Of a stretch of 64,000 nt of DNA, positions 1 through 64,000 are shown piece after piece; positions within the stretch are counted from its first letter, which is position 1; every line of letters starts with the position of its first letter. This DNA comes from Gammaproteobacteria bacterium (GTDB lineage Bacteria; Pseudomonadota; Gammaproteobacteria; UWMA-0217). The stretch is from the NCBI GenBank assembly GCA_026981985.1, contig JALSHZ010000121.1, positions 17,168-81,167 on the forward strand, in the 5' to 3' direction. The position numbers and the translations under genes are program-made. The notes below the pieces were generated by a model. That model did not search any database. It saw nothing but the letters and a program-made list of their open reading frames with translations, and was not told the DNA's origin.

Positions 1-1804
1 GGCGTCCGCTGGCGGCATGCCGGATCTTGAAATCCGCATCGCGGGCGTCGAAGTCAGCGATGCAAAACTGCATTACACCGACCAGCAGGCGGGTACCTCG
101 ATCCGTATCGACCCCTTCAACCTGCGCACGGGTATCTTGGCATTGAACCAGCCGGTGCCAGTCGAGGCCGATCTCACGCTGTATCAGGATGATCTTACCG
201 TCAAGCTGGATCTTTCCGGCGACCTCACGGCCGACATCGACAATGGACGTTACCGTTTCAGCGACCTCAAGCTGGAACAGAGCGTGAGTGGGCCGGCGAT
301 TCCGGGAGGTGCCATCAGCGCAGTGAGCAGGCTGGAGGTCAAGGCTGACCTCGACAAGCAGACGCTCGACATTGATCCGTTGACTATCGAAGCGCTCGAT
401 CTGACGCTTGATGGCAAGGTCAATGTCCGCAAGTTGCTGGATGCGCCGGTTTACACGGGTGAGTTGCGCAGCAACGAATTCAGTCCACGGGCGTTGATGA
501 CCAAGCTGGGGATCGAACCACCGGCCACCAGTGATGCCAATGTGCTGGCAAAAGCCGCGCTCGGGTTTCGCTTCCAGGGGGACACGCAACAGTTCTCGCT
601 GCGTGAACTGGAGGCCTCCCTCGATGATTCCACGTTGCATGGAGAGTTCAGTGTTGCCGATTTTGCACGGCAAGCCCTACGCTTCAAACTGGTGCTCGAT
701 CAAATCGATGTTGACCGCTATCTGCCCCCGGTAGCCACGGCGACCCAGGCCGATATCACCGCTGGCAAGGCCGAGGCTGGTGCCTCCGATGTGATCGTGT
801 TGCCGCTCGACGTGCTGCGTCAGCTCGATCTTCAGGGCACGGCGACGGTGAAGAAGCTGATCGCCAGCAAGCTGCTGTTCGAGAATGCATCAGTGACGCT
901 GAAGGCGAACGGTGGACGTCTCGCCATCGCGCCGCTGTCGGCCGATCTCTACCAAGGACGGGCTGTCATCGACGCCAGCCTCGACGTGACCGCAGATATG
1001 CCAAAATATGCGGCCAAGGCCGATCTGTCCGGCGTGCGCTCCGAAGGTATTCTGGAAACGCTGTTTGGCGATCGTTACATCTCGGGCGCGGCGAATTTCA
1101 CTGCGAACGTACAGACATCGGGCAATACCGTCACTGGCCTGACCCGGCAGTTGGGTGGGAAGTTTGCCGCCAAGTTCACCGAGGGCACGATCAAGGGATC
1201 GAAGCTGTCGCGCAAGATTCACGAGGCGCAAAATGTCCTGCGCAAATTCGCGGGCAAGCCACCACTGACAGAAGACATTGATGATGACACCAAGTTCTCC
1301 TTGATGCAGCTCAGCGGCAAGATTCGCAATGGCGTCATCAGCAGTGACGACTTGCAGATTCTCGCGCCGATATTCCGCGCCAAGGGCAATGGTAAGGTCG
1401 ATCTGCCAGCGCAGACCATCGATTACACCTTATTGCTCGCTGCCGCTGGTGCCAGTGAAAAAGCGCAGAACTATCTGCCGATACGCATCACCGGCCCGTT
1501 CAGCGATCTGTCAATCAAGGTCAAGGCCGACAGGATGGCAAAAGCGCGCGCCAAGGCCGAACTCGACAAGAAAAAGGCCGAGCTGAAGGCAAAGCTCGAT
1601 GCTGAAAAACAGAAGCTCGAAGCACAGAAAGCAGCGAAAGAGGCGGAATTGAGAGCGCGTGCGGAAGCTGAAAAGGCGAAGTTGAAAGCGAAGGCTGATG
1701 CCGAAGCAGCCCGGGCAAGGGAGAAGTTGAAAGCCAAAGAAGATGCGCTCAAGGAAAAACTGGAAGACCAGCTTCAAGACAAGTTGAAGGGGCTGTTCAA
1801 ATAG
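1..1804 (+). CDS. AsmA-family outer-membrane assembly protein. The 5' end is cut by the window edge and the C-terminus is a K/A/E-rich coiled-coil tail.
   Basis: The ORF is open from the window start, with the first Met at 17, and ends at TAG 1802-1804. The beta-rich AsmA-like sequence and the asmA-mutY synteny support the call. The last 90 residues are a low-complexity KAKAELDKKKAELKAK-type repeat. Confidence 0.75.
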   Translation, partial: ASAGGMPDLEIRIAGVEVSDAKLHYTDQQAGTSIRIDPFNLRTGILALNQPVPVEADLTLYQDDLTVKLDLSGDLTADIDNGRYRFSDLKLEQSVSGPAIPGGAISAVSRLEVKADLDKQTLDIDPLTIEALDLTLDGKVNVRKLLDAPVYTGELRSNEFSPRALMTKLGIEPPATSDANVLAKAALGFRFQGDTQQFSLRELEASLDDSTLHGEFSVADFARQALRFKLVLDQIDVDRYLPPVATATQADITAGKAEAGASDVIVLPLDVLRQLDLQGTATVKKLIASKLLFENASVTLKANGGRLAIAPLSADLYQGRAVIDASLDVTADMPKYAAKADLSGVRSEGILETLFGDRYISGAANFTANVQTSGNTVTGLTRQLGGKFAAKFTEGTIKGSKLSRKIHEAQNVLRKFAGKPPLTEDIDDDTKFSLMQLSGKIRNGVISSDDLQILAPIFRAKGNGKVDLPAQTIDYTLLLAAAGASEKAQNYLPIRITGPFSDLSIKVKADRMAKARAKAELDKKKAELKAKLDAEKQKLEAQKAAKEAELRARAEAEKAKLKAKADAEAARAREKLKAKEDALKEKLEDQLQDKLKGLFK

Positions 1805-2871
1805 GCACCGACAGCTTCAGCAGCCGACTGCTGGCCTGGTTTGATCAGCATGGCCGCAAGCAACTGCCTTGGCAGGACAACCCGACACCCTACCGTGTCT
1901 GGGTGTCGGAGATCATGTTGCAACAAACCCAGGTTGCCACCGTCATTCCCTATTATCAGCGCTTCATGCAGCGCTTTCCCGATGTAGCATCGCTCGCCAA
2001 GGCCACGCAAGACAGCGTATTGGAGCTGTGGACAGGGTTGGGTTACTACGCCCGTGCCCGCAATCTGCACAAGGCGGCTCAGGCAGTGGTCAACGAGTAC
2101 GGCGGCGAGATGCCCTGTGATCAAGCGACGCTGGAGAACCTCCCCGGCATTGGCCGTTCCACCGCCGGCGCGATTCGGGCACTGGCCTGTGGCCAGCATG
2201 CCGTTATTCTCGATGGCAATGTGAAGCGTGTATTGACGCGCTATCATGCGGTGGATGGCTGGCCCGGCCACAGCAAGGTCGCAGCGCGTCTCTGGACGTT
2301 GGCAGCCCGCCACACACCGACCTCCCGCGTGGCGGACTATACCCAGGCGATCATGGATCTGGGTTCGATGGTCTGCACGCGCAGCCGACCCGCCTGTGCA
2401 GATTGCCCGCTGGCGTCGGCCTGTCGCGGCCTGAAGGTTGGCGATCCGCTGCGTTGGCCCAATCGCAAGCCGAAAACGCAGCAACCGCATCGCAGCGTAC
2501 ACCTGCTGCTGCTGCGCAATTCAGCTGATGAATTGTTGTTGCATAAGCGCCCGCCGACCGGTCTCTGGGGCGGGCTTTGGAGCCTGCCGGAAGTACAAAT
2601 GGGCAGTGACATCAGCGCATGGCTGCCCCGGCAACTGGGACTGGATGCGGTTGCCATTCAGTCTTGGCCGGCGTTTGATCATCAGTTTACCCATTTCCGT
2701 CTGACGATTGCGCCGTTGCTTGTGGATGTCGTTGAAAGTGCTGCCTCAGTACAGGAAATGGCGCCCGGTCTGATGCTCTGGTATAACACAGCCCAATCGG
2801 CGCCCGGGGGCTTTCCTGCCCCGGTGGTGAGGCTCTTGCGTCAGTACAGGGCTTACCAATCCGGGCGATAG
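1801..2871 (+). CDS. mutY: A/G-specific adenine DNA glycosylase MutY. The start codon is non-canonical or uncertain; the first canonical start is GTG at 1903.
   Basis: Identity to E. coli MutY over the full length is strong ([20 protein letters not shown], the HhH-GPD fold, the 4Cys cluster CX6CX2CX5C, and the NUDIX-like C-terminus). The homology starts at codon ATA 1801, which aligns with E. coli Met1. Confidence 0.85.
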
Positions 2872-2893
2872 ACAACTTTTGGAGCAAAACAAT

Positions 2894-3160
2894 ATGACAC
2901 GCATGGTGAACTGTGTACTTCTGAAGAAAGAAGCCGAAGGTCTCGATCGGCCAACCTACCCCGGTGAGCTGGGCAAGCGTATTTTCGACAACGTATCGAA
3001 GGAAGCCTGGCAGCAGTGGGTCAGACATCAAACCATGCTGTTGAACGAATACCGGCTTAGCCCGATCGACCCCAAGGCGAGAAAGTTCATCGAAGAAGAG
3101 ATGGAAAAGTTCTTCTTCGGCGACGGTTCCAAGGTTGATAACTGGACACCGCCTGCTTGA
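2894..3160 (+). CDS. yggX: Fe(2+)-trafficking and oxidative-damage protection protein YggX
   Basis: The product [42 protein letters not shown] matches YggX. It shows the conserved mutY-yggX linkage, with a GGAG ribosome-binding site at 2881. Confidence 0.9.
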
Positions 3161-3231
3161 CCGGGCATTTCGTGTCACGTCGAGCTTGACGCGACACCTC
3201 AATGCAGTTTTAATAGCGCCCTCTTTTCGGC

Positions 3232-3307
3232 GGCCAGGTAGCTCAGTCGGTAGAGCAGGGGACTGAAAATCCCCGTGTCGGCAGTTCGATTCTGTCCCTG
3301 GCCACCA
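3232..3307 (+). tRNA. tRNA-Phe (anticodon GAA)
   Basis: A 76 nt cloverleaf: acceptor GGCCAGG/CCTGGCC, D arm GCTCAGTCGGTAGAGC, anticodon loop CTGAAAA, T arm GGCAG-TTCGATT-CTGTC, and an encoded CCA end. Confidence 0.95.
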
Positions 3308-3645
3308 TCCTATTTCCGCATCCCGCACCCTGTTGCGGGTCGCGTCCCAAGCATCGACACCGCAGGAATCGAACTGCCGCGGCAGGCTCGACTGCCTGCC
3401 CACCGGGCTCGCTACCTCTCGAATACCTACTCCTTGCCTCAGGACAACCGACCGGTTGAAGTGTAAGCGGTGGATCCAAGCAATATGTTGTGTCAGGCCT
3501 CCATCGGGGTGAGTTTCACTGGTTAGCCCCAGTTTTGGCGCTGAAACAAGCTGAACCGTAGGTATTCTTGACAAATATCTTTGACAGGAGATTTATTAGC
3601 GGTTTCTAATACGCGCTACGCATAACAATTCGAGGCCAATCGCTT

Positions 3646-4392
3646 ATGTCTACAGATACGAATTACATTCTAGAGAGGATTTCTCTACCCAAGCTGCCAC
3701 TATCGTTCAAGATTTTGTTCACCGGGTACATTCTTTCGGTGGGATTCGGTCTGTTGATGGCTGGCGTTCAGATCATGATGACCCATGGCATGGCGGACGG
3801 AAAAGTTGGCCTGTCGCTGGATGATATTGTCTATAGCTATTATGGCAACAAGGAAGGCACGAAGCTTGAGTCCAAGCTGAATGGTTCGATGAAGATGAAC
3901 GCGCCGGATGCCGAGCGCCTGACGCTGATCAAATGGGCCAGAGCGGGGGCTCCCAAGGAAGAATGGGCAACGACCATCGAGCCGATCGTGAAGAAGTACT
4001 GTGTGCTGTGTCATGTGCCTGGTGCGCCTATGGGCGACCTTGGAACGTACGAAAGCGTAAAGAAACATACCGAGTCTGATCATGGCGCGTCGTTTTCGTC
4101 ACTGACGCGGGTATCCCATATCCACTTGTTTGGTATCGGCTTCATCTTCTTCTTTATTGGCATGATCTTCATGCTGGCTGAAGGTATTGGTTGTTTCTGG
4201 AAGGCGGTGATTGTGCTGACGCCGTTCGTCTTTCTGATCATCGATATCCTGTCGTGGTGGCTGACAAAGCTGTCCCCGGGATTCGCCTGGCTCACCATCA
4301 TTGGCGGTATCGGTTACTCGATTGCGGCAACGATCATGCTCGCGGTGAGTTTGTGGCAGATGTGGATAACACCGCTGCGTAGAAAGGCGTAG
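3646..4392 (+). CDS. Hypothetical four-transmembrane-helix membrane protein with a CXXCH c-type heme-binding motif in its periplasmic loop. Low GC.
   Basis: A 248 aa ORF with four predicted transmembrane segments. The loop between TM1 and TM2 contains CVLCH. GC is about 45% against about 60% for the flanks. A Rho-independent terminator follows. Confidence 0.6.
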   Translation: MSTDTNYILERISLPKLPLSFKILFTGYILSVGFGLLMAGVQIMMTHGMADGKVGLSLDDIVYSYYGNKEGTKLESKLNGSMKMNAPDAERLTLIKWARAGAPKEEWATTIEPIVKKYCVLCHVPGAPMGDLGTYESVKKHTESDHGASFSSLTRVSHIHLFGIGFIFFFIGMIFMLAEGIGCFWKAVIVLTPFVFLIIDILSWWLTKLSPGFAWLTIIGGIGYSIAATIMLAVSLWQMWITPLRRKA

Positions 4393-4410
4393 CAGCCTCT
4401 GCCTCGTAGT

Positions 4411-4440
4411 AGAAAAACCCGGCCTCGGCCGGGTTTTTCT
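4411..4440 (+). terminator. Rho-independent terminator
   Basis: A GC-rich hairpin (aaaaacccggcc tc ggccggg) followed by TTTTT. Confidence 0.7.
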
Positions 4441-4513
4441 ATGGGCATCATGAATTTGCCACGGGTTTTGGGTATTCTCCCCGAACCATGAAAACTTTCT
4501 TGTTGCAACCTCG

Positions 4514-5209
4514 ATGATTGCCGAAGCGACCGCTGATGCAATGCAATTGTTGCTGACCGGTGATCCGGCGCTGTGGGAGATCATCATGATCTCCTTGAGC
4601 GTTTCCGGGCGGGCATTGTTCTTGTGTCTGCCCGCTGGTATCGCATTGGCCTTTTTGTTGTCCTATCTGGAGTTCCCCGGTCGGCGGTTGGTGGTGGTGA
4701 TGTTCCAGACACTGATGTCGATTCCCGCCGTGGTGATTGGCCTGACGGTCTACCTTCTACTGTCTCGACATGGTCCGTTTGGTGATCTCAAGCTGCTGTT
4801 TTCCCAGACGGCGATGGTGGTTGGGCAGATGATGCTGAGCTTTCCGATTATCGTCGCCTTGGGCTATGCTGCATTCCAGGCAGCTGGGCGTAGAGGCTGG
4901 GAAACGGCGAGGACATTGGGTGCTGGCAGGATAAGGGCTTTCTTCGCGTTATTGCATGAGGTGCGTTTTGGCCTGTTCGTGGCCTTTGCTGCTGCGTTTG
5001 GGCGCATCATTTCTGAAGTTGGTGTATCGATGATGGTCGGTGGTAACATCCTTGGCTACACGCGCAACATTCCAACGGCTATCGCGCTGGAGAGCAGCAA
5101 GGGCGAGTTCGCGCAGGGCATTGCACTGGGCTTTGTGCTGATGCTGATCGCGTTGGTTTTGAATATGTCGCTGCACTTTTTCCAGGGCCGTGAGCCCGTG
5201 ATCGTCTGA
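4514..5209 (+). CDS. ABC transporter permease of the ModB/TupB/CysTW type (tungstate or molybdate-like)
   Basis: Six transmembrane helices and an EAA-loop region (WETARTLGAGRIRAFF). The stop codon is 8 bp before the ATPase gene. Confidence 0.8.
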   Translation: MIAEATADAMQLLLTGDPALWEIIMISLSVSGRALFLCLPAGIALAFLLSYLEFPGRRLVVVMFQTLMSIPAVVIGLTVYLLLSRHGPFGDLKLLFSQTAMVVGQMMLSFPIIVALGYAAFQAAGRRGWETARTLGAGRIRAFFALLHEVRFGLFVAFAAAFGRIISEVGVSMMVGGNILGYTRNIPTAIALESSKGEFAQGIALGFVLMLIALVLNMSLHFFQGREPVIV

Positions 5210-5216
5210 GCATCCA

Positions 5217-5912
5217 ATGATTCGATTTGTCGAGATTTACAAGCGCTATGGCCGTCAGGAGATACTCTCGGATGTGTCGCTGGAGATCCATCCCGGCGAG
5301 TTCACATTGATTACAGGCGCTAATGGCTCAGGCAAGACTACGCTACTGCGAATCATTGCCGGGCTCGACCGGCCCGATCGTGCCGGGGTCATGCTGGTGG
5401 GCGAGATGCGCAGCTGGCGAAAATCGCGCAAGGCGCTGCGCAAGCGCTCTGTCTATCTGCATCAGCGGCCTTATCTTTTTTCCGGTACGGTGCTGGACAA
5501 CCTGCGTTTTGCACTGTCGGTCAATCGCATCAAGGGTAGAGACCGCCGCCGGCGTCTGGAGCGGGCGATTGACAACTTCTTTCTCGACAGCCTGCTGGAT
5601 CGCGAGGCACGCTCGCTATCGGGTGGTGAACAACAGCGCCTCGCGTTGGCACGGGCTTGCCTGACCGAGCCAGAGCTGCTCCTGCTCGATGAGCCAACAG
5701 CCAATATGGATGCCGCTTCGCGCGCACAGTTTATGTCGATGCTAATCCAGTCTGGCAACCGAAATCAGGCCATCGTGTTGGTCAGTCACGATATCGTTGG
5801 GCTCGACTTCCGCTACGACCATCACTTCGATCTTGATGATGGCAGGCTGCTGGATGTTACTCGCACGAAACCAGGCGAGCGTTCCCGTGTCAGCTTGACG
5901 CTGGTCAAGTGA
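5217..5912 (+). CDS. ABC transporter ATP-binding protein. It is short, with no TOBE domain, and is TupC-like.
   Basis: Walker A (GANGSGKTTLL), ABC signature (LSGGEQQRLALARA), and Walker B (LLLDEPT). Confidence 0.85.
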   Translation: MIRFVEIYKRYGRQEILSDVSLEIHPGEFTLITGANGSGKTTLLRIIAGLDRPDRAGVMLVGEMRSWRKSRKALRKRSVYLHQRPYLFSGTVLDNLRFALSVNRIKGRDRRRRLERAIDNFFLDSLLDREARSLSGGEQQRLALARACLTEPELLLLDEPTANMDAASRAQFMSMLIQSGNRNQAIVLVSHDIVGLDFRYDHHFDLDDGRLLDVTRTKPGERSRVSLTLVK

Positions 5913-6002
5913 TCAGTCGTGCCATGACTTGGCAACATCCGCTATCGCTATGCGGACAAGCAACTATTCCAATTCAGCCCCCAAACCAATGGAGTCACCG
6001 CT

Positions 6003-7274
6003 ATGACGAGCGAGGGTATCAAGCATCAGCCTTCTTGCGCTGATCCGGTCGATCTGAAAGCTCTGGATGTCGAGGACGCCAGGGCGCGCATCCTTGATCA
6101 GATCATTCCCGTCGATGGCTACGAAAAACTAGCGATTCGCTCCGCACTCCGGCGGGTTCTCGACGAAACAATCATCTCCCCCGTCAACGTCCCGTCCCAC
6201 CGCAATTCTGCAATGGATGGATTCGCTATCCGTGGCGACGAAATTCCAGCGGAAAATGAACAGGCGGAATTTACCTGCGTCGGTACCGCCTGGGCTGGCC
6301 ACCCTTTTGTTGGCGAGATAGCGGCAGGAGAGTGCATCCAGATCATGACCGGCGCGCCGCTACCCGATACCCTGGATACCGTGATCATGCAGGAGCAGGC
6401 GGAATACGATGGCAAGGTTGTCCGTATTGGCGGTAAGCATCGTGCTGGCCAAAATGTCCGCCAAGCAGGGGAGGATTTGGCCAAAGGTGGTGTCGTGTTC
6501 GAGCCAGGCCGTCGCTTGACGGCCGCCGACCTGGGTGTCATTGCATCGCTGGGTATCGGCGAGGTCGTCGTCCGACGTAAACCCGTTGTCGCATTCTTTT
6601 CCACCGGTGATGAACTGAGGTCCATTGGCGAACCCCTTGGCGAAGGCGAAATCTACGACAGCAACCGCTACACCTTGTACGGCATGCTGACGAATCTCGG
6701 CGTCGATATCCTCGACATGGGGGTCGTCGAGGACAATCCTGATGCAATGCGCGCAGCCTTCCACAGCGCCGCAGCCAACGCTGACGTGGTCATCACCAGC
6801 GGCGGGGTTTCCGTCGGTGAGGCCGACTACATCAAGCCGGTACTCGAAGAGCTGGGCGAGATCACCTTCTGGAAAATAAAAATGAAGCCGGGTCGCCCAC
6901 TGACCTTCGGTAAACTTGGTGACGCAACCTTCATGGGGTTGCCGGGAAACCCGGTGGCCGTCATGGTGACGTTTTACCAGTTTGTACTGCCAGCTTTACA
7001 GTACATGATGAGCGGGCAGCGGCCAGAACCGATGTTATTACAGGCTGTCGCAAAAACGGCGATTCGCAAGCGGCCTGGTCGTACCGAGTTTGCGCGCGGT
7101 CGATACAGTATTGATGATTCGGGCCTGCTGCACGTCGAAGTCACCGGTCAGCAAGGATCGGGTATTCTCACTTCGATGAGTTATGGCAACTGTTTTATTG
7201 TTCTTCCGCCGGAACAGGGATCAGTAGAACCTGGTGATGTCGTTACCGTCCAGCCATTTAATAGCATGATCTGA
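6003..7274 (+). CDS. moeA: Molybdopterin molybdenumtransferase MoeA
   Basis: MoeA N and C domains, with the GGVSVGEADY and GLPGNPVA motifs. Confidence 0.9.
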   Translation: MTSEGIKHQPSCADPVDLKALDVEDARARILDQIIPVDGYEKLAIRSALRRVLDETIISPVNVPSHRNSAMDGFAIRGDEIPAENEQAEFTCVGTAWAGHPFVGEIAAGECIQIMTGAPLPDTLDTVIMQEQAEYDGKVVRIGGKHRAGQNVRQAGEDLAKGGVVFEPGRRLTAADLGVIASLGIGEVVVRRKPVVAFFSTGDELRSIGEPLGEGEIYDSNRYTLYGMLTNLGVDILDMGVVEDNPDAMRAAFHSAAANADVVITSGGVSVGEADYIKPVLEELGEITFWKIKMKPGRPLTFGKLGDATFMGLPGNPVAVMVTFYQFVLPALQYMMSGQRPEPMLLQAVAKTAIRKRPGRTEFARGRYSIDDSGLLHVEVTGQQGSGILTSMSYGNCFIVLPPEQGSVEPGDVVTVQPFNSMI

Positions 7275-7434
7275 AAATATTTTTTATCACTCGCTCTCCT
7301 CACCGACAAGCAGCTGCTAATACTTTGCACTGCATCTACGGCTGTATCAGCGGAGTAATTACCAACAAGCAGGGAGTGCTCGTCAAATCCAGACTGGTGT
7401 TGGTTTTTTTATATGAGAGTGATGGAGAAAGATC

Positions 7435-7785
7435 ATGAAAATTTCACGTTTATTGGGTATCACCACCGCGGCTGTTTTATTGCCGCTGGCAAGTCTGAGT
7501 TTGGCGGAAATGCAGCCGGATTATGATTTTGGTGATGTGTATCAGCGTTCTGGTGCTGAAAATACATCATTAGCTTTTCAAGCGTACAATAGCGCCGCAA
7601 TATACCACGCAGCGCTTTGGGCGACTGATTTCGAGGCAACGGATTACCAGCCCGGTTGGGGCAATGGGTCTCTTGAACGTGCCGATATGGCATCGATGGA
7701 AGTCATTGGGGTGAGCCGTTACGGCGGACCCGTAGGCATCCCGGTTATCGACAGGATTATGGAGCCGTTCTCGGCTGACGATTAA
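7435..7785 (+). CDS. Hypothetical small secreted protein with a signal peptide
   Basis: The N-terminus MKISRLLGITTAAVLLPLASLSLA is followed by a hydrophilic domain. A GGAGA ribosome-binding site is present. GC is low. Confidence 0.5.
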   Translation: MKISRLLGITTAAVLLPLASLSLAEMQPDYDFGDVYQRSGAENTSLAFQAYNSAAIYHAALWATDFEATDYQPGWGNGSLERADMASMEVIGVSRYGGPVGIPVIDRIMEPFSADD

Positions 7786-7849
7786 TATGATTCCTTGCCC
7801 GGTGAAAAATCCGGGCAAGCCTGAAAGTAAAAATCTATTCTCTGCTTCA

Positions 7850-8392
7850 ATGCAACAAATAGAAAAATACGATATCCCATTGGTAGGATTTTGTGCCTAT
7901 AGTGGAACTGGGAAAACAACACTATTGAAGAACCTCATACCGTTGTTGCAGAACTGCGGTTTGCGCGTAGCTGTTATCAAGCATTCCCACCACGACTTCG
8001 AAATAGACTATCCGGGAAAAGATAGTTTTGAATTGCGCAAGGCGGGTGCCGAGCAAATACTGATCGCCTCGCAATATCGGATTGCACATATCACAGAGCT
8101 GAGAAATCTCGACGATGCTCCGCCGCTGGTGGAGTTGCTTCAGAGGCTGGATCGCTCGACGCTGGATCTTGTGCTGGTTGAAGGCTACCGCCATGAAAAA
8201 TTCCCGAAAATCGAGCTACATCGTCCGTCGCTGAATAAACCTCTTATTTTTCCTGCCGATCCGTCGGTTATTGCCATTGCCGTGGACGAACCGCTGGATC
8301 AGCCGACCAATGGCTTGCCGCTGCTCGATCTGAACAAGCCGGAAATAATCGCCGATTTTATTGCTGAGAATGTGATTGCCGCGACCTCCTGA
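7850..8392 (+). CDS. mobB: Molybdopterin-guanine dinucleotide biosynthesis adaptor MobB
   Basis: The P-loop AYSGTGKTTLLKNLIP and downstream IKHSHHDFEID match E. coli MobB. An alternative upstream start lies at 7787. Confidence 0.85.
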   Translation: MQQIEKYDIPLVGFCAYSGTGKTTLLKNLIPLLQNCGLRVAVIKHSHHDFEIDYPGKDSFELRKAGAEQILIASQYRIAHITELRNLDDAPPLVELLQRLDRSTLDLVLVEGYRHEKFPKIELHRPSLNKPLIFPADPSVIAIAVDEPLDQPTNGLPLLDLNKPEIIADFIAENVIAATS

Positions 8393-9419
8393 GAATGCAA
8401 GTGGCGCCAATTTCTGCGAGTGGCAGTGATTTTCCGTTGTCATTGGCACATTGAAGTCTGTACTGTTCTTTGGCCTGCTGCAGAATTCCCGCTAATACTG
8501 CCTGAGGGTTTTCAACCGATTTGTTGGGTGGTGTCAGAATAAAGGTGTTGTAGTGTATGGGTAGAATATTGTCGCAGCGTATTGCCCCCGCAATGTTCGC
8601 CGCCTCTGCGGGGCTGATGTGGTTCTGGCGGTAGTAGCTGTCGCCGATCGGGATGATGCAAAGGTCGTTGCGCTGACCATCGAGTTTTTTCGACCAGTCG
8701 ATAGCCAGGGGTTTTTTTAGCAAAAAGCCCTGCGCATTGCGATGGCGCTGGAATGAGGTGTCGCCCAGAAATACGACCCGGACGCCATTCTTTTCGATCA
8801 GGTAGCCGTTGAATCCGGAAGGCGCCTTTCTTTTTCCAAGCGGGAAAAATCCGTAGTGCTCGACGCGGAATGCGGTAATCTCGACGCCATCGGGTTGTTT
8901 CAAGTAACGCTGTTCCCCCGTTTGCCAGCCCAGTTCAATCACGCTTGAGGTCACGTTGTCCAGCAGTCGGGTGGTATTGGTTGGTGCAACCACCAGCAGG
9001 TTGTTGCTGGCGAGGAATTTCAGGGAAGGCAGGTCGAGATGATCATAGTGGGCATGGGATATCAGCACAGTGTCGATGGCGGGGAGCCGATCTGGTGCCA
9101 GAGGGAGCTTGGTAATGCGACGAATACCGAAGGCGTTGTCGAAGGCTTCGGGCGGGCCGATGCGCTCGAACAATACCGGGTCGGTGATGATCCAGCTGCC
9201 CTGCAGATTGATCAGCACTGTGGCATGTCCGAGCCAGCTCCAGGTCACTTCATCGTTGCGCCATGTCTGCGGTCGTGGGGTGTGGTTGGGTGTTAGCTGT
9301 GGCTGGTGGCGAAGCTTGTTGTCGCGGATCATCTCGACCGCATAGCGTGAGCACCCCGTAGTGAACAGCAATAGCGCCAGTGCGATGATCCACAGCCGGT
9401 TGTGTGCGGCGTTTGGCAT
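8358..9419 (-). CDS. MBL-fold metallo-hydrolase lipoprotein (NAPE-PLD-like Zn-dependent hydrolase)
   Basis: The HAHYDH motif and a lipobox (LLLFTTGC) after MPNAAHNRLWIIALA. A longer ORF runs up to 9560. Confidence 0.8.
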   Translation of the reverse strand: MPNAAHNRLWIIALALLLFTTGCSRYAVEMIRDNKLRHQPQLTPNHTPRPQTWRNDEVTWSWLGHATVLINLQGSWIITDPVLFERIGPPEAFDNAFGIRRITKLPLAPDRLPAIDTVLISHAHYDHLDLPSLKFLASNNLLVVAPTNTTRLLDNVTSSVIELGWQTGEQRYLKQPDGVEITAFRVEHYGFFPLGKRKAPSGFNGYLIEKNGVRVVFLGDTSFQRHRNAQGFLLKKPLAIDWSKKLDGQRNDLCIIPIGDSYYRQNHISPAEAANIAGAIRCDNILPIHYNTFILTPPNKSVENPQAVLAGILQQAKEQYRLQCANDNGKSLPLAEIGATCILRRSRQSHSQQ

Positions 9420-9507
9420 TTTTGAACGCCAGGGAATCACCTTGTGATGCACGGATTCGACAGCCTGGTCTGGCGTGATAAAGTCAGTCGCTGTCCCTTC
9501 AGTTGTC

Positions 9508-11553
9508 ATGAATGCCATGGATAATCCCTTGCTCGAACAGACCGGTCTGCCGGCCTTCACTCATATCACTGCTGATGTCATCGAACCGGCAATCGACACG
9601 ATATTGCAGGAAAACCGCGAACAGCTGGAAGTGTTGCTCGATCAGCCGGGGCCGTTTACCTGGCCGAACATCATCCAGCCGCTGGATGAGCTGGACGATC
9701 GGCTGTCGCGGGCCTGGTCGCCGGTGAGCCATATGAATTCGGTGGTCAACTCTGATGAACTGCGCCAGGCCTACAACGCCTGCCTGCCGAAACTTTCGCA
9801 CTATCAAAGCGATATTGCCCAGAATCGCAAGCTGTACGAGGCCATCAAGTCGTTGGCCGATAGTGCAGAGTTCGCGCAACTCGACGCGGCGCAGCAGACG
9901 GCGATCCAGCATGCGCTGCGAGACTTCCATCTGGGCGGCGTGGATCTGCCGGAACAGGATAAGCAGCGGTTCAAGGAGATATCCCAGCGCTTGTCCGAGT
10001 TGCAGGCGAAGTTCAGCGAGAACGTGCTCGATGCAACCAATGCCTGGCAAAAGCATGTCACGGACGAGTCGTTGCTTGCGGGCATGACAGAATCCGGCCT
10101 CGCTATGGCGCGCCAGGCGGCTGAAGCAAAGGGTCTGGACGGCTGGCTGCTGACGCTCGACTTCCCGTCCTGGTTTTCGGTCGTTACCTATGCTGATGAT
10201 CGGGAGCTGCGTGAGGAACTCTACCGCGCCTATGTCATTCGCGCGTCGGACCAATGGGACAACCCCGAGCTCGACAATAGTGCGATCATGGAAGAAATTC
10301 TGGCCTTGCGTCATGAGCAGGCCCGCATGCTCGGCTTCGCCAATTTTGCCGAGCGTTCACTGGCGAAGAAAATGGCCGACTCGCCGGCGGAGGTCATGCA
10401 TTTTCTCGAAGATCTGGCGGCGAAAGCCAGGCCAGCGGCCGAGGCCGAAATGACCGATCTGAAACGTTTCGCACTGGGTGTATTGGGGATGAGTGACGTG
10501 CAGGCCTGGGACATCCCCTATATCAGCGAAAAAATGCGCGGCGCCTACTACAGCCTGTCGCAGGAAGACTTGAAGCCCTGGTTCCCCGTCAGTCGGGTCG
10601 TGCCAGGATTGTTTTCACTGGTCGAGCGGCTGTTCGGCGTGTCGATCCGGGAGAAGGCGGGGGTCGATGTATGGCATCCCGATGTGCGCTTCTACGAAGT
10701 GTTCGATGCCGCTGGTGAGTTGCGGGCACAGTTCTATTTCGATCTGTATGCACGGGCGCAGAAGCGCGGTGGTGCATGGATGGATGTCTGCATGACGCGC
10801 ATGCGCCGCGATGATGGCATTCAGATTCCGGTCGCTTACATGACCTGCAATTCAACGCCGCCGCTTGGTGACGAACCGGCGCTGTTCACCCACAATGAGG
10901 TCATCACCCTGTTCCATGAATTTGGTCATGGCCTGCATCATATGCTGACGCGCATCGACTACCCCGCCGTCTCCGGCATCGCCGGCGTTGAATGGGATGC
11001 GGTCGAGTTACCAAGCCAGTTCATGGAGAATTTCTGCTGGGAGCGTGAAGCGCTGGATCTGTTTGCCTTGCATCACGAGACCGGAGAGCCGATTCCCGAG
11101 GAGCTCTACCAGCGTCTGATCAAGAGCCGAAATTTTCAGGCGGCGATGCAGCTGGTGCGACAGCTTGAATTCGCCATTTTCGATATGCGCCTGCACATCG
11201 AATACGACCCCGAGCAAGGTGCAAGAATCCAGCAGATTCTCGATGACGTTCGCGCCGCCGTGGCCGTAGTTGAACCACCGCACTACAACCGCTTTCAGCA
11301 CAGTTTCAGCCATGTGTTCGCGGGCGGTTATGCCGCTGGCTACTACAGCTATAAATGGGCCGAAGTGCTGTCCGCCGATGCCTTTGCGCGTTTCGAAGAG
11401 GAGGGCTTGTTCAACCCCGAGGTTGGGCGAGCCTTTCGTGAGAATATTCTGGAAATGGGTGGTGCCCGCCCGGCACGGGAGTCCTTCATCGCGTTCCGTG
11501 GGCGTGAACCGAGCATCGACGCGCTGCTGCGGCATACGGGGTTGGCGGCATGA
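9508..11553 (+). CDS. prlC: Oligopeptidase A (M3 family Zn metallopeptidase)
   Basis: The HEFGHGLHH zinc motif and an N-terminus MDNPLL that resembles E. coli PrlC MTNPLL. Confidence 0.9.
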   Translation: MNAMDNPLLEQTGLPAFTHITADVIEPAIDTILQENREQLEVLLDQPGPFTWPNIIQPLDELDDRLSRAWSPVSHMNSVVNSDELRQAYNACLPKLSHYQSDIAQNRKLYEAIKSLADSAEFAQLDAAQQTAIQHALRDFHLGGVDLPEQDKQRFKEISQRLSELQAKFSENVLDATNAWQKHVTDESLLAGMTESGLAMARQAAEAKGLDGWLLTLDFPSWFSVVTYADDRELREELYRAYVIRASDQWDNPELDNSAIMEEILALRHEQARMLGFANFAERSLAKKMADSPAEVMHFLEDLAAKARPAAEAEMTDLKRFALGVLGMSDVQAWDIPYISEKMRGAYYSLSQEDLKPWFPVSRVVPGLFSLVERLFGVSIREKAGVDVWHPDVRFYEVFDAAGELRAQFYFDLYARAQKRGGAWMDVCMTRMRRDDGIQIPVAYMTCNSTPPLGDEPALFTHNEVITLFHEFGHGLHHMLTRIDYPAVSGIAGVEWDAVELPSQFMENFCWEREALDLFALHHETGEPIPEELYQRLIKSRNFQAAMQLVRQLEFAIFDMRLHIEYDPEQGARIQQILDDVRAAVAVVEPPHYNRFQHSFSHVFAGGYAAGYYSYKWAEVLSADAFARFEEEGLFNPEVGRAFRENILEMGGARPARESFIAFRGREPSIDALLRHTGLAA

Positions 11554-12344
11554 AGATCGCAAGCTGGAATGTCAATTCTCTGAAAGTCCGCCTGCCCCAG
11601 GTCCTTGACTGGCTGCAGATGCGCGAGCCCGATATCGTCGGGCTACAAGAGACCAAAACGCCGGATGAGAATTTCCCGCGCGAGGCGCTGGAGCAGGCGG
11701 GTTACCACGTCGTCTACTCCGGTCAGAAGACCTATAACGGTGTCGCGCTGCTGAGCCGGGAGCCATTGAGCGATATCGTGACCGACGTACCCGGGCTGGA
11801 TGATCCGCAGCGGCGTATCCTCGCGGCAACCGTTGGTGATCTGCGGATTCTCAATCTGTATGTGGTCAACGGGCAGGTCGTTGGCAGCGACAAATACGAC
11901 TACAAGCTGCGCTGGCTGGAAAAGGTGCGGGAGTTCATTGCCGCTGACTTACGCGATCATGAGAACTACATCGTATTGGGCGACTTCAATATCGCACCAG
12001 ATGATCGCGATGTGCATGATCCGGCATTGTGGCACGACCGGGTACTCGTTTCTGAACCTGAGCGTGCTGCATTACGGGACATACTCGCGCTTGGCTTCGA
12101 GGATACTTTCCGTCTGCATGACCAGCCTGAGCAGGTGTTCTCCTGGTGGGATTACCGCCAGGCCGCATTCCGGCGCAACCGGGGTTTGCGCATCGATCTG
12201 ATCCTTGCCAGCGAGCCGCTGGCGCGACGCTGTGTGTCCAGCATTGTCGATAGGGAACCGCGTACCTGGGAACGGCCCTCGGATCACGCGCCGGTGATCG
12301 CCGAGTTTGATGTCATGCCGACAAATTCCCTGCGCCCGGTATAA
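11550..12344 (+). CDS. xthA: Exodeoxyribonuclease III
   Basis: MKIASWNVNSLKVRLPQVLDWL...GLQETK, an EEP-family nuclease. Confidence 0.92.
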   Translation: MKIASWNVNSLKVRLPQVLDWLQMREPDIVGLQETKTPDENFPREALEQAGYHVVYSGQKTYNGVALLSREPLSDIVTDVPGLDDPQRRILAATVGDLRILNLYVVNGQVVGSDKYDYKLRWLEKVREFIAADLRDHENYIVLGDFNIAPDDRDVHDPALWHDRVLVSEPERAALRDILALGFEDTFRLHDQPEQVFSWWDYRQAAFRRNRGLRIDLILASEPLARRCVSSIVDREPRTWERPSDHAPVIAEFDVMPTNSLRPV

Positions 12345-12380
12345 TGCCAGCGCATCTTTCGCCTGCTGCTGTCCGTAACA

Positions 12381-12707
12381 ATGACCGACAAAACGATCGT
12401 ATTGACGACATGGCCTGATCTGGCTGGTGCTGAAGCGTTTGCAAGGCTGCTGGTCGAAAAGCGTCTCGCAGCCTGTATCAACGTCTTGCCGGAGATGGGT
12501 TCCATCTACCAATGGCAAGGCAAGCTTGAGCAGGGTGCAGAGCATCAGTTGATCATCAAGACCACGGTGTCACGCTATGCCGATGTCGAGGCGATGATTG
12601 TCGCGCATCACCCTTATGCGTTACCCGAAATACTATGTATCCCCGTCACTGCTGGGTTTCCCGGCTACCTGAGCTGGATTGAAGAGGCAACCCATGCTGA
12701 AAAATAG
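12381..12707 (+). CDS. cutA: Divalent-cation tolerance protein CutA
   Basis: A 108 aa CutA1 fold lying immediately upstream of dsbD, as in E. coli cutA-dipZ. Confidence 0.88.
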   Translation: MTDKTIVLTTWPDLAGAEAFARLLVEKRLAACINVLPEMGSIYQWQGKLEQGAEHQLIIKTTVSRYADVEAMIVAHHPYALPEILCIPVTAGFPGYLSWIEEATHAEK

Positions 12708-15054
12708 ATTGTCACACCTGTTGCTTGCCCTGCTGTTGTTCCCCACCGTATTGCTGGCGGTGAGTGAAGACGAGTTGCTTCACGCCGAAGAAGCATTCCG
12801 GTTCAATGCGGAGGAAAAGGCGCCAGGGATTATCGAGCTGAACTGGGAGGTTGCCGATGGTTACTACCTGTATCGCGATAAGTTCAAGTTCAAGGCTGAA
12901 AAAGGGCTACAGCTGTCTGACAAGCCAGTACTGCCAAAAGGCAAGGTGAAGAAAGACCCCAATTTCGGCGATGTCGAAATCCTGCGCGGCAAGATCAGCC
13001 TCGCCGTGCCCTATCGGTTCGAGCCGGGTGCCAAAGGGCCAGCGACGCTGACGGTAGGTTATCAGGGCTGCGCCGATCTGGGGGTGTGCTACCCACCGGA
13101 GAAAAAGACCATCGTCGTCGACAAGGCTGAAGTGTCGGCAGCGGCGGAGCCGGCACAGCGCGGGTCCGTGGCCGAGGCGCTGGCGGCGGCTGCCAAGCCC
13201 AGCCCTTTCGAACGCCTGAGTCGGCTGACCGGGGGCTTGGGTGGTGACGAAGCGCAGGAGCTTTTGCCGAATGACGAGGCCTTCGCGTTCTCTGCCGAGC
13301 TGGCTTCGCCCAATATCCTCATAGCACACTGGAACATCGCGCCGGGATACCACCTCTACAAAGACAAGATCAAGGCAGCGCTGGAATCCGCTACCGGTTT
13401 GAAGCTGGGTCCTGGTGACTTCCCGCAAGGGGAGATGGAGGACGACCTCGAAGGTGGTCTCACCGAAGTCTATCGTGGTCCGCTGACCATCGAGTTTCCG
13501 GTACTGGGCCTGCAGGCGACCCCACCCGAGAAGCTGCGGCTGAAAATCCGCTACCAGGGCTGTGCCGATCAGGGGGTCTGCTATCCGCCGGTGAAAAAAA
13601 CGCTCGACTTCGATGGCGTTCAGCTAGGCTTGCTCAGTGGTGCGATTGCAGGTGCAGACACGGACAGCGTTGCGGCTGCGGCTACACCATCTCCTGAGCC
13701 TGACAGTGTCGCCACGGGCATGGTGTCAGAGCAGGATGCGATTGCCGAGCAACTGGCCTCCGGCAATATGATATTGACGCTGATCGCCTTTTTCGGCTTT
13801 GGCCTGTTGCTCTCACTGACGCCCTGCGTCTTTCCGATGATTCCGATCCTGTCGGGGATAATCGTTGGTCAGGGCGAGACCATTACCACACGCCGCTCGT
13901 TTATGCTGTCGCTGGCCTATGTACTGGCCATGGCGGCGGTCTACGCCGTCGTTGGTGTCATCGCTGCGGTGACCGGCGCAAACTTGCAAACGGCGTTTCA
14001 GAATCCCTGGGTATTGATTACCTTTGCCGGCCTCTTTGTTGCATTGGCCCTGTCGCTTTTCGGCTTTTATGAGCTGCAGATGCCCGCGGCAATTCAGAGT
14101 CGGCTGACCGATGTCAGCAACAAGCAGCGTGGTGGCTCGCTCACCGGTGCTGCCATCATGGGTGTGCTGTCGGCGCTGATCGTCGGCCCCTGTGTTACCG
14201 CGCCATTGATGGGCGCGCTTGTCTACATCAGCCAGACCGGCGATGGTGTGCTCGGTGGCGCGGCGCTGTTCTTCATGGGGCTGGGCATGGGTGTGCCATT
14301 GCTGCTGCTAGGATTGTCGGCAGGCAGTCTGCTGCCCAAAGCCGGCGTCTGGATGGATGCGGTCAAGGCAGTGTTCGGCGTGATGATGCTGGGCGTTGCA
14401 ATCTGGTTTCTGGAGCGAGTGCTGCCGTCGGCAGTAACCATGTTCCTGTGGGCTGCGTTGCTGATTCTCTCTGGCGTCTATATGGGCGCTTTCCATGGCC
14501 ATGGCAAGGTGGGTCACAAACTGCTGCCGCTGTGGAAGGGCATGGGGCTGATGCTGGTGGCATGGGGCATGTTGATTCTGATCGGTATGGCAGCCGGGAA
14601 TAGCAATCCATTGCAACCGCTGCGTGGACTGGCGCTTGGTGGTATGTCGCAGGGTGTAATGGCGGCTGGCGTGGAAACCCGGCGTGGGCTGGATTTCCAG
14701 CCCATCAAGGGGGTCGATGGGCTTGATGCTGCGCTGGCGAAAGCTGCGGCGCAAAACAAGATGGTCATGCTCGATTTTTCTGCTGAGTGGTGCATCACCT
14801 GCAAGGAGCTGGAAGAGTTCACGTTTACCGATCCTGCGGTGCATCAGGCGCTGGATGACGTCTTGTTGTTTCGCGCGGATGTCACCGCCAACGATGCCGA
14901 GGACAAGGCCTTGCTGAAACGGTTTGGCATTATCGGCCCGCCGGCAATCCTGTTCTTTACACCAGACGGCAAGGAACTCAAGGGACATCGCGTCGTGGGC
15001 TTTATGAATGCCGGTGACTTCCGTGCCCACATTCTGAATGCGAAACAGCAATGA
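12694..15054 (+). CDS. dsbD: Thiol:disulfide interchange protein DsbD
   Basis: A signal peptide, a DsbD alpha domain, a transmembrane core with the CVFPMIP motif, and a C-terminal thioredoxin domain containing WCITC. Confidence 0.92.
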   Translation: MLKNRLSHLLLALLLFPTVLLAVSEDELLHAEEAFRFNAEEKAPGIIELNWEVADGYYLYRDKFKFKAEKGLQLSDKPVLPKGKVKKDPNFGDVEILRGKISLAVPYRFEPGAKGPATLTVGYQGCADLGVCYPPEKKTIVVDKAEVSAAAEPAQRGSVAEALAAAAKPSPFERLSRLTGGLGGDEAQELLPNDEAFAFSAELASPNILIAHWNIAPGYHLYKDKIKAALESATGLKLGPGDFPQGEMEDDLEGGLTEVYRGPLTIEFPVLGLQATPPEKLRLKIRYQGCADQGVCYPPVKKTLDFDGVQLGLLSGAIAGADTDSVAAAATPSPEPDSVATGMVSEQDAIAEQLASGNMILTLIAFFGFGLLLSLTPCVFPMIPILSGIIVGQGETITTRRSFMLSLAYVLAMAAVYAVVGVIAAVTGANLQTAFQNPWVLITFAGLFVALALSLFGFYELQMPAAIQSRLTDVSNKQRGGSLTGAAIMGVLSALIVGPCVTAPLMGALVYISQTGDGVLGGAALFFMGLGMGVPLLLLGLSAGSLLPKAGVWMDAVKAVFGVMMLGVAIWFLERVLPSAVTMFLWAALLILSGVYMGAFHGHGKVGHKLLPLWKGMGLMLVAWGMLILIGMAAGNSNPLQPLRGLALGGMSQGVMAAGVETRRGLDFQPIKGVDGLDAALAKAAAQNKMVMLDFSAEWCITCKELEEFTFTDPAVHQALDDVLLFRADVTANDAEDKALLKRFGIIGPPAILFFTPDGKELKGHRVVGFMNAGDFRAHILNAKQQ

Positions 15055-15572
15055 GTATGCGCCTGGCCGGATTCCTCTTTGCCCTGGCCTTGCTAGTCGG
15101 CACTGGGGTCTATCTGCTCGCCAAGGGCTCGGCGGAAGCCCCGGGCGACAATCGGCTGCGGCCAGCCTTTACGCTGCCTGATCTGGAGGGGCATGACCAT
15201 GACATCAGCGAATGGGATGGCAAAATCCTGCTGGTCAACTTCTGGGCAACCTGGTGCCCGCCCTGCCGCCATGAAATCCCGGATTTCATCGAAGTGCGCA
15301 GCAAGTATGCCGATCGGGGCTTTGAGATCGTTGGTGTCGCCATCGATGATGCCGACAGTGTTCGCGACTATGTGGATGTATTGGAAATCGACTACCCGAT
15401 TCTGTGGGGTGGGGCGAATGCTTCTGCAATAGCGCGTCAGTATGGCAATCGAAGCAATGCACTGCCGTACAGCGCCCTGATCGATCGCCAGGGCCGCATC
15501 CGCTTCTCCGGTGCGGGTAGACTGCCGCGCGATTCGCTGGAGAAGGCGGTGCTGTCGCTACTCGACGAATAA
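15051..15572 (+). CDS. TlpA/ResA-family thiol-disulfide oxidoreductase
   Basis: An N-terminal anchor and the redoxin motif WCPPC. It overlaps the dsbD stop codon. Confidence 0.85.
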   Translation: MSMRLAGFLFALALLVGTGVYLLAKGSAEAPGDNRLRPAFTLPDLEGHDHDISEWDGKILLVNFWATWCPPCRHEIPDFIEVRSKYADRGFEIVGVAIDDADSVRDYVDVLEIDYPILWGGANASAIARQYGNRSNALPYSALIDRQGRIRFSGAGRLPRDSLEKAVLSLLDE

Positions 15573-15677
15573 TTCCCTGCGCCGATATTTTCTTGCTCGC
15601 AGTCACAATTTCCGGCAAAATCGCTACATTTCAAGAATGCTGCGATTTGGTGACAGATCGAAGCAAGATAAATACAA

Positions 15678-16124
15678 ATGCCTGATATTTTAGTGTTGAA
15701 CGGCCCCAACTTGAACCTGCTCGGCATGCGTGAGCCGGATCACTACGGGCGCAAGACACTGGACGATATCGTCGATGCGCTGATGGCGCAGGCTGAATCC
15801 AGAGGGTTATCCCTGGATGCTTTCCAGAGCAATGCGGAGCATGAGTTGATCGAGCGCGTTCATCGCGCCTTTGATGATGGCACCCGCTATATCATTCTCA
15901 ACCCGGCCGCATTCACCCACACCAGTATTGCGCTCAGAGATGCGCTACTGGGCGTGGATATTCCCTTTATCGAAGTACATCTCTCCAACATTTACCGGCG
16001 CGAGTCTTTCCGCCACCACTCCTACTTTTCCGATATTGCCGACGGCATGATTGCCGGGCTTGGCTCGCAGGGTTATCACCTTGCACTGGAAACGGTGGTC
16101 GAGCGGTTGAAGGAAACGCCGTAG
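15678..16124 (+). CDS. aroQ: Type II 3-dehydroquinate dehydratase
   Basis: [20 protein letters not shown]... Confidence 0.95.
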
Positions 16125-16145
16125 CCGACGAAGGCAGAATTGACT

Positions 16146-16628
16146 ATGGATATTCGCAAGATCAAGAAACTGATTGAGTTGATAGAGGATTCGGGTGTTT
16201 CCGAGATCGAAATCAAGGAAGGTGAGGAGTCGGTCAGAATCAGCCGCGGCCCTATCGGCGGTGATCCGGTAGCCGCCTATTCGATGCCACCCGCCTATAT
16301 GGCACCACCCCCTCCACCTGTGCCAGCAGCTGCCGCGCCCCCAGCCGTAGCGGGCGACACCGCCGAACCGGTTGCCGAGCCTGCCAACGTCAGTGGTCAT
16401 ACCATTACTTCACCGATGGTGGGTACCTTCTATCGTGCTTCGTCGCCAACGGCCAAGCCGTTCGTCGAAGTCGGCGATAGCGTGGCGGAAGGCGATACTC
16501 TGTGCATTATCGAAGCGATGAAAATGCTCAACCAGATCGAATCTGACAGCGCTGGTGTGGTGAAGGCGATTCTTGTGGAAAATGGCCAGCCCGTAGAGTT
16601 TGGCGAACCGCTTTTCGTGATCGAATGA
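16146..16628 (+). CDS. accB: Biotin carboxyl carrier protein of acetyl-CoA carboxylase
   Basis: [14 protein letters not shown], a Pro/Ala linker, and the biotinyl motif EAMKMLN. Confidence 0.95.
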
Positions 16629-16654
16629 ACCAGCGCGCTCAGTAGAGGCTCCCA

Positions 16655-17995
16655 ATGATCAACAAGATACTCATCGCCAACCGAGGCGAGATTGCGCTGA
16701 GGATTCTGCGCGCCTGCCGCGAGCTTGGCATCAGCACCGTGGCGGTACATTCCGAGGCCGATCGTGACTTGAAACATGTGCGACTCGCCGACGAGACGGT
16801 CTGCATCGGGCCACCGGCATCGACCGAGAGTTACCTCAATATCCCCGCGATCATCGCCGCCGCGGAGGTGACCGATTCCGTGGCCATCCATCCCGGTTAT
16901 GGCTTTCTGTCCGAGAATGCCGATTTTGCCGAACGGGTGGAATCCAGCGGTTTCATTTTCATTGGCCCCAAGGCCGATACCATTCGCCTGATGGGCGACA
17001 AGGTCTCGGCCAAGAACGCCATGATCAAGGCCGGGGTTCCCTGTGTTCCGGGTTCACCCGAGGCATTGGGTGATGATCCGCAAGAGAACATCCGCCTGGC
17101 GCGTGAGATCGGCTATCCGGTGATCATCAAAGCCTCGGGTGGTGGCGGCGGTCGCGGCATGCGCGTCGTCCATGCCGAAGGTGCATTGAACAATGCCATC
17201 ACATTGACGAAGGCAGAAGCCCTGGCAGCGTTCAATAATGGCGAAGTCTTCATGGAGAAGTACCTGGAGACGCCGCGGCATATCGAATTCCAGGTGTTGT
17301 CCGATGGTCAGGGTCACGCGATTCATCTTTGCGAGCGCGACTGCTCATTGCAGCGCCGTAATCAGAAGGTCATCGAAGAGGCGCCAGCGCCCGGCATTAC
17401 CGAAGAGGAACGGCAGCGTATTGGTGAGCGGGTGGCCCAGGCCTGTATCGATATCGGCTATCGTGGTGCCGGCACCTTCGAATTCCTCTATGAGAATGGC
17501 GAGTTCTATTTTATCGAAATGAACACACGCCTGCAGGTCGAGCATCCGGTGACCGAGCTGGTCACCGGAGTCGATCTGGTCAAGCTGCAGATCAGCGTCG
17601 CTGCGGGGAATCCACTGACGCTCCGGCAGGAAGATATCGAGATCCGCGGCCACGCCATGGAGTGCCGCCTGAATGCGGAAGACCCGGCGACCTTCATGCC
17701 ATCGCCCGGTCTCATCAGCCAGTACCATGCACCGGGCGGCCCCGGAGTACGGGTCGATACGCATATCTACAATGGCTATCGCGTGCCGCCTTACTATGAT
17801 TCTATGATCGGCAAGCTGATCACCCATGGCGAGGACCGGGAAACGGCGATGGCGCGGATGTGTGGTGCCCTGCAGGAGATCGTTATCGAAGGCATCAACA
17901 CCAACATTCCGCTGCATCAGGATTTGCTCAAGGACGAAGCGTTTCGTCGTGGCGGCGTCGAGATCCACTATCTTGAGAAAAAGCTGGGGCTTTGA
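16655..17995 (+). CDS. accC: Biotin carboxylase
   Basis: ATP-grasp biotin carboxylase with full-length homology. Confidence 0.97.
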
Positions 17996-18010
17996 TGCCC
18001 CGATGTCGCC

Positions 18011-18889
18011 ATGTCCTGGCTGCAACTGCGTTTTCAGATTCCGGGCGACAGACTCGAACAGGTGGAGTCCTGGCTGGAGGATCTGGGCGCATTGTCGGTG
18101 ACGCTGCGCGATGCGGAAGACGAGCCGCTGTTCGAGCCGCCACCTGGTGCGTTGCCGGTGTGGCGCCATATCAAGGTGGAAGCCCTTTTTCCTGCCGAGG
18201 CTGACCCGGCAGCGATCCGTCGTGAACTTGCGCAGCGGTTGGGACATGAGCCGCTGGCGTGGTCCAGCGAAGCCTTGCAGGATCAGGCCTGGGAGCGAAC
18301 CTGGATGGATCAGTTCGAACCAATGCGCTTCGGCGAGCGTCTGTGGATCGTCCCGTCGTGGCATGAACCACCCGAACCCGATGCGGTGAACCTGCTGCTC
18401 GATCCCGGCCTTGCCTTTGGTACCGGCACGCATCCCACGACCGCACTTTGTCTCGACTGGCTGGATCGTCATCCACCGGTTGCTGCCGAAGTGCTGGATT
18501 TCGGTTGCGGCTCAGGCGTGCTGGCGCTGGCCGCACTGAAACTGGGTGCCAGGCAGTTGGTGGCTGTCGATATTGATGAGCAGGCGCTGGTGGCCAGTCG
18601 CGATAATGTGGCACGCAATGGTATCGACACGGACCGCTTGTCGCTGTATCTGCCGGATGATTTTCCGGCCGATGGTCAGTACGACCTCGTGATGGCCAAT
18701 ATCCTGGCGGCACCCTTGATCGACCTGGCCGACAAACTCGTTTCGCATATCCGGCCCGGTGGTGAGATAATCCTTTCCGGCATTTTGCAGGAGCAGGCTG
18801 ACAGCGTGATGGCAGCCTATGCACCTGCGGTTCATTTCGCCGACGTCCGGCAGCGCGAAGATTGGGTCTTTCTTCACGGCAAGCGCTGA
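18011..18889 (+). CDS. prmA: Ribosomal protein L11 methyltransferase
   Basis: RFGERLWIVPSWHEPP...LLDPGLAFGTGTHPTT...DFGCGSGVLA. Confidence 0.95.
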   Translation: MSWLQLRFQIPGDRLEQVESWLEDLGALSVTLRDAEDEPLFEPPPGALPVWRHIKVEALFPAEADPAAIRRELAQRLGHEPLAWSSEALQDQAWERTWMDQFEPMRFGERLWIVPSWHEPPEPDAVNLLLDPGLAFGTGTHPTTALCLDWLDRHPPVAAEVLDFGCGSGVLALAALKLGARQLVAVDIDEQALVASRDNVARNGIDTDRLSLYLPDDFPADGQYDLVMANILAAPLIDLADKLVSHIRPGGEIILSGILQEQADSVMAAYAPAVHFADVRQREDWVFLHGKR

Positions 18890-18955
18890 GCGGAGCATGT
18901 TGTGATGGCCCTGCTATTACTCCGATAACAACAATCCAAAACCCCTGTTGATCTT

Positions 18956-19825
18956 ATGTACGCTGAGTGTCCACATTGTCATGCCATTTTTCGTGTTACC
19001 GAGGAAATTCTAGCTCGGGCGGCTGGCAAGGTGCGCTGCGGTGAATGTGGTGTCGTTTTCGAAGTGGCAGATTTTCATGCTGTCAACGACGCCGAGCCGA
19101 CCACTGATGAGATACTCGTTCCCACCAGCACACCCGCGCCAGAGGACGACGCCATCGAAGTGGTGCCGTCTGACGTCGACCGACCAGTGATCGAACCGGC
19201 GGATTCGGGTCTGCCGCTGGAGAATGGTCTGCCCAGCAGTTTTGATGATGCACCCGCTGCGCCACTGATCAAAGATGAGCCGGCTGAAGAAGATTTCGAG
19301 CTGATTATCGAGGAGCGCGAGCCGGTGCAGGATGATGGCGACCGCCGTAGCCCACTGCATCAGTGGGTCTGGGGCCTGCTCGCTGTCTGTCTGGTGCTGC
19401 TGTTACTGGCACAGATTCTTGTAGCCAAACGCAATGCAGTGTTGCAAGCCGTCCCTGCGATGCGTCCAGTCGTCACGGGGCTTTGCCAGGTTGCAGGCTG
19501 TAGCGTCGATCCGCGTCGCGACTTGAACCAGATCGAACTGGCCAGCCATTCCGTTTTCTCGCATCCGGACAGCGACGACGCACTGATGATCCGCGCCAGC
19601 ATCGTCAATCAGGCTGCTTTCGCCCAACCCTACCCCGTTATCGACCTCACATTGACCGATATCCAGGGGCGTGCGGTGGCATCGCGGCGATTCGAGCCGA
19701 GCGAATACCTCGATGATCCCGAGTCATTGCCCCCGATGATGGAGCCCGGACAGCCAGTGCCGCTACTCATCGAAGTACTGGATCCGGGAAAGAATGCGCT
19801 CGCCTTCGAATTTGAATTCCTCTGA
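18956..19825 (+). CDS. Zinc-ribbon (MJ0042-type) DUF3426-family membrane protein
   Basis: An N-terminal CPHC..CGEC zinc ribbon, an acidic linker, one transmembrane helix and a DUF3426-like C-terminal domain. It sits in the usual place after prmA. Confidence 0.8.
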   Translation: MYAECPHCHAIFRVTEEILARAAGKVRCGECGVVFEVADFHAVNDAEPTTDEILVPTSTPAPEDDAIEVVPSDVDRPVIEPADSGLPLENGLPSSFDDAPAAPLIKDEPAEEDFELIIEEREPVQDDGDRRSPLHQWVWGLLAVCLVLLLLAQILVAKRNAVLQAVPAMRPVVTGLCQVAGCSVDPRRDLNQIELASHSVFSHPDSDDALMIRASIVNQAAFAQPYPVIDLTLTDIQGRAVASRRFEPSEYLDDPESLPPMMEPGQPVPLLIEVLDPGKNALAFEFEFL

Positions 19826-20206
19826 GTTGCAACGAGACCGCCGAGCTGAGCCATCGTGCAGCTCAATTGTTAAATCTGGCTTATCCGCCGTTATTGCACA
19901 AGTTATCCACAGGTTATGAATTGCCGTTAGCGGCAACTGTCTGTATCTTTTCTGCCACTGGTAACGGAATGCTGATCGCTCCCTGCGGTCGGCAGAATCA
20001 ATACAAGGATTCCGGACCCCTTCCAGGGAAGGCGACACCGGAACGGTATCAAGGATGCTGCTGTCTTCGTTAACACCAATACGTTTGCCCCCCGTGGACA
20101 GAATGGTTATTACGACAAACCTCTTGGCAATGAGTGGTCTGTCCGGGTATCCGTTTCCGTTTGTGGTGGAGGCGAATGAACTCAGAACCCGGGGGAGATT
20201 TAGGCT

Positions 20207-20476
20207 GTGAAACTCCAAGAGCGTCCGCAAGGGCGATCCGTTGCCGATGAAGTGCGCATCGGCGAAGCAGTACATACCGCGCTGGAACAGTATTTCGATA
20301 TGCTAAAAGGGCTCGATCCGGATGGCCTGTACGACTTGGTCATCTCCGAGGTCGAACGGCCACTGTTTCAATGTGTGATGTACCATTGTGATGGCAACCA
20401 GACTAAGGCCGCGCGTATTCTTGGCATCAATAGGGGTACGCTGCGGAAGAAACTGAAGCGCTATCAAGTCAACTGA
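20207..20476 (+). CDS. fis: DNA-binding protein Fis (GTG start)
   Basis: The C-terminus GNQTKAARILGINRGTLRKKLKRYQVN is the Fis helix-turn-helix. There is no dusB upstream. Confidence 0.88.
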   Translation: MKLQERPQGRSVADEVRIGEAVHTALEQYFDMLKGLDPDGLYDLVISEVERPLFQCVMYHCDGNQTKAARILGINRGTLRKKLKRYQVN

Positions 20477-20503
20477 TCTGCCGCAACGGCAGGCCGGCAC
20501 ACC

Positions 20504-21364
20504 TCAATCACGGTGTCCCCGAAGCGGGGGCACCTGCAGAAAGAACGCCAGAATATCCTCAGACACCTTGAACCGGCGCGTCGTCGCGCCGAACTGACGT
20601 ATCGTGTCGTCGCTGACCTTGCGGCCGTACCATTGGTGCCCACCTCCTTCCACTACCGTAGCGCGCAGCAGCTGGCCGCTATCGGCATGACAATTTTCCT
20701 CGATTATTTTCAGCCCGCTGGTATCGCTGCGGTATTGCTGACTGCAAGCGTGAAATCTCCCCATCTGCTTCCAATGCTGGACGAGGTCGTCGAAGCCGAG
20801 AATTGACGCATCGGCACTGGCCATCAGGCTGTTGGGTGTGGTGCCACCAGTAAACGGGATAATCGGGTCTGCGGTGCCGGCGATCAGATAGAGTGATGGG
20901 ACGGCATCGACGAAGGCATGCTGAAAGGTACGCAAGCCCATGGTGGCAATCAGTGTTGCCACCGCGCGGAAGCGGCCTTCGAGTTCGAAAACCAGGCGTT
21001 GCGACAGGAATCCGCCATTGGAAACGCCGACCAGAAAGATCGCATCCTCACGCAGCGAATGGCTGCCGAGCAGCTGATCGATCAGTGCCTCGATAAACCC
21101 AACATCATCGACATCGTCGTCTTCATCGCGTCCATCGCGCCAGATACCGTTAACCGCATCCGGAAACACCAGCGTCATGCCGGCCGCTTGAGGCAGGTCA
21201 GCGAAGCCGCTGGTGCGTGCCATGATCGAGCCGCGTTGTGTTGCGCCATGCAGGCCGATCAGCAGGCGACCGTCGGGACTCTCTGGCGTATGGATGATAT
21301 AGCGCCGCTGGCGGCCGTCGAAGGCGAGTTGGTGGCGTTGGTATTGGCTGGATGCAGGCTGCAT
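20504..21364 (-). CDS. Alpha/beta hydrolase (PHB-depolymerase/esterase family)
   Basis: The nucleophile elbow GVSNGG and a LpqC-like esterase fold. Confidence 0.75.
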   Translation of the reverse strand: MQPASSQYQRHQLAFDGRQRRYIIHTPESPDGRLLIGLHGATQRGSIMARTSGFADLPQAAGMTLVFPDAVNGIWRDGRDEDDDVDDVGFIEALIDQLLGSHSLREDAIFLVGVSNGGFLSQRLVFELEGRFRAVATLIATMGLRTFQHAFVDAVPSLYLIAGTADPIIPFTGGTTPNSLMASADASILGFDDLVQHWKQMGRFHACSQQYRSDTSGLKIIEENCHADSGQLLRATVVEGGGHQWYGRKVSDDTIRQFGATTRRFKVSEDILAFFLQVPPLRGHRD

Positions 21365-21490
21365 GTGATCAATGATAAAGAGAGGATATTTGACGGCTCT
21401 GTATGGTCTCGCCCGTCGCTGACGGAAAAACGGTCAGCAACGAGGTGATCGGCTATAATACGCCTCTTTTTTCGAGCAGGTGCCACAATC

Positions 21491-23068
21491 ATGTCCGAGC
21501 CTCAAGCCTATCCCGTACGCCGTGCGCTGATCAGCGTTTCCGACAAATCCGGCGTTGCCGATTTTGCCCGTTTTCTGGTTGATCAGGGCGTCGAAATTCT
21601 CTCCACCGGTGGCACTGCGGCGCTGCTGGAAAAAGAAGGCATCGCCGTGACCGAGGTGTCGGATTACACCGGTTTTCCGGAAATGATGTCAGGCAGGATC
21701 AAGACGCTGCATCCGAAGATCCATGGCGGTATTCTGGGGCGCCAAGGGGTCGATGAGTGGGTGATGCAGGAACATGATATTGGACCGATCGATCTGGTTG
21801 TTGTGAACCTCTATCCGTTCGAGGCCACGGTGGCGAACCCTGATTGCACACTGGAGGACGCGATTGAAAATATCGACATCGGCGGTCCGGCGATGCTGCG
21901 TGCGGCCGCGAAGAATCATGCTCGCGTCACTGTCGTCGTCGATCCACAGGACTACGCTGAAATCGAGCAAGTAATGCGCGACAATGGAGGCGTGGTCCCG
22001 GAGGCCACTCGCTACGAGCTGATGGTCAAGGCATTCGAACACACGGCGCGCTACGATGGCATGATTGCCAATCATTTTGGCCGCATTGCTGCTGATGGCT
22101 CGCGCAGCGAATTTTCCCGCACCATCAATTTGCAGTTCAATAAAGCGCAGGACATGCGCTACGGCGAAAATCCACATCAGAAAGCGGCGTTCTATGTCGA
22201 ACCAAACCCTGCCGAAGCTTCTGTCGCCACGGCGAAGCAGCTGCAGGGCAAAGCGCTGTCGTACAACAATATCGGTGACACCGATGCGGCGCTGGAATGC
22301 GTCAAACAATTCGAGCAGCCGGCTTGTGTCATCGTCAAACACGCCAACCCCTGTGGTGTTGCGGTGGATGACAGCATTCTGGCGGCCTATGATCGCGCCT
22401 TTGCTACCGATCCCACCTCGGCCTTCGGCGGCATCATCGCCTTCAATCGGGAACTGGACGAAGCCACTGCAAAAGCCATTGTCGAGCGCCAGTTCGTCGA
22501 AGTCATTATCGCGCCGGCGGTATCGGCGGCTGCGCGGGAAGCCGTTGCTGCAAAGAAAAACGTGCGCCTGCTCGAATGCGGCGAATTCGGCCCGAGCGTA
22601 CCATCACTCGATTACAAACGCGTCGTCGGCGGTTTGCTGGTGCAGGAGCGTGATCTTGGCATGGTCACCGCAGCCGACCTGAAGGTGGTCACCGAATTGG
22701 CGCCCACGGATCAGCAGATGCAGGACCTGTTGTTTGCCTGGAAAGTGGCGAAATACGTCAAGTCGAATGCCATTGTCTATGTGAAAAACCAGATGACGAT
22801 CGGTGTCGGTGCCGGCCAGATGAGTCGGGTCTACTCGGCGAAAATTGCGGGCATCAAGGCACAGGATGAAAATCTCGAGGTGCCTGGATCAGTCATGGCC
22901 TCTGATGCCTTTTTCCCGTTCCGCGATGGCATCGACGCCGCACATGAAGCCGGTATTACCGCAGTGATCCAGCCGGGTGGCTCAATGCGCGACGACGAGG
23001 TGATAGCCGCGGCCAATGAGCATGGCATGGCAATGGTGTTTACGGGGATGCGGCATTTTCGGCACTGA
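21491..23068 (+). CDS. purH: Bifunctional AICAR transformylase/IMP cyclohydrolase
   Basis: Full-length PurH homology. Confidence 0.97.
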
Positions 23069-23111
23069 TTGATCCCTTCGGCGCAGCTCAGGAGGCGGGA
23101 TGGTTTGGAGG

Positions 23112-23492
23112 TTATGAGGTAAGCGCTGTTTTCATATCCTCTACCGATACCGGATGCACCAGCACGGCATGTACGGGGAATAGCTTTTTCAGCTTATCGA
23201 CGTATTCGCATTCTTTTTTGCTGACCATCACCACCACCTTTGCATCGGGTGCGTAGCGTTGCAGGCTGGCGAGCAGGGTGTCGAGATTGGAGACATTGAC
23301 GCCGGCATAGTTATTGCCATAACCATAAAAAAATTCCCCGACGACGATGGCGGGTGGCGTTGACTTCAGCTTGCCGATGGCTTTGCGCTGAGACATGAAT
23401 TTCAGCTCATCGAAACCCAGTTCTTCATACACGGAGGACATTTTCGGGTGGGCGGATGATTCGATGATCGAATAGAGGATCGGTTTGCTCAT
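23112..23492 (-). CDS. Hypothetical 126 aa protein, co-transcribed with the MFS transporter
   Basis: The start [11 protein letters not shown] overlaps the MFS gene stop by 4 bp (ATGA). Confidence 0.5.
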
Positions 23493-24700
23493 GGGGTGGA
23501 ACTTCCAAACTGATGCGCCAGATGCCAGCACAGCCATGCTGCCAGAAAGCAGCCGAGCTGGCCAGCGACGAACCAGACCAGTTCGTCATGGAGCAGCGGT
23601 ACCAGCATTCCGGCCACGGCCGCGTTGAGCAGCATCTGAAAAAATGACTGCATGGCCGCTGCGGCGCCACGATTCTGCGGAAAGCAATCCAGTGCGGCGA
23701 TCGTTATTCCAGGCATGGCGATGGTCAGGCCGGTGGCGTAGACCACGATCGGCGCAATAACGGTAAGGACTGTTGGTGCGAGCCAGAACGCCTGGGCCAG
23801 ATTGCTCAGGCAGGCGATGGCGATGATGATAAAGCCGGTGGTGACGGTGCGGATCGGGCTCAGCTGGTGGATCAGGCGGTTGGCGAGAAGCGAGCCCGCC
23901 AGAATGCCAAAGGTCACCGGCACAAACTGCACCCAGAAATCATCGCTGCCCAGGCCAAGGAAGTCGAAGATGACGGTCGGTGCGCCGGCAATATAGAGGA
24001 ACAAACCACCGAAGCCGATCCCCAGTGACATTACCAGCAACAGGAAGCGCAGCCGGCTGAGGATGTCGCGGTAGATGCCCAGAACATACCGCGGATGGAA
24101 TGAGCGACGTGCTGTGACCGGTAGTGTTTCCGGAACGCGCAGCAGTACCAGCCACAAGGCGAGCAGGCCATAACTGGTGAGAAACCAGAAAATGCTGCGC
24201 CAGCCCGCTAGCGCATGCAGCCAGCCGCCGATAATCGGCGCGATTGCCGGGGCGAGCGAAAACAACATCATCACCCGGGCCATCGCCTTTTGCGCACCGA
24301 TGCTGTCGAAAGCATCGCGAATCGTCGCCCGGCTGGCGACAAAGCCACCGCTGGCCGCCACGCCTTGCAGGCTGCGGGCCAGCATCAGCGACTCGAAACT
24401 GGTGGCAAAGGCGCACAGCAGCGATGCCATGGCGTAGAGGAAAATGGCGCCGAGCATGATGCGGCGGCGGCCATAGCGATCCGAAAACGGTCCCCAGAAC
24501 AGCGTCATCACCGCGAACCCGACCAGATAGGCGCTCAGTGTTTGTGACAGCGCTGCCCGGCTGACAAGCAATTCCGCTTCGATGGAAGGGAAAGCCGGCA
24601 GATAGGTATCGATGCTGAACGGCCCGATCATGGCGATCAGCGCCACGGACAGGATCAGGCCACGGCTGCCGAGCTGCGATTTGGGAACGGATGAGGTCAT
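23489..24700 (-). CDS. MFS transporter, Bcr/CflA drug-resistance subfamily
   Basis: Twelve transmembrane helices and Bcr/CflA-type N-terminal motifs (GPFSIDTYLPAFPSI). Confidence 0.88.
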   Translation of the reverse strand: MTSSVPKSQLGSRGLILSVALIAMIGPFSIDTYLPAFPSIEAELLVSRAALSQTLSAYLVGFAVMTLFWGPFSDRYGRRRIMLGAIFLYAMASLLCAFATSFESLMLARSLQGVAASGGFVASRATIRDAFDSIGAQKAMARVMMLFSLAPAIAPIIGGWLHALAGWRSIFWFLTSYGLLALWLVLLRVPETLPVTARRSFHPRYVLGIYRDILSRLRFLLLVMSLGIGFGGLFLYIAGAPTVIFDFLGLGSDDFWVQFVPVTFGILAGSLLANRLIHQLSPIRTVTTGFIIIAIACLSNLAQAFWLAPTVLTVIAPIVVYATGLTIAMPGITIAALDCFPQNRGAAAAMQSFFQMLLNAAVAGMLVPLLHDELVWFVAGQLGCFLAAWLCWHLAHQFGSSTP

Positions 24701-24901
24701 GGTTGATCTGCATATTGGGCGCTGCCGGGGGAGTCTACCACCGCAGAAAATTCACCTCCCATCAGCCGAGTGCTGCGGCTGGTCGATTGCCGCTCAAGGG
24801 TCCTCCGGTGCTGCCGATGTTGCCAGTATGTTCCGAACGGCAGTATTGACACGAAACCGTCCGGATGTACTTGACTGAAGACTATTTTCCGGGGGCTAAA
24901 A

Positions 24902-26836
24902 ATGCGGCTGCAATTGTCGGTCAAACAACGAATCTTCGCTTCGATCATACTGTCACTAGGCGTGATGGCAGCGGTGTTGGCGATTGTTTTTCTCGACCGG
25001 CTGGGGAGTGTCACCAGTGGCATGCAAACCGAGATGCTTGAATCCGTGGCCGCTTCGGTCAATTCTGAAATCGACAATCGCACCCGTTTTGCCGCTGCCC
25101 TCGCCATTACGGTCGCCAGTTCGCCAGAATTGAAGCAGGCGTTTGCAGCAGGTGACCGCGCTGCCCTGCAGCGGCTGACCTCGGCGACTTTTGCTGAGCT
25201 CAAGCAGCGTTATGGCGTGCGCCAGTTTCAATTCCATACACCGGATGCACACTCTTTTTTCCGTGTCCACAAGCCGGAAAAGTTTGGCGACGATCTTTCC
25301 AGCTTTCGCCATACCGTGGTCTCGGCCAATGCGAAGCAGCAGGTGGTCGAAGGTATCGAATCCGGGGTTGCGGGGCTCGGTTTGCGTGGTGTAGCGCCAG
25401 TTCATTATGAGGGCCGCCATGCCGGTACGGTGGAGATCGGTCTGGCCCTGAATGAAGCCTTCTTCCAGCGGCTGTCGTCTCGCTACCGTGTCGATCTCGC
25501 CATTCATCTGAAGAAAGGCAGTGGCTTTGTTCCTTCATTGTCGACGATCGAGAAGCAGATTGTCGATGAGACCATATTGCAGCGCGTCATGAATGGCGAA
25601 TCCGTCATTCAGGTCAATGATCAGGAGGGTGCGCCGCTGGGTATCTACACCGCGCCGCTGCGGGACTACTCTGGCAAGGTCATCGGTGCGCTGCAGGTGA
25701 TTCGTGATTTGTCCGCGTTGGCTGCCGTCGAACGCTCGATTGCGCACGACGTGCTCATGGTCACGGTGCTGGTGATACTGATCGGTGCGGCTCTGGCATG
25801 GCTGGTCAGCCGGGGCATCAGCAAGCCGCTCGGCAGCGAGCCGCAAGCACTGGCCGAGATTGCGGCACAGGTCGCTGATGGCAATCTGGAAGTTGAAATC
25901 GAGCGGCAGCATGCAGCTGGCGTCTATGGCGCGTTGGGGGAGATGGTTACCGCGCTGCGTGAGCTGGTCAGCAGGGTCAAACAGACGGCCAACGATGTCG
26001 CTGCCGAGGCGCGGCGCCAGGGGGAGATAGGTTCGCACCTGCATGATCGCATCGAACAGCAGGAAGCGGAACTGATTGGCGTGGCGAAACGTATCAACAA
26101 GCTCGCTGAAACTGTTCAGGCCAGCGCAGCCAATGCTCGGGCGGTCCATGAGCTTGCCGACAGCGTCAACCAGAAGGCACGGCATGGTGATGCGGTTGTC
26201 GCTGAAGTCATGGAGGCGATGACCGAGATCACCGAATCGAGCGGTAAGGCGACCGAGATCATCAGCGTGATCGAGGAGATTGCCTTTCAGACCAATCTGC
26301 TTGCCCTCAATGCCTCTGTCGAGGCGGCGCGCGCAGGTGAATCGGGCAGGGGCTTTGCCGTGGTCGCCAATGAGGTGCGTAACCTTGCTCAGCGTAGCGC
26401 GGCGGCGGCTGGTGAAATCAAAAGCCTGCTCGAAGACAACAATCAGAAAGTCAATAGTGGCGCCGTGCTGATCGACAAGGCTGGCAAGGTGCTCGAGGAT
26501 ATTTTCTCATCGATGGCGGGGTTGGTCGATGTGGTTGACGAAATGGCCAAAGCGTCGCAGCAGCAGTCGGAACGGATCAGTAAGATCGACCGGGCGGTCT
26601 CAGCGTTGCAGTCGTGTACCGAGGAGAACTCCACCCTGGTCGAGCGCTCCTCTGCGTCGGCGCAGGGGCTGGGGCAGCATGCCGAGCACCTGACTGTGTT
26701 GATGGCGCAGTTCAAGGTACGCCAAGAAAACCGCGATGCTCCCGGCTATTCAAGCAATATCCTGCGGCCACCCCTGGCTTCTTCTGCTGCGATATCGGAG
26801 CCGGACCAGTCGGAGCGCTGGCATCGACAGGCTTGA
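24902..26836 (+). CDS. Methyl-accepting chemotaxis protein with a roughly 250 aa periplasmic sensor (Cache-like)
   Basis: TM1, a periplasmic domain, TM2, a HAMP domain and an MCP signalling domain ([14 protein letters not shown]). Confidence 0.9.
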
Positions 26837-26854
26837 GTCTGCCGCCCAGGTTGG

Positions 26855-27910
26855 CTATTCGGTACTGCTGTCGAGATAGGCCTTGTCGGAGATCAACGTC
26901 CAGGCGCGTGACTTTTCCATATATCGATGCTGCGAGTCGATGATCTCTTTTGCCAATGGGTCGGCGCTGGCTTTTTCCGCCAGCAAGGCATCGTTGGCTT
27001 TTTTCAGGGCTTCGATCACCTCGTGCGGGAAGCTTCTGATCTTGATAGCGGGGAATTCTTGCCGCATCTTTGCAAGGTTGGTGGCGCTTTCGTGGGTGGT
27101 TCTGATCCAGGTGTCGTAGGCTGTCATGCGCATCGCTGTTTTAAGGATTTCCCGTAGATCGTTCGGTAGTCTGTTCCAGCTGCGCCGGTTTACCAGAAAC
27201 TGCATCTCGCCGGCGGGTTCGTGCCAGCCGGTGTAGTAATACGGTGCGATCTTGTGGAAGCCCATGCGCAGGTCGAGTGACGGCCCGACCCATTCCAGTG
27301 CGTCGATGGTGTTGCGCTCCAGTGCGGTATACAGCTCGGCGGGTGCGATATTGACCGGTTTTGCGCCAAGCCGGGCGAGCACCTCTCCGGCAAAGCCGGG
27401 AATGCGCATTTTCAGTCCCTCGATATCGTCGAGTGAACGGATTTCCTTTTTGAACCAGCCACCCATCTGATTGCCGGTATTGCCGCCGGGAAACGACAGC
27501 AGGCCGTATGGCTCGTAAACCTTTGCCATCAGCTGCATGCCTCCGCCGTGGTAGAACCAGCCATACTGTTCCACAGCGATCATGCCGAATGGCATGGTGG
27601 TGAAATAGAGGGTATTGGGCACCTTGCCTTTCCAGAAATAGGACGACGAGCTGCCCATGTCATATTGACCGGAGCGCACCAGATCGAAAACGCCAAACGG
27701 CGCCTTGTGCTTGTTGGCGGAATCGATCCGTATCGTCAGCCGGCCATCGGACATTTTTGCCACCGTGTCCGCCAGTTGGCGATTGGCTTCGCCGAATATC
27801 GGGTAGTTCTTGGGCCAGGTTTCGGCCATCGTCAGTTGCCAGCTCGTTTTGGCAAAAGCTGGTGGCAGGCAGAGTGCCAGCAGGATGAAAAGTGGAATGC
27901 TTCGGAACAT
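26855..27910 (-). CDS. TRAP transporter substrate-binding protein (DctP family). No permease genes are nearby.
   Basis: A signal peptide and a DctP-like fold. No dctQM genes lie adjacent. Confidence 0.8.
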   Translation of the reverse strand: MFRSIPLFILLALCLPPAFAKTSWQLTMAETWPKNYPIFGEANRQLADTVAKMSDGRLTIRIDSANKHKAPFGVFDLVRSGQYDMGSSSSYFWKGKVPNTLYFTTMPFGMIAVEQYGWFYHGGGMQLMAKVYEPYGLLSFPGGNTGNQMGGWFKKEIRSLDDIEGLKMRIPGFAGEVLARLGAKPVNIAPAELYTALERNTIDALEWVGPSLDLRMGFHKIAPYYYTGWHEPAGEMQFLVNRRSWNRLPNDLREILKTAMRMTAYDTWIRTTHESATNLAKMRQEFPAIKIRSFPHEVIEALKKANDALLAEKASADPLAKEIIDSQHRYMEKSRAWTLISDKAYLDSSTE

Positions 27911-27993
27911 GGGGTATTGTTGCAGCTGTTCGATTTGCGCCCGAGTTTAGCCCGTGCGGGATATAATCGCTATTTCCTCGATCTTCAAGGATA

Positions 27994-29796
27994 TTGAAGT
28001 TGCTCTGTTCTACGAAAAACCCCGGTTTGGTTTGCACATCTGCCTGGCTGTTGCTCGCCCTGCTGTTGATGGGCCGCGTTGCCCTTGCTGAAGAGCTGGC
28101 CGCCGACGATACAGGGGTTCAGGTGGTGGTCAGAATCAGCGGGCTGGAGGGCCGTTTACTGGAGAATGTCCAGGGATTTCTCGATATCTGGGCTTTCAAC
28201 GGTAAGAGCATCCGTTCCATCGCGCGCTTGAAGTACCTGCATCGCAGTGCGGCAGAGCAGATCGCAACAGCATTGCGGCCATTTGGCTATTATCGCGCCA
28301 AAGTCGAATCGACGCTGGAAAAAACCGATGAGGGGTGGCTTGCCGTTTATCAGGTTGATCTGGGCGAGCCCGTCGAGGTGACGAAGCTGGATATCCGTCT
28401 CAGCGGTGACGGCCAGGAGGATGCCGTTTTTCAACAGGCGCTGAATCAATCGACGTTGCGTGAGGGTGTGGCGCTCGACCAGGAGGCTTATGAAGCACTG
28501 AAAAGCCGGTTTCAGGTGATTGCCTCGCAACGTGGATACTTCGATGCCAAGCTGGAAAAGAACGAAATCCGTATCGACCTGAAAAAATACACTGCCGAGA
28601 TTTCGCTGCATTTCAATACGGGCAAGCGTTACCGGCTGGGAGAGGTGATTTTTCATCAGGACCAACAGTGGATCGACGATGATTTGTTACGCCGCTACAG
28701 TACGATCAAGCCGGGGCAGTTCTACGATGCTGGTGACCTGCAACAGTTGCAGGGTGATCTCAGCAGTTCCGAATATTTCAAGCAGGTGGAAATCAGCGTG
28801 ACGCCGGAGTCGGCGCAGGATCACCAGCTGCCAGTCGAGGTTTTTCTCAAGCCAAAAAAGGCGCGCAAGTATATTTACGGTATTGGTTACGGCACCGATA
28901 CGGGAGTACGTGCCAAGGCGGGGATCACTGGCCGCAGGGTCAATCGTCGTGGGCATCATTACACGGCCGAGTTGTTGGTGTCGGAAATTCTCTACGGCGT
29001 TGCGGGTGAATATATCATTCCGGGCAAGGACCCACGCAGTGATGCCTGGGGCTTGCGCGCGTCCTATCTCGATGAGCATTCCGAAACGAAAAATTATCAA
29101 GCCTGGTCGATGGGTGGCTACTATAAATATCGGGATGATGTCTGGCTCAAGACCTACGCTTTGGATTATCGCGTCGAGCGCTTCGAGCTGGGGGATGAAA
29201 AGCCCATCAGCCAGTTGCTGATTCCCAGTGCAGAATGGACGCGGACACTGCCAGCCGAGCTGGAAAATAGAATTTTTGCCACCAATGGTGCGTGGTTGCG
29301 GCTGTTTGTCCGAGGTGGTGCAGAAGCGCTGCTTTCCGATACCAGTTTTCTGCAACCCATGGTATCGGCGAAATGGATTCGCAGTTTCGCCAACCGCCAT
29401 CGTCTGATCGGTCGTGCCGCGCTGGGGACGACCTGGGTCAGTGATTTTTCTGCCTTGCCGACCTCGCTGCGGTTTTTTACTGGCGGCGATCGTACCGTGC
29501 GTGGCTATAAATATTCGGTCATCGGGCCACTCGATGGGGAGGATGTCGTCGGCGGCAAGCATTTGATTGAGGCAAGTATCGAATATGAATTTCCCATTCG
29601 GGAGAAATGGAGTATCGCGTTGTTTGCCGACAGTGGCGATGCCTTCGATGATCAGCCTGATTACAAAACCGGTGTGGGCATCGGATTGCACTGGCGTTCG
29701 CCGATCGGGCCGGTGCGCCTTGATTTTGCCCGCGGCCTGGAGCAGCCGGTTGGCAATAAATTGCTATTGCATCTGACGATAGGGCCAGACCTGTGA
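27994..29796 (+). CDS. tamA: Translocation and assembly module outer-membrane protein TamA (Omp85 family)
   Basis: POTRA domains and a C-terminal beta-barrel. It lies immediately upstream of the tamB (DUF490) gene. Confidence 0.88.
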   Translation: MKLLCSTKNPGLVCTSAWLLLALLLMGRVALAEELAADDTGVQVVVRISGLEGRLLENVQGFLDIWAFNGKSIRSIARLKYLHRSAAEQIATALRPFGYYRAKVESTLEKTDEGWLAVYQVDLGEPVEVTKLDIRLSGDGQEDAVFQQALNQSTLREGVALDQEAYEALKSRFQVIASQRGYFDAKLEKNEIRIDLKKYTAEISLHFNTGKRYRLGEVIFHQDQQWIDDDLLRRYSTIKPGQFYDAGDLQQLQGDLSSSEYFKQVEISVTPESAQDHQLPVEVFLKPKKARKYIYGIGYGTDTGVRAKAGITGRRVNRRGHHYTAELLVSEILYGVAGEYIIPGKDPRSDAWGLRASYLDEHSETKNYQAWSMGGYYKYRDDVWLKTYALDYRVERFELGDEKPISQLLIPSAEWTRTLPAELENRIFATNGAWLRLFVRGGAEALLSDTSFLQPMVSAKWIRSFANRHRLIGRAALGTTWVSDFSALPTSLRFFTGGDRTVRGYKYSVIGPLDGEDVVGGKHLIEASIEYEFPIREKWSIALFADSGDAFDDQPDYKTGVGIGLHWRSPIGPVRLDFARGLEQPVGNKLLLHLTIGPDL

Positions 29797-32700
29797 TTGG
29801 CAGAATGCTCAAATGGCTTGCCAGCCTGTTGCTGCTTCTGCTGCTATTGGTGGTGGGCGCAGTGGCGTATTTCACCGCCACGGAAGACGGCCTGCAGCGC
29901 CTGCTGGCGCTGGGCCAGCGCGTTGCACCCGGAACGCTGAGCTGGCAGCAGGCCGAAGGCCGAATCGCCGGGCCGCTGGATCTGGCGGGTTTCGACTACC
30001 AGCAGGAAAATGGTTTGCAGGTCAATATACGCTCGGTGGCACTGCGCTGGCAGCCACAGGCATTGCTGCAACGCAAACTGCATTTGCAGCGCTTGGCGCT
30101 TTCCGGGTTGACGCTGCATCTGCCCAAGCCGGCAGCGGATGATCTGGAGCAACCGGCAGGCCCAATCGAGTTGCCGGATATCGATCTGCCGATGGATATC
30201 AGCATCGATGAACTGGATCTCGACGATATTCGCATTTATCCCTGGGGCAAGGCGCAGCCGATCGTGATCGACCGCATCAAGCTGGCAGCGGTCGGTGGCG
30301 GCAGCCGTTTGCAAGTGGTCCAGCTCGACCTGCATGCACCAGAGGGGGCGGCCAGCCTCAGCGGTACGGTCGAGCCGCAAGGGGATTATCCGCTCGACCT
30401 CAAGCTCGATTGGCATTTCAATCATCCGCAGTTTGGGGCGTTTGCCGGCAGCGGTGCAGCCACGGGGGATCTGGCGATGCTGCATCTCACGCAGCATGTG
30501 AGTGGGCCCGTTGGCATCGACCTGGTCGCCGATCTGAGCGATGTTCTCAGCAAGCCTGCCTGGGATGCGCGCTTGCAACTGATGGCAGATGATCTGGCAG
30601 CATTTTCACCGGCTCTGAACGGGGCGCCGCTGCAAGCCGAGTTTCGATCTGCCGGCAGTCTGGACAGCTTTTCCGCCGAGGGTGACCTCAAGACAGCGCT
30701 GCCGCAAACTGGGCCGGTGGCGGTGGACTTCTCCGCGCGTGGCAATACCCAGGCCATTGAGCTGGAGCGTCTCAGGCTGCAACCCGAAAACCAGGCCAGT
30801 GAGTTGCTGCTGGCAGGCAAGGTCGAACTCGCACCGCTGCAGTTCGATTTACGGGGAGACTGGCAGCAGCTCGGCTGGCCGTTGCAGGGTGAGCCCATAT
30901 TCTCCAGCCCGAGCGGGAATGTCTCTGTGATCGGGTCGCTCGAAGACTATCGCTTGTCACTCGCCGCCGAGGCGGCCGGGCGGGATATTCCGTCGGGCCG
31001 CTGGACCTTGACCGGCCATGGCTCCGATTCGGCCTTGTCCGACTTCAAGCTCGTGGGCAGTTTGCTTGATGGTGAGATGACGGCGAGCGGGCAGGCCAGC
31101 TGGAAGCCACAGCTGTCATGGCATGTGAGCATTGATGCAAAAGGGATCAACCCCGCAGTGCAGTGGCCGGAATTGCCGGGAAAACTGGATCTGGCCCTGA
31201 CTTCGCAAGGCAAGCTAACGTCGGCTGGCCCCGATCTGACAGCACATCTGGCGCATCTGACCGGGCGTTTTCGTGACCAGCCTGTGCGTGGGCAGGGCGA
31301 GATCGTAGTGGCTGATGGCGAGCTGGATATTCGCCGTCTCGATATCAGCAGTGGAAAAACAGCGCTCACTGCCAATGGCCATCTCGGCAAGCAATGGGAT
31401 CTCGACTGGCGGTTGCTCGCGCCGGATCTAGCCAGCCTTGTGCCATCACTGCGTGGGCGGATCAGTGGCAGCGGCAAGCTCAGCGGCGATGCCAGCAATC
31501 CGGTGGCTGTGATCGATCTCGACGTGCGTGACCTGGTGGCCGGCGATACGCGGATCGGGCGCTTGAATGGCAAGGCGTTGGTGGATATTGGCGGCCAGCG
31601 GCGCTCGCAGATCGACTTTTCCGGAACGAAGCTGAAGCTCGCCGGGGAGGCGTGGTCGAGCCTGAAAATTTCCGGCGGCGGCAAACCCGCGCAGCATAAG
31701 CTCGCGGTGAAGCTGGAAGGTGATCTGGCAAGACTGCGACTTGCGCTGGAGGGTGGGCTCAAAAAAGCGCGGTGGCAAGGGAAGCTGACGCAGCTGGAAG
31801 CGACAAAAACCGAGCTTGGTGACTGGAAGATGGTGCGGGCAGCGCCGCTGACCGCCAGCGCCGAAGCCGCGCAGCTCAGCGGGCTTTGTCTGGCCAGTGC
31901 GCCGACCAGGGTCTGCGTCGATGCCGACTGGAACAAGCAGAAGGGTGTAACTGGCAAGCTGCAACTCACGGAACTTGATGCGCAGCGATTCCGCCGCTTC
32001 CTGCCGCCCGACATCACGCTGCAAACGGCCGTGGATGGCGGTGTCGATTTCGCCCTGGCTGCTGATGGCAAGCCGCGGGTGAAGGCTGATCTGCGTTTGC
32101 GTCCGGGTAAACTCTCCGCGCCGGGCGATGTCGAGCCGCTCGAAGTCCGGCTGGGCGAAAGCCAGATCAAGGCGACCCTTGACGGTGATCGCGCCAATAC
32201 CGAGTTGTCGGTTGACCTCGATGCGCTCGGGCGAATCGAAGCCCGCGTCGCTGTACGCGGTATCGGTGCCAGCCAGCCGCAGTTGACAGGGAAGGTCGAG
32301 GGACGGATTCGTGACCTCGCGATCATCAGTGCTTTCGTGCCGCAGTTACAGGCGGTCGAGGGCCGGCTGGATGCCGATTTGACGCTCAGTGGCCCCGTCA
32401 GTCTGCCAGTGGTGAGCGGTAAGCTGCTGGTCGATGATTTTTCCGCCGAGGTGCCCGAGGTATCGCTGAACATCACGGCGGGGCGCTTTGAACTGGCCAG
32501 TGATGGTAAAGGTCCGCTGCGAATCGCCGGTGGTGCCCGCTCGGGAGAGGGTACGCTGAAGCTGTCGGGCACGCTTGATCCGGCCACCAGGGCATTGCAG
32601 CTGAAGATCAATGGCGATCGTTTCCAGGTGGCGGCAACGCGGAATATTCGCGCCGTGATCAGCCCCGACATGCAGATCGCCATGGACAGCAAGGGCATGC

Positions 32701-33419
32701 GGGTTGAAGGTGAGCTGCTGATTCCCAGTGCCTATATCAAGGCCGGTGGCGGCAGTGGAGGCGAGGGCAAGCTGGTGAAAGTATCCAGTGATGTGGTGAT
32801 CGTGGATGAGAATGGCGAGGCGGCGAAAAAAGCGCCAGCCGGGAATTTTCATCTCAACCTGCGCGTCGTGCTGGGGGATGATATTCGTGTCGAAGCAGCC
32901 GATTTCAGCGGCAAGCTGAAAGGCAATCTGCTGGTGACGCAAAAACCAGGGCTGGTGCCAAGAGCTACCGGCGCCATCGAGGTGGTGAACGGCGACTATA
33001 TCGTTTACGGCCAGCAGTTGAAGATCCAGCGCGGGCGCATTCTGTTTGGCGGTGGCCCGGTTGACAATCCCCGGCTCGATATGGATGTCGCCCGGCGTGT
33101 CGAAGCTTATGATGTACTCGCTGGCGCGAGAATTCGCGGCACGGCGCAGGCACCGATTCTGCAACTTTACTCCGAGCCGTCGATGCCGGATTCGAGCATT
33201 CTTTCCTATATGTTGCTGGGGCAGCCGCCAGGAACCAAAGGCGGCAGTTACACCTTGGGAAAATACCTGACGCCTGATCTCTATGTGGGCTATGGCATCG
33301 GTCTTTTCAATGCCATCAACACCTTCAACATGCGCTATCGCCTGACTGACAAGCTAGCGCTGCAAGCCGCCTCCGGTGCGGCCAGCAGCGCGGATCTCAT
33401 CTACACTTTCGAGCGTTGA
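29793..33419 (+). CDS. tamB: Translocation and assembly module protein TamB
   Basis: 1208 aa with an N-terminal anchor and a C-terminal DUF490 domain. Its start overlaps the tamA stop by 4 bp. Confidence 0.9.
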   Translation: MIGRMLKWLASLLLLLLLLVVGAVAYFTATEDGLQRLLALGQRVAPGTLSWQQAEGRIAGPLDLAGFDYQQENGLQVNIRSVALRWQPQALLQRKLHLQRLALSGLTLHLPKPAADDLEQPAGPIELPDIDLPMDISIDELDLDDIRIYPWGKAQPIVIDRIKLAAVGGGSRLQVVQLDLHAPEGAASLSGTVEPQGDYPLDLKLDWHFNHPQFGAFAGSGAATGDLAMLHLTQHVSGPVGIDLVADLSDVLSKPAWDARLQLMADDLAAFSPALNGAPLQAEFRSAGSLDSFSAEGDLKTALPQTGPVAVDFSARGNTQAIELERLRLQPENQASELLLAGKVELAPLQFDLRGDWQQLGWPLQGEPIFSSPSGNVSVIGSLEDYRLSLAAEAAGRDIPSGRWTLTGHGSDSALSDFKLVGSLLDGEMTASGQASWKPQLSWHVSIDAKGINPAVQWPELPGKLDLALTSQGKLTSAGPDLTAHLAHLTGRFRDQPVRGQGEIVVADGELDIRRLDISSGKTALTANGHLGKQWDLDWRLLAPDLASLVPSLRGRISGSGKLSGDASNPVAVIDLDVRDLVAGDTRIGRLNGKALVDIGGQRRSQIDFSGTKLKLAGEAWSSLKISGGGKPAQHKLAVKLEGDLARLRLALEGGLKKARWQGKLTQLEATKTELGDWKMVRAAPLTASAEAAQLSGLCLASAPTRVCVDADWNKQKGVTGKLQLTELDAQRFRRFLPPDITLQTAVDGGVDFALAADGKPRVKADLRLRPGKLSAPGDVEPLEVRLGESQIKATLDGDRANTELSVDLDALGRIEARVAVRGIGASQPQLTGKVEGRIRDLAIISAFVPQLQAVEGRLDADLTLSGPVSLPVVSGKLLVDDFSAEVPEVSLNITAGRFELASDGKGPLRIAGGARSGEGTLKLSGTLDPATRALQLKINGDRFQVAATRNIRAVISPDMQIAMDSKGMRVEGELLIPSAYIKAGGGSGGEGKLVKVSSDVVIVDENGEAAKKAPAGNFHLNLRVVLGDDIRVEAADFSGKLKGNLLVTQKPGLVPRATGAIEVVNGDYIVYGQQLKIQRGRILFGGGPVDNPRLDMDVARRVEAYDVLAGARIRGTAQAPILQLYSEPSMPDSSILSYMLLGQPPGTKGGSYTLGKYLTPDLYVGYGIGLFNAINTFNMRYRLTDKLALQAASGAASSADLIYTFER

Positions 33420-33425
33420 GCGCTA

Positions 33426-33893
33426 TCAGCGACCTTGCTCCCGTGCTTCCTTGATGGCCAGTGCCTGCAGCTGAGTTTGCTGCTTCATCAGGTCGCGCAA
33501 CTCGGACAGCAGCACTTCCTGCGCGGGTGGTTCGGCCGGTGCTTCTTCCTGCGCCTTGCGCATGCGGTTGATGCCGCGCACCACCAGAAAAATCGCAAAG
33601 GCGATAATGACAAAGCTGATGATGGTGTTGATGAAGTTACCCCAGTTGATCGTGATCGCCCCTGCTTTCTGAGCGGCTTCCAGGGTCGCATATGGACCCG
33701 CCGTGCTGCCTTCACGCAATACGGTAAAGACATTGCCGAAATCGATGCCGCCCATCAGCAGGCCAATCGGCGGCATGATGATGTCGGCCACAAGGCTACT
33801 GACGATGGTGCCAAATGCAGCACCGATGACAATACCGACCGCCATATCGACGACGTTGCCGCCCATGGCGAATTCCTTGAACTCTTTGAACAT
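33426..33893 (-). CDS. mscL: Large-conductance mechanosensitive channel
   Basis: [40 protein letters not shown]. Confidence 0.95.
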
Positions 33894-34123
33894 GGTCTGA
33901 ATTCTCTCCTGATTTGGTGTTGTTGGTGGTCAATGAGTGCGAGGTGCAGCATTGCCGGTGTTTTCGGTCCGGCGTCGGGCACTGTTGCAGCGGTCTGCAC
34001 CAATAACGCTTGCTCACCTACAGCTTAGTTGATGCAGCTGCCCAAGTGATGATGTGAAAAGTGAAAGATGTTTTCCAGATTGGCCGGGCCAGGTGGAAGC
34101 CCAAAACGGTTACGAGGCTGCGC

Positions 34124-35293
34124 TCAGCCGTTGGATGAATCGTCGGCGACCAGGTTTTTTTCAAGCTGCCGCAGGTTTTCCAGGCGATAGATTTCCGGTA
34201 CCCAGTAAGGCGTGATGCCGGACTGTTCCCGACTGCGGAAATAATGGGTCAGAAAGTGTCTGGCATGACTGGAATAGCTGCTGTCAGCATCCTTGTCTGC
34301 CGGCCTGCCTTGAGGTTTTCGTTGTGCCGGCTGCTGTTTGGTCTGGAGTTTGTAGTAGTGCCGTAGCAGGAACAGATAGAGCGATTCGGCGCGTTGTTGC
34401 AGGCGTTCCATCGTATCGCGTTCGCTGCGCAACAGTCGATGATCGACGATCACGTCGAGCCATAACTCCAGATCTTCTTCGCCGAGAGGGATCGGTAGCA
34501 CACGCTGTTGACGTTGAAGTGCGTCGAGTTCATCGCGCAAGCGTTCGAGCAGGTGGCGGAAGCCGGTATTGGCGGGAAACTGGCGAGCCTTGCGCTGGAC
34601 ATCTTGCAGGCGTTGCGCCAGCAGCTGTCGCCGCGTTGTCTGTTGTTTCAGTGCCTTGTCATGGATAAGGATGCGCTCGTGGAAATCGCGCATCACCTGC
34701 ACGGTGACTACCAGCTTCTGGGAGTGATACTGATCCAGGATGTTGCGATGCAGTGCACAGCGCCGCCGCAGTTTGCGATCGATCTTTTTCAGAAATGAGA
34801 GCAGGCCAGCGTCATGCTGGCGTACGCTTTTGCGCAGGGCTTTTCGTGCTGCCAACAGTTTGCGGTAATAATCACTGACGTCGTTGGCGAGGCTGGCCAA
34901 GCCTTCCAGCTCATCCAGCGCTTCCTGTGGCGACAGTGTTGTTGTCTTGCTGCCACTATCGTGCCGTAGCCGCTGCTGGATATCGCGGAGCTTTTCCAGG
35001 AGTGCGCGAATGGCTGCCGTCGTGCGTGGTAATGCAGCCATGTCGTAGGCGCCAACAGCTTCCTCGCCAAGGCGGTCGCGCAGTGTGTTGAGGTCGTGCA
35101 TGACGCTCGACTGGCGCTGGAAAATCAGCGTTTCAATGGTGGCAGCGACATCGGGTGGCGCATTCTCGATCAGATCCAGCGGAATGTGGTCGGGCAGGCT
35201 TTCAGGGGGCACTCTGGCGAGTTCCCGGGAGGGAATGGTGGTGATCAGTCTGCGAAATTCCGCGAGCGGAATCTGCCGTGTTCTGGAGCCCAT
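34124..35293 (-). CDS. Hypothetical 389 aa Arg/Gln/Leu-rich all-alpha (coiled-coil) protein
   Basis: A long ORF with coding-like codon usage. No recognisable family. Confidence 0.55.
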   Translation of the reverse strand: MGSRTRQIPLAEFRRLITTIPSRELARVPPESLPDHIPLDLIENAPPDVAATIETLIFQRQSSVMHDLNTLRDRLGEEAVGAYDMAALPRTTAAIRALLEKLRDIQQRLRHDSGSKTTTLSPQEALDELEGLASLANDVSDYYRKLLAARKALRKSVRQHDAGLLSFLKKIDRKLRRRCALHRNILDQYHSQKLVVTVQVMRDFHERILIHDKALKQQTTRRQLLAQRLQDVQRKARQFPANTGFRHLLERLRDELDALQRQQRVLPIPLGEEDLELWLDVIVDHRLLRSERDTMERLQQRAESLYLFLLRHYYKLQTKQQPAQRKPQGRPADKDADSSYSSHARHFLTHYFRSREQSGITPYWVPEIYRLENLRQLEKNLVADDSSNG

Positions 35294-35448
35294 TGTTTCA
35301 ATCCATTGTCTTTGTTCCTGATGTCGCTCTGGCGTCCATCAGGATCGTTCCGACAGGTAATCGTTGTTGTGCCTGTCGCCTCCCCCACTCTTGTCCGTAG
35401 AGTGAATATGCTGTCAGACCGCTTCAAGCCGTCCCGCATGTGTTTTTG

Positions 35449-36516
35449 TTATTCAGCTTCCAGTGTGTTCGCGAAATCCAGCATGCGTTGTGTCGAGCGC
35501 AGTGCCTTGAGCCGGATTTCCTCATCGACATGAATTTCGTTATTGCCCTTTTTCAGTGTCGAAAGCAGGTTATCGAGGCTGTTCATGGCCATCCAGGGGC
35601 AGTGTGCACAGCTGCGACAGGTCGCGCCCACACCGCCGGTTGGTGCCTCGATCAGAATCTTGTCAGGAGCCGCTTTCTGCATCTTATAGAAGATGCCATT
35701 GTCGGTGGCAACGATCAGATGCTTGTTCGGTAGGGTTTGTGCCGCTTTAATCAGCTGAGTTGTGGAGCCGATCACAGTTGCGAGCTGCAACATCGCCTCA
35801 GGCGACTCGGGATGAACCAGTACGGCGGCGTCAGGGTATTGCTGCAGCAGATTGCCGACGGCGCGTGACTTGAATTCATCGTGAACGACGCAGGAGCCAT
35901 TCCACAGCAGCATGTCGGCGTCGGTTACCTTCTGGATATAGCTGCCCAGGTGCTTGTCTGGTGCCCACAGGATCTTGTGGCCTTCACCGGCGAGATGGTC
36001 GATCAGTTTGACCGCGATGCTCGATGTCACCACATAGTCAGCGCGTGCTTTGACTTCCGCGCTGGTGTTGGCATAGACGACGATCGTGCGATCCGGGTGT
36101 TCATCGCAGAATGCCGAAAATTCATCGGCAGGACAGCCCAGATCGAGAGAGCATTCGGCTTTGAGTTCCGGCATCAACACCCGCTTTTCCGGATTGAGGA
36201 TTTTTGCGGTTTCCCCCATGAAGCGGACGCCGGCGACCACCAGCGTCGTGGCTGGATGCTCATTGCCGAAGCGGGCCATGTCCAGCGAATCGGAAATATA
36301 GCCTCCGGTTTCCTCGGCGACTTGCTGAATATCGGCGCTGGTGTAGTAGTGGGCTACCAGCACCGCGTCCTGGCGTTCGAGTTCCGCCTTGATCTCGGCG
36401 ATGATGGCGCGTTTTTCGGCGGCGCTGTGTTCCGGTGTGCTGGCGGCAATCGATGCCGTGGTGGGAACTTCTTGCAGCGGAATGGTAAAAGGAGCGATCT
36501 TGAGTTCTGCGGACAT
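35449..36516 (-). CDS. nadA: Quinolinate synthase
   Basis: Full-length NadA homology with the three conserved Cys ligands. Confidence 0.95.
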
Positions 36517-36710
36517 GGAAGCTGAAATGCTTTGGTATCAATCAGCACTATGACGGCGCTGGCGGTCAAATTCAAGCAGGAAGTCGGGCGGCTGTTCCAT
36601 GCGCCCTTCGCTCTCACCGCTACTATGGCAAACCCTATCAGGTTGTCCTCCAGACAAGACCTCGGCAGAGATTCGGGCTAGACTCAGCATATTTTTCAAG
36701 GGGATACCCA

Positions 36711-37231
36711 TGCTACTTCGACGTCCTGGTTCGACACGCCGTCGCTGGCTCGTGTTTCTGATTCAGGCGCTGGTTTTGTTGATGCTGTATCTGGGTTTGA
36801 AGCTGTGGATGCAGCGTGACATGGTGTCAGGGCAAGTCCCGGATCTGACGACGCATCTGGTCAGTGGTGAGCGCTTTTCACCGCATGACTATGCCGGTCG
36901 GGTCTGGTTATTGCATTTCTGGGCCGAATGGTGCGCGATCTGCGCTGCCGAGCAGGGGGCGATCTCATCGGTCGCTGCCAAGTGGCCGGTGGTGACCGTT
37001 GCGATGCAGTCCGGGGATCGGTTGGCTGTTGAAGATTATCTGCGTGACAACGGTCTTGATTGGCAGACGATTGTCGATCAGACCGGTGCCATATCGAAAC
37101 GGTTCGGTGTTTCCGCCGTGCCGGCTTCTTTTGTCATCGACAGCTCGGGGAAGATTCGTTTCCGCGAAATGGGGTATACCACCAGTTGGGGGTTGAGATT
37201 CAGGCTGTGGTTAGCCAGCCTGCTGGAATGA
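36711..37231 (+). CDS. TlpA-family thiol-disulfide oxidoreductase
   Basis: An N-terminal anchor, then WCAIC in a redoxin fold. A longer ORF starts at 36599. Confidence 0.8.
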
Positions 37232-37243
37232 GAGATATTCAAA

Positions 37244-39082
37244 ATGCAAAAAAAACACAAAGCCGTTGAATACCCGGTGCTGCCCAGCACGCTGAATCCT
37301 GAGCAGGTAGAAACCCTGCCTGGATTATTTCGTGCCCGCGTGGCCGCAACGCCAGACAAGATTGCCTATCGCCATTTCGATGTGGCGGGCAAGCGCTGGT
37401 TGGCAACGACCTGGGAGGAGATTGCTACCGAAGTCGGGCACTGGCAGGCAGCGTTGAAAAAGGAAGGTCTGGTTGCCGGTGACCGTGTCGCTGTGATGCT
37501 GAAGAATTGTCGGGAGTGGGTGGTGTTCGACCTTGCCGCGCTTGGCCTGGGGCTGGTGGTGGTGCCGCTGTATACCGATGACCGTCCCGAGAACGCTGCC
37601 TACATTATGGAAGATGCGGGTGTAAAACTGCTGCTGGTGGAAGGCAAGAAGCAGTGGAAGCGGTTGCAGCAGGTGTCGTCCCGCCTGAAAAATTTGCAGC
37701 GCATCGTCAGTGTCAACACTATCGAGAAAGACGACAGGCCGCAGGACGTGCACTTGCAGAGCATGTCCGAGTGGCTGTTTGGCGTGGAAGGCTCGGTGTT
37801 GGCCGAGGAGGGTGATCCGATGGGCCTGGCGACCATCGTCTACACCTCCGGCACCACCGGCAAACCGAAAGGGGTCATGCTCAGCCACGACAATATCCTT
37901 TTCAACGCCTGGGGCGCAGCGCAGTGTGGCAGTTTCTCGCCCGACGATCGCTTTCTTTCTTTCCTGCCGTTGTCGCACATGCTCGAACGCATGGCGGGCC
38001 TCTACTTTCCGATGATGATTGGTGCCGAGGTGGTCTACTCACGCGGCATCAACCAGCTGGGCGACGATCTGGTGACGCAAAAGCCAACCACGCTGGTTTC
38101 CGTGCCACGCATTTACGAGCGGGTCTATGCGCGCATCATGGGCAAGCTGCGCAAGGATTCGGCGTTCAAGCAGAAAATTTTCCACAAGGCGGTGGAGACA
38201 GGTTGGAAGCGTTTCGAATACCAGCAGGGTCGCGGTAAATGGGACAAATCCATTCTGCTTTGGCCGGTTTACAAACGGCTGGTGGCCGACAAGATCTTGC
38301 AGCGCCTGGGCGGGCGGTTGCGCTACGCGATCTGTGGTGGCGCAGCGCTGCCGCCGGATATTGCGCGGATGTTCATCGGGCTTGGATTGCCGATGGTGCA
38401 AGGCTATGGCATGACCGAAACCAGCCCGGTGATCTGCGTCAACCGCCCTGACGACAACATTCCAGAAAGCATTGGCCAGGTCTTGCCCGGTGTCGAGGTG
38501 CGCATCGGTGAAAACGACGAGCTACAGACCCGCAGCCGCTCAGTCATGCTGGGTTATTGGAACAACCAGCAGGCTACCGATGACACGATCGACTCAGATG
38601 GCTGGCTGCACACCGGTGATCAGGTTCGGGTCAATGAGACTGGCCACTATTTCATCACTGGCCGAATCAAGGAAATCATCGTGCTGGGTAATGGCGAAAA
38701 GGTACCGCCCGCCGATATGGAGATGGCAATCGCCATGGACCCGCTGATCGATCAGGTCATGGTCATTGGCGAGGCGCGCTCGTACCTGACAGCGCTGGCG
38801 GTGCTGGAACCGCAGGAGTGGCAGGCTCTGGCGAAGACCCTGCGGCTCGACCCGAATGACCCGGAAAGTCTGCAACAGAAGAAAACGGAGAGGGCGGTAT
38901 TGGCACGCATCAGCAAGCGGTTGGGTAGTTTCCCTGGGTATGCTCAGGTGCGCAAAGTGCATTTGACCCTGGAGCCATGGACCGTCGATGATGGCCTGTT
39001 GACCCCAACCCTGAAGATGAAGCGGCCGCAGATCGTCAAGCGTTTCGAGCAGGAGATCGAAGCGATGTATCGGCAGCGCTGA
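37244..39082 (+). CDS. Long-chain fatty-acid--CoA ligase (AMP-binding)
   Basis: The AMP-binding motif TSGTTGKPKGVMLSH and a long-chain acyl-CoA synthetase-like C-terminus. Confidence 0.9.
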   Translation: MQKKHKAVEYPVLPSTLNPEQVETLPGLFRARVAATPDKIAYRHFDVAGKRWLATTWEEIATEVGHWQAALKKEGLVAGDRVAVMLKNCREWVVFDLAALGLGLVVVPLYTDDRPENAAYIMEDAGVKLLLVEGKKQWKRLQQVSSRLKNLQRIVSVNTIEKDDRPQDVHLQSMSEWLFGVEGSVLAEEGDPMGLATIVYTSGTTGKPKGVMLSHDNILFNAWGAAQCGSFSPDDRFLSFLPLSHMLERMAGLYFPMMIGAEVVYSRGINQLGDDLVTQKPTTLVSVPRIYERVYARIMGKLRKDSAFKQKIFHKAVETGWKRFEYQQGRGKWDKSILLWPVYKRLVADKILQRLGGRLRYAICGGAALPPDIARMFIGLGLPMVQGYGMTETSPVICVNRPDDNIPESIGQVLPGVEVRIGENDELQTRSRSVMLGYWNNQQATDDTIDSDGWLHTGDQVRVNETGHYFITGRIKEIIVLGNGEKVPPADMEMAIAMDPLIDQVMVIGEARSYLTALAVLEPQEWQALAKTLRLDPNDPESLQQKKTERAVLARISKRLGSFPGYAQVRKVHLTLEPWTVDDGLLTPTLKMKRPQIVKRFEQEIEAMYRQR

Positions 39083-39156
39083 TACATCGCTTGAAGTCTG
39101 TTCAAGTTGCGGAGTCTAGCCGGATGGTTTTTGTGGCTGGCCGGCCGCAAACCTCC

Positions 39157-39311
39157 GCTGTAACTACTCAGCGTTCGCTCAAGTAGAACTGGCACTGCTC
39201 AGATTGCCGCTGGAATGCGTCAGATCAAGGCGGGAAATGTGAGTTTACACGTGTAAATGACCATTTCCCAACGCAGAGATGGCGCATTCCAGTGGTGAGC
39301 TGAGTAGTTGC
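39157..39311. repeat. MITE-like intergenic repeat, copy A. It has terminal inverted repeats (GCTGTAACTACTCAGC ... GCTGAGTAGTTGC) and an internal palindrome TTTACACGTGTAAA.
   Basis: About 85% identical to the reverse complement of 58573-58721. Confidence 0.8.
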
Positions 39312-39319
39312 GTGCCGCT

Positions 39320-39715
39320 TCAATCAACCCGCTTCAGCAGAATCTGATTCGGCGCATCGTCGCTCGCAAAGCGCGTCGGGCGTGATTTCAGGTCGGAGCC
39401 GGCACGTAGCCGCAGTTTGTGCAGCGAGACCATTTGGGCAATCATCGGCACTTCCTGGATATTGCCGGAGGGCGTGTGCATTTTAAGGGTGAGGTGAGCC
39501 GGGTCACGGCTGCTGTCCAGCGTCCAGGTTCCTACCAGTGTCCGCTCGTCCTGACTCAGTGCGAGATCTTCATTGCTGAATTGCAGCGTGATCTGATGTC
39601 CAGCCGCATCCGTCCCCTGCCATCTTCCCTGGATATCGGTATCGATCGATGTGGAGCAGCCTGCGAGCAGTGTGGTGGCGAGAATCACACCAAATCCAAA
39701 TATCCCCTTGTTCAT
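39320..39715 (-). CDS. Hypothetical lipoprotein
   Basis: The lipobox LLAGC following MNKGIFGFGVILATT. Confidence 0.7.
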   Translation of the reverse strand: MNKGIFGFGVILATTLLAGCSTSIDTDIQGRWQGTDAAGHQITLQFSNEDLALSQDERTLVGTWTLDSSRDPAHLTLKMHTPSGNIQEVPMIAQMVSLHKLRLRAGSDLKSRPTRFASDDAPNQILLKRVD

Positions 39716-39891
39716 GGTTGGTCCCTGTCTGTTCCCGGTAGCCGTAATCCGGAAAGACTATCAGGATTACGCCGTGTGGAGTGTGATCTGACTTATAGTT
39801 AACCGCCGATTGTAACGCCGGATCGCGGCGTTACTACGAGATTTATCAAGAATGCACCAGTCCCCGCCGCCCTGTTGACCAATTATATTCC

Positions 39892-41940
39892 ATGAATCAG
39901 CTCAGCAAAGAAACTAGCCCCTACCTTCTCCAGCATGCCGATAACCCGGTCGACTGGTATCCGTGGAACCCGGAAGCGCTGGCACTTGCCCGCAATGAGG
40001 ACAAGCCGATCCTGCTGTCGATTGGCTATTCCGCCTGCCACTGGTGTCATGTCATGGCCCACGAGTCGTTCGAGGATGCAGCAACGGCCGAACTGATGAA
40101 CCGCTATTTCGTCAACATCAAGGTCGATCGCGAGGAGCGTCCCGATCTCGACCGGATCTATCAGACGGCGCACTATCTGTTGACTCAGCGCAGCGGTGGT
40201 TGGCCGCTCACCGTGTTTCTGACGCCGGATGATCTGCTGCCATTCTACGCCGGCACCTATTTTCCGCCTGTAGCACGACACGGCCTGCCCGGATTTCGGG
40301 ATCTGCTGGTCGGTGTCGCCGATCTCTACCGCGAGCGGCACGATGAGGTGCGCCAGCAGGGCGCGGCGTTACAGCGGGCCTTGTCTCAGGCGGTCAATCA
40401 GCGTCACCCCAGTGTCGAGCTGGGGCCGCAGCTGCTGGCCAGGGCGGTTGAGGCACTCGCCGAGCGCTATGATGCCGACAATGGTGGTTTCGGCCAGGCG
40501 CCGAAGTTTCCCCATCCCACCACGCTGGCATTTTTGCTGCGTCGCTGGCTATTGTCGCGTGGCGGAGATGAGGTCGACCTGAAAGCGCTGGAAATGCTGG
40601 CCTATACGCTGAAGAAAATGGCGTTGGGTGGTGTCAACGATCAGATCGGTGGTGGTTTCTGTCGTTATTCGGTGGATGACTACTGGATGATTCCTCACTT
40701 TGAAAAGATGCTGTACGACAATGCCCAGTTGCTGCCGCTCTATGCCACCACAGCGATCACCACCGGCAGCGCTTTGTTCCGGCGTGTTGCAGCGGAAACA
40801 GGGCAGTGGGTGATGCGCGAAATGCAGTCCCCAGAAGGGGGGTATTTCTCCGCGCTGGATGCCGATAGCGAGGGAGAGGAGGGCAAGTTCTATGTCTGGA
40901 CGACCGACGAGGTAGCAGCACTGCTCAGTGAGGAGGAGTACCTCTATTTTGCACACCGCTATGGCTTGAACCGGCCGTCCAATTTTGAGGGCAAATGGTT
41001 GCCTCATGTCTATATGGAGTATGAGGTGCTGGAGAAACAGTTCTCGCGGCCGGAAAGCGAGATTCGTCAGATTATCGACATGGCCCGCAACAAACTGCTG
41101 GCAGCACGATCCGGGCGGGTCAGGCCGGGCAAGGACGAGAAAGTCCTGACTTCATGGAATGGGTTGATGATCTCCGGCATGGCGATTGCGGGGAGATTGC
41201 TGGGGCGCGAGGATTTCATCGACTCGGCGGAGCAGGCGTTGGCATTCATTCAGCGTGAGCTATGGGTTGACGGGCGTTTGCTGGCCACCAGCAAGGACGG
41301 ACATGCCCATCTGGCTGCCTATCTCGACGACTACGCCTTCCTGCTGGACGCGATCCTGGAGCTGCTGCAAGCACGCTGGAATGCGGCGCAACTGCGTTTC
41401 GCTGGCAAGCTCGCCGATGTCATGCTCAAACACTTCGAAGATCACGACAACGGTGGCTTCTTTTTCACCGCTGATGATCACGAGCGCCTGCTGGAACGGC
41501 TCAAGCCCTTCGCTGACGAGGCATTGCCAGCCGGCAATGCGGTGGCGGCCAAGGCGCTGGGCCGACTGGGCTATCTGCTGGGTGACAACCGCTATATCGA
41601 TGCATCTCAGCGTTGCATGGCGGCCGGTTCCGGGCTGGTCGCTCAGGCGCCGGTAGCACACTGCGGCATGCTGGCAGCGCTGCAAGAACAGATCGAGCCG
41701 CCCAGGATCATGGTGGTTCGAGGTGAGGGGCAGGCGCTGGAGGAGTGGGCAATGGCGCTTGCTGCGCATTCAGATCCACGCACACTCGGCTTTGCGATAC
41801 CGAATGATGCCAGTGATTTGCCGCCGGCGCTGGCGATTAAATCGGGACGTGACGAAGGCCCGGTTGCCTATCTGTGTGAAGGCATACAGTGTGCCGAACC
41901 GGTTGTTGAGCTGGCAGATTTCACGCAATTACTGGCTTGA
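39892..41940 (+). CDS. Thioredoxin-domain protein of the DUF255/YyaL family (N-terminal thioredoxin fold plus six-hairpin glycosidase-like domain)
   Basis: The CHWCH motif near the N-terminus and SPATA20-like architecture. Confidence 0.88.
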
Positions 41941-42124
41941 GTTGTGAGTGCGCGGTAGTCGATAGCTGCGGTTTTGGCAGAACATTACTCGTTCGTAATC
42001 TGTGCCGGGCTGGCTAGAAATTAATGTTCTATGTTATATACTCACTTTAATTGGTTGAAAATATTGCTTTTAAAGGTGCTGTAGCTGGTTGGTTGGCGGC
42101 GCCTTCTCACTGGGGAGTAGCGTC

Positions 42125-42565
42125 ATGAAATTTCTTGGAAGCCTGATGATCGCAGCATTTATCGTGATGATGCCGCAGTCGGCCATTAGCAAGATCAGGG
42201 TTGTCGATACCAGCAGCACCACACCGATGGACATCGTCTGGACCTCAAAGAACAGTACCGGCCAGGTTGTCGTACACCTCTATATGTATTGGGGCTTGCA
42301 GTGTCCGCATTGCCATGAGGCGATGCCGTTCATCAAGAAGATTGCGCGCAACTACCCCTGGGTGAAAGTGCATTTGCGCGAGATCAGTGAAAACCGCAAG
42401 AATCTGGTGTCGATGTACAACATGGCCGATGCGATCGGTGAGTCCAATGTAGCGATTCCGGCATTCTTCTACTGTGGTTATCTGTACACTGGCTGGGGTG
42501 ACGATGAGACCACGGGTGCATGGCTGGTGGATGAGCTGAAACAGTGCCGTGGTAATCCTATTTGA
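42125..42565 (+). CDS. Secreted thioredoxin-fold protein with a CPHC active site (DsbA-like motif)
   Basis: A signal peptide and CPHC. An AT-rich promoter region lies upstream. The gene is lower in GC. Confidence 0.65.
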   Translation: MKFLGSLMIAAFIVMMPQSAISKIRVVDTSSTTPMDIVWTSKNSTGQVVVHLYMYWGLQCPHCHEAMPFIKKIARNYPWVKVHLREISENRKNLVSMYNMADAIGESNVAIPAFFYCGYLYTGWGDDETTGAWLVDELKQCRGNPI

Positions 42566-42673
42566 CGAAACCGCCACCTCGGCGACACAAATTATGTAGA
42601 GCGTATCAGCCGTTCGGCTGATGCTTTGCACTTACGATTACGTCCTCTCCTAGCAGGTAAAAAGGGCGTATCA

Positions 42674-43702
42674 ATGAATAAGATCCTTACCGTCACCGTC
42701 AATTACAAGACAGCCGAACTCACCATCAAGTGCATTGAATCCGTTGCCCGGGAGCGTGAGCTGAATGCCCCGGGGCTGGAGATGTGTGTTGTCGACAATG
42801 ACTCGCAAGATGGCTCGGTCGAGAAAATTGCCGCGGCGGTACGGGAAAACGGCTGGTCCGATTGGGTTGAGGTGCTTCCCGCGGGTTGCAATGGCGGATT
42901 CTCCTTCGGCAACAATGTGGCGATCCGCCCTGCGCTCGCCCGGCCACGTGATCAGCAGCCTGACTTCATCTGGTTGCTCAACCCTGATTCTGAAGTCGAA
43001 CCCGGTGCGGCCCTTGAGCTGATCCGGTTCATGCAGGAGCGTCCGCGGGTGGGCATGACGACAGGGCTTTCCTATGGTTTGGATGATGAGATTCAGACCG
43101 TGGCCTATCGCCACTTCAGTCCGCTGACCGAGTTTGTTGGCATGTCACAAATTGGTGTGCTTGAACGCCTGATGCCGTTCTCGAATGTCGTGCTGCCGTT
43201 GGGTGATGAGCCCAGCCAGGCGGTCTGGCTTTCCGGCGCCTCGCTGATGATCCGTCGCGAGGTGTTCGATGATACGGGCCTGATGGATGAAGACTATTTT
43301 CTCTACTTCGAGGAAACCGATCTGTGCATCCAGGCCGGGCGTGCCGGCTGGGAGATGTGGTATGTGCCAGCCAGCCGGGTGATGCATGTCGAAGGCGCTG
43401 CGACGGGTTTCACGCTCGAAGAGGTGGCCAAGCCGCGGCGTGCGCGGTACTGGTTTGAGTCGCGGCGTCGTTTCTTCCGCAAAAACTACGGCTTGCTGGT
43501 CGCCATGCTGGCGGATCTGGGCCATCTGAGCGGATATATGCTGTGGCGTCTGCGCCGCATGCTCCAGAACAAGCCGGATCTCGACCCGCCGTTCTACTTG
43601 CGCGACTTCGTTGCCAACAGCATTTTCGTGGCAGGATTCGGTTTGGGGCGCAGCAAGCTGGCTATTCCGCAATCTCCAGAACGGCTCGCTGGCCGGGCGT
43701 AA
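42674..43702 (+). CDS. Family 2 glycosyltransferase (paralog 1 of 3)
   Basis: A GT-A fold with VVDNDSQDGS (DXD), and a conserved C-terminus YWFESRRRFF shared with the two other copies. Confidence 0.85.
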   Translation: MNKILTVTVNYKTAELTIKCIESVARERELNAPGLEMCVVDNDSQDGSVEKIAAAVRENGWSDWVEVLPAGCNGGFSFGNNVAIRPALARPRDQQPDFIWLLNPDSEVEPGAALELIRFMQERPRVGMTTGLSYGLDDEIQTVAYRHFSPLTEFVGMSQIGVLERLMPFSNVVLPLGDEPSQAVWLSGASLMIRREVFDDTGLMDEDYFLYFEETDLCIQAGRAGWEMWYVPASRVMHVEGAATGFTLEEVAKPRRARYWFESRRRFFRKNYGLLVAMLADLGHLSGYMLWRLRRMLQNKPDLDPPFYLRDFVANSIFVAGFGLGRSKLAIPQSPERLAGRA

Positions 43703-44459
43703 TGTCCTTGTCGGTGGTGAAGCTGACGCTGAGTTCAAGTAGTGCGGGGTTGCTTGCGGCCGGCGCTATCTGCTGGATCATTCCCTTGAAGCGTTCATCA
43801 CCAACAGTGACGCCGATCGTTTGCCCCACGGTGAGTTGATCGCCCTGTTGCGGCGTGATTCGCGCGATTGCCAGCAAGTGGCCACCGCGGGCAATGCGTA
43901 GTATGGGGGTGATATCGCAACGATTGCTGACCGTTTCACCGGGGTGGACATTCTGCTCGGTGATCACGCCACTGAACGGGGCGCGGATCTGGCTGTATTC
44001 GAGCTGGATTTGCGCCAGCGCCAGTTCCGCGTTGGCGCGTGCAAGGTCGGCCTGAGCGCTGTCGTAACGGGCCTGGACGTCTTCCAGTGCGGTGGTCGAC
44101 AGTACCGTGCGATCGAACAGTTCCTCGGCGTGGCGTAACTCCCGCTCGGCAATGCGGAGCTGGCTGCTGAGGCGCTGAACCTCCGCTGCGGCGCGTTTCT
44201 TCTCTGCTTGCAGCGGGCGTGGGTCCAGTGTGGCAAGCAAGGCCCGTTTCTTCACCCGATCACCAACCGAGACCTTCACGCTGGCGATACGGCCGCTCAA
44301 CGGTGTCGACAGCGTGGCGGTCTCGGCCCAGCGCAGGGTTGCCGGCAGTTCTTCGGCCGTGGCGTCCTGGCTGATCGGCGCAAGCATCACCAGGAGTATT
44401 GAAAAACAACGGCTGAATTGACGTGATGCCTTGGTGATTCGGCTGTGTGATTGTGTCAT
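43662..44459 (-). CDS. Short HlyD-family periplasmic adaptor (membrane fusion protein)
   Basis: A signal peptide, a biotinyl/lipoyl-like domain, an alpha-hairpin and a beta-barrel domain. It overlaps the TolC-family gene by 4 bp. Confidence 0.8.
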   Translation of the reverse strand: MTQSHSRITKASRQFSRCFSILLVMLAPISQDATAEELPATLRWAETATLSTPLSGRIASVKVSVGDRVKKRALLATLDPRPLQAEKKRAAAEVQRLSSQLRIAERELRHAEELFDRTVLSTTALEDVQARYDSAQADLARANAELALAQIQLEYSQIRAPFSGVITEQNVHPGETVSNRCDITPILRIARGGHLLAIARITPQQGDQLTVGQTIGVTVGDERFKGMIQQIAPAASNPALLELSVSFTTDKDITPGQRAVLEIAE

Positions 44460-45799
44460 TGCGTGGCCTCGTTTGCGGCGGCTGCATCAGGTGGTGTGAG
44501 GGCGCTCCAGCTGGGGTTGCCGGTCAGAACAACCAGTGTTTCGCGTGCCAACGCCAGCTCAAAGCGGGTTTTTTCCGCAAACTGGCGGGCATCGCTCTGT
44601 TCAACCATGGCATCGCCCAGATCGGTCTTGATTTCCAGTTCATATTCGGCGCGGCTGCGATCCAGGTAAAGTTCACGGTAGTCTTCACGGATAGTCGCCT
44701 GTTTCAGTTGTAGCTGAAGTGTCGCGATCTGCTGCAATGTCGTCAGTAGCTTTTGCCTGATTTCGTATTCGGTCTGTGTCTTTTGTGCAGTGAGGCTGCG
44801 CCGTTTGGCAAGGCGGGCACTGATGTCGGCATCGACACGTCCACCCTGATACAAGGGCACATTGATGCCGAGAATGCCGCGCAATGGCGTGCGGCTGCCA
44901 TACTCCTGGCGATATTCATGGGCTTCCAGTTGTAGATAGAGTTCTGGGTAGCGTTGCGCACGAACGGCTTTTTGCTCGTCTTGCAAGGCCAGTAGCTGCG
45001 CATTCAGGGCCTGGAGCGCCGGATTGTTGGCCAGGCTGTCGTTGAGCAGATCTTCATATTCGGGCAGCGGGCTTGTCAGCCCGGGCAGTTGGGGTGGCTC
45101 CAGAGTGGCGGAGAGCTCATCTGGACGGTTCAGTGTCAGTGCTAGCTGGGCGCGGGTCTGGCGTTGTGCCGATTCCGCACGCTGGCGCTGTAGCAACTGC
45201 TGCTGATAGGCATCCTCCAGCTTGAGCAGCTCAAGCTCCGGGATTCTCCCAAGTTCCAGTTCATCCCTCGCTCGGTCGAGACGAACATAGGCAACGGCCA
45301 TGGCTTCGTTAGCGCTAGCGGCGGCGAGGTCGGCGAGCAGGACGTTGAAGTAGTCTTGCATCACTTGCTGGCGTAGCTGTAGTCGTGTCAGGGCCAGCGT
45401 CGCCCGGCTCGCGGCGGTTTCTTTGGAAGCTGCATCAATGCGGTGGCGGGTGCGCCCAAAATCATACAGGCGCTTGTATAAGGTGATGCTCGCTCGTGAG
45501 TCGTCGCGACTGTCGTAGGGTGGGCCGGCTATTGGCTTGATACGATGTAATTCTGCGGTCAAGTCGATGCGGGTATCGTCGCTTGCTGCAACCTGTGCGG
45601 CATCCGCTTCGCGGCTTGCCGTGTCGGCTTGTGCTCCAACGAGGCGGGGGTGGTTGTCATCGATCGAGGCCAGTGCTGCCGCCAGACTGAGTGGTTCGGG
45701 CAATGTTGCGGCTGGGGTTTCCATCTCGTCGCCAGCGCTAGTGTTTTGGCACCATAGCAGGCTGAGGAGAATCAGCTGAGGCAGTAACCGCTTGCTCAT
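44456..45799 (-). CDS. TolC-family outer-membrane efflux protein
   Basis: The signal peptide MSKRLLPQLILLSLLW and two OEP repeats. The ORF could extend to 46054. Confidence 0.85.
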   Translation of the reverse strand: MSKRLLPQLILLSLLWCQNTSAGDEMETPAATLPEPLSLAAALASIDDNHPRLVGAQADTASREADAAQVAASDDTRIDLTAELHRIKPIAGPPYDSRDDSRASITLYKRLYDFGRTRHRIDAASKETAASRATLALTRLQLRQQVMQDYFNVLLADLAAASANEAMAVAYVRLDRARDELELGRIPELELLKLEDAYQQQLLQRQRAESAQRQTRAQLALTLNRPDELSATLEPPQLPGLTSPLPEYEDLLNDSLANNPALQALNAQLLALQDEQKAVRAQRYPELYLQLEAHEYRQEYGSRTPLRGILGINVPLYQGGRVDADISARLAKRRSLTAQKTQTEYEIRQKLLTTLQQIATLQLQLKQATIREDYRELYLDRSRAEYELEIKTDLGDAMVEQSDARQFAEKTRFELALARETLVVLTGNPSWSALTPPDAAAANEATQ

Positions 45800-45812
45800 G
45801 CGAGGGGGGTTC

Positions 45813-46352
45813 CTAGCGTTGTCGTTGGCTGAGCTTGAAGCGGGTAAAGCTGCCATTCTTGTAGTGGCCCTCTGCGACATAGCGGCCGAGCAACATGAAC
45901 TCCTTTGCGTCGCGACTTGCACCGATGAAACGTGCAGTCCGTTTGCCTTCGAGGTCGAAAAAGGCGATGACAGGCGTTGCTCTGACGCGGTGCTCTCTGC
46001 TGGCGAAGTCCTTCTGGGTCGTCTGTTTGCCCGCGAAATTGACCAGTTCCACATCGCCTTCGATATCGATACTGATGATGCGGAAGTGTTTGCGGTAGTA
46101 GTCCTGAACGTCGGGTTGGTTGAGCACCTCCCGTTTCATGCGGTGGCAGAACGGACAGTCGTCCATCTCGAAGAAGATCACGATGCCCTGTTTGCCTTCT
46201 TCTCGCGCTGTCTCCAACTCTTCGGAAAGGTCGCCAAAGGACTCCTGAAAGAAGTGGGTGGCAGGGTCACGGCCCGCAGCAGAAAGGCCGGGGATGGAGA
46301 GAGCGATGGCGAGTATCAGCAGAAAAAACAGCTTTGGGGTGTGTCTGTGCAT
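45813..46352 (-). CDS. Secreted thioredoxin-fold protein with a CPFC motif (SoxW/TlpA-like)
   Basis: A signal peptide and DDCPFCHRMK. It is the first gene of the TolC-family and adaptor operon. Confidence 0.7.
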   Translation of the reverse strand: MHRHTPKLFFLLILAIALSIPGLSAAGRDPATHFFQESFGDLSEELETAREEGKQGIVIFFEMDDCPFCHRMKREVLNQPDVQDYYRKHFRIISIDIEGDVELVNFAGKQTTQKDFASREHRVRATPVIAFFDLEGKRTARFIGASRDAKEFMLLGRYVAEGHYKNGSFTRFKLSQRQR

Positions 46353-46550
46353 GAATGTGGCGATGCTCCAGTGCGTTGTCGAGGCACTCAACAATACTGG
46401 ATCAAGGGGTTCGGGCGATCAAGCGACTTTTTCCCAGCCATTGCAGCGTGTTCCCTGACTGCCGGCCTGGCAACAAGGTATGACGTGGCTTGAAAAACCA
46501 CTCTCGTGGCGCCATGCTGAACAGACAATCTTCTTTTCTGCGAGACCCAC

Positions 46551-47024
46551 GTGCCCCTTCTTCTGCTCTTTATCGTTGTCCCAATCGTCGAACTCTATTT
46601 CCTCATCAAGGTTGGCAGCATCATTGGTGTTATTCCCACGATTTTGATCGTCATTGCCACAGCGGTCATTGGCACGGCGCTGCTGCGCCAGCAAGGGCTT
46701 GCAACCCTGCACCGCTATCAGCAAAGCCTGTCCAGCGGTCGCTTGCCGGCGCAGGAGATGATCGAAGGGCTGGCGCTGGTCTTTGGCGGGGCATTGCTGC
46801 TCACCCCGGGGTTTGTCACCGATGCGGTCGGATTTCTCTGTCTGATCCCGATCACCCGGCAGGCAGTGATCCGCTGGTTGTTGAAACGGGTACGCATCCG
46901 TGGGGTTTCAATGATGTCGCAGCGAAGCCGCTGGAATCATCAAAGTGATGATTTCGACGCGCCGGAGCAACCGCAGGGTGGTCGAACGATCGAAGGGGAG
47001 TTCACCCGCAAAGACCGGGATTAA
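46551..47024 (+). CDS. fxsA: FxsA family cytoplasmic-membrane protein
   Basis: MPLLLLFIVVPIVELYFLIKVG... Confidence 0.9.
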   Translation: MPLLLLFIVVPIVELYFLIKVGSIIGVIPTILIVIATAVIGTALLRQQGLATLHRYQQSLSSGRLPAQEMIEGLALVFGGALLLTPGFVTDAVGFLCLIPITRQAVIRWLLKRVRIRGVSMMSQRSRWNHQSDDFDAPEQPQGGRTIEGEFTRKDRD

Positions 47025-47149
47025 CCCGAGATCATCTCTATTTGCAATCCGGGTTCTTTCCGGTCGTCCACCGGCTCAAGACGTGGTGATGGTGCGATGC
47101 TGACGAGAACCGAACTCTCGCCAGCTGGTGAGATGGGCGGGCTTGCGGC

Positions 47150-47236
47150 TTACCAACCGCGGCGATGACCATAGAGTGCCAGCGCGCCGGCACAGCTGAC
47201 GATGATCCAGATGACGACAATGTCGTTGATGCTCAT
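47150..47236 (-). CDS. Candidate 28 aa hydrophobic small protein (MSINDIVVIWIIVSCAGALALYGHRRGW)
   Basis: An AAGGAGG ribosome-binding site lies 7 nt upstream of the ATG. It has a single transmembrane helix. It is divergent from csrA. Confidence 0.4.
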   Translation of the reverse strand: MSINDIVVIWIIVSCAGALALYGHRRGW

Positions 47237-47453
47237 GATGGGCCTCCTTGCGACTACATGATGTCGAATCAGGTGGCTATTTTCCGGGCCTTGGTGGTGA
47301 AATTGCAGTGCAGAATGCAAACAATTGTTGTCTCCGGGAGATTGTTGCCAGCGCAGCAATCCAGATGTGTTCAAGCTCACATCCTAGTGTAATCACTTGG
47401 TCTAGCATGTTTCTGGCCAAAGAAAATGCTGGAAACAGAATTTTACAATCTAC

Positions 47454-47459
47454 TATAAT
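47454..47459 (+). promoter_or_regulatory. Perfect TATAAT -10 box upstream of csrA
   Basis: TATAAT lies 58 bp upstream of the csrA ATG in an AT-rich leader. Confidence 0.4.
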
Positions 47460-47517
47460 CCAGGTCACAAAAAAAACGCGACTGCAGTTCGGTATTACGA
47501 CAAACGGGGAAAGGACG

Positions 47518-47745
47518 ATGTTGATATTGACTCGCCGGATTGGCGAAACGGTAATGATCGGAGATGATGTTTCAGTCACGATTCTGGGTGTAAAAGGCAA
47601 TCAGATACGGGTGGGCATCAATGCACCGAATGATGTCGCGGTACATCGGGAAGAGGTGTATCAGAAACTACAGGCTGAAAAGTCGGTTAAGAAACCGAGA
47701 ATGACAACAAGAAAGCCGACGATCTCTTTGGTTCGAGGCGGCTAA
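47518..47745 (+). CDS. csrA: Carbon storage regulator CsrA/RsmA family. An orphan paralog with an extended C-terminus.
   Basis: [48 protein letters not shown], with a GGAAAGGA ribosome-binding site. Confidence 0.9.
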
Positions 47746-47879
47746 GACGACTTTAGCGTCGTTAGTCCCGGGCACTACGCGATGGTGTTGCTTCAGGACA
47801 GCTTTCTGCCTGCCGCGGGGCGGTGGATGGTCTATTATTTGATCATTCCTTAATCTGGCCACGCAGGAGTGAACCACCG

Positions 47880-48158
47880 GTGATTCACGTCACGAAGCTC
47901 GTTCTCGATGTGCTCAAACCACATCAACCCAATGCACTCGATTTTTCCTGCACTGTTGCCGAGGTCGGCGCCAACTATCGTGTACAGCTCGTTGTGGTCG
48001 AGGTCGATGAGCATACCGAGACGGTACGTGTGCGGATCGAGGGTGATCACCTCGATTTCGCTGCCATCGAGAAAGCAATCGCTGGCATGGGTGGTTCGCT
48101 CCACAGTATCGACGAGGTGGATGTCTGCAACATGGCGGCTCCGCAGCTGGAGGAGTGA
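47880..48158 (+). CDS. DUF211 (COG1888) family protein
   Basis: VIHVTKLVLDVLKPH...IHSIDEV. An AGGAG ribosome-binding site lies 10 nt before GTG 47880. A longer ORF starts at 47823. Confidence 0.65.
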   Translation: MIHVTKLVLDVLKPHQPNALDFSCTVAEVGANYRVQLVVVEVDEHTETVRVRIEGDHLDFAAIEKAIAGMGGSLHSIDEVDVCNMAAPQLEE

Positions 48159-48215
48159 TGCCATGCACTCCCGTCACTATCCAAGCTGCTTCTGTTTACG
48201 GAAATTCCTGATGTG

Positions 48216-48794
48216 ATGGGCCTGAGCCGGCGGCTGGTATTCCTGCTGCGTATTTCCGAATCACACGGCATTATTCGTCGCTATTTTGTGGTCAATGGCT
48301 TTGATGGCGCATTGACGATGCTGGGGATCATCATGGGTTTCGCACTGGCGGAGCCGACCAACACCGATGTCGTCATCAGCGCCTGCCTTGGGGCGGCGAT
48401 CGCGCTTGCGGTCAGTGGCGTCAGCAGCGCCTATATCAGTGAGGTAGCCGAGCGCCGCAAACGTCTGCATGAACTGGAGCAGGCCATGATCCGTGACCTG
48501 ACGCATAGCGCCCACGGCGAAGCAGCACGGTGGATGCCGCTGCTGGTGGGGCTGGTCAATGGCATGTCGCCGTTACTGATTTCCTTGCTGATCATGTTGC
48601 CGTTGTGGCTGGCCAAGGCGGGGCTGGCGCTACCTGTGTCGCCGCTGCTGCTGGCTGTTCTGATTGCGCTGGCAATCGTTTTCCTGCTGGGCGTCTTTCT
48701 TGGCCGTATCTCGGGCATTTCCTGGCTGCGTAGTGGTTTGCAGACCATTGTGATTGCGGTGGCGACGATTTCTCTGGTCTATCTGTTCAGCTGA
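48216..48794 (+). CDS. VIT1/CCC1-family (DUF125, COG1814) membrane protein
   Basis: The N-terminal motif VVNGFDGALTMLGIIMG and about five transmembrane helices. It forms the conserved pair with the DUF211 gene. Confidence 0.7.
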   Translation: MGLSRRLVFLLRISESHGIIRRYFVVNGFDGALTMLGIIMGFALAEPTNTDVVISACLGAAIALAVSGVSSAYISEVAERRKRLHELEQAMIRDLTHSAHGEAARWMPLLVGLVNGMSPLLISLLIMLPLWLAKAGLALPVSPLLLAVLIALAIVFLLGVFLGRISGISWLRSGLQTIVIAVATISLVYLFS

Positions 48795-48863
48795 CGAGCT
48801 GCCTGGGCGTGATTCAACGGTGGTGGATTGCCGATCTGTGGCACGTTTTCTTCACGCAGGCAT

Positions 48864-48891
48864 TGACATCCAAAAACGCATCCCTATTATT
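48864..48891 (+). promoter_or_regulatory. Candidate groESL promoter (TTGACA, about 15-16 nt spacer, TATTAT)
   Basis: The -35 box TTGACA lies at 48864-48869 and a -10-like box at 48885-48890. Confidence 0.45.
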
Positions 48892-48916
48892 GGCACTCAT
48901 CCGGGGTGAGTGCTAG
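48890..48916 (+). promoter_or_regulatory. CIRCE element (HrcA operator) TTGGCACTC-N9-GAGTGCTAG
   Basis: It matches the CIRCE consensus TTAGCACTC-N9-GAGTGCTAA at 16 of 18 positions. It lies about 90 bp upstream of groES. Confidence 0.75.
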
Positions 48917-49008
48917 CAGAGGCGTGTCGCCTGCTGCCACGTGGCGCTGATCACCTGACCGGAACTCGAATCAATTCAACTGGACTCAAATCAAAGGAGA
49001 TTTGTCGA

Positions 49009-50965
<1,957 letters not shown>

Positions 50966-50995
50966 GCCCTTTTCCAACCAGGAAAAGCGTCAAGG

Positions 50996-51029
50996 AAAGC
51001 CCCGCCTCGTGCGGGGCTTTCCGCGTTTT
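50996..51029 (+). terminator. Rho-independent terminator after groEL
   Basis: aagccccgc-ctcgt-gcggggctt followed by a T run. Confidence 0.75.
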
Positions 51030-51164
51030 GGCATTGCCAAGATGATGAACATCAGGGGTGAAAAATGCCTCCCCCTTCCATTTTGTCTACTGCTCGACAC
51101 CCATACCCCCCCAGCCTTTGGTAGCATCAGGGAACCTTCCATGATCCGTACTCAGGAGTAGCGC

Positions 51165-52394
51165 GTGGCAACGACCCGTCAGAGCAGTTCCGCACAGCAA
51201 CCCTATGCCTGTGTCATCGGTGACTTGAGCATGGTGCGTGCGCTTGGGCGGGCCGGCATTCCGGTCGCGCTGGTGACGGACACGCTCGAGACTCGGGCGG
51301 TCCACTCCCGCTACAGCAAAGCGATCGTGCAGACGCCTAGCTGGGTCGATAACCCTGATGCCGCTGTCGATGCGCTCATCGAATGGGGCAAGCGGCAGGT
51401 GGAAGCGCCGATTCTGTTCTATCAGGGCGACCACGATCTGGTTGCGCTCTCCAAGGCGCGGGAGAGGTTGGAGCCGCACTTCAGGTTTATCTTCCCGCCG
51501 CAGGAACTTGTTGCCGATTTCAGCGACAAGTTGCGTTTTGCCGATCTGGTGGAGCAGCGAGACCTGCCGGTGCCACGCACGCTGACGCTGAAACAGCATT
51601 GCAATGTCACCAAATTGCTGGCCGATTGGGACGACTTTCCCTGTGTGTTCAAGCCGGCAATGCGCACCAATTGGTACGAAACGATTGGTTGCCTGCAAAA
51701 GGCGCTGCGTATCGAGTCTAGATCGGAGCTGGTTGATCTGATTCCAAAGATTGATGTGAGCAATGCCGCTTTTGTTCTCCAGGCTTCGATCGAAGGCGGT
51801 GAGGAAAATATTGTCAGCTATCACGCCTATATCCGGCCTGGCGGAGAAATCGTTGCCGAATTCACTGGCCAGAAGGTGCGCACCGGACCACGACTCTACG
51901 GAATCTCGTCTTGTGTGGAAATCACCGACGATGAGCGAGTGAGAAACCTTGGTCGCTCAGTGGTTGAGAAACTCGATTTTTCCGGCGTACTGAAGATCGA
52001 TTTCAAGATCGACAGCCGCAGCGGAGAACTTTTCATGCTGGAGATCAATCCTCGCTTCAACCTGTGGCATCATCCGGCTGCGGTGGCTGGCGTGAACATC
52101 CCGCAAGCTGTCTATCAGGACTGTATCGAAGAGGGCTCTGCCGAGATCTCGCGCACGGTTCGCCCTGGTGTTCGCTGGATCGAGCTTGGTCTCGATTTCA
52201 TGGCCTATCGTGAATACCATGCCGATGGGGATCTTCCGCTGCTGACCTGGCTGCGTGAATTGGCCACGGCCGATGTCAATGAGGGGTTCTGTTGGCGAGA
52301 TCCGAAACCTGGCATATTGGGCATTGCCTGCCGCATCAAGCGCAATTTCCACAAACGGGTGTTGAGACGCCAAAACGTTGCTGAGTGTGGCTGA
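51165..52394 (+). CDS. ATP-grasp domain ligase (carboxylate-amine ligase family). GTG start.
   Basis: An ATP-grasp core with ELFMLEINPRFN. It lies 8 bp upstream of the metallophosphoesterase gene. Confidence 0.8.
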   Translation: MATTRQSSSAQQPYACVIGDLSMVRALGRAGIPVALVTDTLETRAVHSRYSKAIVQTPSWVDNPDAAVDALIEWGKRQVEAPILFYQGDHDLVALSKARERLEPHFRFIFPPQELVADFSDKLRFADLVEQRDLPVPRTLTLKQHCNVTKLLADWDDFPCVFKPAMRTNWYETIGCLQKALRIESRSELVDLIPKIDVSNAAFVLQASIEGGEENIVSYHAYIRPGGEIVAEFTGQKVRTGPRLYGISSCVEITDDERVRNLGRSVVEKLDFSGVLKIDFKIDSRSGELFMLEINPRFNLWHHPAAVAGVNIPQAVYQDCIEEGSAEISRTVRPGVRWIELGLDFMAYREYHADGDLPLLTWLRELATADVNEGFCWRDPKPGILGIACRIKRNFHKRVLRRQNVAECG

Positions 52395-52401
52395 GGTGCC
52401 G

Positions 52402-53226
52402 ATGCAGATTGCGCTGATCGCCGATATCCATGCCAATCTTGAAGCGCTCGACGCTGTTCTTGAGGATATTGAACGCACGGCGCCCGGGGCGATGATCATC
52501 TGCGCTGGCGATATCGTTGGTTATGGACCAGACCCGGAAGCCTGTATCACCCGCCTGCGTGAACGCGATGTGCCATGCGTCATGGGAAATCATGAAGAGA
52601 TGCTGCTGGGCAAGCGCGATTTTTCGCGCTGTGTCTATGCTGGTGTCAAGTCGGCTCTCTGGGCGAGGCGGCGAGTCAGCGCAGAGGCGAAGTCATTTCT
52701 TGCCGCGCTGCCGGCGAGCCGCGAGGTCGCTCCAGGTATTGTCGTCTGTCACGGCGACCTGGAGAGCGCCGACATCTACATCAGCGACGCGAAACGGGGC
52801 AGTGCGGTGCTGGCACAGTTGGGCGAGCAATGGCCTGATGCCAAAATACTGGTCTGTGGTCATACCCACCACGCCGCGATCTATACCGAGGCATCAGGAT
52901 TCGATCTCGTTGCTGTTCCGGATCAGCGTCCGCTCCCGAATGCAGAACCCTGTATCGTCAATCCGGGGGCGGTTGGTCAATCCCGTGATACTCGCGCCGT
53001 AGCGCGTTATGCGATTGTTGATCGCGAGTCGAATTCGATTGCCTTTCACGAGCTGGAATATGACCACGCCACGACCATCCGCAAGCTCCGCCGAGCAGGT
53101 CTGGTGCCCCAAGTGGTGCTACGGCGCCCGGAAGGAAAAATCGCGCAGCGTATCGAATGGTACAAACTGCGCTGGGCCCGCTACTGGGGTGAGAGGGACA
53201 ATGCCAAAATGCGGGAAGTCTCGTAG
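52402..53226 (+). CDS. Metallophosphoesterase (calcineurin-like, YfcE/MJ0936 type)
   Basis: MQIALIADIHANLEALDAV..GDIVGYGP..GNHE..GHTH motifs. Confidence 0.85.
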   Translation: MQIALIADIHANLEALDAVLEDIERTAPGAMIICAGDIVGYGPDPEACITRLRERDVPCVMGNHEEMLLGKRDFSRCVYAGVKSALWARRRVSAEAKSFLAALPASREVAPGIVVCHGDLESADIYISDAKRGSAVLAQLGEQWPDAKILVCGHTHHAAIYTEASGFDLVAVPDQRPLPNAEPCIVNPGAVGQSRDTRAVARYAIVDRESNSIAFHELEYDHATTIRKLRRAGLVPQVVLRRPEGKIAQRIEWYKLRWARYWGERDNAKMREVS

Positions 53227-53278
53227 GCAGGGTTTGTTGGGCACGTCATCACTGTTTTAACATCCCGCCATCTCCGCG

Positions 53279-54262
53279 TCAGGTCTTACGCTTGTCGAGC
53301 GAGAACCCCTTGACGAAAACACTGTGCCGGAAAAAATCCGTCAGATAGGCTGGCGGATCGAGGTTTTGCTTGCGTTGGATGAACTGACGTATCAGCCAGA
53401 GTGAATAGCCAGCCATGTGCAGGGCGTCAGCCAGCGCCGCATAGGCAGCGCCGTGATTCTTGATGAAGTAGCGGCGGCGGGATTCGAACCAGTAGCCGGG
53501 CCTTCGTGGTTGCCGGGCGCTGGTGTGCCGAAAACCTGTCGAGGCGCCAATCACGTGCAGGATTCTGCTCTCCGGCACATACCAAAGCTCCCAGCCTTTG
53601 CGCTGCGCCTGGAGACAGAAGTCGCTCTCCTCGAAGTAGAGGAAGTAATCTTCGTCCATCAGGCCGATGGTGTCGAAAACCTCGCGCCGAATCATCAGTG
53701 AGGTGCCGGATAGCCACTCCGCCAGGTGTGGTTGGGGTTCCGGCGTGACTGGAATTACCGTTTTTGGCAGCAGGCGATCGACGATCCCGAGCCGCAGGTT
53801 CGAAAAGAATTCACTCAGCGCAGTGAAGTGGCGGAAGGCCATGGCTTTTTGCTCGCCTTCGGGATCGATATAGCGGCTGGTGGCCAGCCCGGCTTTGGGA
53901 TGCGCTTCCATGAAATCCAGCAAGGCCTTGCCTGCACCCTCTAGCGATTCCGCATCAGGGTTGAGCAACCAGAAGTAGTCGGGCGGCTGGTCAGCTGTGA
54001 GTGCCGGGCGGATGGCGATATTGTTGCCATAGGAAAAACCGCCATTGCGTTCGGCCGCGACGACCTCAGCCCAAGACTGCCAGCCATTCTCTTTGATAGC
54101 GTTTCTGATCGTGTCGACAGACCCATCGCCGGACTGATTGTCGACCACAACCATTCGGGTTTGCTCGGGAAGGTTGCGCAGGTCGGCGGCAATGGATGCC
54201 AGGCACTTGATGGTCAGTGCGGCAGTGCGGTAGTTGACGGTGACAATGAGCAGTTTGGGCAT
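53279..54262 (-). CDS. Family 2 glycosyltransferase (paralog 2 of 3)
   Basis: LLIVTVNYRTAALTIKCL..VVDNQSGDGS..YWFESRRRYF. A longer ORF runs to 54289. Confidence 0.85.
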   Translation of the reverse strand: MPKLLIVTVNYRTAALTIKCLASIAADLRNLPEQTRMVVVDNQSGDGSVDTIRNAIKENGWQSWAEVVAAERNGGFSYGNNIAIRPALTADQPPDYFWLLNPDAESLEGAGKALLDFMEAHPKAGLATSRYIDPEGEQKAMAFRHFTALSEFFSNLRLGIVDRLLPKTVIPVTPEPQPHLAEWLSGTSLMIRREVFDTIGLMDEDYFLYFEESDFCLQAQRKGWELWYVPESRILHVIGASTGFRHTSARQPRRPGYWFESRRRYFIKNHGAAYAALADALHMAGYSLWLIRQFIQRKQNLDPPAYLTDFFRHSVFVKGFSLDKRKT

Positions 54263-54481
54263 GGGGGTTGGGCCATTTGGGATTGGCATTGTTGTCTCTG
54301 GCCGCGATGGTAGTAGAGATGCTTGAAAAGATCACGGAACCCATCCGGTTTCCGTGGCGGATGCACTCTTTTGGTTGGTTTGGCCCAGTTGATCTCATGA
54401 TCAGATGAACAGAGTTTCACAGTTGGCCACTCAAGACTGTGTTAGCTTGGTGTTTGGAGGAAGTTGCACAGATATTGACCG

Positions 54482-55519
54482 ATGAGTGAGAAGCCGATTC
54501 AACTGGCGATTGTAACCGTCAACTACAAAACGCCGGACCTGACCAATAGATGTATCGATGCGGTCTTGAACGATGCGCAAGCATTACCGCCCTTTCGCAT
54601 GTTTGTGGTCGATAACAACTCCGGGGACGGGTCGCCGGAGGTGATTGGCCAACATATTGACGCGCGTGACGCAGGTGATTGCGTCGAACTGCTGGTGGCG
54701 CCAGTGAATGGTGGCTACGCCTATGGCAACAATGTTGCGTTGCGCGCCATTCGCGAGCGTGGCTTGGATCCGGCTTATATCTGGTTCCTCAATCCCGATA
54801 CCGAGGTCGAGCTGGGTGCCGGCAAGGCGCTGATCGACTTTCTCGATGCGCATCCACAGGCAGGTATGGCGGGCAGTGGGCTGATCGACGCTGACGGTAC
54901 GCCCCAGATCTCCGCGTTTCGCTTCCACGCGCCTCTGAATGAATTTCTCGAATACATGCAGCTGGGCATTCTGGATCGGCTGTTCAGCAACTATCAGGTA
55001 ACGATGCCGGTCGCGTCAGTGCCGCATCGTGCCGACTGGGTGACCGGCGCCTCGTTCATGATCACGTCGCGGTGCATCGACAGCGTAGGGCTGATGGATG
55101 AAGGCTACTTTCTCTATTATGAAGATGTCGACTATGGTTTTGCGGCAGCCCGGGCCGGATGGGAGGTTTGGACAGTGCCGCAGAGTCGGGTGTTCCACGT
55201 CTGTGGTGCGGCAACGGGTGTGCTCGATTTCAATATGAAACAGCCGCGCCGGCCGGATTACTGGTTCGAATCACGCCGCCGCTTTTTTCTGAAGAACTAC
55301 GGTAAGACGACGCTGCTGCTGGCCGATATTGCCCTGCTGACGGGTTTCTCCCTGTGGCGCCTGAGGCGCCTGATTCAGCGTAAACCCGATTTCGACTCGC
55401 CTGGATTCCTTGGTGATGCATTCCGCCATTCCGTGTTCGCGAAGGGCTTCCGTCTACAGACACGTGCGTTGCCATCGGAAGTCGAGCTGCCGCTGGCGGA
55501 GCAGGATTCCCCATCCTGA
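54482..55519 (+). CDS. Family 2 glycosyltransferase (paralog 3 of 3)
   Basis: LAIVTVNYKTPDLTNRCI..VVDNNSGDGS..YWFESRRRFF. Confidence 0.85.
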   Translation: MSEKPIQLAIVTVNYKTPDLTNRCIDAVLNDAQALPPFRMFVVDNNSGDGSPEVIGQHIDARDAGDCVELLVAPVNGGYAYGNNVALRAIRERGLDPAYIWFLNPDTEVELGAGKALIDFLDAHPQAGMAGSGLIDADGTPQISAFRFHAPLNEFLEYMQLGILDRLFSNYQVTMPVASVPHRADWVTGASFMITSRCIDSVGLMDEGYFLYYEDVDYGFAAARAGWEVWTVPQSRVFHVCGAATGVLDFNMKQPRRPDYWFESRRRFFLKNYGKTTLLLADIALLTGFSLWRLRRLIQRKPDFDSPGFLGDAFRHSVFAKGFRLQTRALPSEVELPLAEQDSPS

Positions 55520-55525
55520 ACGCGA

Positions 55526-56293
55526 TTACTGTCGGCGCAGAAACACCCATTCATCACCTTGTGACTGCTCTTCCGAAAAGTGGTAACCGGCGCTATCGAA
55601 CGCCTTGATGGCTTCCGGATCGGTCAGGCGGTGCTCGGCGATATAGCGGGTCATCATGCCGCGTGCTTTCTTCGCATAGAAGCTGATCATCTTGTACTGC
55701 CCGTTTTTCCAGTCCTTGAACTGCGGCGTGATGATTCGGCCATCGAGATCGTTCTTTCTTACTGCCTTGAAATATTCGTTCGACGCGAGGTTGACCAGTA
55801 CGCCGTCATCCGTGGCCAGCAGTGCGTTGAGCGCATCGGTGATCTTGCTGCCCCAGAATTCATAGAGGTTGTTGCCGCGCGGATTGGGAATCTTACGCCC
55901 CATTTCGAGGCGGTAGGGCTGCATCAAATCCAGCGGACGCAGCAAGCCATACAGGCCGGAGAGAATCCGCAAGTGATCCTGGAGGAATTCGAGGCTTGCT
56001 TCATCGAGATGGTACGCATCGATGCCATCGTAGACATCCCCTTTGAAAGCGAACACCGCCGGGCGGGCATGGTCCGGCGTGAATGGCGTGTGCCACTCGG
56101 CGAAACGCTCGTGGTTGAGTTCCGCGATCTTCATGCTGACCTTCATGATTTCGGCGATATCCAGCGCCGAGTATTGCCGCATGGTGTCGATCAGCTCGGC
56201 GGAATCGTCGAGAAAATCGGGGATCGTGTAGTGATCGATTGGCAGAGGGGATTCGAGATCCAGCGTCTTGGCGGGGGAAATAACAATGATCAT
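55526..56293 (-). CDS. yaaA: Peroxide stress protein YaaA (UPF0246/DUF328)
   Basis: MIIVISPAKTLDLESP... Confidence 0.92.
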   Translation of the reverse strand: MIIVISPAKTLDLESPLPIDHYTIPDFLDDSAELIDTMRQYSALDIAEIMKVSMKIAELNHERFAEWHTPFTPDHARPAVFAFKGDVYDGIDAYHLDEASLEFLQDHLRILSGLYGLLRPLDLMQPYRLEMGRKIPNPRGNNLYEFWGSKITDALNALLATDDGVLVNLASNEYFKAVRKNDLDGRIITPQFKDWKNGQYKMISFYAKKARGMMTRYIAEHRLTDPEAIKAFDSAGYHFSEEQSQGDEWVFLRRQ

Positions 56294-56315
56294 GGTTGGT
56301 GGTTCGCTTGTAGGA

Positions 56316-56624
56316 TCAGATTTTCAGGCGTTCGACCGGGCGACCATTGACGAGGTGCTCTTCGATGATCTCGTCGATGTCCTCCTTGTCGATATAGGTG
56401 TACCAGGTTTCATCCGGATAGACGACGATCACCGGGCCTTCATCGCAGCGGTCGAGGCAGCCGGCGGTATTGATGCGTATCTTGCTCTTGCCGCTCAAGC
56501 CCAGATCCTTGATGCGCTGCTTCGCATAGGCGCGCAGCTCGCTGGCGTGATAGTTCTCGCAGCAGGGGCGGCCATCGTCGCGCTTGTTGGTGCAGAAGAA
56601 TACGTGATGCTGGTAGAAGTGCAT
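56316..56624 (-). CDS. Thioredoxin-like (2Fe-2S) ferredoxin
   Basis: Four Cys ligands (C..CC...C..C pattern: FFCTNKR..PCC..GCLDRCDEGP). Confidence 0.8.
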   Translation of the reverse strand: MHFYQHHVFFCTNKRDDGRPCCENYHASELRAYAKQRIKDLGLSGKSKIRINTAGCLDRCDEGPVIVVYPDETWYTYIDKEDIDEIIEEHLVNGRPVERLKI

Positions 56625-56688
56625 GGCTACCTATTGCCCAAAGAAAGTCTTACGATACGCAGACGATTGATTTTAGCAGGAAAGCCCC

Positions 56689-57327
56689 ATGCGAGATTTC
56701 ACCCCCATAGACAAGGTGGTCATGCTTCTGGACCAGAGCCTGCGTGCCGTACACAGTGCGCATCAAGGCACCGCGCGACCGAACCCGGCGGCGCAGCATG
56801 ATGAAGCAAACCTCGATGAAAATGAGCGCAAACAGGTCATCGGGATGATGCGCATCAATCACGCGGGTGAGGTGGCGGCGCAAGCGCTGTACAACGGACA
56901 GGCGCTTACGGCCCGGGATGAAGAGGTACGGCAGCGGATGCAGGAATCCGCTATCGAGGAGACGGGTCATCTCGCCTGGTGCAAGGCGCGGGTCGATGAA
57001 CTGGGCGGTCACACCAGCTATCTTGGCCCGTTCTGGTACTGGGGCTCATTCGCCATCGGCGCCACCGCCGGGCTGGCTGGCGACAAATGGAGTCTCGGCT
57101 TCGTCAAGGAGACAGAAGACCAGGTCGGCGCCCACCTCGAAGAGCACCTGAAGCGCCTGCCGGAACAGGATTTGAAAAGCCGCGCCATCGTCACGCAGAT
57201 GGCGCTAGACGAAGCCCATCACGGCCAGAAAGCTGCCGACCTCGGCGGTGTCGAACTACCCGCCCCGATCCGCGGGTTGATGAAGCTGACATCCAAAGTG
57301 ATGACGACGCTTAGTTATCGGTTTTGA
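56689..57327 (+). CDS. coq7: Demethoxyubiquinone hydroxylase Coq7
   Basis: MRINHAGEVAAQALYNGQ and di-iron carboxylate motifs. Confidence 0.92.
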   Translation: MRDFTPIDKVVMLLDQSLRAVHSAHQGTARPNPAAQHDEANLDENERKQVIGMMRINHAGEVAAQALYNGQALTARDEEVRQRMQESAIEETGHLAWCKARVDELGGHTSYLGPFWYWGSFAIGATAGLAGDKWSLGFVKETEDQVGAHLEEHLKRLPEQDLKSRAIVTQMALDEAHHGQKAADLGGVELPAPIRGLMKLTSKVMTTLSYRF

Positions 57328-57756
57328 CTACTGGGAAGGACAGGCTTCCCTGATCTCATAGCCATGGGTGACTGTCGCTGTCTTGCCGAGCATGATCGAT
57401 GCGGAGCAGTATTTCTCGGCAGAGAGTTCGATGGCCCGTTTGACGTGCTTTTCTGCCAGGTTTCGGCCGGTGACGATAAAGTGCAGGTGAATCTTGGTGA
57501 ACACTTTTGGTTCGGTCTCAGCACGTTCTGCTTCGATCATTGCTTCGCAGTTGGTCACCTGCTGGCGTGCCTTCTTCAAAATGTGTACGACATCGAAGCT
57601 GGCGCAGCCACCCATGCCGAGCAGCAGCATCTCCATTGGGCGTGGGCCGTGGTCGGAACCACCGCTTTCGGGAGCGCCATCCATCACAATGGCGTGGCCT
57701 GTTCCAGACTCGCCTACGAACCCCATTGGGGGTAGCCATCTCACGCGTGCCTTCAT
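57328..57756 (-). CDS. OsmC/Ohr-family protein
   Basis: OsmC-like, with the conserved Cys pair (GGCASFD ... KYCSAS). Confidence 0.85.
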   Translation of the reverse strand: MKARVRWLPPMGFVGESGTGHAIVMDGAPESGGSDHGPRPMEMLLLGMGGCASFDVVHILKKARQQVTNCEAMIEAERAETEPKVFTKIHLHFIVTGRNLAEKHVKRAIELSAEKYCSASIMLGKTATVTHGYEIREACPSQ

Positions 57757-57869
57757 TTTCCTACCCTTTGTCGTTAACGGGATTCCATAACTTGCATAGG
57801 TTTCGCTTTGCTGTTAAAAGGTTAGCACAGGAATGTGAACCTATACCTAAAACCGGATGGCTGCATTCG

Positions 57870-57887
57870 TGTGAAAAGGACTTCACA
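57870..57887 (+). promoter_or_regulatory. Putative CRP/Vfr autoregulatory site TGTGA-N8-TCACA
   Basis: An imperfect CRP-like palindrome 24 bp upstream of the crp ATG. Confidence 0.4.
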
Positions 57888-57910
57888 TCCGCCGGAATTC
57901 AAACAAGGAA

Positions 57911-58567
57911 TTGATCAATATGGTTGCGCTACAACGTACAGTGCCGGAGTTCAGCCCGGTAATCGACCGTTTTCTTCAAAACTGTCATATCAAGCACTAT
58001 CCGCCCCGCTCGGTCATCATCCATGCGGGTGATCCACCGGAAACATTGTACTTCATCACCCGTGGCTCGGTCACCGTCATGATCGAAGACAAGGACGGGC
58101 ACGAGCTGGTGCTGGCTTATCTGAACAAGGGTGAGTTCTTTGGTGAAATGGGGCTGTTCGACGACAAGGCCCGTAGCGCATGGGTTGTCGCCCGCAGCGA
58201 ATGTGAAGTGGCCGAAATCCACTACAGCCAGTTCAAGAAGCTGTCGGCTGAAGACCCCGAGATTCTGTTCTCATTGGCGACACAAATGGCAACCCGCCTG
58301 CGTGACACGAGCCGTAAGGTCATCGACCTCGCTTTCCTTGATGTGACGGGACGGATTGCCCACACCTTGATGGAGCTATGCAGCCAGCCAGACGCAATGA
58401 CGCACCCCGACGGTATGCAGATCCGCATCACTCGTCAGGAAATCGCCAAAATCGTTGGTTGTTCCCGCGAAATGGCAGGTCGGGTGTTGAAAGACCTGGA
58501 AGAGCAGGGATTGGTCAGCGCACACGGCAAAACCATCGTGGTATTCGGCGCACGTCCTGGCACTTAA
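57911..58567 (+). CDS. crp: cAMP receptor protein (Crp/Vfr)
   Basis: A cNMP-binding domain (FFGEMGLF) and a C-terminal helix-turn-helix ([17 protein letters not shown]). An alternative start lies at 57920. Confidence 0.93.
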
Positions 58568-58572
58568 AACCT

Positions 58573-58721
58573 GCTGTAACTACTCAGCTTACCCCCCTTA
58601 TTTGCGCCAACTCTGCGTTGGAAGTGCTCATTTACACTTGTAAACTGCGCGCTTCCGCCTTGATTTGACGCAAAACGGGGGCAATCTGAGCAGTTACGAG
58701 ACTGTGCTGAGTAGTTACAAC
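58573..58721. repeat. MITE-like intergenic repeat, copy B, inverted relative to copy A
   Basis: Terminal inverted repeats GCTGTAACTACTCAGC/GCTGAGTAGTTAC and an internal TTTACACTTGTAAA. Confidence 0.8.
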
Positions 58722-58737
58722 CTGCTTACCTCAAGCA

Positions 58738-58772
58738 AACAAAAAAAGGCGGCCTCTAGGCTGCCTTTTTTG
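58738..58772. terminator. Bidirectional Rho-independent terminator between crp and trpC
   Basis: An A7 run, the hairpin ggcggcc-tcta-ggctgcc, then a T6 run. Confidence 0.7.
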
Positions 58773-58829
58773 TGCCCTGGGACCGCCGGCGTCCCGCCGG
58801 CAATGCCAGCAGGATGCTGGCGCTCCCGT

Positions 58830-59633
58830 TCAAAAAAACAGCTCCGCCAACGCCTCACCCGGGTCATCAGCCCGCATGAAGGCCTCCCCAACGAGGAAGC
58901 CGTTGACGTTAGCGGCGCGCATTTTTTCCACATTATCCCGGGTATGGATGCCACTTTCGGTGATCAACAGCCGATCGTCGGGGATCTTGTCCAGCATGCG
59001 CAGGGTGGTATCGAGTGACGTCTCGAACGTTCGCAGATTGCGGTTGTTGATGCCGATCATCGGCACTTCCGTCGCCAATGCGCGTTCGAGTTCGATCTCG
59101 TCGTGGACTTCCATCAGCACGTCGAGGCCGAGTTCGGTGGCCAGGTCAGCGAAAGCGCGCAGGTCGCGGTCGCCGAGACTGGCGGCAATCAGCAGGATGC
59201 AGTCTGCGCCCAGTGTGCGTGCTTCGTAGATTTGCCAGGCATCGACGACAAAATCCTTGCGCAGCACCGGCAACTCGCAGGCATTGCGCGCCTCGATCAG
59301 ATAGTCATCGCTGCCCTGGAAGAAATCGACATCGGTCAGTACCGAAAGGCAGGTCGCACCGCTGGCTGCATAGCGTTCGGCGATCCAGCCAGGATCGAAA
59401 TCCGGGCGGATCAGCCCCTTGCTGGGAGACGCTTTCTTGATCTCGGCGATGACCGCCGGCTCACCGGCGGTGATGCGTTCCCGCAGTCGCCCAATGAAGC
59501 CCCGGGGAGGCGAGGCAGAGCCCAGCCGTTCCCGCAGTGCATCGAGCGGGGTGTGTTGCTGGCGCTCGGCGACTTCTTTGAGTTTCCGTCTGAGTATCTT
59601 TTGCAGGATGTCGTCGGTGGCTGCTCGGGTCAT
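58830..59633 (-). CDS. trpC: Indole-3-glycerol phosphate synthase
   Basis: Full-length TrpC homology. Confidence 0.96.
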
Positions 59634-60652
59634 GCGGCAAAGCTCCGGCTCTTGGCGACGAGTGCGTCGAGACGCCCCTTGGCTGCGCCATTGGCAATCA
59701 CTTCTCCGGCTTTGTCGATGCCCTGTTGCAGGCTGTCGGCAAGTCCCGCTGCATAGATGGCTGCGCCGGCGTTGAGTTGCACTGCGTCACGCGCCGGGCC
59801 GGGCTGATTGTCGAGCACCGAGCGGATCATCGCCAAGCTCTCATCCGGGCTGGCGACCTTGATCTGTTCGAGTGGCGATTCATCGATGCCGAAGTCGCCG
59901 GGGGCGATGCTGTATTCGGAGATCGCGCTATTGTTCAACTCGGCGACATGGGTCGCGCCCTCGATGCTGATCTCATCCAGCCCTTTTTCGGCATGCACGA
60001 CCAGCACATGCTCGGCGCCAAGCTGTTGCAGCACGTCGGCCATTGGCCGTACCAGTTCACGGCTGAACACGCCGAGCAGCATATTGGGCGCCGCGGCTGG
60101 GTTGGTCAGCGGCCCGAGGATATTGAAGATTGTTCTCACCGCCATTTCCTTGCGCGGCCCGATGGCGTGTTTCATGGCGCTGTGATGCAGCGGGGCGAAC
60201 ATAAAGCCAACGCCCACCGCGTCGATGCATTCGGCGACCTGTTTGGGTGTCAGTTGCAGGTTTACGCCGGCGGTTTCGAGCAGGTCGGCGCTGCCAGAGC
60301 TGCTGGAAACTGAGCGGTTGCCGTGTTTGGCGACCCGCCCGCCCGCCGCAGCCACGACGAAGGTGCTGGCGGTGGAGATATTGAAGGTATGGGCGCTGTC
60401 GCCCCCGGTGCCGACGATATCGACCAGATGGTTGCGATCGACTTCGACCGGCGCCGCCAGTTCGCGCATCACCGACGCCGCAGCGGCGATTTCATCGACG
60501 GTCTCGCCTTTCATGCGCAGACCGATCAGAAAGCCGCCGATCTGCGCCGGGGTCGCCTCACCGGTCATGATCTGGCGCATGACTTCAACCATCTCGTTGC
60601 CGTTGAGATTGCGGTGGTCGAGCACCGCCTGGATCGCCTGTTGGATGTTCAT
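59630..60652 (-). CDS. trpD: Anthranilate phosphoribosyltransferase
   Basis: Full-length TrpD homology. Confidence 0.96.
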
Positions 60653-61245
60653 TTTCTCATGCCTTCTTGCTGGTCGAGGAAGTTACGGAGCAGGTCGTGT
60701 CCGTGTTGGGTAAGAATGGACTCGGGATGATATTGCACCCCTTCGATCATGTATTCGTGGTGGCGCACACCCATGATCTCGTCGAATTCGCCGTCGTCGG
60801 TTTCCGTCCAGGCGGTGATCTCCAGGCAATCCGGCAGGCTCGCCCGGTCGATCACCAGGGAGTGGTAGCGGGTCGCCTCGTAGGGGTTCGACAGCCCGCG
60901 GAACACGCCTTCGCCGCGATGGTGGATCATTGATGTCTTGCCGTGCATGATCTCGCGCGCGTGAACGATCTTGCCACCGAAGACCTGGCCGATACTCTGG
61001 TGGCCGAGGCAGACGCCCAGGATCGGCACCCGCCCTTTCCACTGCTCGATCAGCTGCATTGAGATGCCGGCTTCGTTCGGCGTACAGGGTCCGGGTGAGA
61101 TCATGATGTGATCCGGCTGCATCGCCTCGACTTCGTCCAGCGAAATCTCGTCATTGCGCGCCACGGTGACATCGGCACCCAGTTCGCCCAGGTACTGCAC
61201 CAGGTTGTAGGTAAACGAGTCGTAGTTGTCGATCATTAGCAGCAT
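60649..61245 (-). CDS. trpG: Anthranilate synthase component II (glutamine amidotransferase)
   Basis: A class I glutamine amidotransferase with the catalytic triad Cys (GVCLGHQ). Confidence 0.95.
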
Positions 61246-61249
61246 GTGA

Positions 61250-62728
61250 TCACCTGTGCGTGCTATCGAGGCCGGCGGCGGCCATCTCCACCGCCTTGAA
61301 GATGGCGCGTCCCTTGTTCATCGTCTCTTTCCACTCCAGCTGGGGCTGGGAATCGTAGACGACCCCGGCACCCGCCTGAATATAGAGGGTGCCATCCTTG
61401 ATGACCGCGGTGCGGATGGCAATGGCGGTGTCCATATTGCCATTCCAGGAAAGATAACCGATTGCGCCAGCATAGATGCCGCGCTTGACCGGCTCTAGCT
61501 CGTCGATGATCTCCATGGCGCGAATCTTGGGCGCACCGCTGACGGTGCCGGCGGGGAAGGTGGCGCGCAGAACATCGATGGCGCTGAGGCCTTCCTGCAA
61601 TTCGCCGACCACGTTGGAGACGATGTGCATGACATGGGAGTAGCGCTCGACCAGCATCTTGCCTGTCAGTTTCACCGTGCCGGTCTTGCTCACCCGGCCA
61701 GTGTCGTTGCGGCCAAGGTCGATCAGCATCAGATGTTCGGCCAGCTCCTTCGGGTCGCCGAGCAGATCGGCTTCCATTGCCAGGTCATCGGCTTCGTCCC
61801 GGCCGCGGCGGCGGGTGCCGGCAATGGGGCGCACCGTGACTTGACCGTCTTCGAGATGCACCAGAATCTCGGGACTGGAGCCGACGATGTGGAAGTCATC
61901 GAGATCGAGAAAGTACATGTACGGCGACGGGTTCAGCGTCCGTAGCGCGCGGTAGAGATCCAGCGGCGGCGCCTCATAGGGAATGCTCATGCGCTGCGAT
62001 AGCACCACCTGCATCACATCGCCATCGATGATGTACTGACGCGCCTTTTCCACGGCCTGCTTGAAGCCAGCTTCGGTAAACCCTGAGACGAAATCGGATT
62101 CACTGATCGGGTGCTGATGCGGTGTGGCGCGATAGCCCGGTGTGGCGCTGTGCAGCCGCGCTTCCAGCTCATCGAGCCGCTGCTTTCCGGTGGTCTCTTC
62201 GCCGGGTGAGACGTGGACGATCAAAAACAGCTTGCCGGCGAGGTTGTCGAACACCACGACTTCCTCGGAGACCATCAGCAGAATGTCGGCTGTGCCGATC
62301 GGGTCGGGTTTCGGTTTGCCGCGTCTGAGTCTCGGTTCGATATAGCCGATGGTGTCGTAGCCGAAATAACCGACCAGCCCGCCGGTGAAGCGGGGCAGGC
62401 CGTCGCGGATCTGAACATCGAAACGCTGTTGATAAGCTTCGATCCAGGCCAATGGATCATCGACCTGTTCGCTGGCGATGACGCTACCGTCCTCCAGCTG
62501 TTCGACACGGTTGCCGGTGATGCGGATGACGCGCCGGCAGGGCAGGCCGATGATCGAATAGCGACCCCATTTTTCGCCGCCTTGTACCGATTCGAACAGA
62601 TAGCTGTAGGGGCCGTCAACCAGCTTGAGGTAGGTGCTGAGCGGGGTGTCGAGGTCGGCCAGTACCTCGCGTACCAGCGGGATGCGTTTTTCAGTGGCCC
62701 CGGCTGGGGCGTCGGCGGGTTGGTTCAT
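61250..62728 (-). CDS. trpE: Anthranilate synthase component I
   Basis: Full-length TrpE homology. Confidence 0.96.
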
Positions 62729-62865
62729 GGGGCAGGTTCCGTATTCAGGGTGTTGCTCCGGTGCCTATCAGTATTGGGCGCCGGATCTGGAGATGAAAGG
62801 ATGATGCGGCTAGCCGCGCCATCGTGTTCTGGTCCAGAATTTCTGAAAACGGTCGGTCATGAGCG

Positions 62866-63540
62866 CTATTCAAACAATGCCGGCAACTCGGCCATGGAGT
62901 CGATCACTGCGTCTGGCGAATACTCGCGAATGTCCACGCCATGATTATAGCCATAACTCATGCAGACGATCTTGAAACCGGCGGCGCGGGAAGCTTCCAC
63001 ATCGCTCTTGGAATCGCCGATCATCAGGCTCTGCTCCGGTGTGACGCCCAGCTGCTCCGCCGCGTGCAGCAGCGGTGCGGGGTGAGGTTTTTTCTGTGGC
63101 AGTGTATCGCTGGCGATGACGATCTCGAACACATCGTAGATGCCGAGATCCTTCAGCAGTGGCAGGGTGAACTGGCTGGCCTTGTTGGTGACGCAGCCGA
63201 GACGGGCATCGGTGCTCTGTAAATATTCGAGGCCTTCTTTCACCCCCGGGTAGAGCAGCGAGCGTTTCGAGGTGTTGTCGGCATAGAGGTCGAGAAACAG
63301 CGGATAGGCCTTGTCGAACAGCGCCTTGTCCGGGGTGCCGTCGAGGTCATTGCACAGCGCGCGCTCGACCAGCCGGGGCACGCCGTTGCCGACCCAGTTG
63401 CGCACTGCCGCTTCACCGCGCAAGGGCATGTCGAGCGCCTTCATCATCTCGTCGACGCAGTACGCCAGATCGGGCACGCTGTCGACCAGGGTGCCGTCGA
63501 CATCGATCAGCACCATGCCTGGTTTGGCCAGTTTGGGCAT
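62866..63540 (-). CDS. gph: Phosphoglycolate phosphatase (HAD family)
   Basis: MPKLAKPGMVLIDVDGTLVDS (DxDGT). A longer ORF runs to 63732. Confidence 0.9.
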   Translation of the reverse strand: MPKLAKPGMVLIDVDGTLVDSVPDLAYCVDEMMKALDMPLRGEAAVRNWVGNGVPRLVERALCNDLDGTPDKALFDKAYPLFLDLYADNTSKRSLLYPGVKEGLEYLQSTDARLGCVTNKASQFTLPLLKDLGIYDVFEIVIASDTLPQKKPHPAPLLHAAEQLGVTPEQSLMIGDSKSDVEASRAAGFKIVCMSYGYNHGVDIREYSPDAVIDSMAELPALFE

Positions 63541-63544
63541 GTTC

Positions 63545-64000
63545 TTATCCAGCTTTGGCGAGCTCTTCGCGCATGGCGGCGACAACGGAATCGTAGCGGT
63601 TCGGATCGCTGTCCTTCGCTGCGCCAAAGATGGCGGAGCCGGCCACGAACATGTCGGCGCCCGCTTCCTTGATCTCGCGGATATTGTCGACCTTGACGCC
63701 GCCGTCGATCTCCAGGCGAATGTCATAACCACTCTCGTCGATGCGCTTGCGCGCCTCGCGCAGCTTGTTCAGCGTGGCTGGAATGAAACTCTGGCCACCA
63801 AAACCGGGGTTGACCGACATCAGCAGGATGACATCGACCTTGTCCATTACGTAGTCGAGGTAGTCCAGCGGTGTGGCCGGGTTGAACACCAGGCCGGACT
63901 TGCAACCTTCGTTACGGATCAGTTGCAGCGAGCGGTCGATATGCTCGGAAGCTTCCGGGTGGAAGGTGATGTAGCTGGCGCCGGCCTTGGCGAAGTCGGG
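63545..64000 (-). CDS. rpe: Ribulose-phosphate 3-epimerase. The 5' end lies beyond the window edge.
   Basis: The C-terminal half of Rpe is present. The frame stays open to the window end. Confidence 0.9.

Follow-up and report, generated by a model that had tools for sequence, protein, structure and literature searches.

Between groESL and yaaA in the window (the whole stretch of DNA that was analysed, 64 kb, from a Thiotrichales-like bacterium) lies a small island that encodes an ATP-grasp enzyme, a metallophosphoesterase (MPE) and two paralogous family-2 glycosyltransferases, GT2a and GT2b. A third paralog, GT2c, is found outside the island next to genes for an outer-membrane factor (OMF) and an adaptor (MFP). 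The original prediction had placed the ATP-grasp, MPE and three GT2 genes correctly, each on an open reading frame. The features are as follows.

50994-51032, + strand: groEL intrinsic terminator, a 12-bp GC-rich hairpin with a U-rich tail; upstream edge of the island
51165-52394, + strand: ATP-grasp carboxylate–amine ligase of an uncharacterised family, 409 aa; first of the two cassette genes
52402-53226, + strand: calcineurin-like MPE, 274 aa from ATG 52402; second of the two cassette genes
53279-54289, - strand: GT2a, GT-A family-2 glycosyltransferase (PF00535), 336 aa; convergent with the cassette
54482-55519, + strand: GT2b, paralog of GT2a (PF00535), 345 aa; divergent from GT2a
42674-43702, + strand: GT2c, third paralog (PF00535), 342 aa; outside the island, in a separate conserved block
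43662-44459, - strand: short MFP (TIGR01730, 137.9 bits against a cut-off of 94.9)
44456-45799 (likely start; longer reading frame 44456-46054), - strand: OMF (PF02321, 129 bits)
45813-46394, - strand: thioredoxin-like gene, in one operon with the OMF and the short MFP (43662-46394)

The terminator that had been proposed upstream of the island is real. It consists of the hairpin followed by CGCGUUUUGG (50994-51032), and the region 50966-51035 folds with -35.7 kcal/mol (z = -4.3; 0 of 200 shuffled sequences were equally stable). The ATP-grasp and MPE genes were predicted to be translationally coupled and we found them tightly coupled. For the MPE, ATG 52402 is the most probable start, with TTG 52378 as the alternative, and its ribosome-binding site, GAGG, lies across the stop codon of the ATP-grasp gene. 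Since this start leaves a 7-nt gap between the genes, they probably do not overlap. In L001, a gene call made independently also gave an MPE of 274 aa. The most probable OMF start is 45799 (447 aa), which keeps the gene clear of the thioredoxin-like gene upstream.

The protein encoded at 51165-52394 matches the Pfam family ATP-grasp_3, while its score with PF15632 (ATPgrasp_Ter), 28.6 bits, is slightly below the cut-off of 29.1. Its AF2 model (pLDDT 89.8) has the canonical three-domain ATP-grasp architecture, and the Foldseek neighbours are PurK, biotin carboxylase and L-amino-acid ligases (E = 1e-18 to 1e-15, TM ~0.6). K163, E213, D279, E293, N295 and R297 are invariant in an alignment of 28 homologs. 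The family is large, with 1,724 clusters at 50% identity (E <= 1e-30). No NCBIfam equivalog reached its cut-off with this protein, and it had no TupA-like Pfam match. The original prediction was to be abandoned if the ligase proved to be a housekeeping enzyme and the GT2 genes part of an O-antigen or core-LPS locus. The GT2 genes lie in no such locus here, and the ligase is not recognisable as a housekeeping enzyme.

The MPE matches PF12850 (68.8 bits) and PF00149 (56.4 bits), and its translation contains the complete set of motifs (DxH, GD, GNHE, H, GHTH). Its closest solved relative is PDB 3rqz (E = 2.5e-26 over residues 9-250 of the 282-aa translation), which is deposited only as 'Metallophosphoesterase'. 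The MPE of the window differs from it by a basic C-terminal tail of ~30 residues.

The conserved unit at this locus is the ATP-grasp→MPE cassette, and it is widespread. Of 80 genome loci, 39 have the MPE directly 3' of the ATP-grasp gene; among the 11 closest loci (identity of at least 43%), 10 do. This order was observed in Actinomycetota, Planctomycetota, Myxococcota, Burkholderiales and Alphaproteobacteria. At every locus examined the cassette genes either overlap or are closely coupled, and in protein P0336 they are fused. No publication on this pair was found in the literature searched.

After the MPE, the most frequent partners of the ATP-grasp family are a PF13480 acyltransferase and a polysaccharide deacetylase. 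The acyltransferase is fused to the ATP-grasp enzyme in 26 of the 80 loci (confirmed with Pfam) and is found no more than 3 kb away in another 15, which gives 41 loci in total. Within the ATP-grasp set (L005-L089), 16 loci have a deacetylase and 28 a GT4. This partnership implies sugar amino-group chemistry for the family. It is reminiscent of the Caulobacter holdfast, where we take HfsK to be a PF13480 acyltransferase that is paired with the deacetylase HfsH; the HfsH model gave a weak match only. However, the 64-kb window contains neither a PF13480 nor a polysaccharide deacetylase gene, and we know of no ATP-grasp enzyme or MPE in the holdfast system. Two multidomain proteins join the activities in one chain, namely P0323 (GT4–ATP-grasp–GT4) and P0392 (ATP-grasp–deacetylase–ATP-grasp–GT4). 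Further neighbours are a 638-aa GT2, a GH44 and a Wzz/GNVR chain-length domain, the last one a weak match under the Pfam cut-offs. On a complete plasmid of Azospirillum ramasamyi the ATP-grasp–MPE pair is part of an O-antigen-like locus, together with a flippase, WbqC, two DegT aminotransferases, a Gfo/Idh/MocA oxidoreductase, a nucleotide-sugar dehydrogenase, an epimerase and two GT4s.

All three glycosyltransferases exceed the PF00535 cut-off of 23.3 bits (GT2a 38.3, GT2b 47.5, GT2c 37.1), and the motifs VTVNY(K/R)T..LT..C and YWFESRRR(F/Y)F are invariant among them. Their paralogy and conserved motifs were predicted correctly, while the identities, given before as 45-50%, are 47.5-54% (48% for a-b, 53-54% for a-c and 47.5% for b-c). 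They fall into three separate orthologous groups, which are old and not the result of recent duplication. The AF2 model of GT2a (pLDDT 89.7) combines a GT-A core with a C-terminal helix that is long and basic (residues 265-304). The subfamily had been called uncommon and its C-terminal motif distinctive. Neither description holds, as there are >4,400 matches in many phyla, with more than 50% identity in cyanobacteria and Planctomycetes, and YWFxSRRR is the signature of the whole family. Members occur in Moorena and Phycisphaerales loci that carry Wzx or Wzy, and of 59 metagenome loci, 32 carry a WcaB/EpsC-like acetyltransferase, a second GT2 or both within 3 kb. This is a polysaccharide family. 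It shares with the WbbL-type/COG1216 'rhamnosyltransferases' of O-antigen and EPS loci the GT-A fold, the VVDN..DGS and NPD motifs, a DED-type acceptor loop, a length of ~330 aa and the occurrence in Wzx/Wzy loci, and many homologs carry the JGI label WbbL. In contrast, the GT2s of the window score just 26-43 bits on TIGR01556 (cut-off 200.55), their family has its own C-terminal YWFxSRRR helix, and the window holds no other polysaccharide genes.

We consider it about an even bet that the co-transcribed ATP-grasp and MPE genes, together with the convergent GT2a, form a compact glycan-tailoring island which decorates a surface sugar polymer. We favour a glycan because the ATP-grasp family is fused to or adjoins glycosyltransferases, a deacetylase and the PF13480 acyltransferase in many phyla. 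Against it, the acceptor pathway is not visible in the window. Nucleotide-sugar and Wzx/Wzy (flippase, polymerase) genes are missing from all 64 kb, as had been predicted, and so are acetyltransferase genes.

In the scheme that we infer, GT2a would act as an inverting GT-A enzyme that its basic C-terminal helix anchors at the inner side of the membrane, and would put a sugar on a surface glycan that is lipid-linked or still nascent. The ATP-grasp enzyme would convert a carboxylate into an acyl-phosphate and join it to an amine on or for this glycan. Either the carboxylate of a uronic acid could be coupled to an amino compound, or an acid to the nitrogen of an amino sugar. A nucleotide-sugar dehydrogenase, as a source of uronic acid, lies near the ATP-grasp–MPE pair in 3 loci only, and therefore the uronamide version of the mechanism is weakened. 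The MPE may afterwards dephosphorylate the substituent that was ligated, or a precursor of it.

The same logic of ligation followed by dephosphorylation, here presumably carried out by non-homologous enzymes, has been demonstrated by experiment for Campylobacter jejuni Cj1438C/Cj1435. In the HS:2 capsule locus, Cj1438 combines a GT2 domain with a TupA-like ATP-grasp amidoligase, Cj1434 is a paralogous GT2 and Cj1435 is a HAD phosphatase (PMC11800379). The ligase joins serinol-P or ethanolamine-P to GlcA in an amide bond; once the phosphatase has cleaved off the phosphate, the amidated sugar is elongated by the GT2 (PMC11800379). Both loci encode one or two paralogous GT2s, an ATP-grasp carboxylate–amine ligase and a phosphohydrolase together, and Cj1438/Cj1435 may be regarded as the closest working analogue of the island. 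The parallel is an analogy only, because the ATP-grasp enzyme of the island has no TupA-like Pfam match and its phosphoesterase is calcineurin-like and not HAD. Moreover, the island genes are separate whereas Cj1438 is fused, and genes for the supply of uronic acid or amino-alcohol phosphate are not found nearby.

Does GT2a belong to the cassette? It is possible, though rather doubtful, that the cassette and the GT2s are functionally unrelated and share a permissive insertion spot beside groESL. The convergent orientation, which means that GT2a is not in the cassette operon, agrees with such chance neighbours. Outside the window's clade the adjacency of this GT2 subfamily and the cassette is rare: the subfamily was found at none of the 79 ATP-grasp genome loci besides L010 (itself a MAG from that clade), and the ATP-grasp pair at 1 of 59 GT2 loci. 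The usual GT2 partners, an acetyltransferase and the second GT2 seen elsewhere, are missing from the window. Also, in a sister strain the cassette alone is swapped for an allele of 66-79% identity while 97-99% identity is kept in GT2a and GT2b, which means that cassette and GT2s differ in their history. However, the ATP-grasp–MPE–GT2a trio remained intact after relocation to a second neighbourhood, between flavodoxin/gatCAB and adk (L094), and it is further present in L095, L010 and L001. An independent arrangement speaks against chance as well. On a metagenome contig with 64-68% GC (L133), a GT2 of this subfamily is followed by the ATP-grasp and MPE genes in the same direction, flanked by a PF13480 gene, a carrier-protein/thioesterase reading frame and the usual second GT2; its ATP-grasp enzyme is just 55% identical to that of the window. 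The strong general link of the ATP-grasp family to glycosyltransferases, even in single polypeptides, is a further argument against chance neighbours.

The ligase could instead act on peptides, peptidoglycan or natural products, adding an amino acid to a peptidoglycan stem or cross-bridge (as a D-aspartate ligase does) or to an acyl or peptidyl acid released from a carrier protein, with a regulatory MPE and the GT2s as bystanders. Many ATP-grasp homologs carry the JGI label 'D-aspartate ligase', the L-amino-acid ligases BL00235 and RizA are among the structural neighbours, and the deacetylase and PF13480 acyltransferase families, the latter of which we take to be FemAB-related, modify peptidoglycan too. 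Since many homologs are fused to thioesterase and TubC_N domains and adjoin PKS/NRPS genes, some relatives use carrier-protein-derived acids, not necessarily sugars. Nevertheless, we regard this role as improbable here. The equivalogs were missed by far (Ddl 22 against a cut-off of 246, RimK 22 against 143), the 64-kb window is devoid of PKS, NRPS, carrier-protein and mur genes, and secreted polysaccharides are indicated by the GT4 fusions, by neighbours such as the flippase and by the Wzz/GNVR match, which is weak and below threshold.

Within the preferred glycan-tailoring island, the membership of GT2b is uncertain. It is found only in the window's species group and may be a lineage-specific addition. 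Its orthologs P0250 and P0277 are 72% and 61% identical, and P0277 belongs to an island (L178) in which two GT2 genes flank a hexapeptide acetyltransferase gene and ATP-grasp is absent.

The single pathway of the original prediction, in which all three GT2s, the ATP-grasp enzyme, the MPE and the OMF/adaptor make and export a glycosylated, amino-acid-ligated small molecule or glycan, is very unlikely: all genes lie inside 13 kb, the GT2s are of one subfamily and relatives of the ATP-grasp enzyme lie in clusters of PKS/NRPS and glycosyltransferase genes with the potential to make glycolipopeptides (L009, L133), but the GT2s represent three old orthologous groups and not recent duplicates, GT2b is not present in the L094 trio, and GT2c with the OMF/adaptor genes keeps its own block, which in the related genome GCA_054012415.1 lies on another contig than the trio. 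What stands of the proposed glycan-modification module is the ATP-grasp enzyme, the MPE and the adjacent GT2, while GT2c, the OMF/adaptor and a tight general linkage do not. Since GT2c and the MFP gene are convergent, they are not co-transcribed, and the thioredoxin-like gene leads an operon with no inner-membrane transporter. GT2c and this operon are an independent, vertically conserved redox/efflux block outside the pathway. The GT2c orthologs (P0035, 75%) and the same three-gene operon recur in L176 and in L177, whose genome has the trio on another contig, in the order TamB-NadA-AhpC-acyl-CoA ligase-DUF255-Trx-GT2c-<MFP<OMF<Trx-FxsA.

The more interesting element of the island 3' of groEL is not its GT2 glycosyltransferases but an ATP-grasp protein paired with a metallophosphoesterase (MPE), which has strong genomic ties to glycan-tailoring enzymes. 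Every ORF named in the original prediction was found in the window, and the genes are arranged as follows:

49316-50965, groEL
50994-51032, intrinsic terminator, a 12-bp GC-rich hairpin followed by CGCGUUUUGG (folded region -35.7 kcal/mol, z = -4.3)
51165-52394, ATP-grasp protein, 409 aa
52402-53226, calcineurin-like MPE
53279-54289, minus strand, GT2a, convergent with the MPE
54482-55519, GT2b, divergent from GT2a
55526-56293, minus strand, yaaA
42674-43702, GT2c, the third paralog, convergent with the following operon
46394-43662, minus strand, genes for a thioredoxin-like protein, outer-membrane factor (OMF) and membrane-fusion protein (MFP), in this order, in one operon

ATG 52402 is the most probable start of the MPE, since a GAGG ribosome-binding site overlaps the stop codon of the ATP-grasp gene and the gene call in one compared locus (L001) is 274 aa. 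For the OMF, the most likely start is 45799. The closest public relatives of the window are uncultured Thiotrichales MAGs. A compositional case for horizontal transfer of the island was dropped, as its GC content of 0.56-0.58 is the same as in the rest of the window.

By Pfam annotation, the other larger ORFs of the 64 kb are housekeeping genes only, including AsmA, MutY, molybdenum-cofactor genes, DsbD, AccBC, PurH, TamAB, NadA, CsrA, GroESL, COQ7, Crp and TrpCDGE, so the GT2 genes do not lie within an O-antigen locus. The same annotation bore out the predicted absence of nucleotide-sugar synthesis, Wzx and Wzy genes. Together with tblastn it found no nucleotide-sugar, flippase, polymerase, acetyltransferase or deacetylase genes in the 64 kb; nor did Pfam place a flippase, polymerase, chain-length regulator or nucleotide-sugar gene beside the glycosyltransferases.

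The AF2 model of the ATP-grasp protein (pLDDT 89.8) showed the canonical three-domain fold of the superfamily, and the ATP/Mg2+ ligands K163, E213, D279, E293, N295 and R297 were invariant in 28 homologs. Foldseek matched the model to PurK (E = 3e-18) and to biotin carboxylase and L-amino-acid ligases (E about 1e-16), all of them generic superfamily neighbours with a TM of about 0.6. The Pfam scan at E <= 0.01 gave ATPgrasp_Ter and ATP-grasp_3 only, with no TupA-like ATP-grasp match. ATPgrasp_Ter (PF15632) covered just residues 230-325 and scored 28.6 bits, below its cut-off of 29.1, and the window holds no Ter-operon genes. None of the Ddl, RimK and PurK equivalogs of NCBIfam was reached (22.4, 22.0 and 21.4 bits vs 245.65, 143.4 and 326), and a PDB sequence search returned 2pn1 and Ddl/CPS only, with weak E-values. 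The MPE scored well over the cut-offs of PF12850 (68.8 vs 27 bits) and PF00149 (56.4 vs 21.5 bits), and the five metal-binding motifs of a calcineurin-like enzyme can all be read in its translation (DIH, GDIVGYG, GNHE, CHGD and GHTH). Its scores for the YfcE, ApaH and PrpA/B equivalogs (35.3, 26.0 and 33.6 bits) stayed below the NCBIfam cut-offs of 56.25, 176 and 326, and its nearest solved relative, PDB 3rqz, was deposited as 'Metallophosphoesterase' only. A defence-system reading of the island was dropped, because PADLOC gave no anti-phage hits save one for the MPE, to PDC-S10, which at 16.9 bits was not significant.

Scanning one genome per species for the ATP-grasp protein yielded 104 relatives, and 80 loci were retained. 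An MPE gene lies directly 3' of the ATP-grasp gene in 39 of them, and this holds for 10 of the 11 loci whose identity is 43% or more. Such loci span Actinomycetota, Planctomycetota, Myxococcota, Burkholderiales and Alphaproteobacteria. Wherever gene calls exist the two genes overlap or almost touch, and in the protein P0336 they form one polypeptide. The conserved unit is therefore ATP-grasp followed by MPE, an uncharacterised pair that spans phyla. A HMMER search of 1.84 billion cluster representatives placed 1,724 clusters (50% identity) in the ATP-grasp family at E <= 1e-30, and no paper on the pair was found in the literature library that we searched, whether approached directly or through FemAB, deacetylase, WbqC or Pfam/COG terms.

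In 26 of the 80 loci a PF13480 acyltransferase is fused in frame to the ATP-grasp protein, giving proteins of about 830 aa, and 15 further loci have it no more than 3 kb away; the reverse domain order occurs in P0433. These natural fusions were revealed when an iterated PF13480 HMM picked up ATP-grasp sequence and were then confirmed cleanly; naive ORF clustering of the neighbours was dropped because of shadow ORFs in high-GC loci. Of the ATP-grasp loci, 16 have a polysaccharide deacetylase and 28 have GT4 transferases, and both occur in multidomain proteins, GT4–ATP-grasp–GT4 in P0323 and ATP-grasp–deacetylase–ATP-grasp–GT4 in P0392. The PF13480–ATP-grasp fusions and other multidomain proteins include:

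L026, 8717-11206
L033, 8714-11203
L075, 8316-10802
L059, 191-2662
P0323, P0392, P0433 and P0336

Other neighbours included a 638-aa GT2, a GH44 and a weak, sub-threshold Wzz/GNVR-like match. On a complete plasmid of Azospirillum ramasamyi, the overlapping pair sits amid an oligosaccharide flippase, WbqC, two DegT aminotransferases, two GT4s, a Gfo/Idh/MocA oxidoreductase, a nucleotide-sugar dehydrogenase and an epimerase/dehydratase, an O-antigen-like locus for amino- and uronic-acid sugars. The domain fusions and neighbours of the pair, observed directly like its gene identities, intact catalytic motifs and conservation, point consistently to glycan tailoring.

One ATP-grasp subgroup is fused to TubC_N and a thioesterase and has PKS/NRPS genes on one side and an array of glycosyltransferases on the other; at 53-56% identity it is as near to the window protein as any homolog outside Thiotrichales. 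In two loci, L009 78-21950 (ERZ25039541 contig_20164) and L016, a fatty-acyl-AMP ligase is followed by PKS, thioesterase and NRPS genes, the TubC_N–thioesterase–ATP-grasp fusion and the MPE, and then by a 535-aa protein of no known family and many GT2, GT4, PF13480 and deacetylase genes. The product of this hybrid cluster may be a glycolipopeptide or an acylated polysaccharide.

We then turned to the glycosyltransferases. The three paralogs, with pairwise identities of 48%, 53-54% and 47.5%, all carry the N-terminal VTVNY(K/R)T..LT..C and the C-terminal YWFESRRR(F/Y)F. They belong to GT2 (PF00535 scores of 38.3, 47.5 and 37.1 bits for GT2a, GT2b and GT2c vs a gathering cut-off of 23.3), with the Rossmann-like GT-A fold and its nucleotide-binding and DxD-type acidic motifs. 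Across 32 family members N19, Y20, D112, D212, E220 and D223 were invariant, and D50 and D55 nearly so. The AF2 model of GT2a (pLDDT 89.7) combines the GT-A core with a long basic helix at residues 265-304, which may be a membrane-interface element. Its top Foldseek matches were the GT-A enzymes ppGalNAc-T2 and GlfT2 (E about 1e-13; TM about 0.6, generic). GT2a alone matched nothing in a PDB sequence search, and the family profile gave N-terminal GT-A matches only, to TagF, TarP-like and other glycosyltransferases.

The proposed HMM subfamily assignment (rhamnosyl or glucosyl) was negative: the three GT2s scored 43.1, 35.0 and 25.9 bits for the WbbL-like rhamnosyltransferase TIGR01556 (cut-off 200.55), and all matches to the HpsE/HpsN and MftF equivalogs were at most 32 bits (NCBIfam cut-offs 300, 425 and 280), so no curated subfamily was reached. 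Neither is the subfamily uncommon. GT2a has more than 4,400 homologs, many of them over 50% identical, in cyanobacteria (Moorena, Leptolyngbya, Phormidium), Planctomycetes and Thiotrichales, and GT2c alone had 2,243 matches at E <= 1e-60. The C-terminal motif, called distinctive in the original prediction, is a family signature and no peculiarity of the three genes, with YWFxSRRR kept across the family. Elsewhere the family occurs in polysaccharide loci, with a Wzx-type flippase in Moorena and a Wzy-type polymerase in Phycisphaerales. The window GT2s are thus ordinary members of a very large polysaccharide GT2 subfamily, and since each belongs to a separate orthologous group they are old paralogs rather than a recent expansion.

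This family also forms a compact three-gene island in other genomes, with a WcaB/EpsC-like hexapeptide acetyltransferase and a second GT2 of 328-330 aa:

L093, 8001-10547
L178, 4804-7279
L092, 8001-10494

The acetyltransferase and/or the second GT2 lie within 3 kb in 32 of 59 GT2 metagenome loci with usable flanks, among the matches listed, and P0045 and P0106 are GT2–hexapeptide fusions. By tblastn, neither the acetyltransferase nor the second, 328-aa GT2 was found in the window. In Thiotrichales relatives this module stands isolated among housekeeping genes. We also observed a 706-aa protein (L002 11164-13284) in which a Gfo/Idh/MocA oxidoreductase and an NAD-dependent epimerase/dehydratase are fused. 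This fusion adjoins P0009, the Thiotrichales ortholog of GT2a, and is followed by the second GT2; it was seen again in L114 and L142.

Are GT2a and the pair then truly connected? It is possible that they are neighbours by pure coincidence, because their adjacency is rare, GT2a is convergent with the cassette and the cassette and the GT2s differ in history. The co-occurrence that was to be checked was indeed sparse: this GT2 subfamily is absent from 79 of the 80 ATP-grasp genome loci, the exception being L010, which is a MAG from the same clade as the window, and the pair was present in just 1 of the 59 GT2 metagenome loci among the matches listed. However, GCA_054012415.1 carries the same convergent trio of ATP-grasp, MPE and GT2, without GT2b, between flavodoxin/gatCAB and adk, a wholly different housekeeping neighbourhood from that of the window (ATP-grasp 70% and GT2 74% identical). 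On a metagenome contig of 64-68% GC (L133, WNFT01013772.1; ATP-grasp 55% identical), a GT2 of the subfamily is followed by co-directional ATP-grasp and MPE genes. This locus (1-8011) also holds a convergent PF13480 acyltransferase, a carrier-protein/thioesterase ORF, whose roughly 600 N-terminal residues have no Pfam match, and the usual second GT2, so that both partner sets meet in one place. These two arrangements, together with the ATP-grasp–glycosyltransferase fusions elsewhere, argue for a real link, and in this lineage the pair is joined with GT2a in a minimal island.

Comparison with a sister-strain contig (L095) revealed how the cassette evolves. The two sequences are 97-99% identical over 53.4-62 kb (GT2a, GT2b, yaaA, COQ7 and trp genes) and 91-95% identical over groEL, whereas 51.1-53.25 kb, exactly the ATP-grasp–MPE cassette (L095 1100-3200), is only 66-79% identical, with a sharp boundary at the MPE/GT2a junction. 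L010 repeats the pattern at the protein level (ATP-grasp 78% and MPE 79% vs GT2a 98% and GT2b 96%), and another homolog, P0121, is 96% identical to the window ATP-grasp. The cassette was therefore swapped as a unit between near-identical genomes by allelic replacement, which makes it, and not the GT2s, the evolutionary module. Replacement of such units between near-identical genomes is typical of surface-structure genes.

The mosaic boundaries of the cassette coincide with a 16-nt inverted repeat, CCGC(G/A)TTTTGGCATTG, whose only two copies in the window (51021-51036, plus strand; 53199-53214, minus strand) bracket it exactly. Since the repeat is absent from L095 and from the trio locus of GCA_054012415.1, it is probably due to chance or particular to the window's allele. 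An RNA or mobile-element origin of the island was dropped for the same absence and because Rfam and tRNA scans of the window found just one tRNA-Phe, at 3.2 kb.

In the mechanism that we propose, GT2a would add a sugar to a nascent or lipid-linked surface glycan, the ATP-grasp enzyme would turn a carboxylate into an acyl-phosphate and couple it to an amine that the glycan carries or is to receive, and the MPE would take a phosphate off the ligated group or off a precursor of it. As a precedent, ligation followed by dephosphorylation is best documented for the HS:2 capsule of Campylobacter jejuni, where the TupA-like ATP-grasp domain of Cj1438 joins serinol-P or ethanolamine-P to GlcA as an amide, the phosphate is then stripped by the phosphatase Cj1435 and the paralogous GT2 domains of Cj1438 and Cj1434 extend the amidated sugar only (PMC11800379). 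The likeness is functional and the enzymes are not homologous: our ATP-grasp protein has no TupA-like Pfam match, and the MPE is calcineurin-like whereas Cj1435 is a HAD enzyme. The window system would therefore work like the Campylobacter one without being a member of it. Because deacetylases, aminotransferases and PF13480 proteins are such frequent partners, acylation of a sugar amino group is at least as likely as amidation of a uronic acid. A uronamide-specific mechanism was demoted to one option among several, as a nucleotide-sugar dehydrogenase lies close to the pair in 3 loci only.

A peptidoglycan, peptide or natural-product ligase is also suggested, by the thioesterase fusions and by the label 'D-aspartate ligase', seen only in the JGI annotation of homologs of the ATP-grasp protein, but the GT4 fusions and the flippase neighbourhoods agree with it less readily than with glycan tailoring. 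The model-library matches of the ATP-grasp protein included none for D-aspartate ligase. Our fullest version of the glycan-tailoring reading is a tentative one that we ourselves consider rather doubtful: the pair could be an undescribed two-enzyme system of many phyla (about 1,700 clusters at 50% identity) which installs amide-linked substituents on surface glycans via a phosphorylated intermediate, evolved independently of Cj1438C/Cj1435 and is pared down here to a minimal island of three genes, which recombines, has a GT2 dedicated to it and would differ in surface decoration from allele to allele.

Antigenicity, biofilm properties and the adsorption of phages all depend on amide-linked decorations of surface polysaccharides, and to our knowledge few enzymes that install them have been described. 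If the pair is such a system, well over 1,000 gene families now called 'ATP-grasp domain protein' or 'metallophosphoesterase' would gain an annotation, the ligate-then-dephosphorylate chemistry of Campylobacter capsules would have a second, non-homologous answer, and the replacement of the cassette alone between near-identical strains would exemplify how surface glycans diversify. Should the neighbours be there by coincidence only, the region is ordinary.

Synteny contradicts a single pathway that takes in all three GT2s and the OMF/adaptor genes, as the original prediction had it, since GT2c and the OMF/MFP operon have a conserved gene order of their own. A GT2c ortholog (75% identical) lies in the block TamB–NadA–AhpC–acyl-CoA ligase–DUF255–Trx–GT2c–MFP–OMF–Trx–FxsA, with MFP, OMF and the second Trx on the opposite strand, and the genome with this block carries the trio on a different contig, so GT2c and the pump-less operon form a unit of their own. 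No ABC, RND or MFS transporter gene was found in the operon, either in the window or in the related loci L176 and L177; with OMF and MFP only, it lacks the inner-membrane transporter of a tripartite efflux or type I secretion system. Overall, the observation behind the prediction was confirmed, and its interpretation is supported in part.

The operon, with its short MFP (248-265 aa), is conserved in related genomes (L176; L177 11000-13610). Genes for thiol-disulfide oxidoreductases are unusually many in the window, namely DsbD, two AhpC/redoxin-like proteins, a DUF255/YyaL-like thioredoxin protein and two small thioredoxin-like proteins, within the following stretches:

12679-15572
36599-37231
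39892-42565
45813-46394

The two small thioredoxin-like proteins flank GT2c and the OMF/MFP operon.

Follow-up and report, generated by a model that had tools for sequence, protein, structure and literature searches.

The crp-trpC spacer of the 64,000-nucleotide stretch of DNA analysed here (referred to as the window) harbours a short hairpin-forming element, copy B, which is a MITE by every testable criterion. Taken as a whole, the evidence makes it very probable that copy B is a non-coding MITE that was newly inserted after crp, was moved by a transposase encoded elsewhere, and is likely a passenger at its present site. The MITE-like character assigned to it in the original prediction holds with respect to its inverted repeats, an 8-bp duplication, the lack of an internal ORF, the many copies and an empty site. 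The element proposed at 58573-58721 is real, while these edges were off, taking in three bases of the duplication too many on each side. The features of the locus and the second copy in the window are the following, in window coordinates:

39160 to 39311, plus strand: MITE copy A, 152 bp, of the same subfamily as copy B
57920 to 58567, plus strand: crp/vfr-type regulator gene, the identical protein having PF00027, PF13545 and PF00325; its 3' UTR holds the MITE
58568 to 58575, no strand assigned: left 8-bp target-site duplication, AACCTGCT, directly 3' of the crp stop codon (58565-58567)
58576 to 58718, minus strand as family reference orientation and better-folding strand: MITE copy B, 143 bp, missing in the empty-site relatives
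58576 to 58588, plus strand: left terminal inverted repeat of copy B, GTAACTACTCAGC, perfect over 13 bp, as in the family logo
58631 to 58644, no strand assigned: apical stem-loop of the element hairpin, TTTACACTTGTAAA, family consensus TTTAC-N4-GTAAA
58685 to 58697, minus strand: second, internal copy of the terminal repeat, GTAACTGCTCAGA, oriented the same way as the adjoining terminal repeat; conserved block GTAACTGCTCAGATTGCC in the family alignment
58706 to 58718, minus strand: right terminal inverted repeat of copy B, GTAACTACTCAGC when read on the minus strand, the exact reverse complement of the left one
58719 to 58726, no strand assigned: right 8-bp target-site duplication, AACCTGCT, a perfect match to the left copy
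58741 to 58771, no strand assigned: bidirectional intrinsic terminator common to crp and trpC (A7, hairpin 58748-58765, T6), older than the insertion and outside the MITE
58830 to 59633, minus strand: trpC (indole-3-glycerol-phosphate synthase, PF00218), convergent with crp
Both ends of the MITE family: terminal repeat pair GTAACTACTCAGC / GCTGAGTAGTTAC

Within the 64-kb window, the 13-mer of the terminal repeat is matched six times with up to two mismatches versus 0.61 expected matches, a count equalled by none of 100 shuffles. These matches comprise the ends of copies A and B, one inner site of copy B and one site that probably arose by chance. Similarly, the 18-mer of the inverted repeat yields three window matches where 0.03 are expected. 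The palindromes of copies B and A, TTTACACTTGTAAA and TTTACACGTGTAAA, are one base apart, as had been stated, and constitute the sole two matches in the window (0.10 expected); the pattern TTTACA(Y)(R)TGTAAA is likewise confined to copies A and B within the 64 kb. With regard to coding capacity, no ORF is contained in copy B, and two spurious ORFs merely cross its edges.

The earlier description of copy B did not include the perfect 8-bp direct repeat AACCTGCT around it, which is matched by the structure of the unoccupied locus in close relatives. For the empty-site comparison, contigs encoding a Crp protein identical to that of the window were used, and the site is empty in three of these relatives, namely L123 (GCA_054022275.1), L124 (GCA_054018095.1) and L126. 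Their crp-trpC spacer measures 110 bp, compared with 262 bp in the window, and the alignment reads TAA-AACCTGTT-TACCTCAAGC, or AACCCGTT in two relatives, i.e. a single 8-mer without the element. The insertion in the window has a length of 151 bp, made up of the 143-bp element and the 8-bp duplication. Flank identity to the window amounts to 97-98% in L123 and to approximately 92% in L124 and L126, while the L125 and L128 contigs stop within the copy B element and represent filled sites. Because relatives with identical Crp possess empty sites with a single 8-mer, copy B is a recent insertion and not a native regulatory site; it entered after the split from the relative whose flanks are about 97-98% identical. 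Copy B accounts for the 151 bp by which the crp 3' UTR differs among close relatives, which is of little consequence at the locus. Moreover, all contigs that are 100% identical to the window (L121, L122, L125 and L128-L131) end inside or beside copy A or copy B (window 39223-39287 and 58612-58798). Since multi-copy repeats stop short-read assemblies, contigs break at both MITEs, and the MITE copies explain where short-read assemblies of the source organism break.

As predicted, copies A and B are reverse complements of each other; an alignment that includes the flanks gives a mean column identity of 80%. The 8-mers flanking copy A, CCTCCGCT and GTGCCGCT, match at 5/8 positions, which suggests that copy A is the older insertion. 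No empty site for copy A was found among the contigs encoding the exact flanking proteins, as every one of these contigs ends at the repeat. Among the matches listed, the closest relatives of copy A reside in Sedimenticola bins (89%) and that of copy B in a Methylococcales bin (85%). Copy A (39152-39322) directly follows the stop codon of the minus-strand ORF 39320-39715, and its orientation toward this upstream gene is the same as that of copy B toward crp.

Beyond the window, the same ends delimit a large family. One genome per species was scanned with the pattern AACTACTCAGC-N(105-135)-GCTGAGTAGTT, for which about two chance matches are estimated in a collection of that size. At least 120 loci were obtained, containing at least 125 elements of 131-161 bp that share the terminal repeats. 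Gammaproteobacterial hosts among the matches listed comprise Thiotrichales, Methylococcales, Chromatiales, Sedimenticola and Pseudomonadales, and further hosts among them are Zetaproteobacteria, Chloroflexota, Bacteroidota and Ignavibacteria, Elusimicrobia, Leptospiraceae and a Clostridiaceae bin. Lineages rich in the MITE include those of the Mariprofundales bin JAUZRF01 and the Thiotrichaceae bin CAZYCY01. In the repeat logo of the listed matches, positions 1 and 2, which lie outside the search pattern, are occupied by G (95%) and T (97%), and conservation drops abruptly past position 13, giving the repeat a sharp 13-bp edge. Perfect 8-bp target duplications surround 72 of the 121 listed elements with scorable flanks, and 18 more match at 7/8 positions, whereas in a control with the register shifted by one base the scores peak at 2-4/8 and reach 7/8 at best, in two cases. 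The duplicated sites of the listed matches are AT-rich (27% GC) and roughly symmetric, with A at position 2 and T at position 7. The interiors of the listed elements fall into about 19 clusters, the biggest of which (n=58) stems from Gamma- and Zetaproteobacteria and includes both window copies.

As judged by comparison with Rfam, plasmids and the literature, this hairpin MITE family is apparently undescribed. A search of the whole window against Rfam 15 at the gathering score gave a tRNA only, and both copies returned only terminator-like noise at E values up to 10. Plasmid BLAST with copy A produced no match, and literature searches on the terminal repeat sequence, on IS66 combined with MITE, and on MITE combined with the host taxa yielded nothing relevant. 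In viral contigs, a single MITE of the family was found. The family is unusual in its identical 13-bp repeat across phyla and in its covarying, strand-biased hairpin. A single invariant 13-bp repeat with 8-bp duplications spans Proteobacteria, Chloroflexota, Bacteroidota, Elusimicrobia, Spirochaetes and Firmicutes, mostly in vent, seep and sediment bins. This cross-phylum repeat points to a widely exchanged transposase that is not yet tied to these ends. In addition, the family offers an easy means of tracing recent transposition and of typing strains in these uncultured lineages.

Several individual members deserve mention. The sole cultured-isolate match among those listed, in Ectobacillus funiculus (L028 4607-4738), lacks a target duplication and forms a weak fold (-26 and -31 kcal/mol), so that it may have matched by chance or represent a decayed element; since it is doubtful, the Firmicutes evidence rests on the Clostridiaceae bin. 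Zetaproteobacteria (L061, L080, L091, L076) and Chloroflexota (L033, L071, L096, L059, L082, L066, L006) share the interior blocks GTCATTGCGAG ... GAAGCAATCT ... AGATTGCTTCG ... CTCGCAATGAC, which could reflect either cross-phylum transfer or mis-binned contigs. A 274-bp copy at L043 2880-3153 is framed by the perfect 8-bp duplication TCCTTTCC and carries an insert of about 120 bp exactly at the apical loop; it was considered as a relic of a transposase gene and rejected, being a MITE with an insert of that length at its apex.

Read in the orientation of copy A, the subfamily elements begin with the terminal repeat, which a spacer of variable length (about 8-22 nt) separates from the inner direct copy of the repeat (GTAACTGCTCAGATTGCC), and continue with a sequence-variable stem, a conserved centre (CAAGGCG-AAAAATG-TGAG-TTTAC-N4-GTAAA-TGA-CATTTTT-AACGC), the returning stem strand and the opposite terminal repeat. 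The internal palindrome singled out in the original prediction is the tip of a hairpin spanning the whole element. It belongs to the family consensus, and in the few copies that deviate from this consensus, both halves change in a way that maintains pairing. As it is a consensus part of a widespread family, its role, whatever it is, is a property of the mobile element and not one of crp or trpC regulation.

The hairpin itself is strongly supported. Relative to shuffles, the fold z-scores for both strands of both copies range from -6.4 to -8.8, with -8.3 and -8.8 for the strands of copy B. Across 55 sequences and 43 pairs, standard pairs occupy 96.9% of the cells and compensatory double changes occur in 22/43 pairs; none of 500 shuffles reaches any of these measures, and sliding the partners by 1-3 columns leaves 35-47% paired. 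Moreover, the structure is strand-asymmetric: on the strand in copy A orientation, G·T cells outnumber A·C cells 336 to 27 (12:1), with the qualification that family members have largely inherited their G·T positions and that these cell counts exceed independent events by far. The mostly-G·T positions, e.g. 36/41, 50/143, 77/114 and 89/104, all favour the same strand, and the copy-A-orientation strand is more stable by a mean of 10.7 kcal/mol, being favoured in 54/58 subfamily elements. In copy B, it is the minus strand that is favoured. These properties suggest that one folded single strand, either DNA or RNA, matters for the propagation of the family, and the covarying strand-biased hairpin provides a concrete case for why MITEs keep palindromic structure.

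At the crp-trpC locus, both the crp stop codon and the terminator are intact after the insertion. The bidirectional terminator proposed earlier beside copy B is real, its hairpin GGCGGCC-TCTA-GGCTGCC at 58748-58765 being kept in the empty-site relatives, and it can work both ways because the hairpin lies between A7 (58741-58747) and T6 (58766-58771). Rfam gives only sub-threshold terminator-type matches at this terminator. Its 3' arm (58759-58765) reads GGCTGCC in the window, with one G·U pair, versus GGCCGCC in the empty-site relatives. The hairpin of copy B in the crp 3' UTR has a predicted folding energy of -65 kcal/mol. On neither strand of copy B is the element hairpin followed by a U-tract, and hence crp transcription should run on to the true terminator, which is located 22 nt beyond the right duplication, and through to 58766-58771. 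Transcripts of trpC should encounter this terminator before the element and stop about 20-25 nt away from it, ahead of position 58718. Furthermore, no promoter-like site was found within the element. As the relatives with identical Crp manage without the element, copy B is judged to be a passenger and most likely has little or no function at the crp locus, with a modest effect on crp mRNA stability being conceivable. Relative to neighbouring genes, the subfamily shows no clear orientation bias (18 versus 12 in tandem-gene contexts among the matches listed), which disfavours a general role within host mRNAs.

Regarding the mode of movement, a transposase encoded elsewhere would recognise the 13-bp terminal inverted repeats GTAACTACTCAGC and probably also the additional repeat-like site found at one of the two ends. 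It would then cut the target AACCTG(C/T)T just past the crp stop codon with an 8-bp stagger, and repair would double the 8-mer. The combination of an 8-bp duplication and short inverted repeats is indicative of staggered cutting by an enzyme of the DDE type, and the moving enzyme is most likely a DDE transposase. The IS66 family is the best candidate, preferred for the GTAA termini and the 8-bp duplication in common, and this fit is compatible rather than decisive. Among the families listed by ISfinder, none other than IS66/ISBst12 is known to have both GTAA ends and duplications of 8-9 bp. The MITE termini begin with GTAAC and hence have the GTAA start of both IS66-family elements examined. 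In the element from an E. coli plasmid, the repeats start with GTAAGCG and ATATCAAC on both sides forms a perfect 8-bp duplication, while the Cupriavidus element has the repeat GTAACGGCCCGGC (starting with GTAACGG), which is identical to the MITE repeat at 9/13 positions, and GATCAATT on both sides. The likeness to the IS66 family, including its ISBst12 group, encompasses the GTAA(G/C) termini and the 8-bp duplication, as checked on these two elements. Unlike IS66 elements, however, the MITE is devoid of tnpA, tnpB and tnpC, and its sharp 13-mer differs from the imperfect repeats of about 23-25 bp in the two IS66 elements.

An autonomous parent with the MITE repeats was not found in the at least 120 listed loci by means of repeat pairs 170-8000 bp apart, solitary repeats and adjoining ORFs; the candidate parent regions in these loci turned out to be ordinary genes or degraded MITEs, and recurring proteins clustered across the listed loci revealed no obvious transposase family. 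Additionally, metagenome contigs were searched with the back-translated TnpC motif NNxxExxxRxxxxGRKN, which had been validated on the E. coli and Cupriavidus IS66 elements. In these searches, which covered IS66-type right ends, the exact 13-mer at 201-261 nt from the motif gave no match, and a relaxed 10-mer at 230-290 nt gave two matches, both due to chance. In viral contigs, the IS66 loci were almost only near-copies of the E. coli element. An IS66-family element with tnpB and tnpC at L216 100-2320 has repeats that start with GTAT and not GTAA, and a sequence resembling the MITE repeat occurs 24 nt beyond its right end. As an IS66 parent it was rejected, its true repeats being GTATCCCCCCACTGCACCCCATCT (GTATCCCC...) and the MITE-like match lying outside the element.

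Since a DDE transposase of the cut-and-paste type acts on double-stranded DNA, this mechanism by itself leaves the strand-specific fold unexplained. It is conceivable, albeit unlikely, that propagation of the cross-phylum family needs a strand-specific folded single strand, either RNA or single-stranded DNA, and that the partner transposase, not yet linked to the repeat, is possibly not of the IS66 family. If true, this would constitute an inverted-repeat, target-duplicating transposon whose mobility or control depends on its own hairpin. A related proposal, that a functional structured RNA (a 3' UTR stabiliser, an RNase III target or an sRNA) is spread by transposition and that copy B modulates crp mRNA, is quite unlikely. 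It would account for the strong covariation, the conserved unpaired blocks CAAGGCG and AACGC, the G·U-type strand asymmetry and the many copies within about 12 nt of gene 3' ends. Against it, copy B folds better on its minus strand, which is antisense to crp and lies past the terminator for trpC. Moreover, the missing orientation bias and the lack of both a promoter-like site and an Rfam match argue against it, as does the relative with identical Crp and flanks about 97-98% identical that does without the element. The internal palindrome was initially considered as a possible protein-binding site; that it serves a dimeric DNA-binding protein which regulates crp or trpC is very improbable. TTTAC-N4-GTAAA is indeed nearly invariant in the subfamily, and the centre of the element is better conserved in sequence than the flanking stems; yet the palindrome is carried by a mobile element missing from identical-Crp relatives, it is located at the 3' ends of two convergent genes instead of a promoter, and its rare variants alter both halves jointly, thereby preserving pairing.

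Mobilisation as single-stranded DNA by a RAYT (HUH, IS200/IS605-like) transposase, as in a REP/REPIN-type element, appears exceedingly improbable. The hairpin form, the compensatory changes that maintain it and the strand-specific fold resemble what is reported for REP hairpins, but REP/REPIN and IS200/IS605-type elements are not known to make a target duplication, whereas most copies of the present family have precise 8-bp duplications and terminal repeats with a sharp 13-bp edge. Given that 8-bp duplications are the rule in the MITE family, a REP/REPIN identity was rejected. That the two copies represent an inverted repeat arisen by chance, or a terminator-like hairpin native to the crp-trpC spacer, has next to no probability; nothing speaks for it besides the location beside the terminator, and it is opposed by the shuffle controls, the at least 120 related loci and the empty site. 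An identity of copy B as intrinsic terminator was likewise rejected, as neither strand has a T-run after the element hairpin. The reading of copy B as an inserted MITE with little or no function at crp is preferred.

Among known systems, bacterial MITEs such as MITEAba12, Nezha and Chunjie provide the closest frame. Like these, the elements described here are small and non-coding, possess terminal inverted repeats and a target duplication, are multi-copy, mostly intergenic and polymorphic between strains, and can fold into a long hairpin. Unlike bacterial MITEs in general, the present family combines the 13-bp GTAACTACTCAGC, an 8-bp duplication and an extra repeat-like site with an occurrence in several phyla. 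The Correia/NEMIS elements of Neisseria and the ERIC/IRU elements of enterobacteria are intergenic hairpin repeats about 100-150 bp long. Transcribed as part of UTRs, they can influence how an mRNA is processed or how stable it is; they insert at and duplicate TA and have different, longer inverted repeats. The present family forms intergenic hairpins of similar length, but a Correia/ERIC-type (IS630-like) identity was rejected, since the MITE duplication comprises 8 bp of variable sequence and not TA. The MITEs of Thiomargarita differ as well, having either a 10-bp direct repeat plus a 19-bp inverted repeat or TATA ends.

Further observations concern the surroundings of the elements. About 14 of 38 flanks facing gene 3' ends lie within 12 nt of the element, i.e. 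insertions cluster at gene ends. The start of the terminal repeat, GTAAC, includes TAA, and several host ORFs enter a MITE and terminate there; the ORF tail ...SAHSRFSR is common to two such host ORFs (L024 about 4925-4959 and L115 about 5020-5140). Elsewhere in the window, the regions 42690-43410 and 53430-55300 share several long imperfect inverted matches of up to 195 nt at 74% and look like diverged paralogous genes on opposite strands. Finally, positions 1573-1746 contain four 30-nt direct repeats (AAAGGCGAAGTTGAAAGC...), imperfect and at spacings of 33-66 nt, which probably represent a repetitive coding segment.
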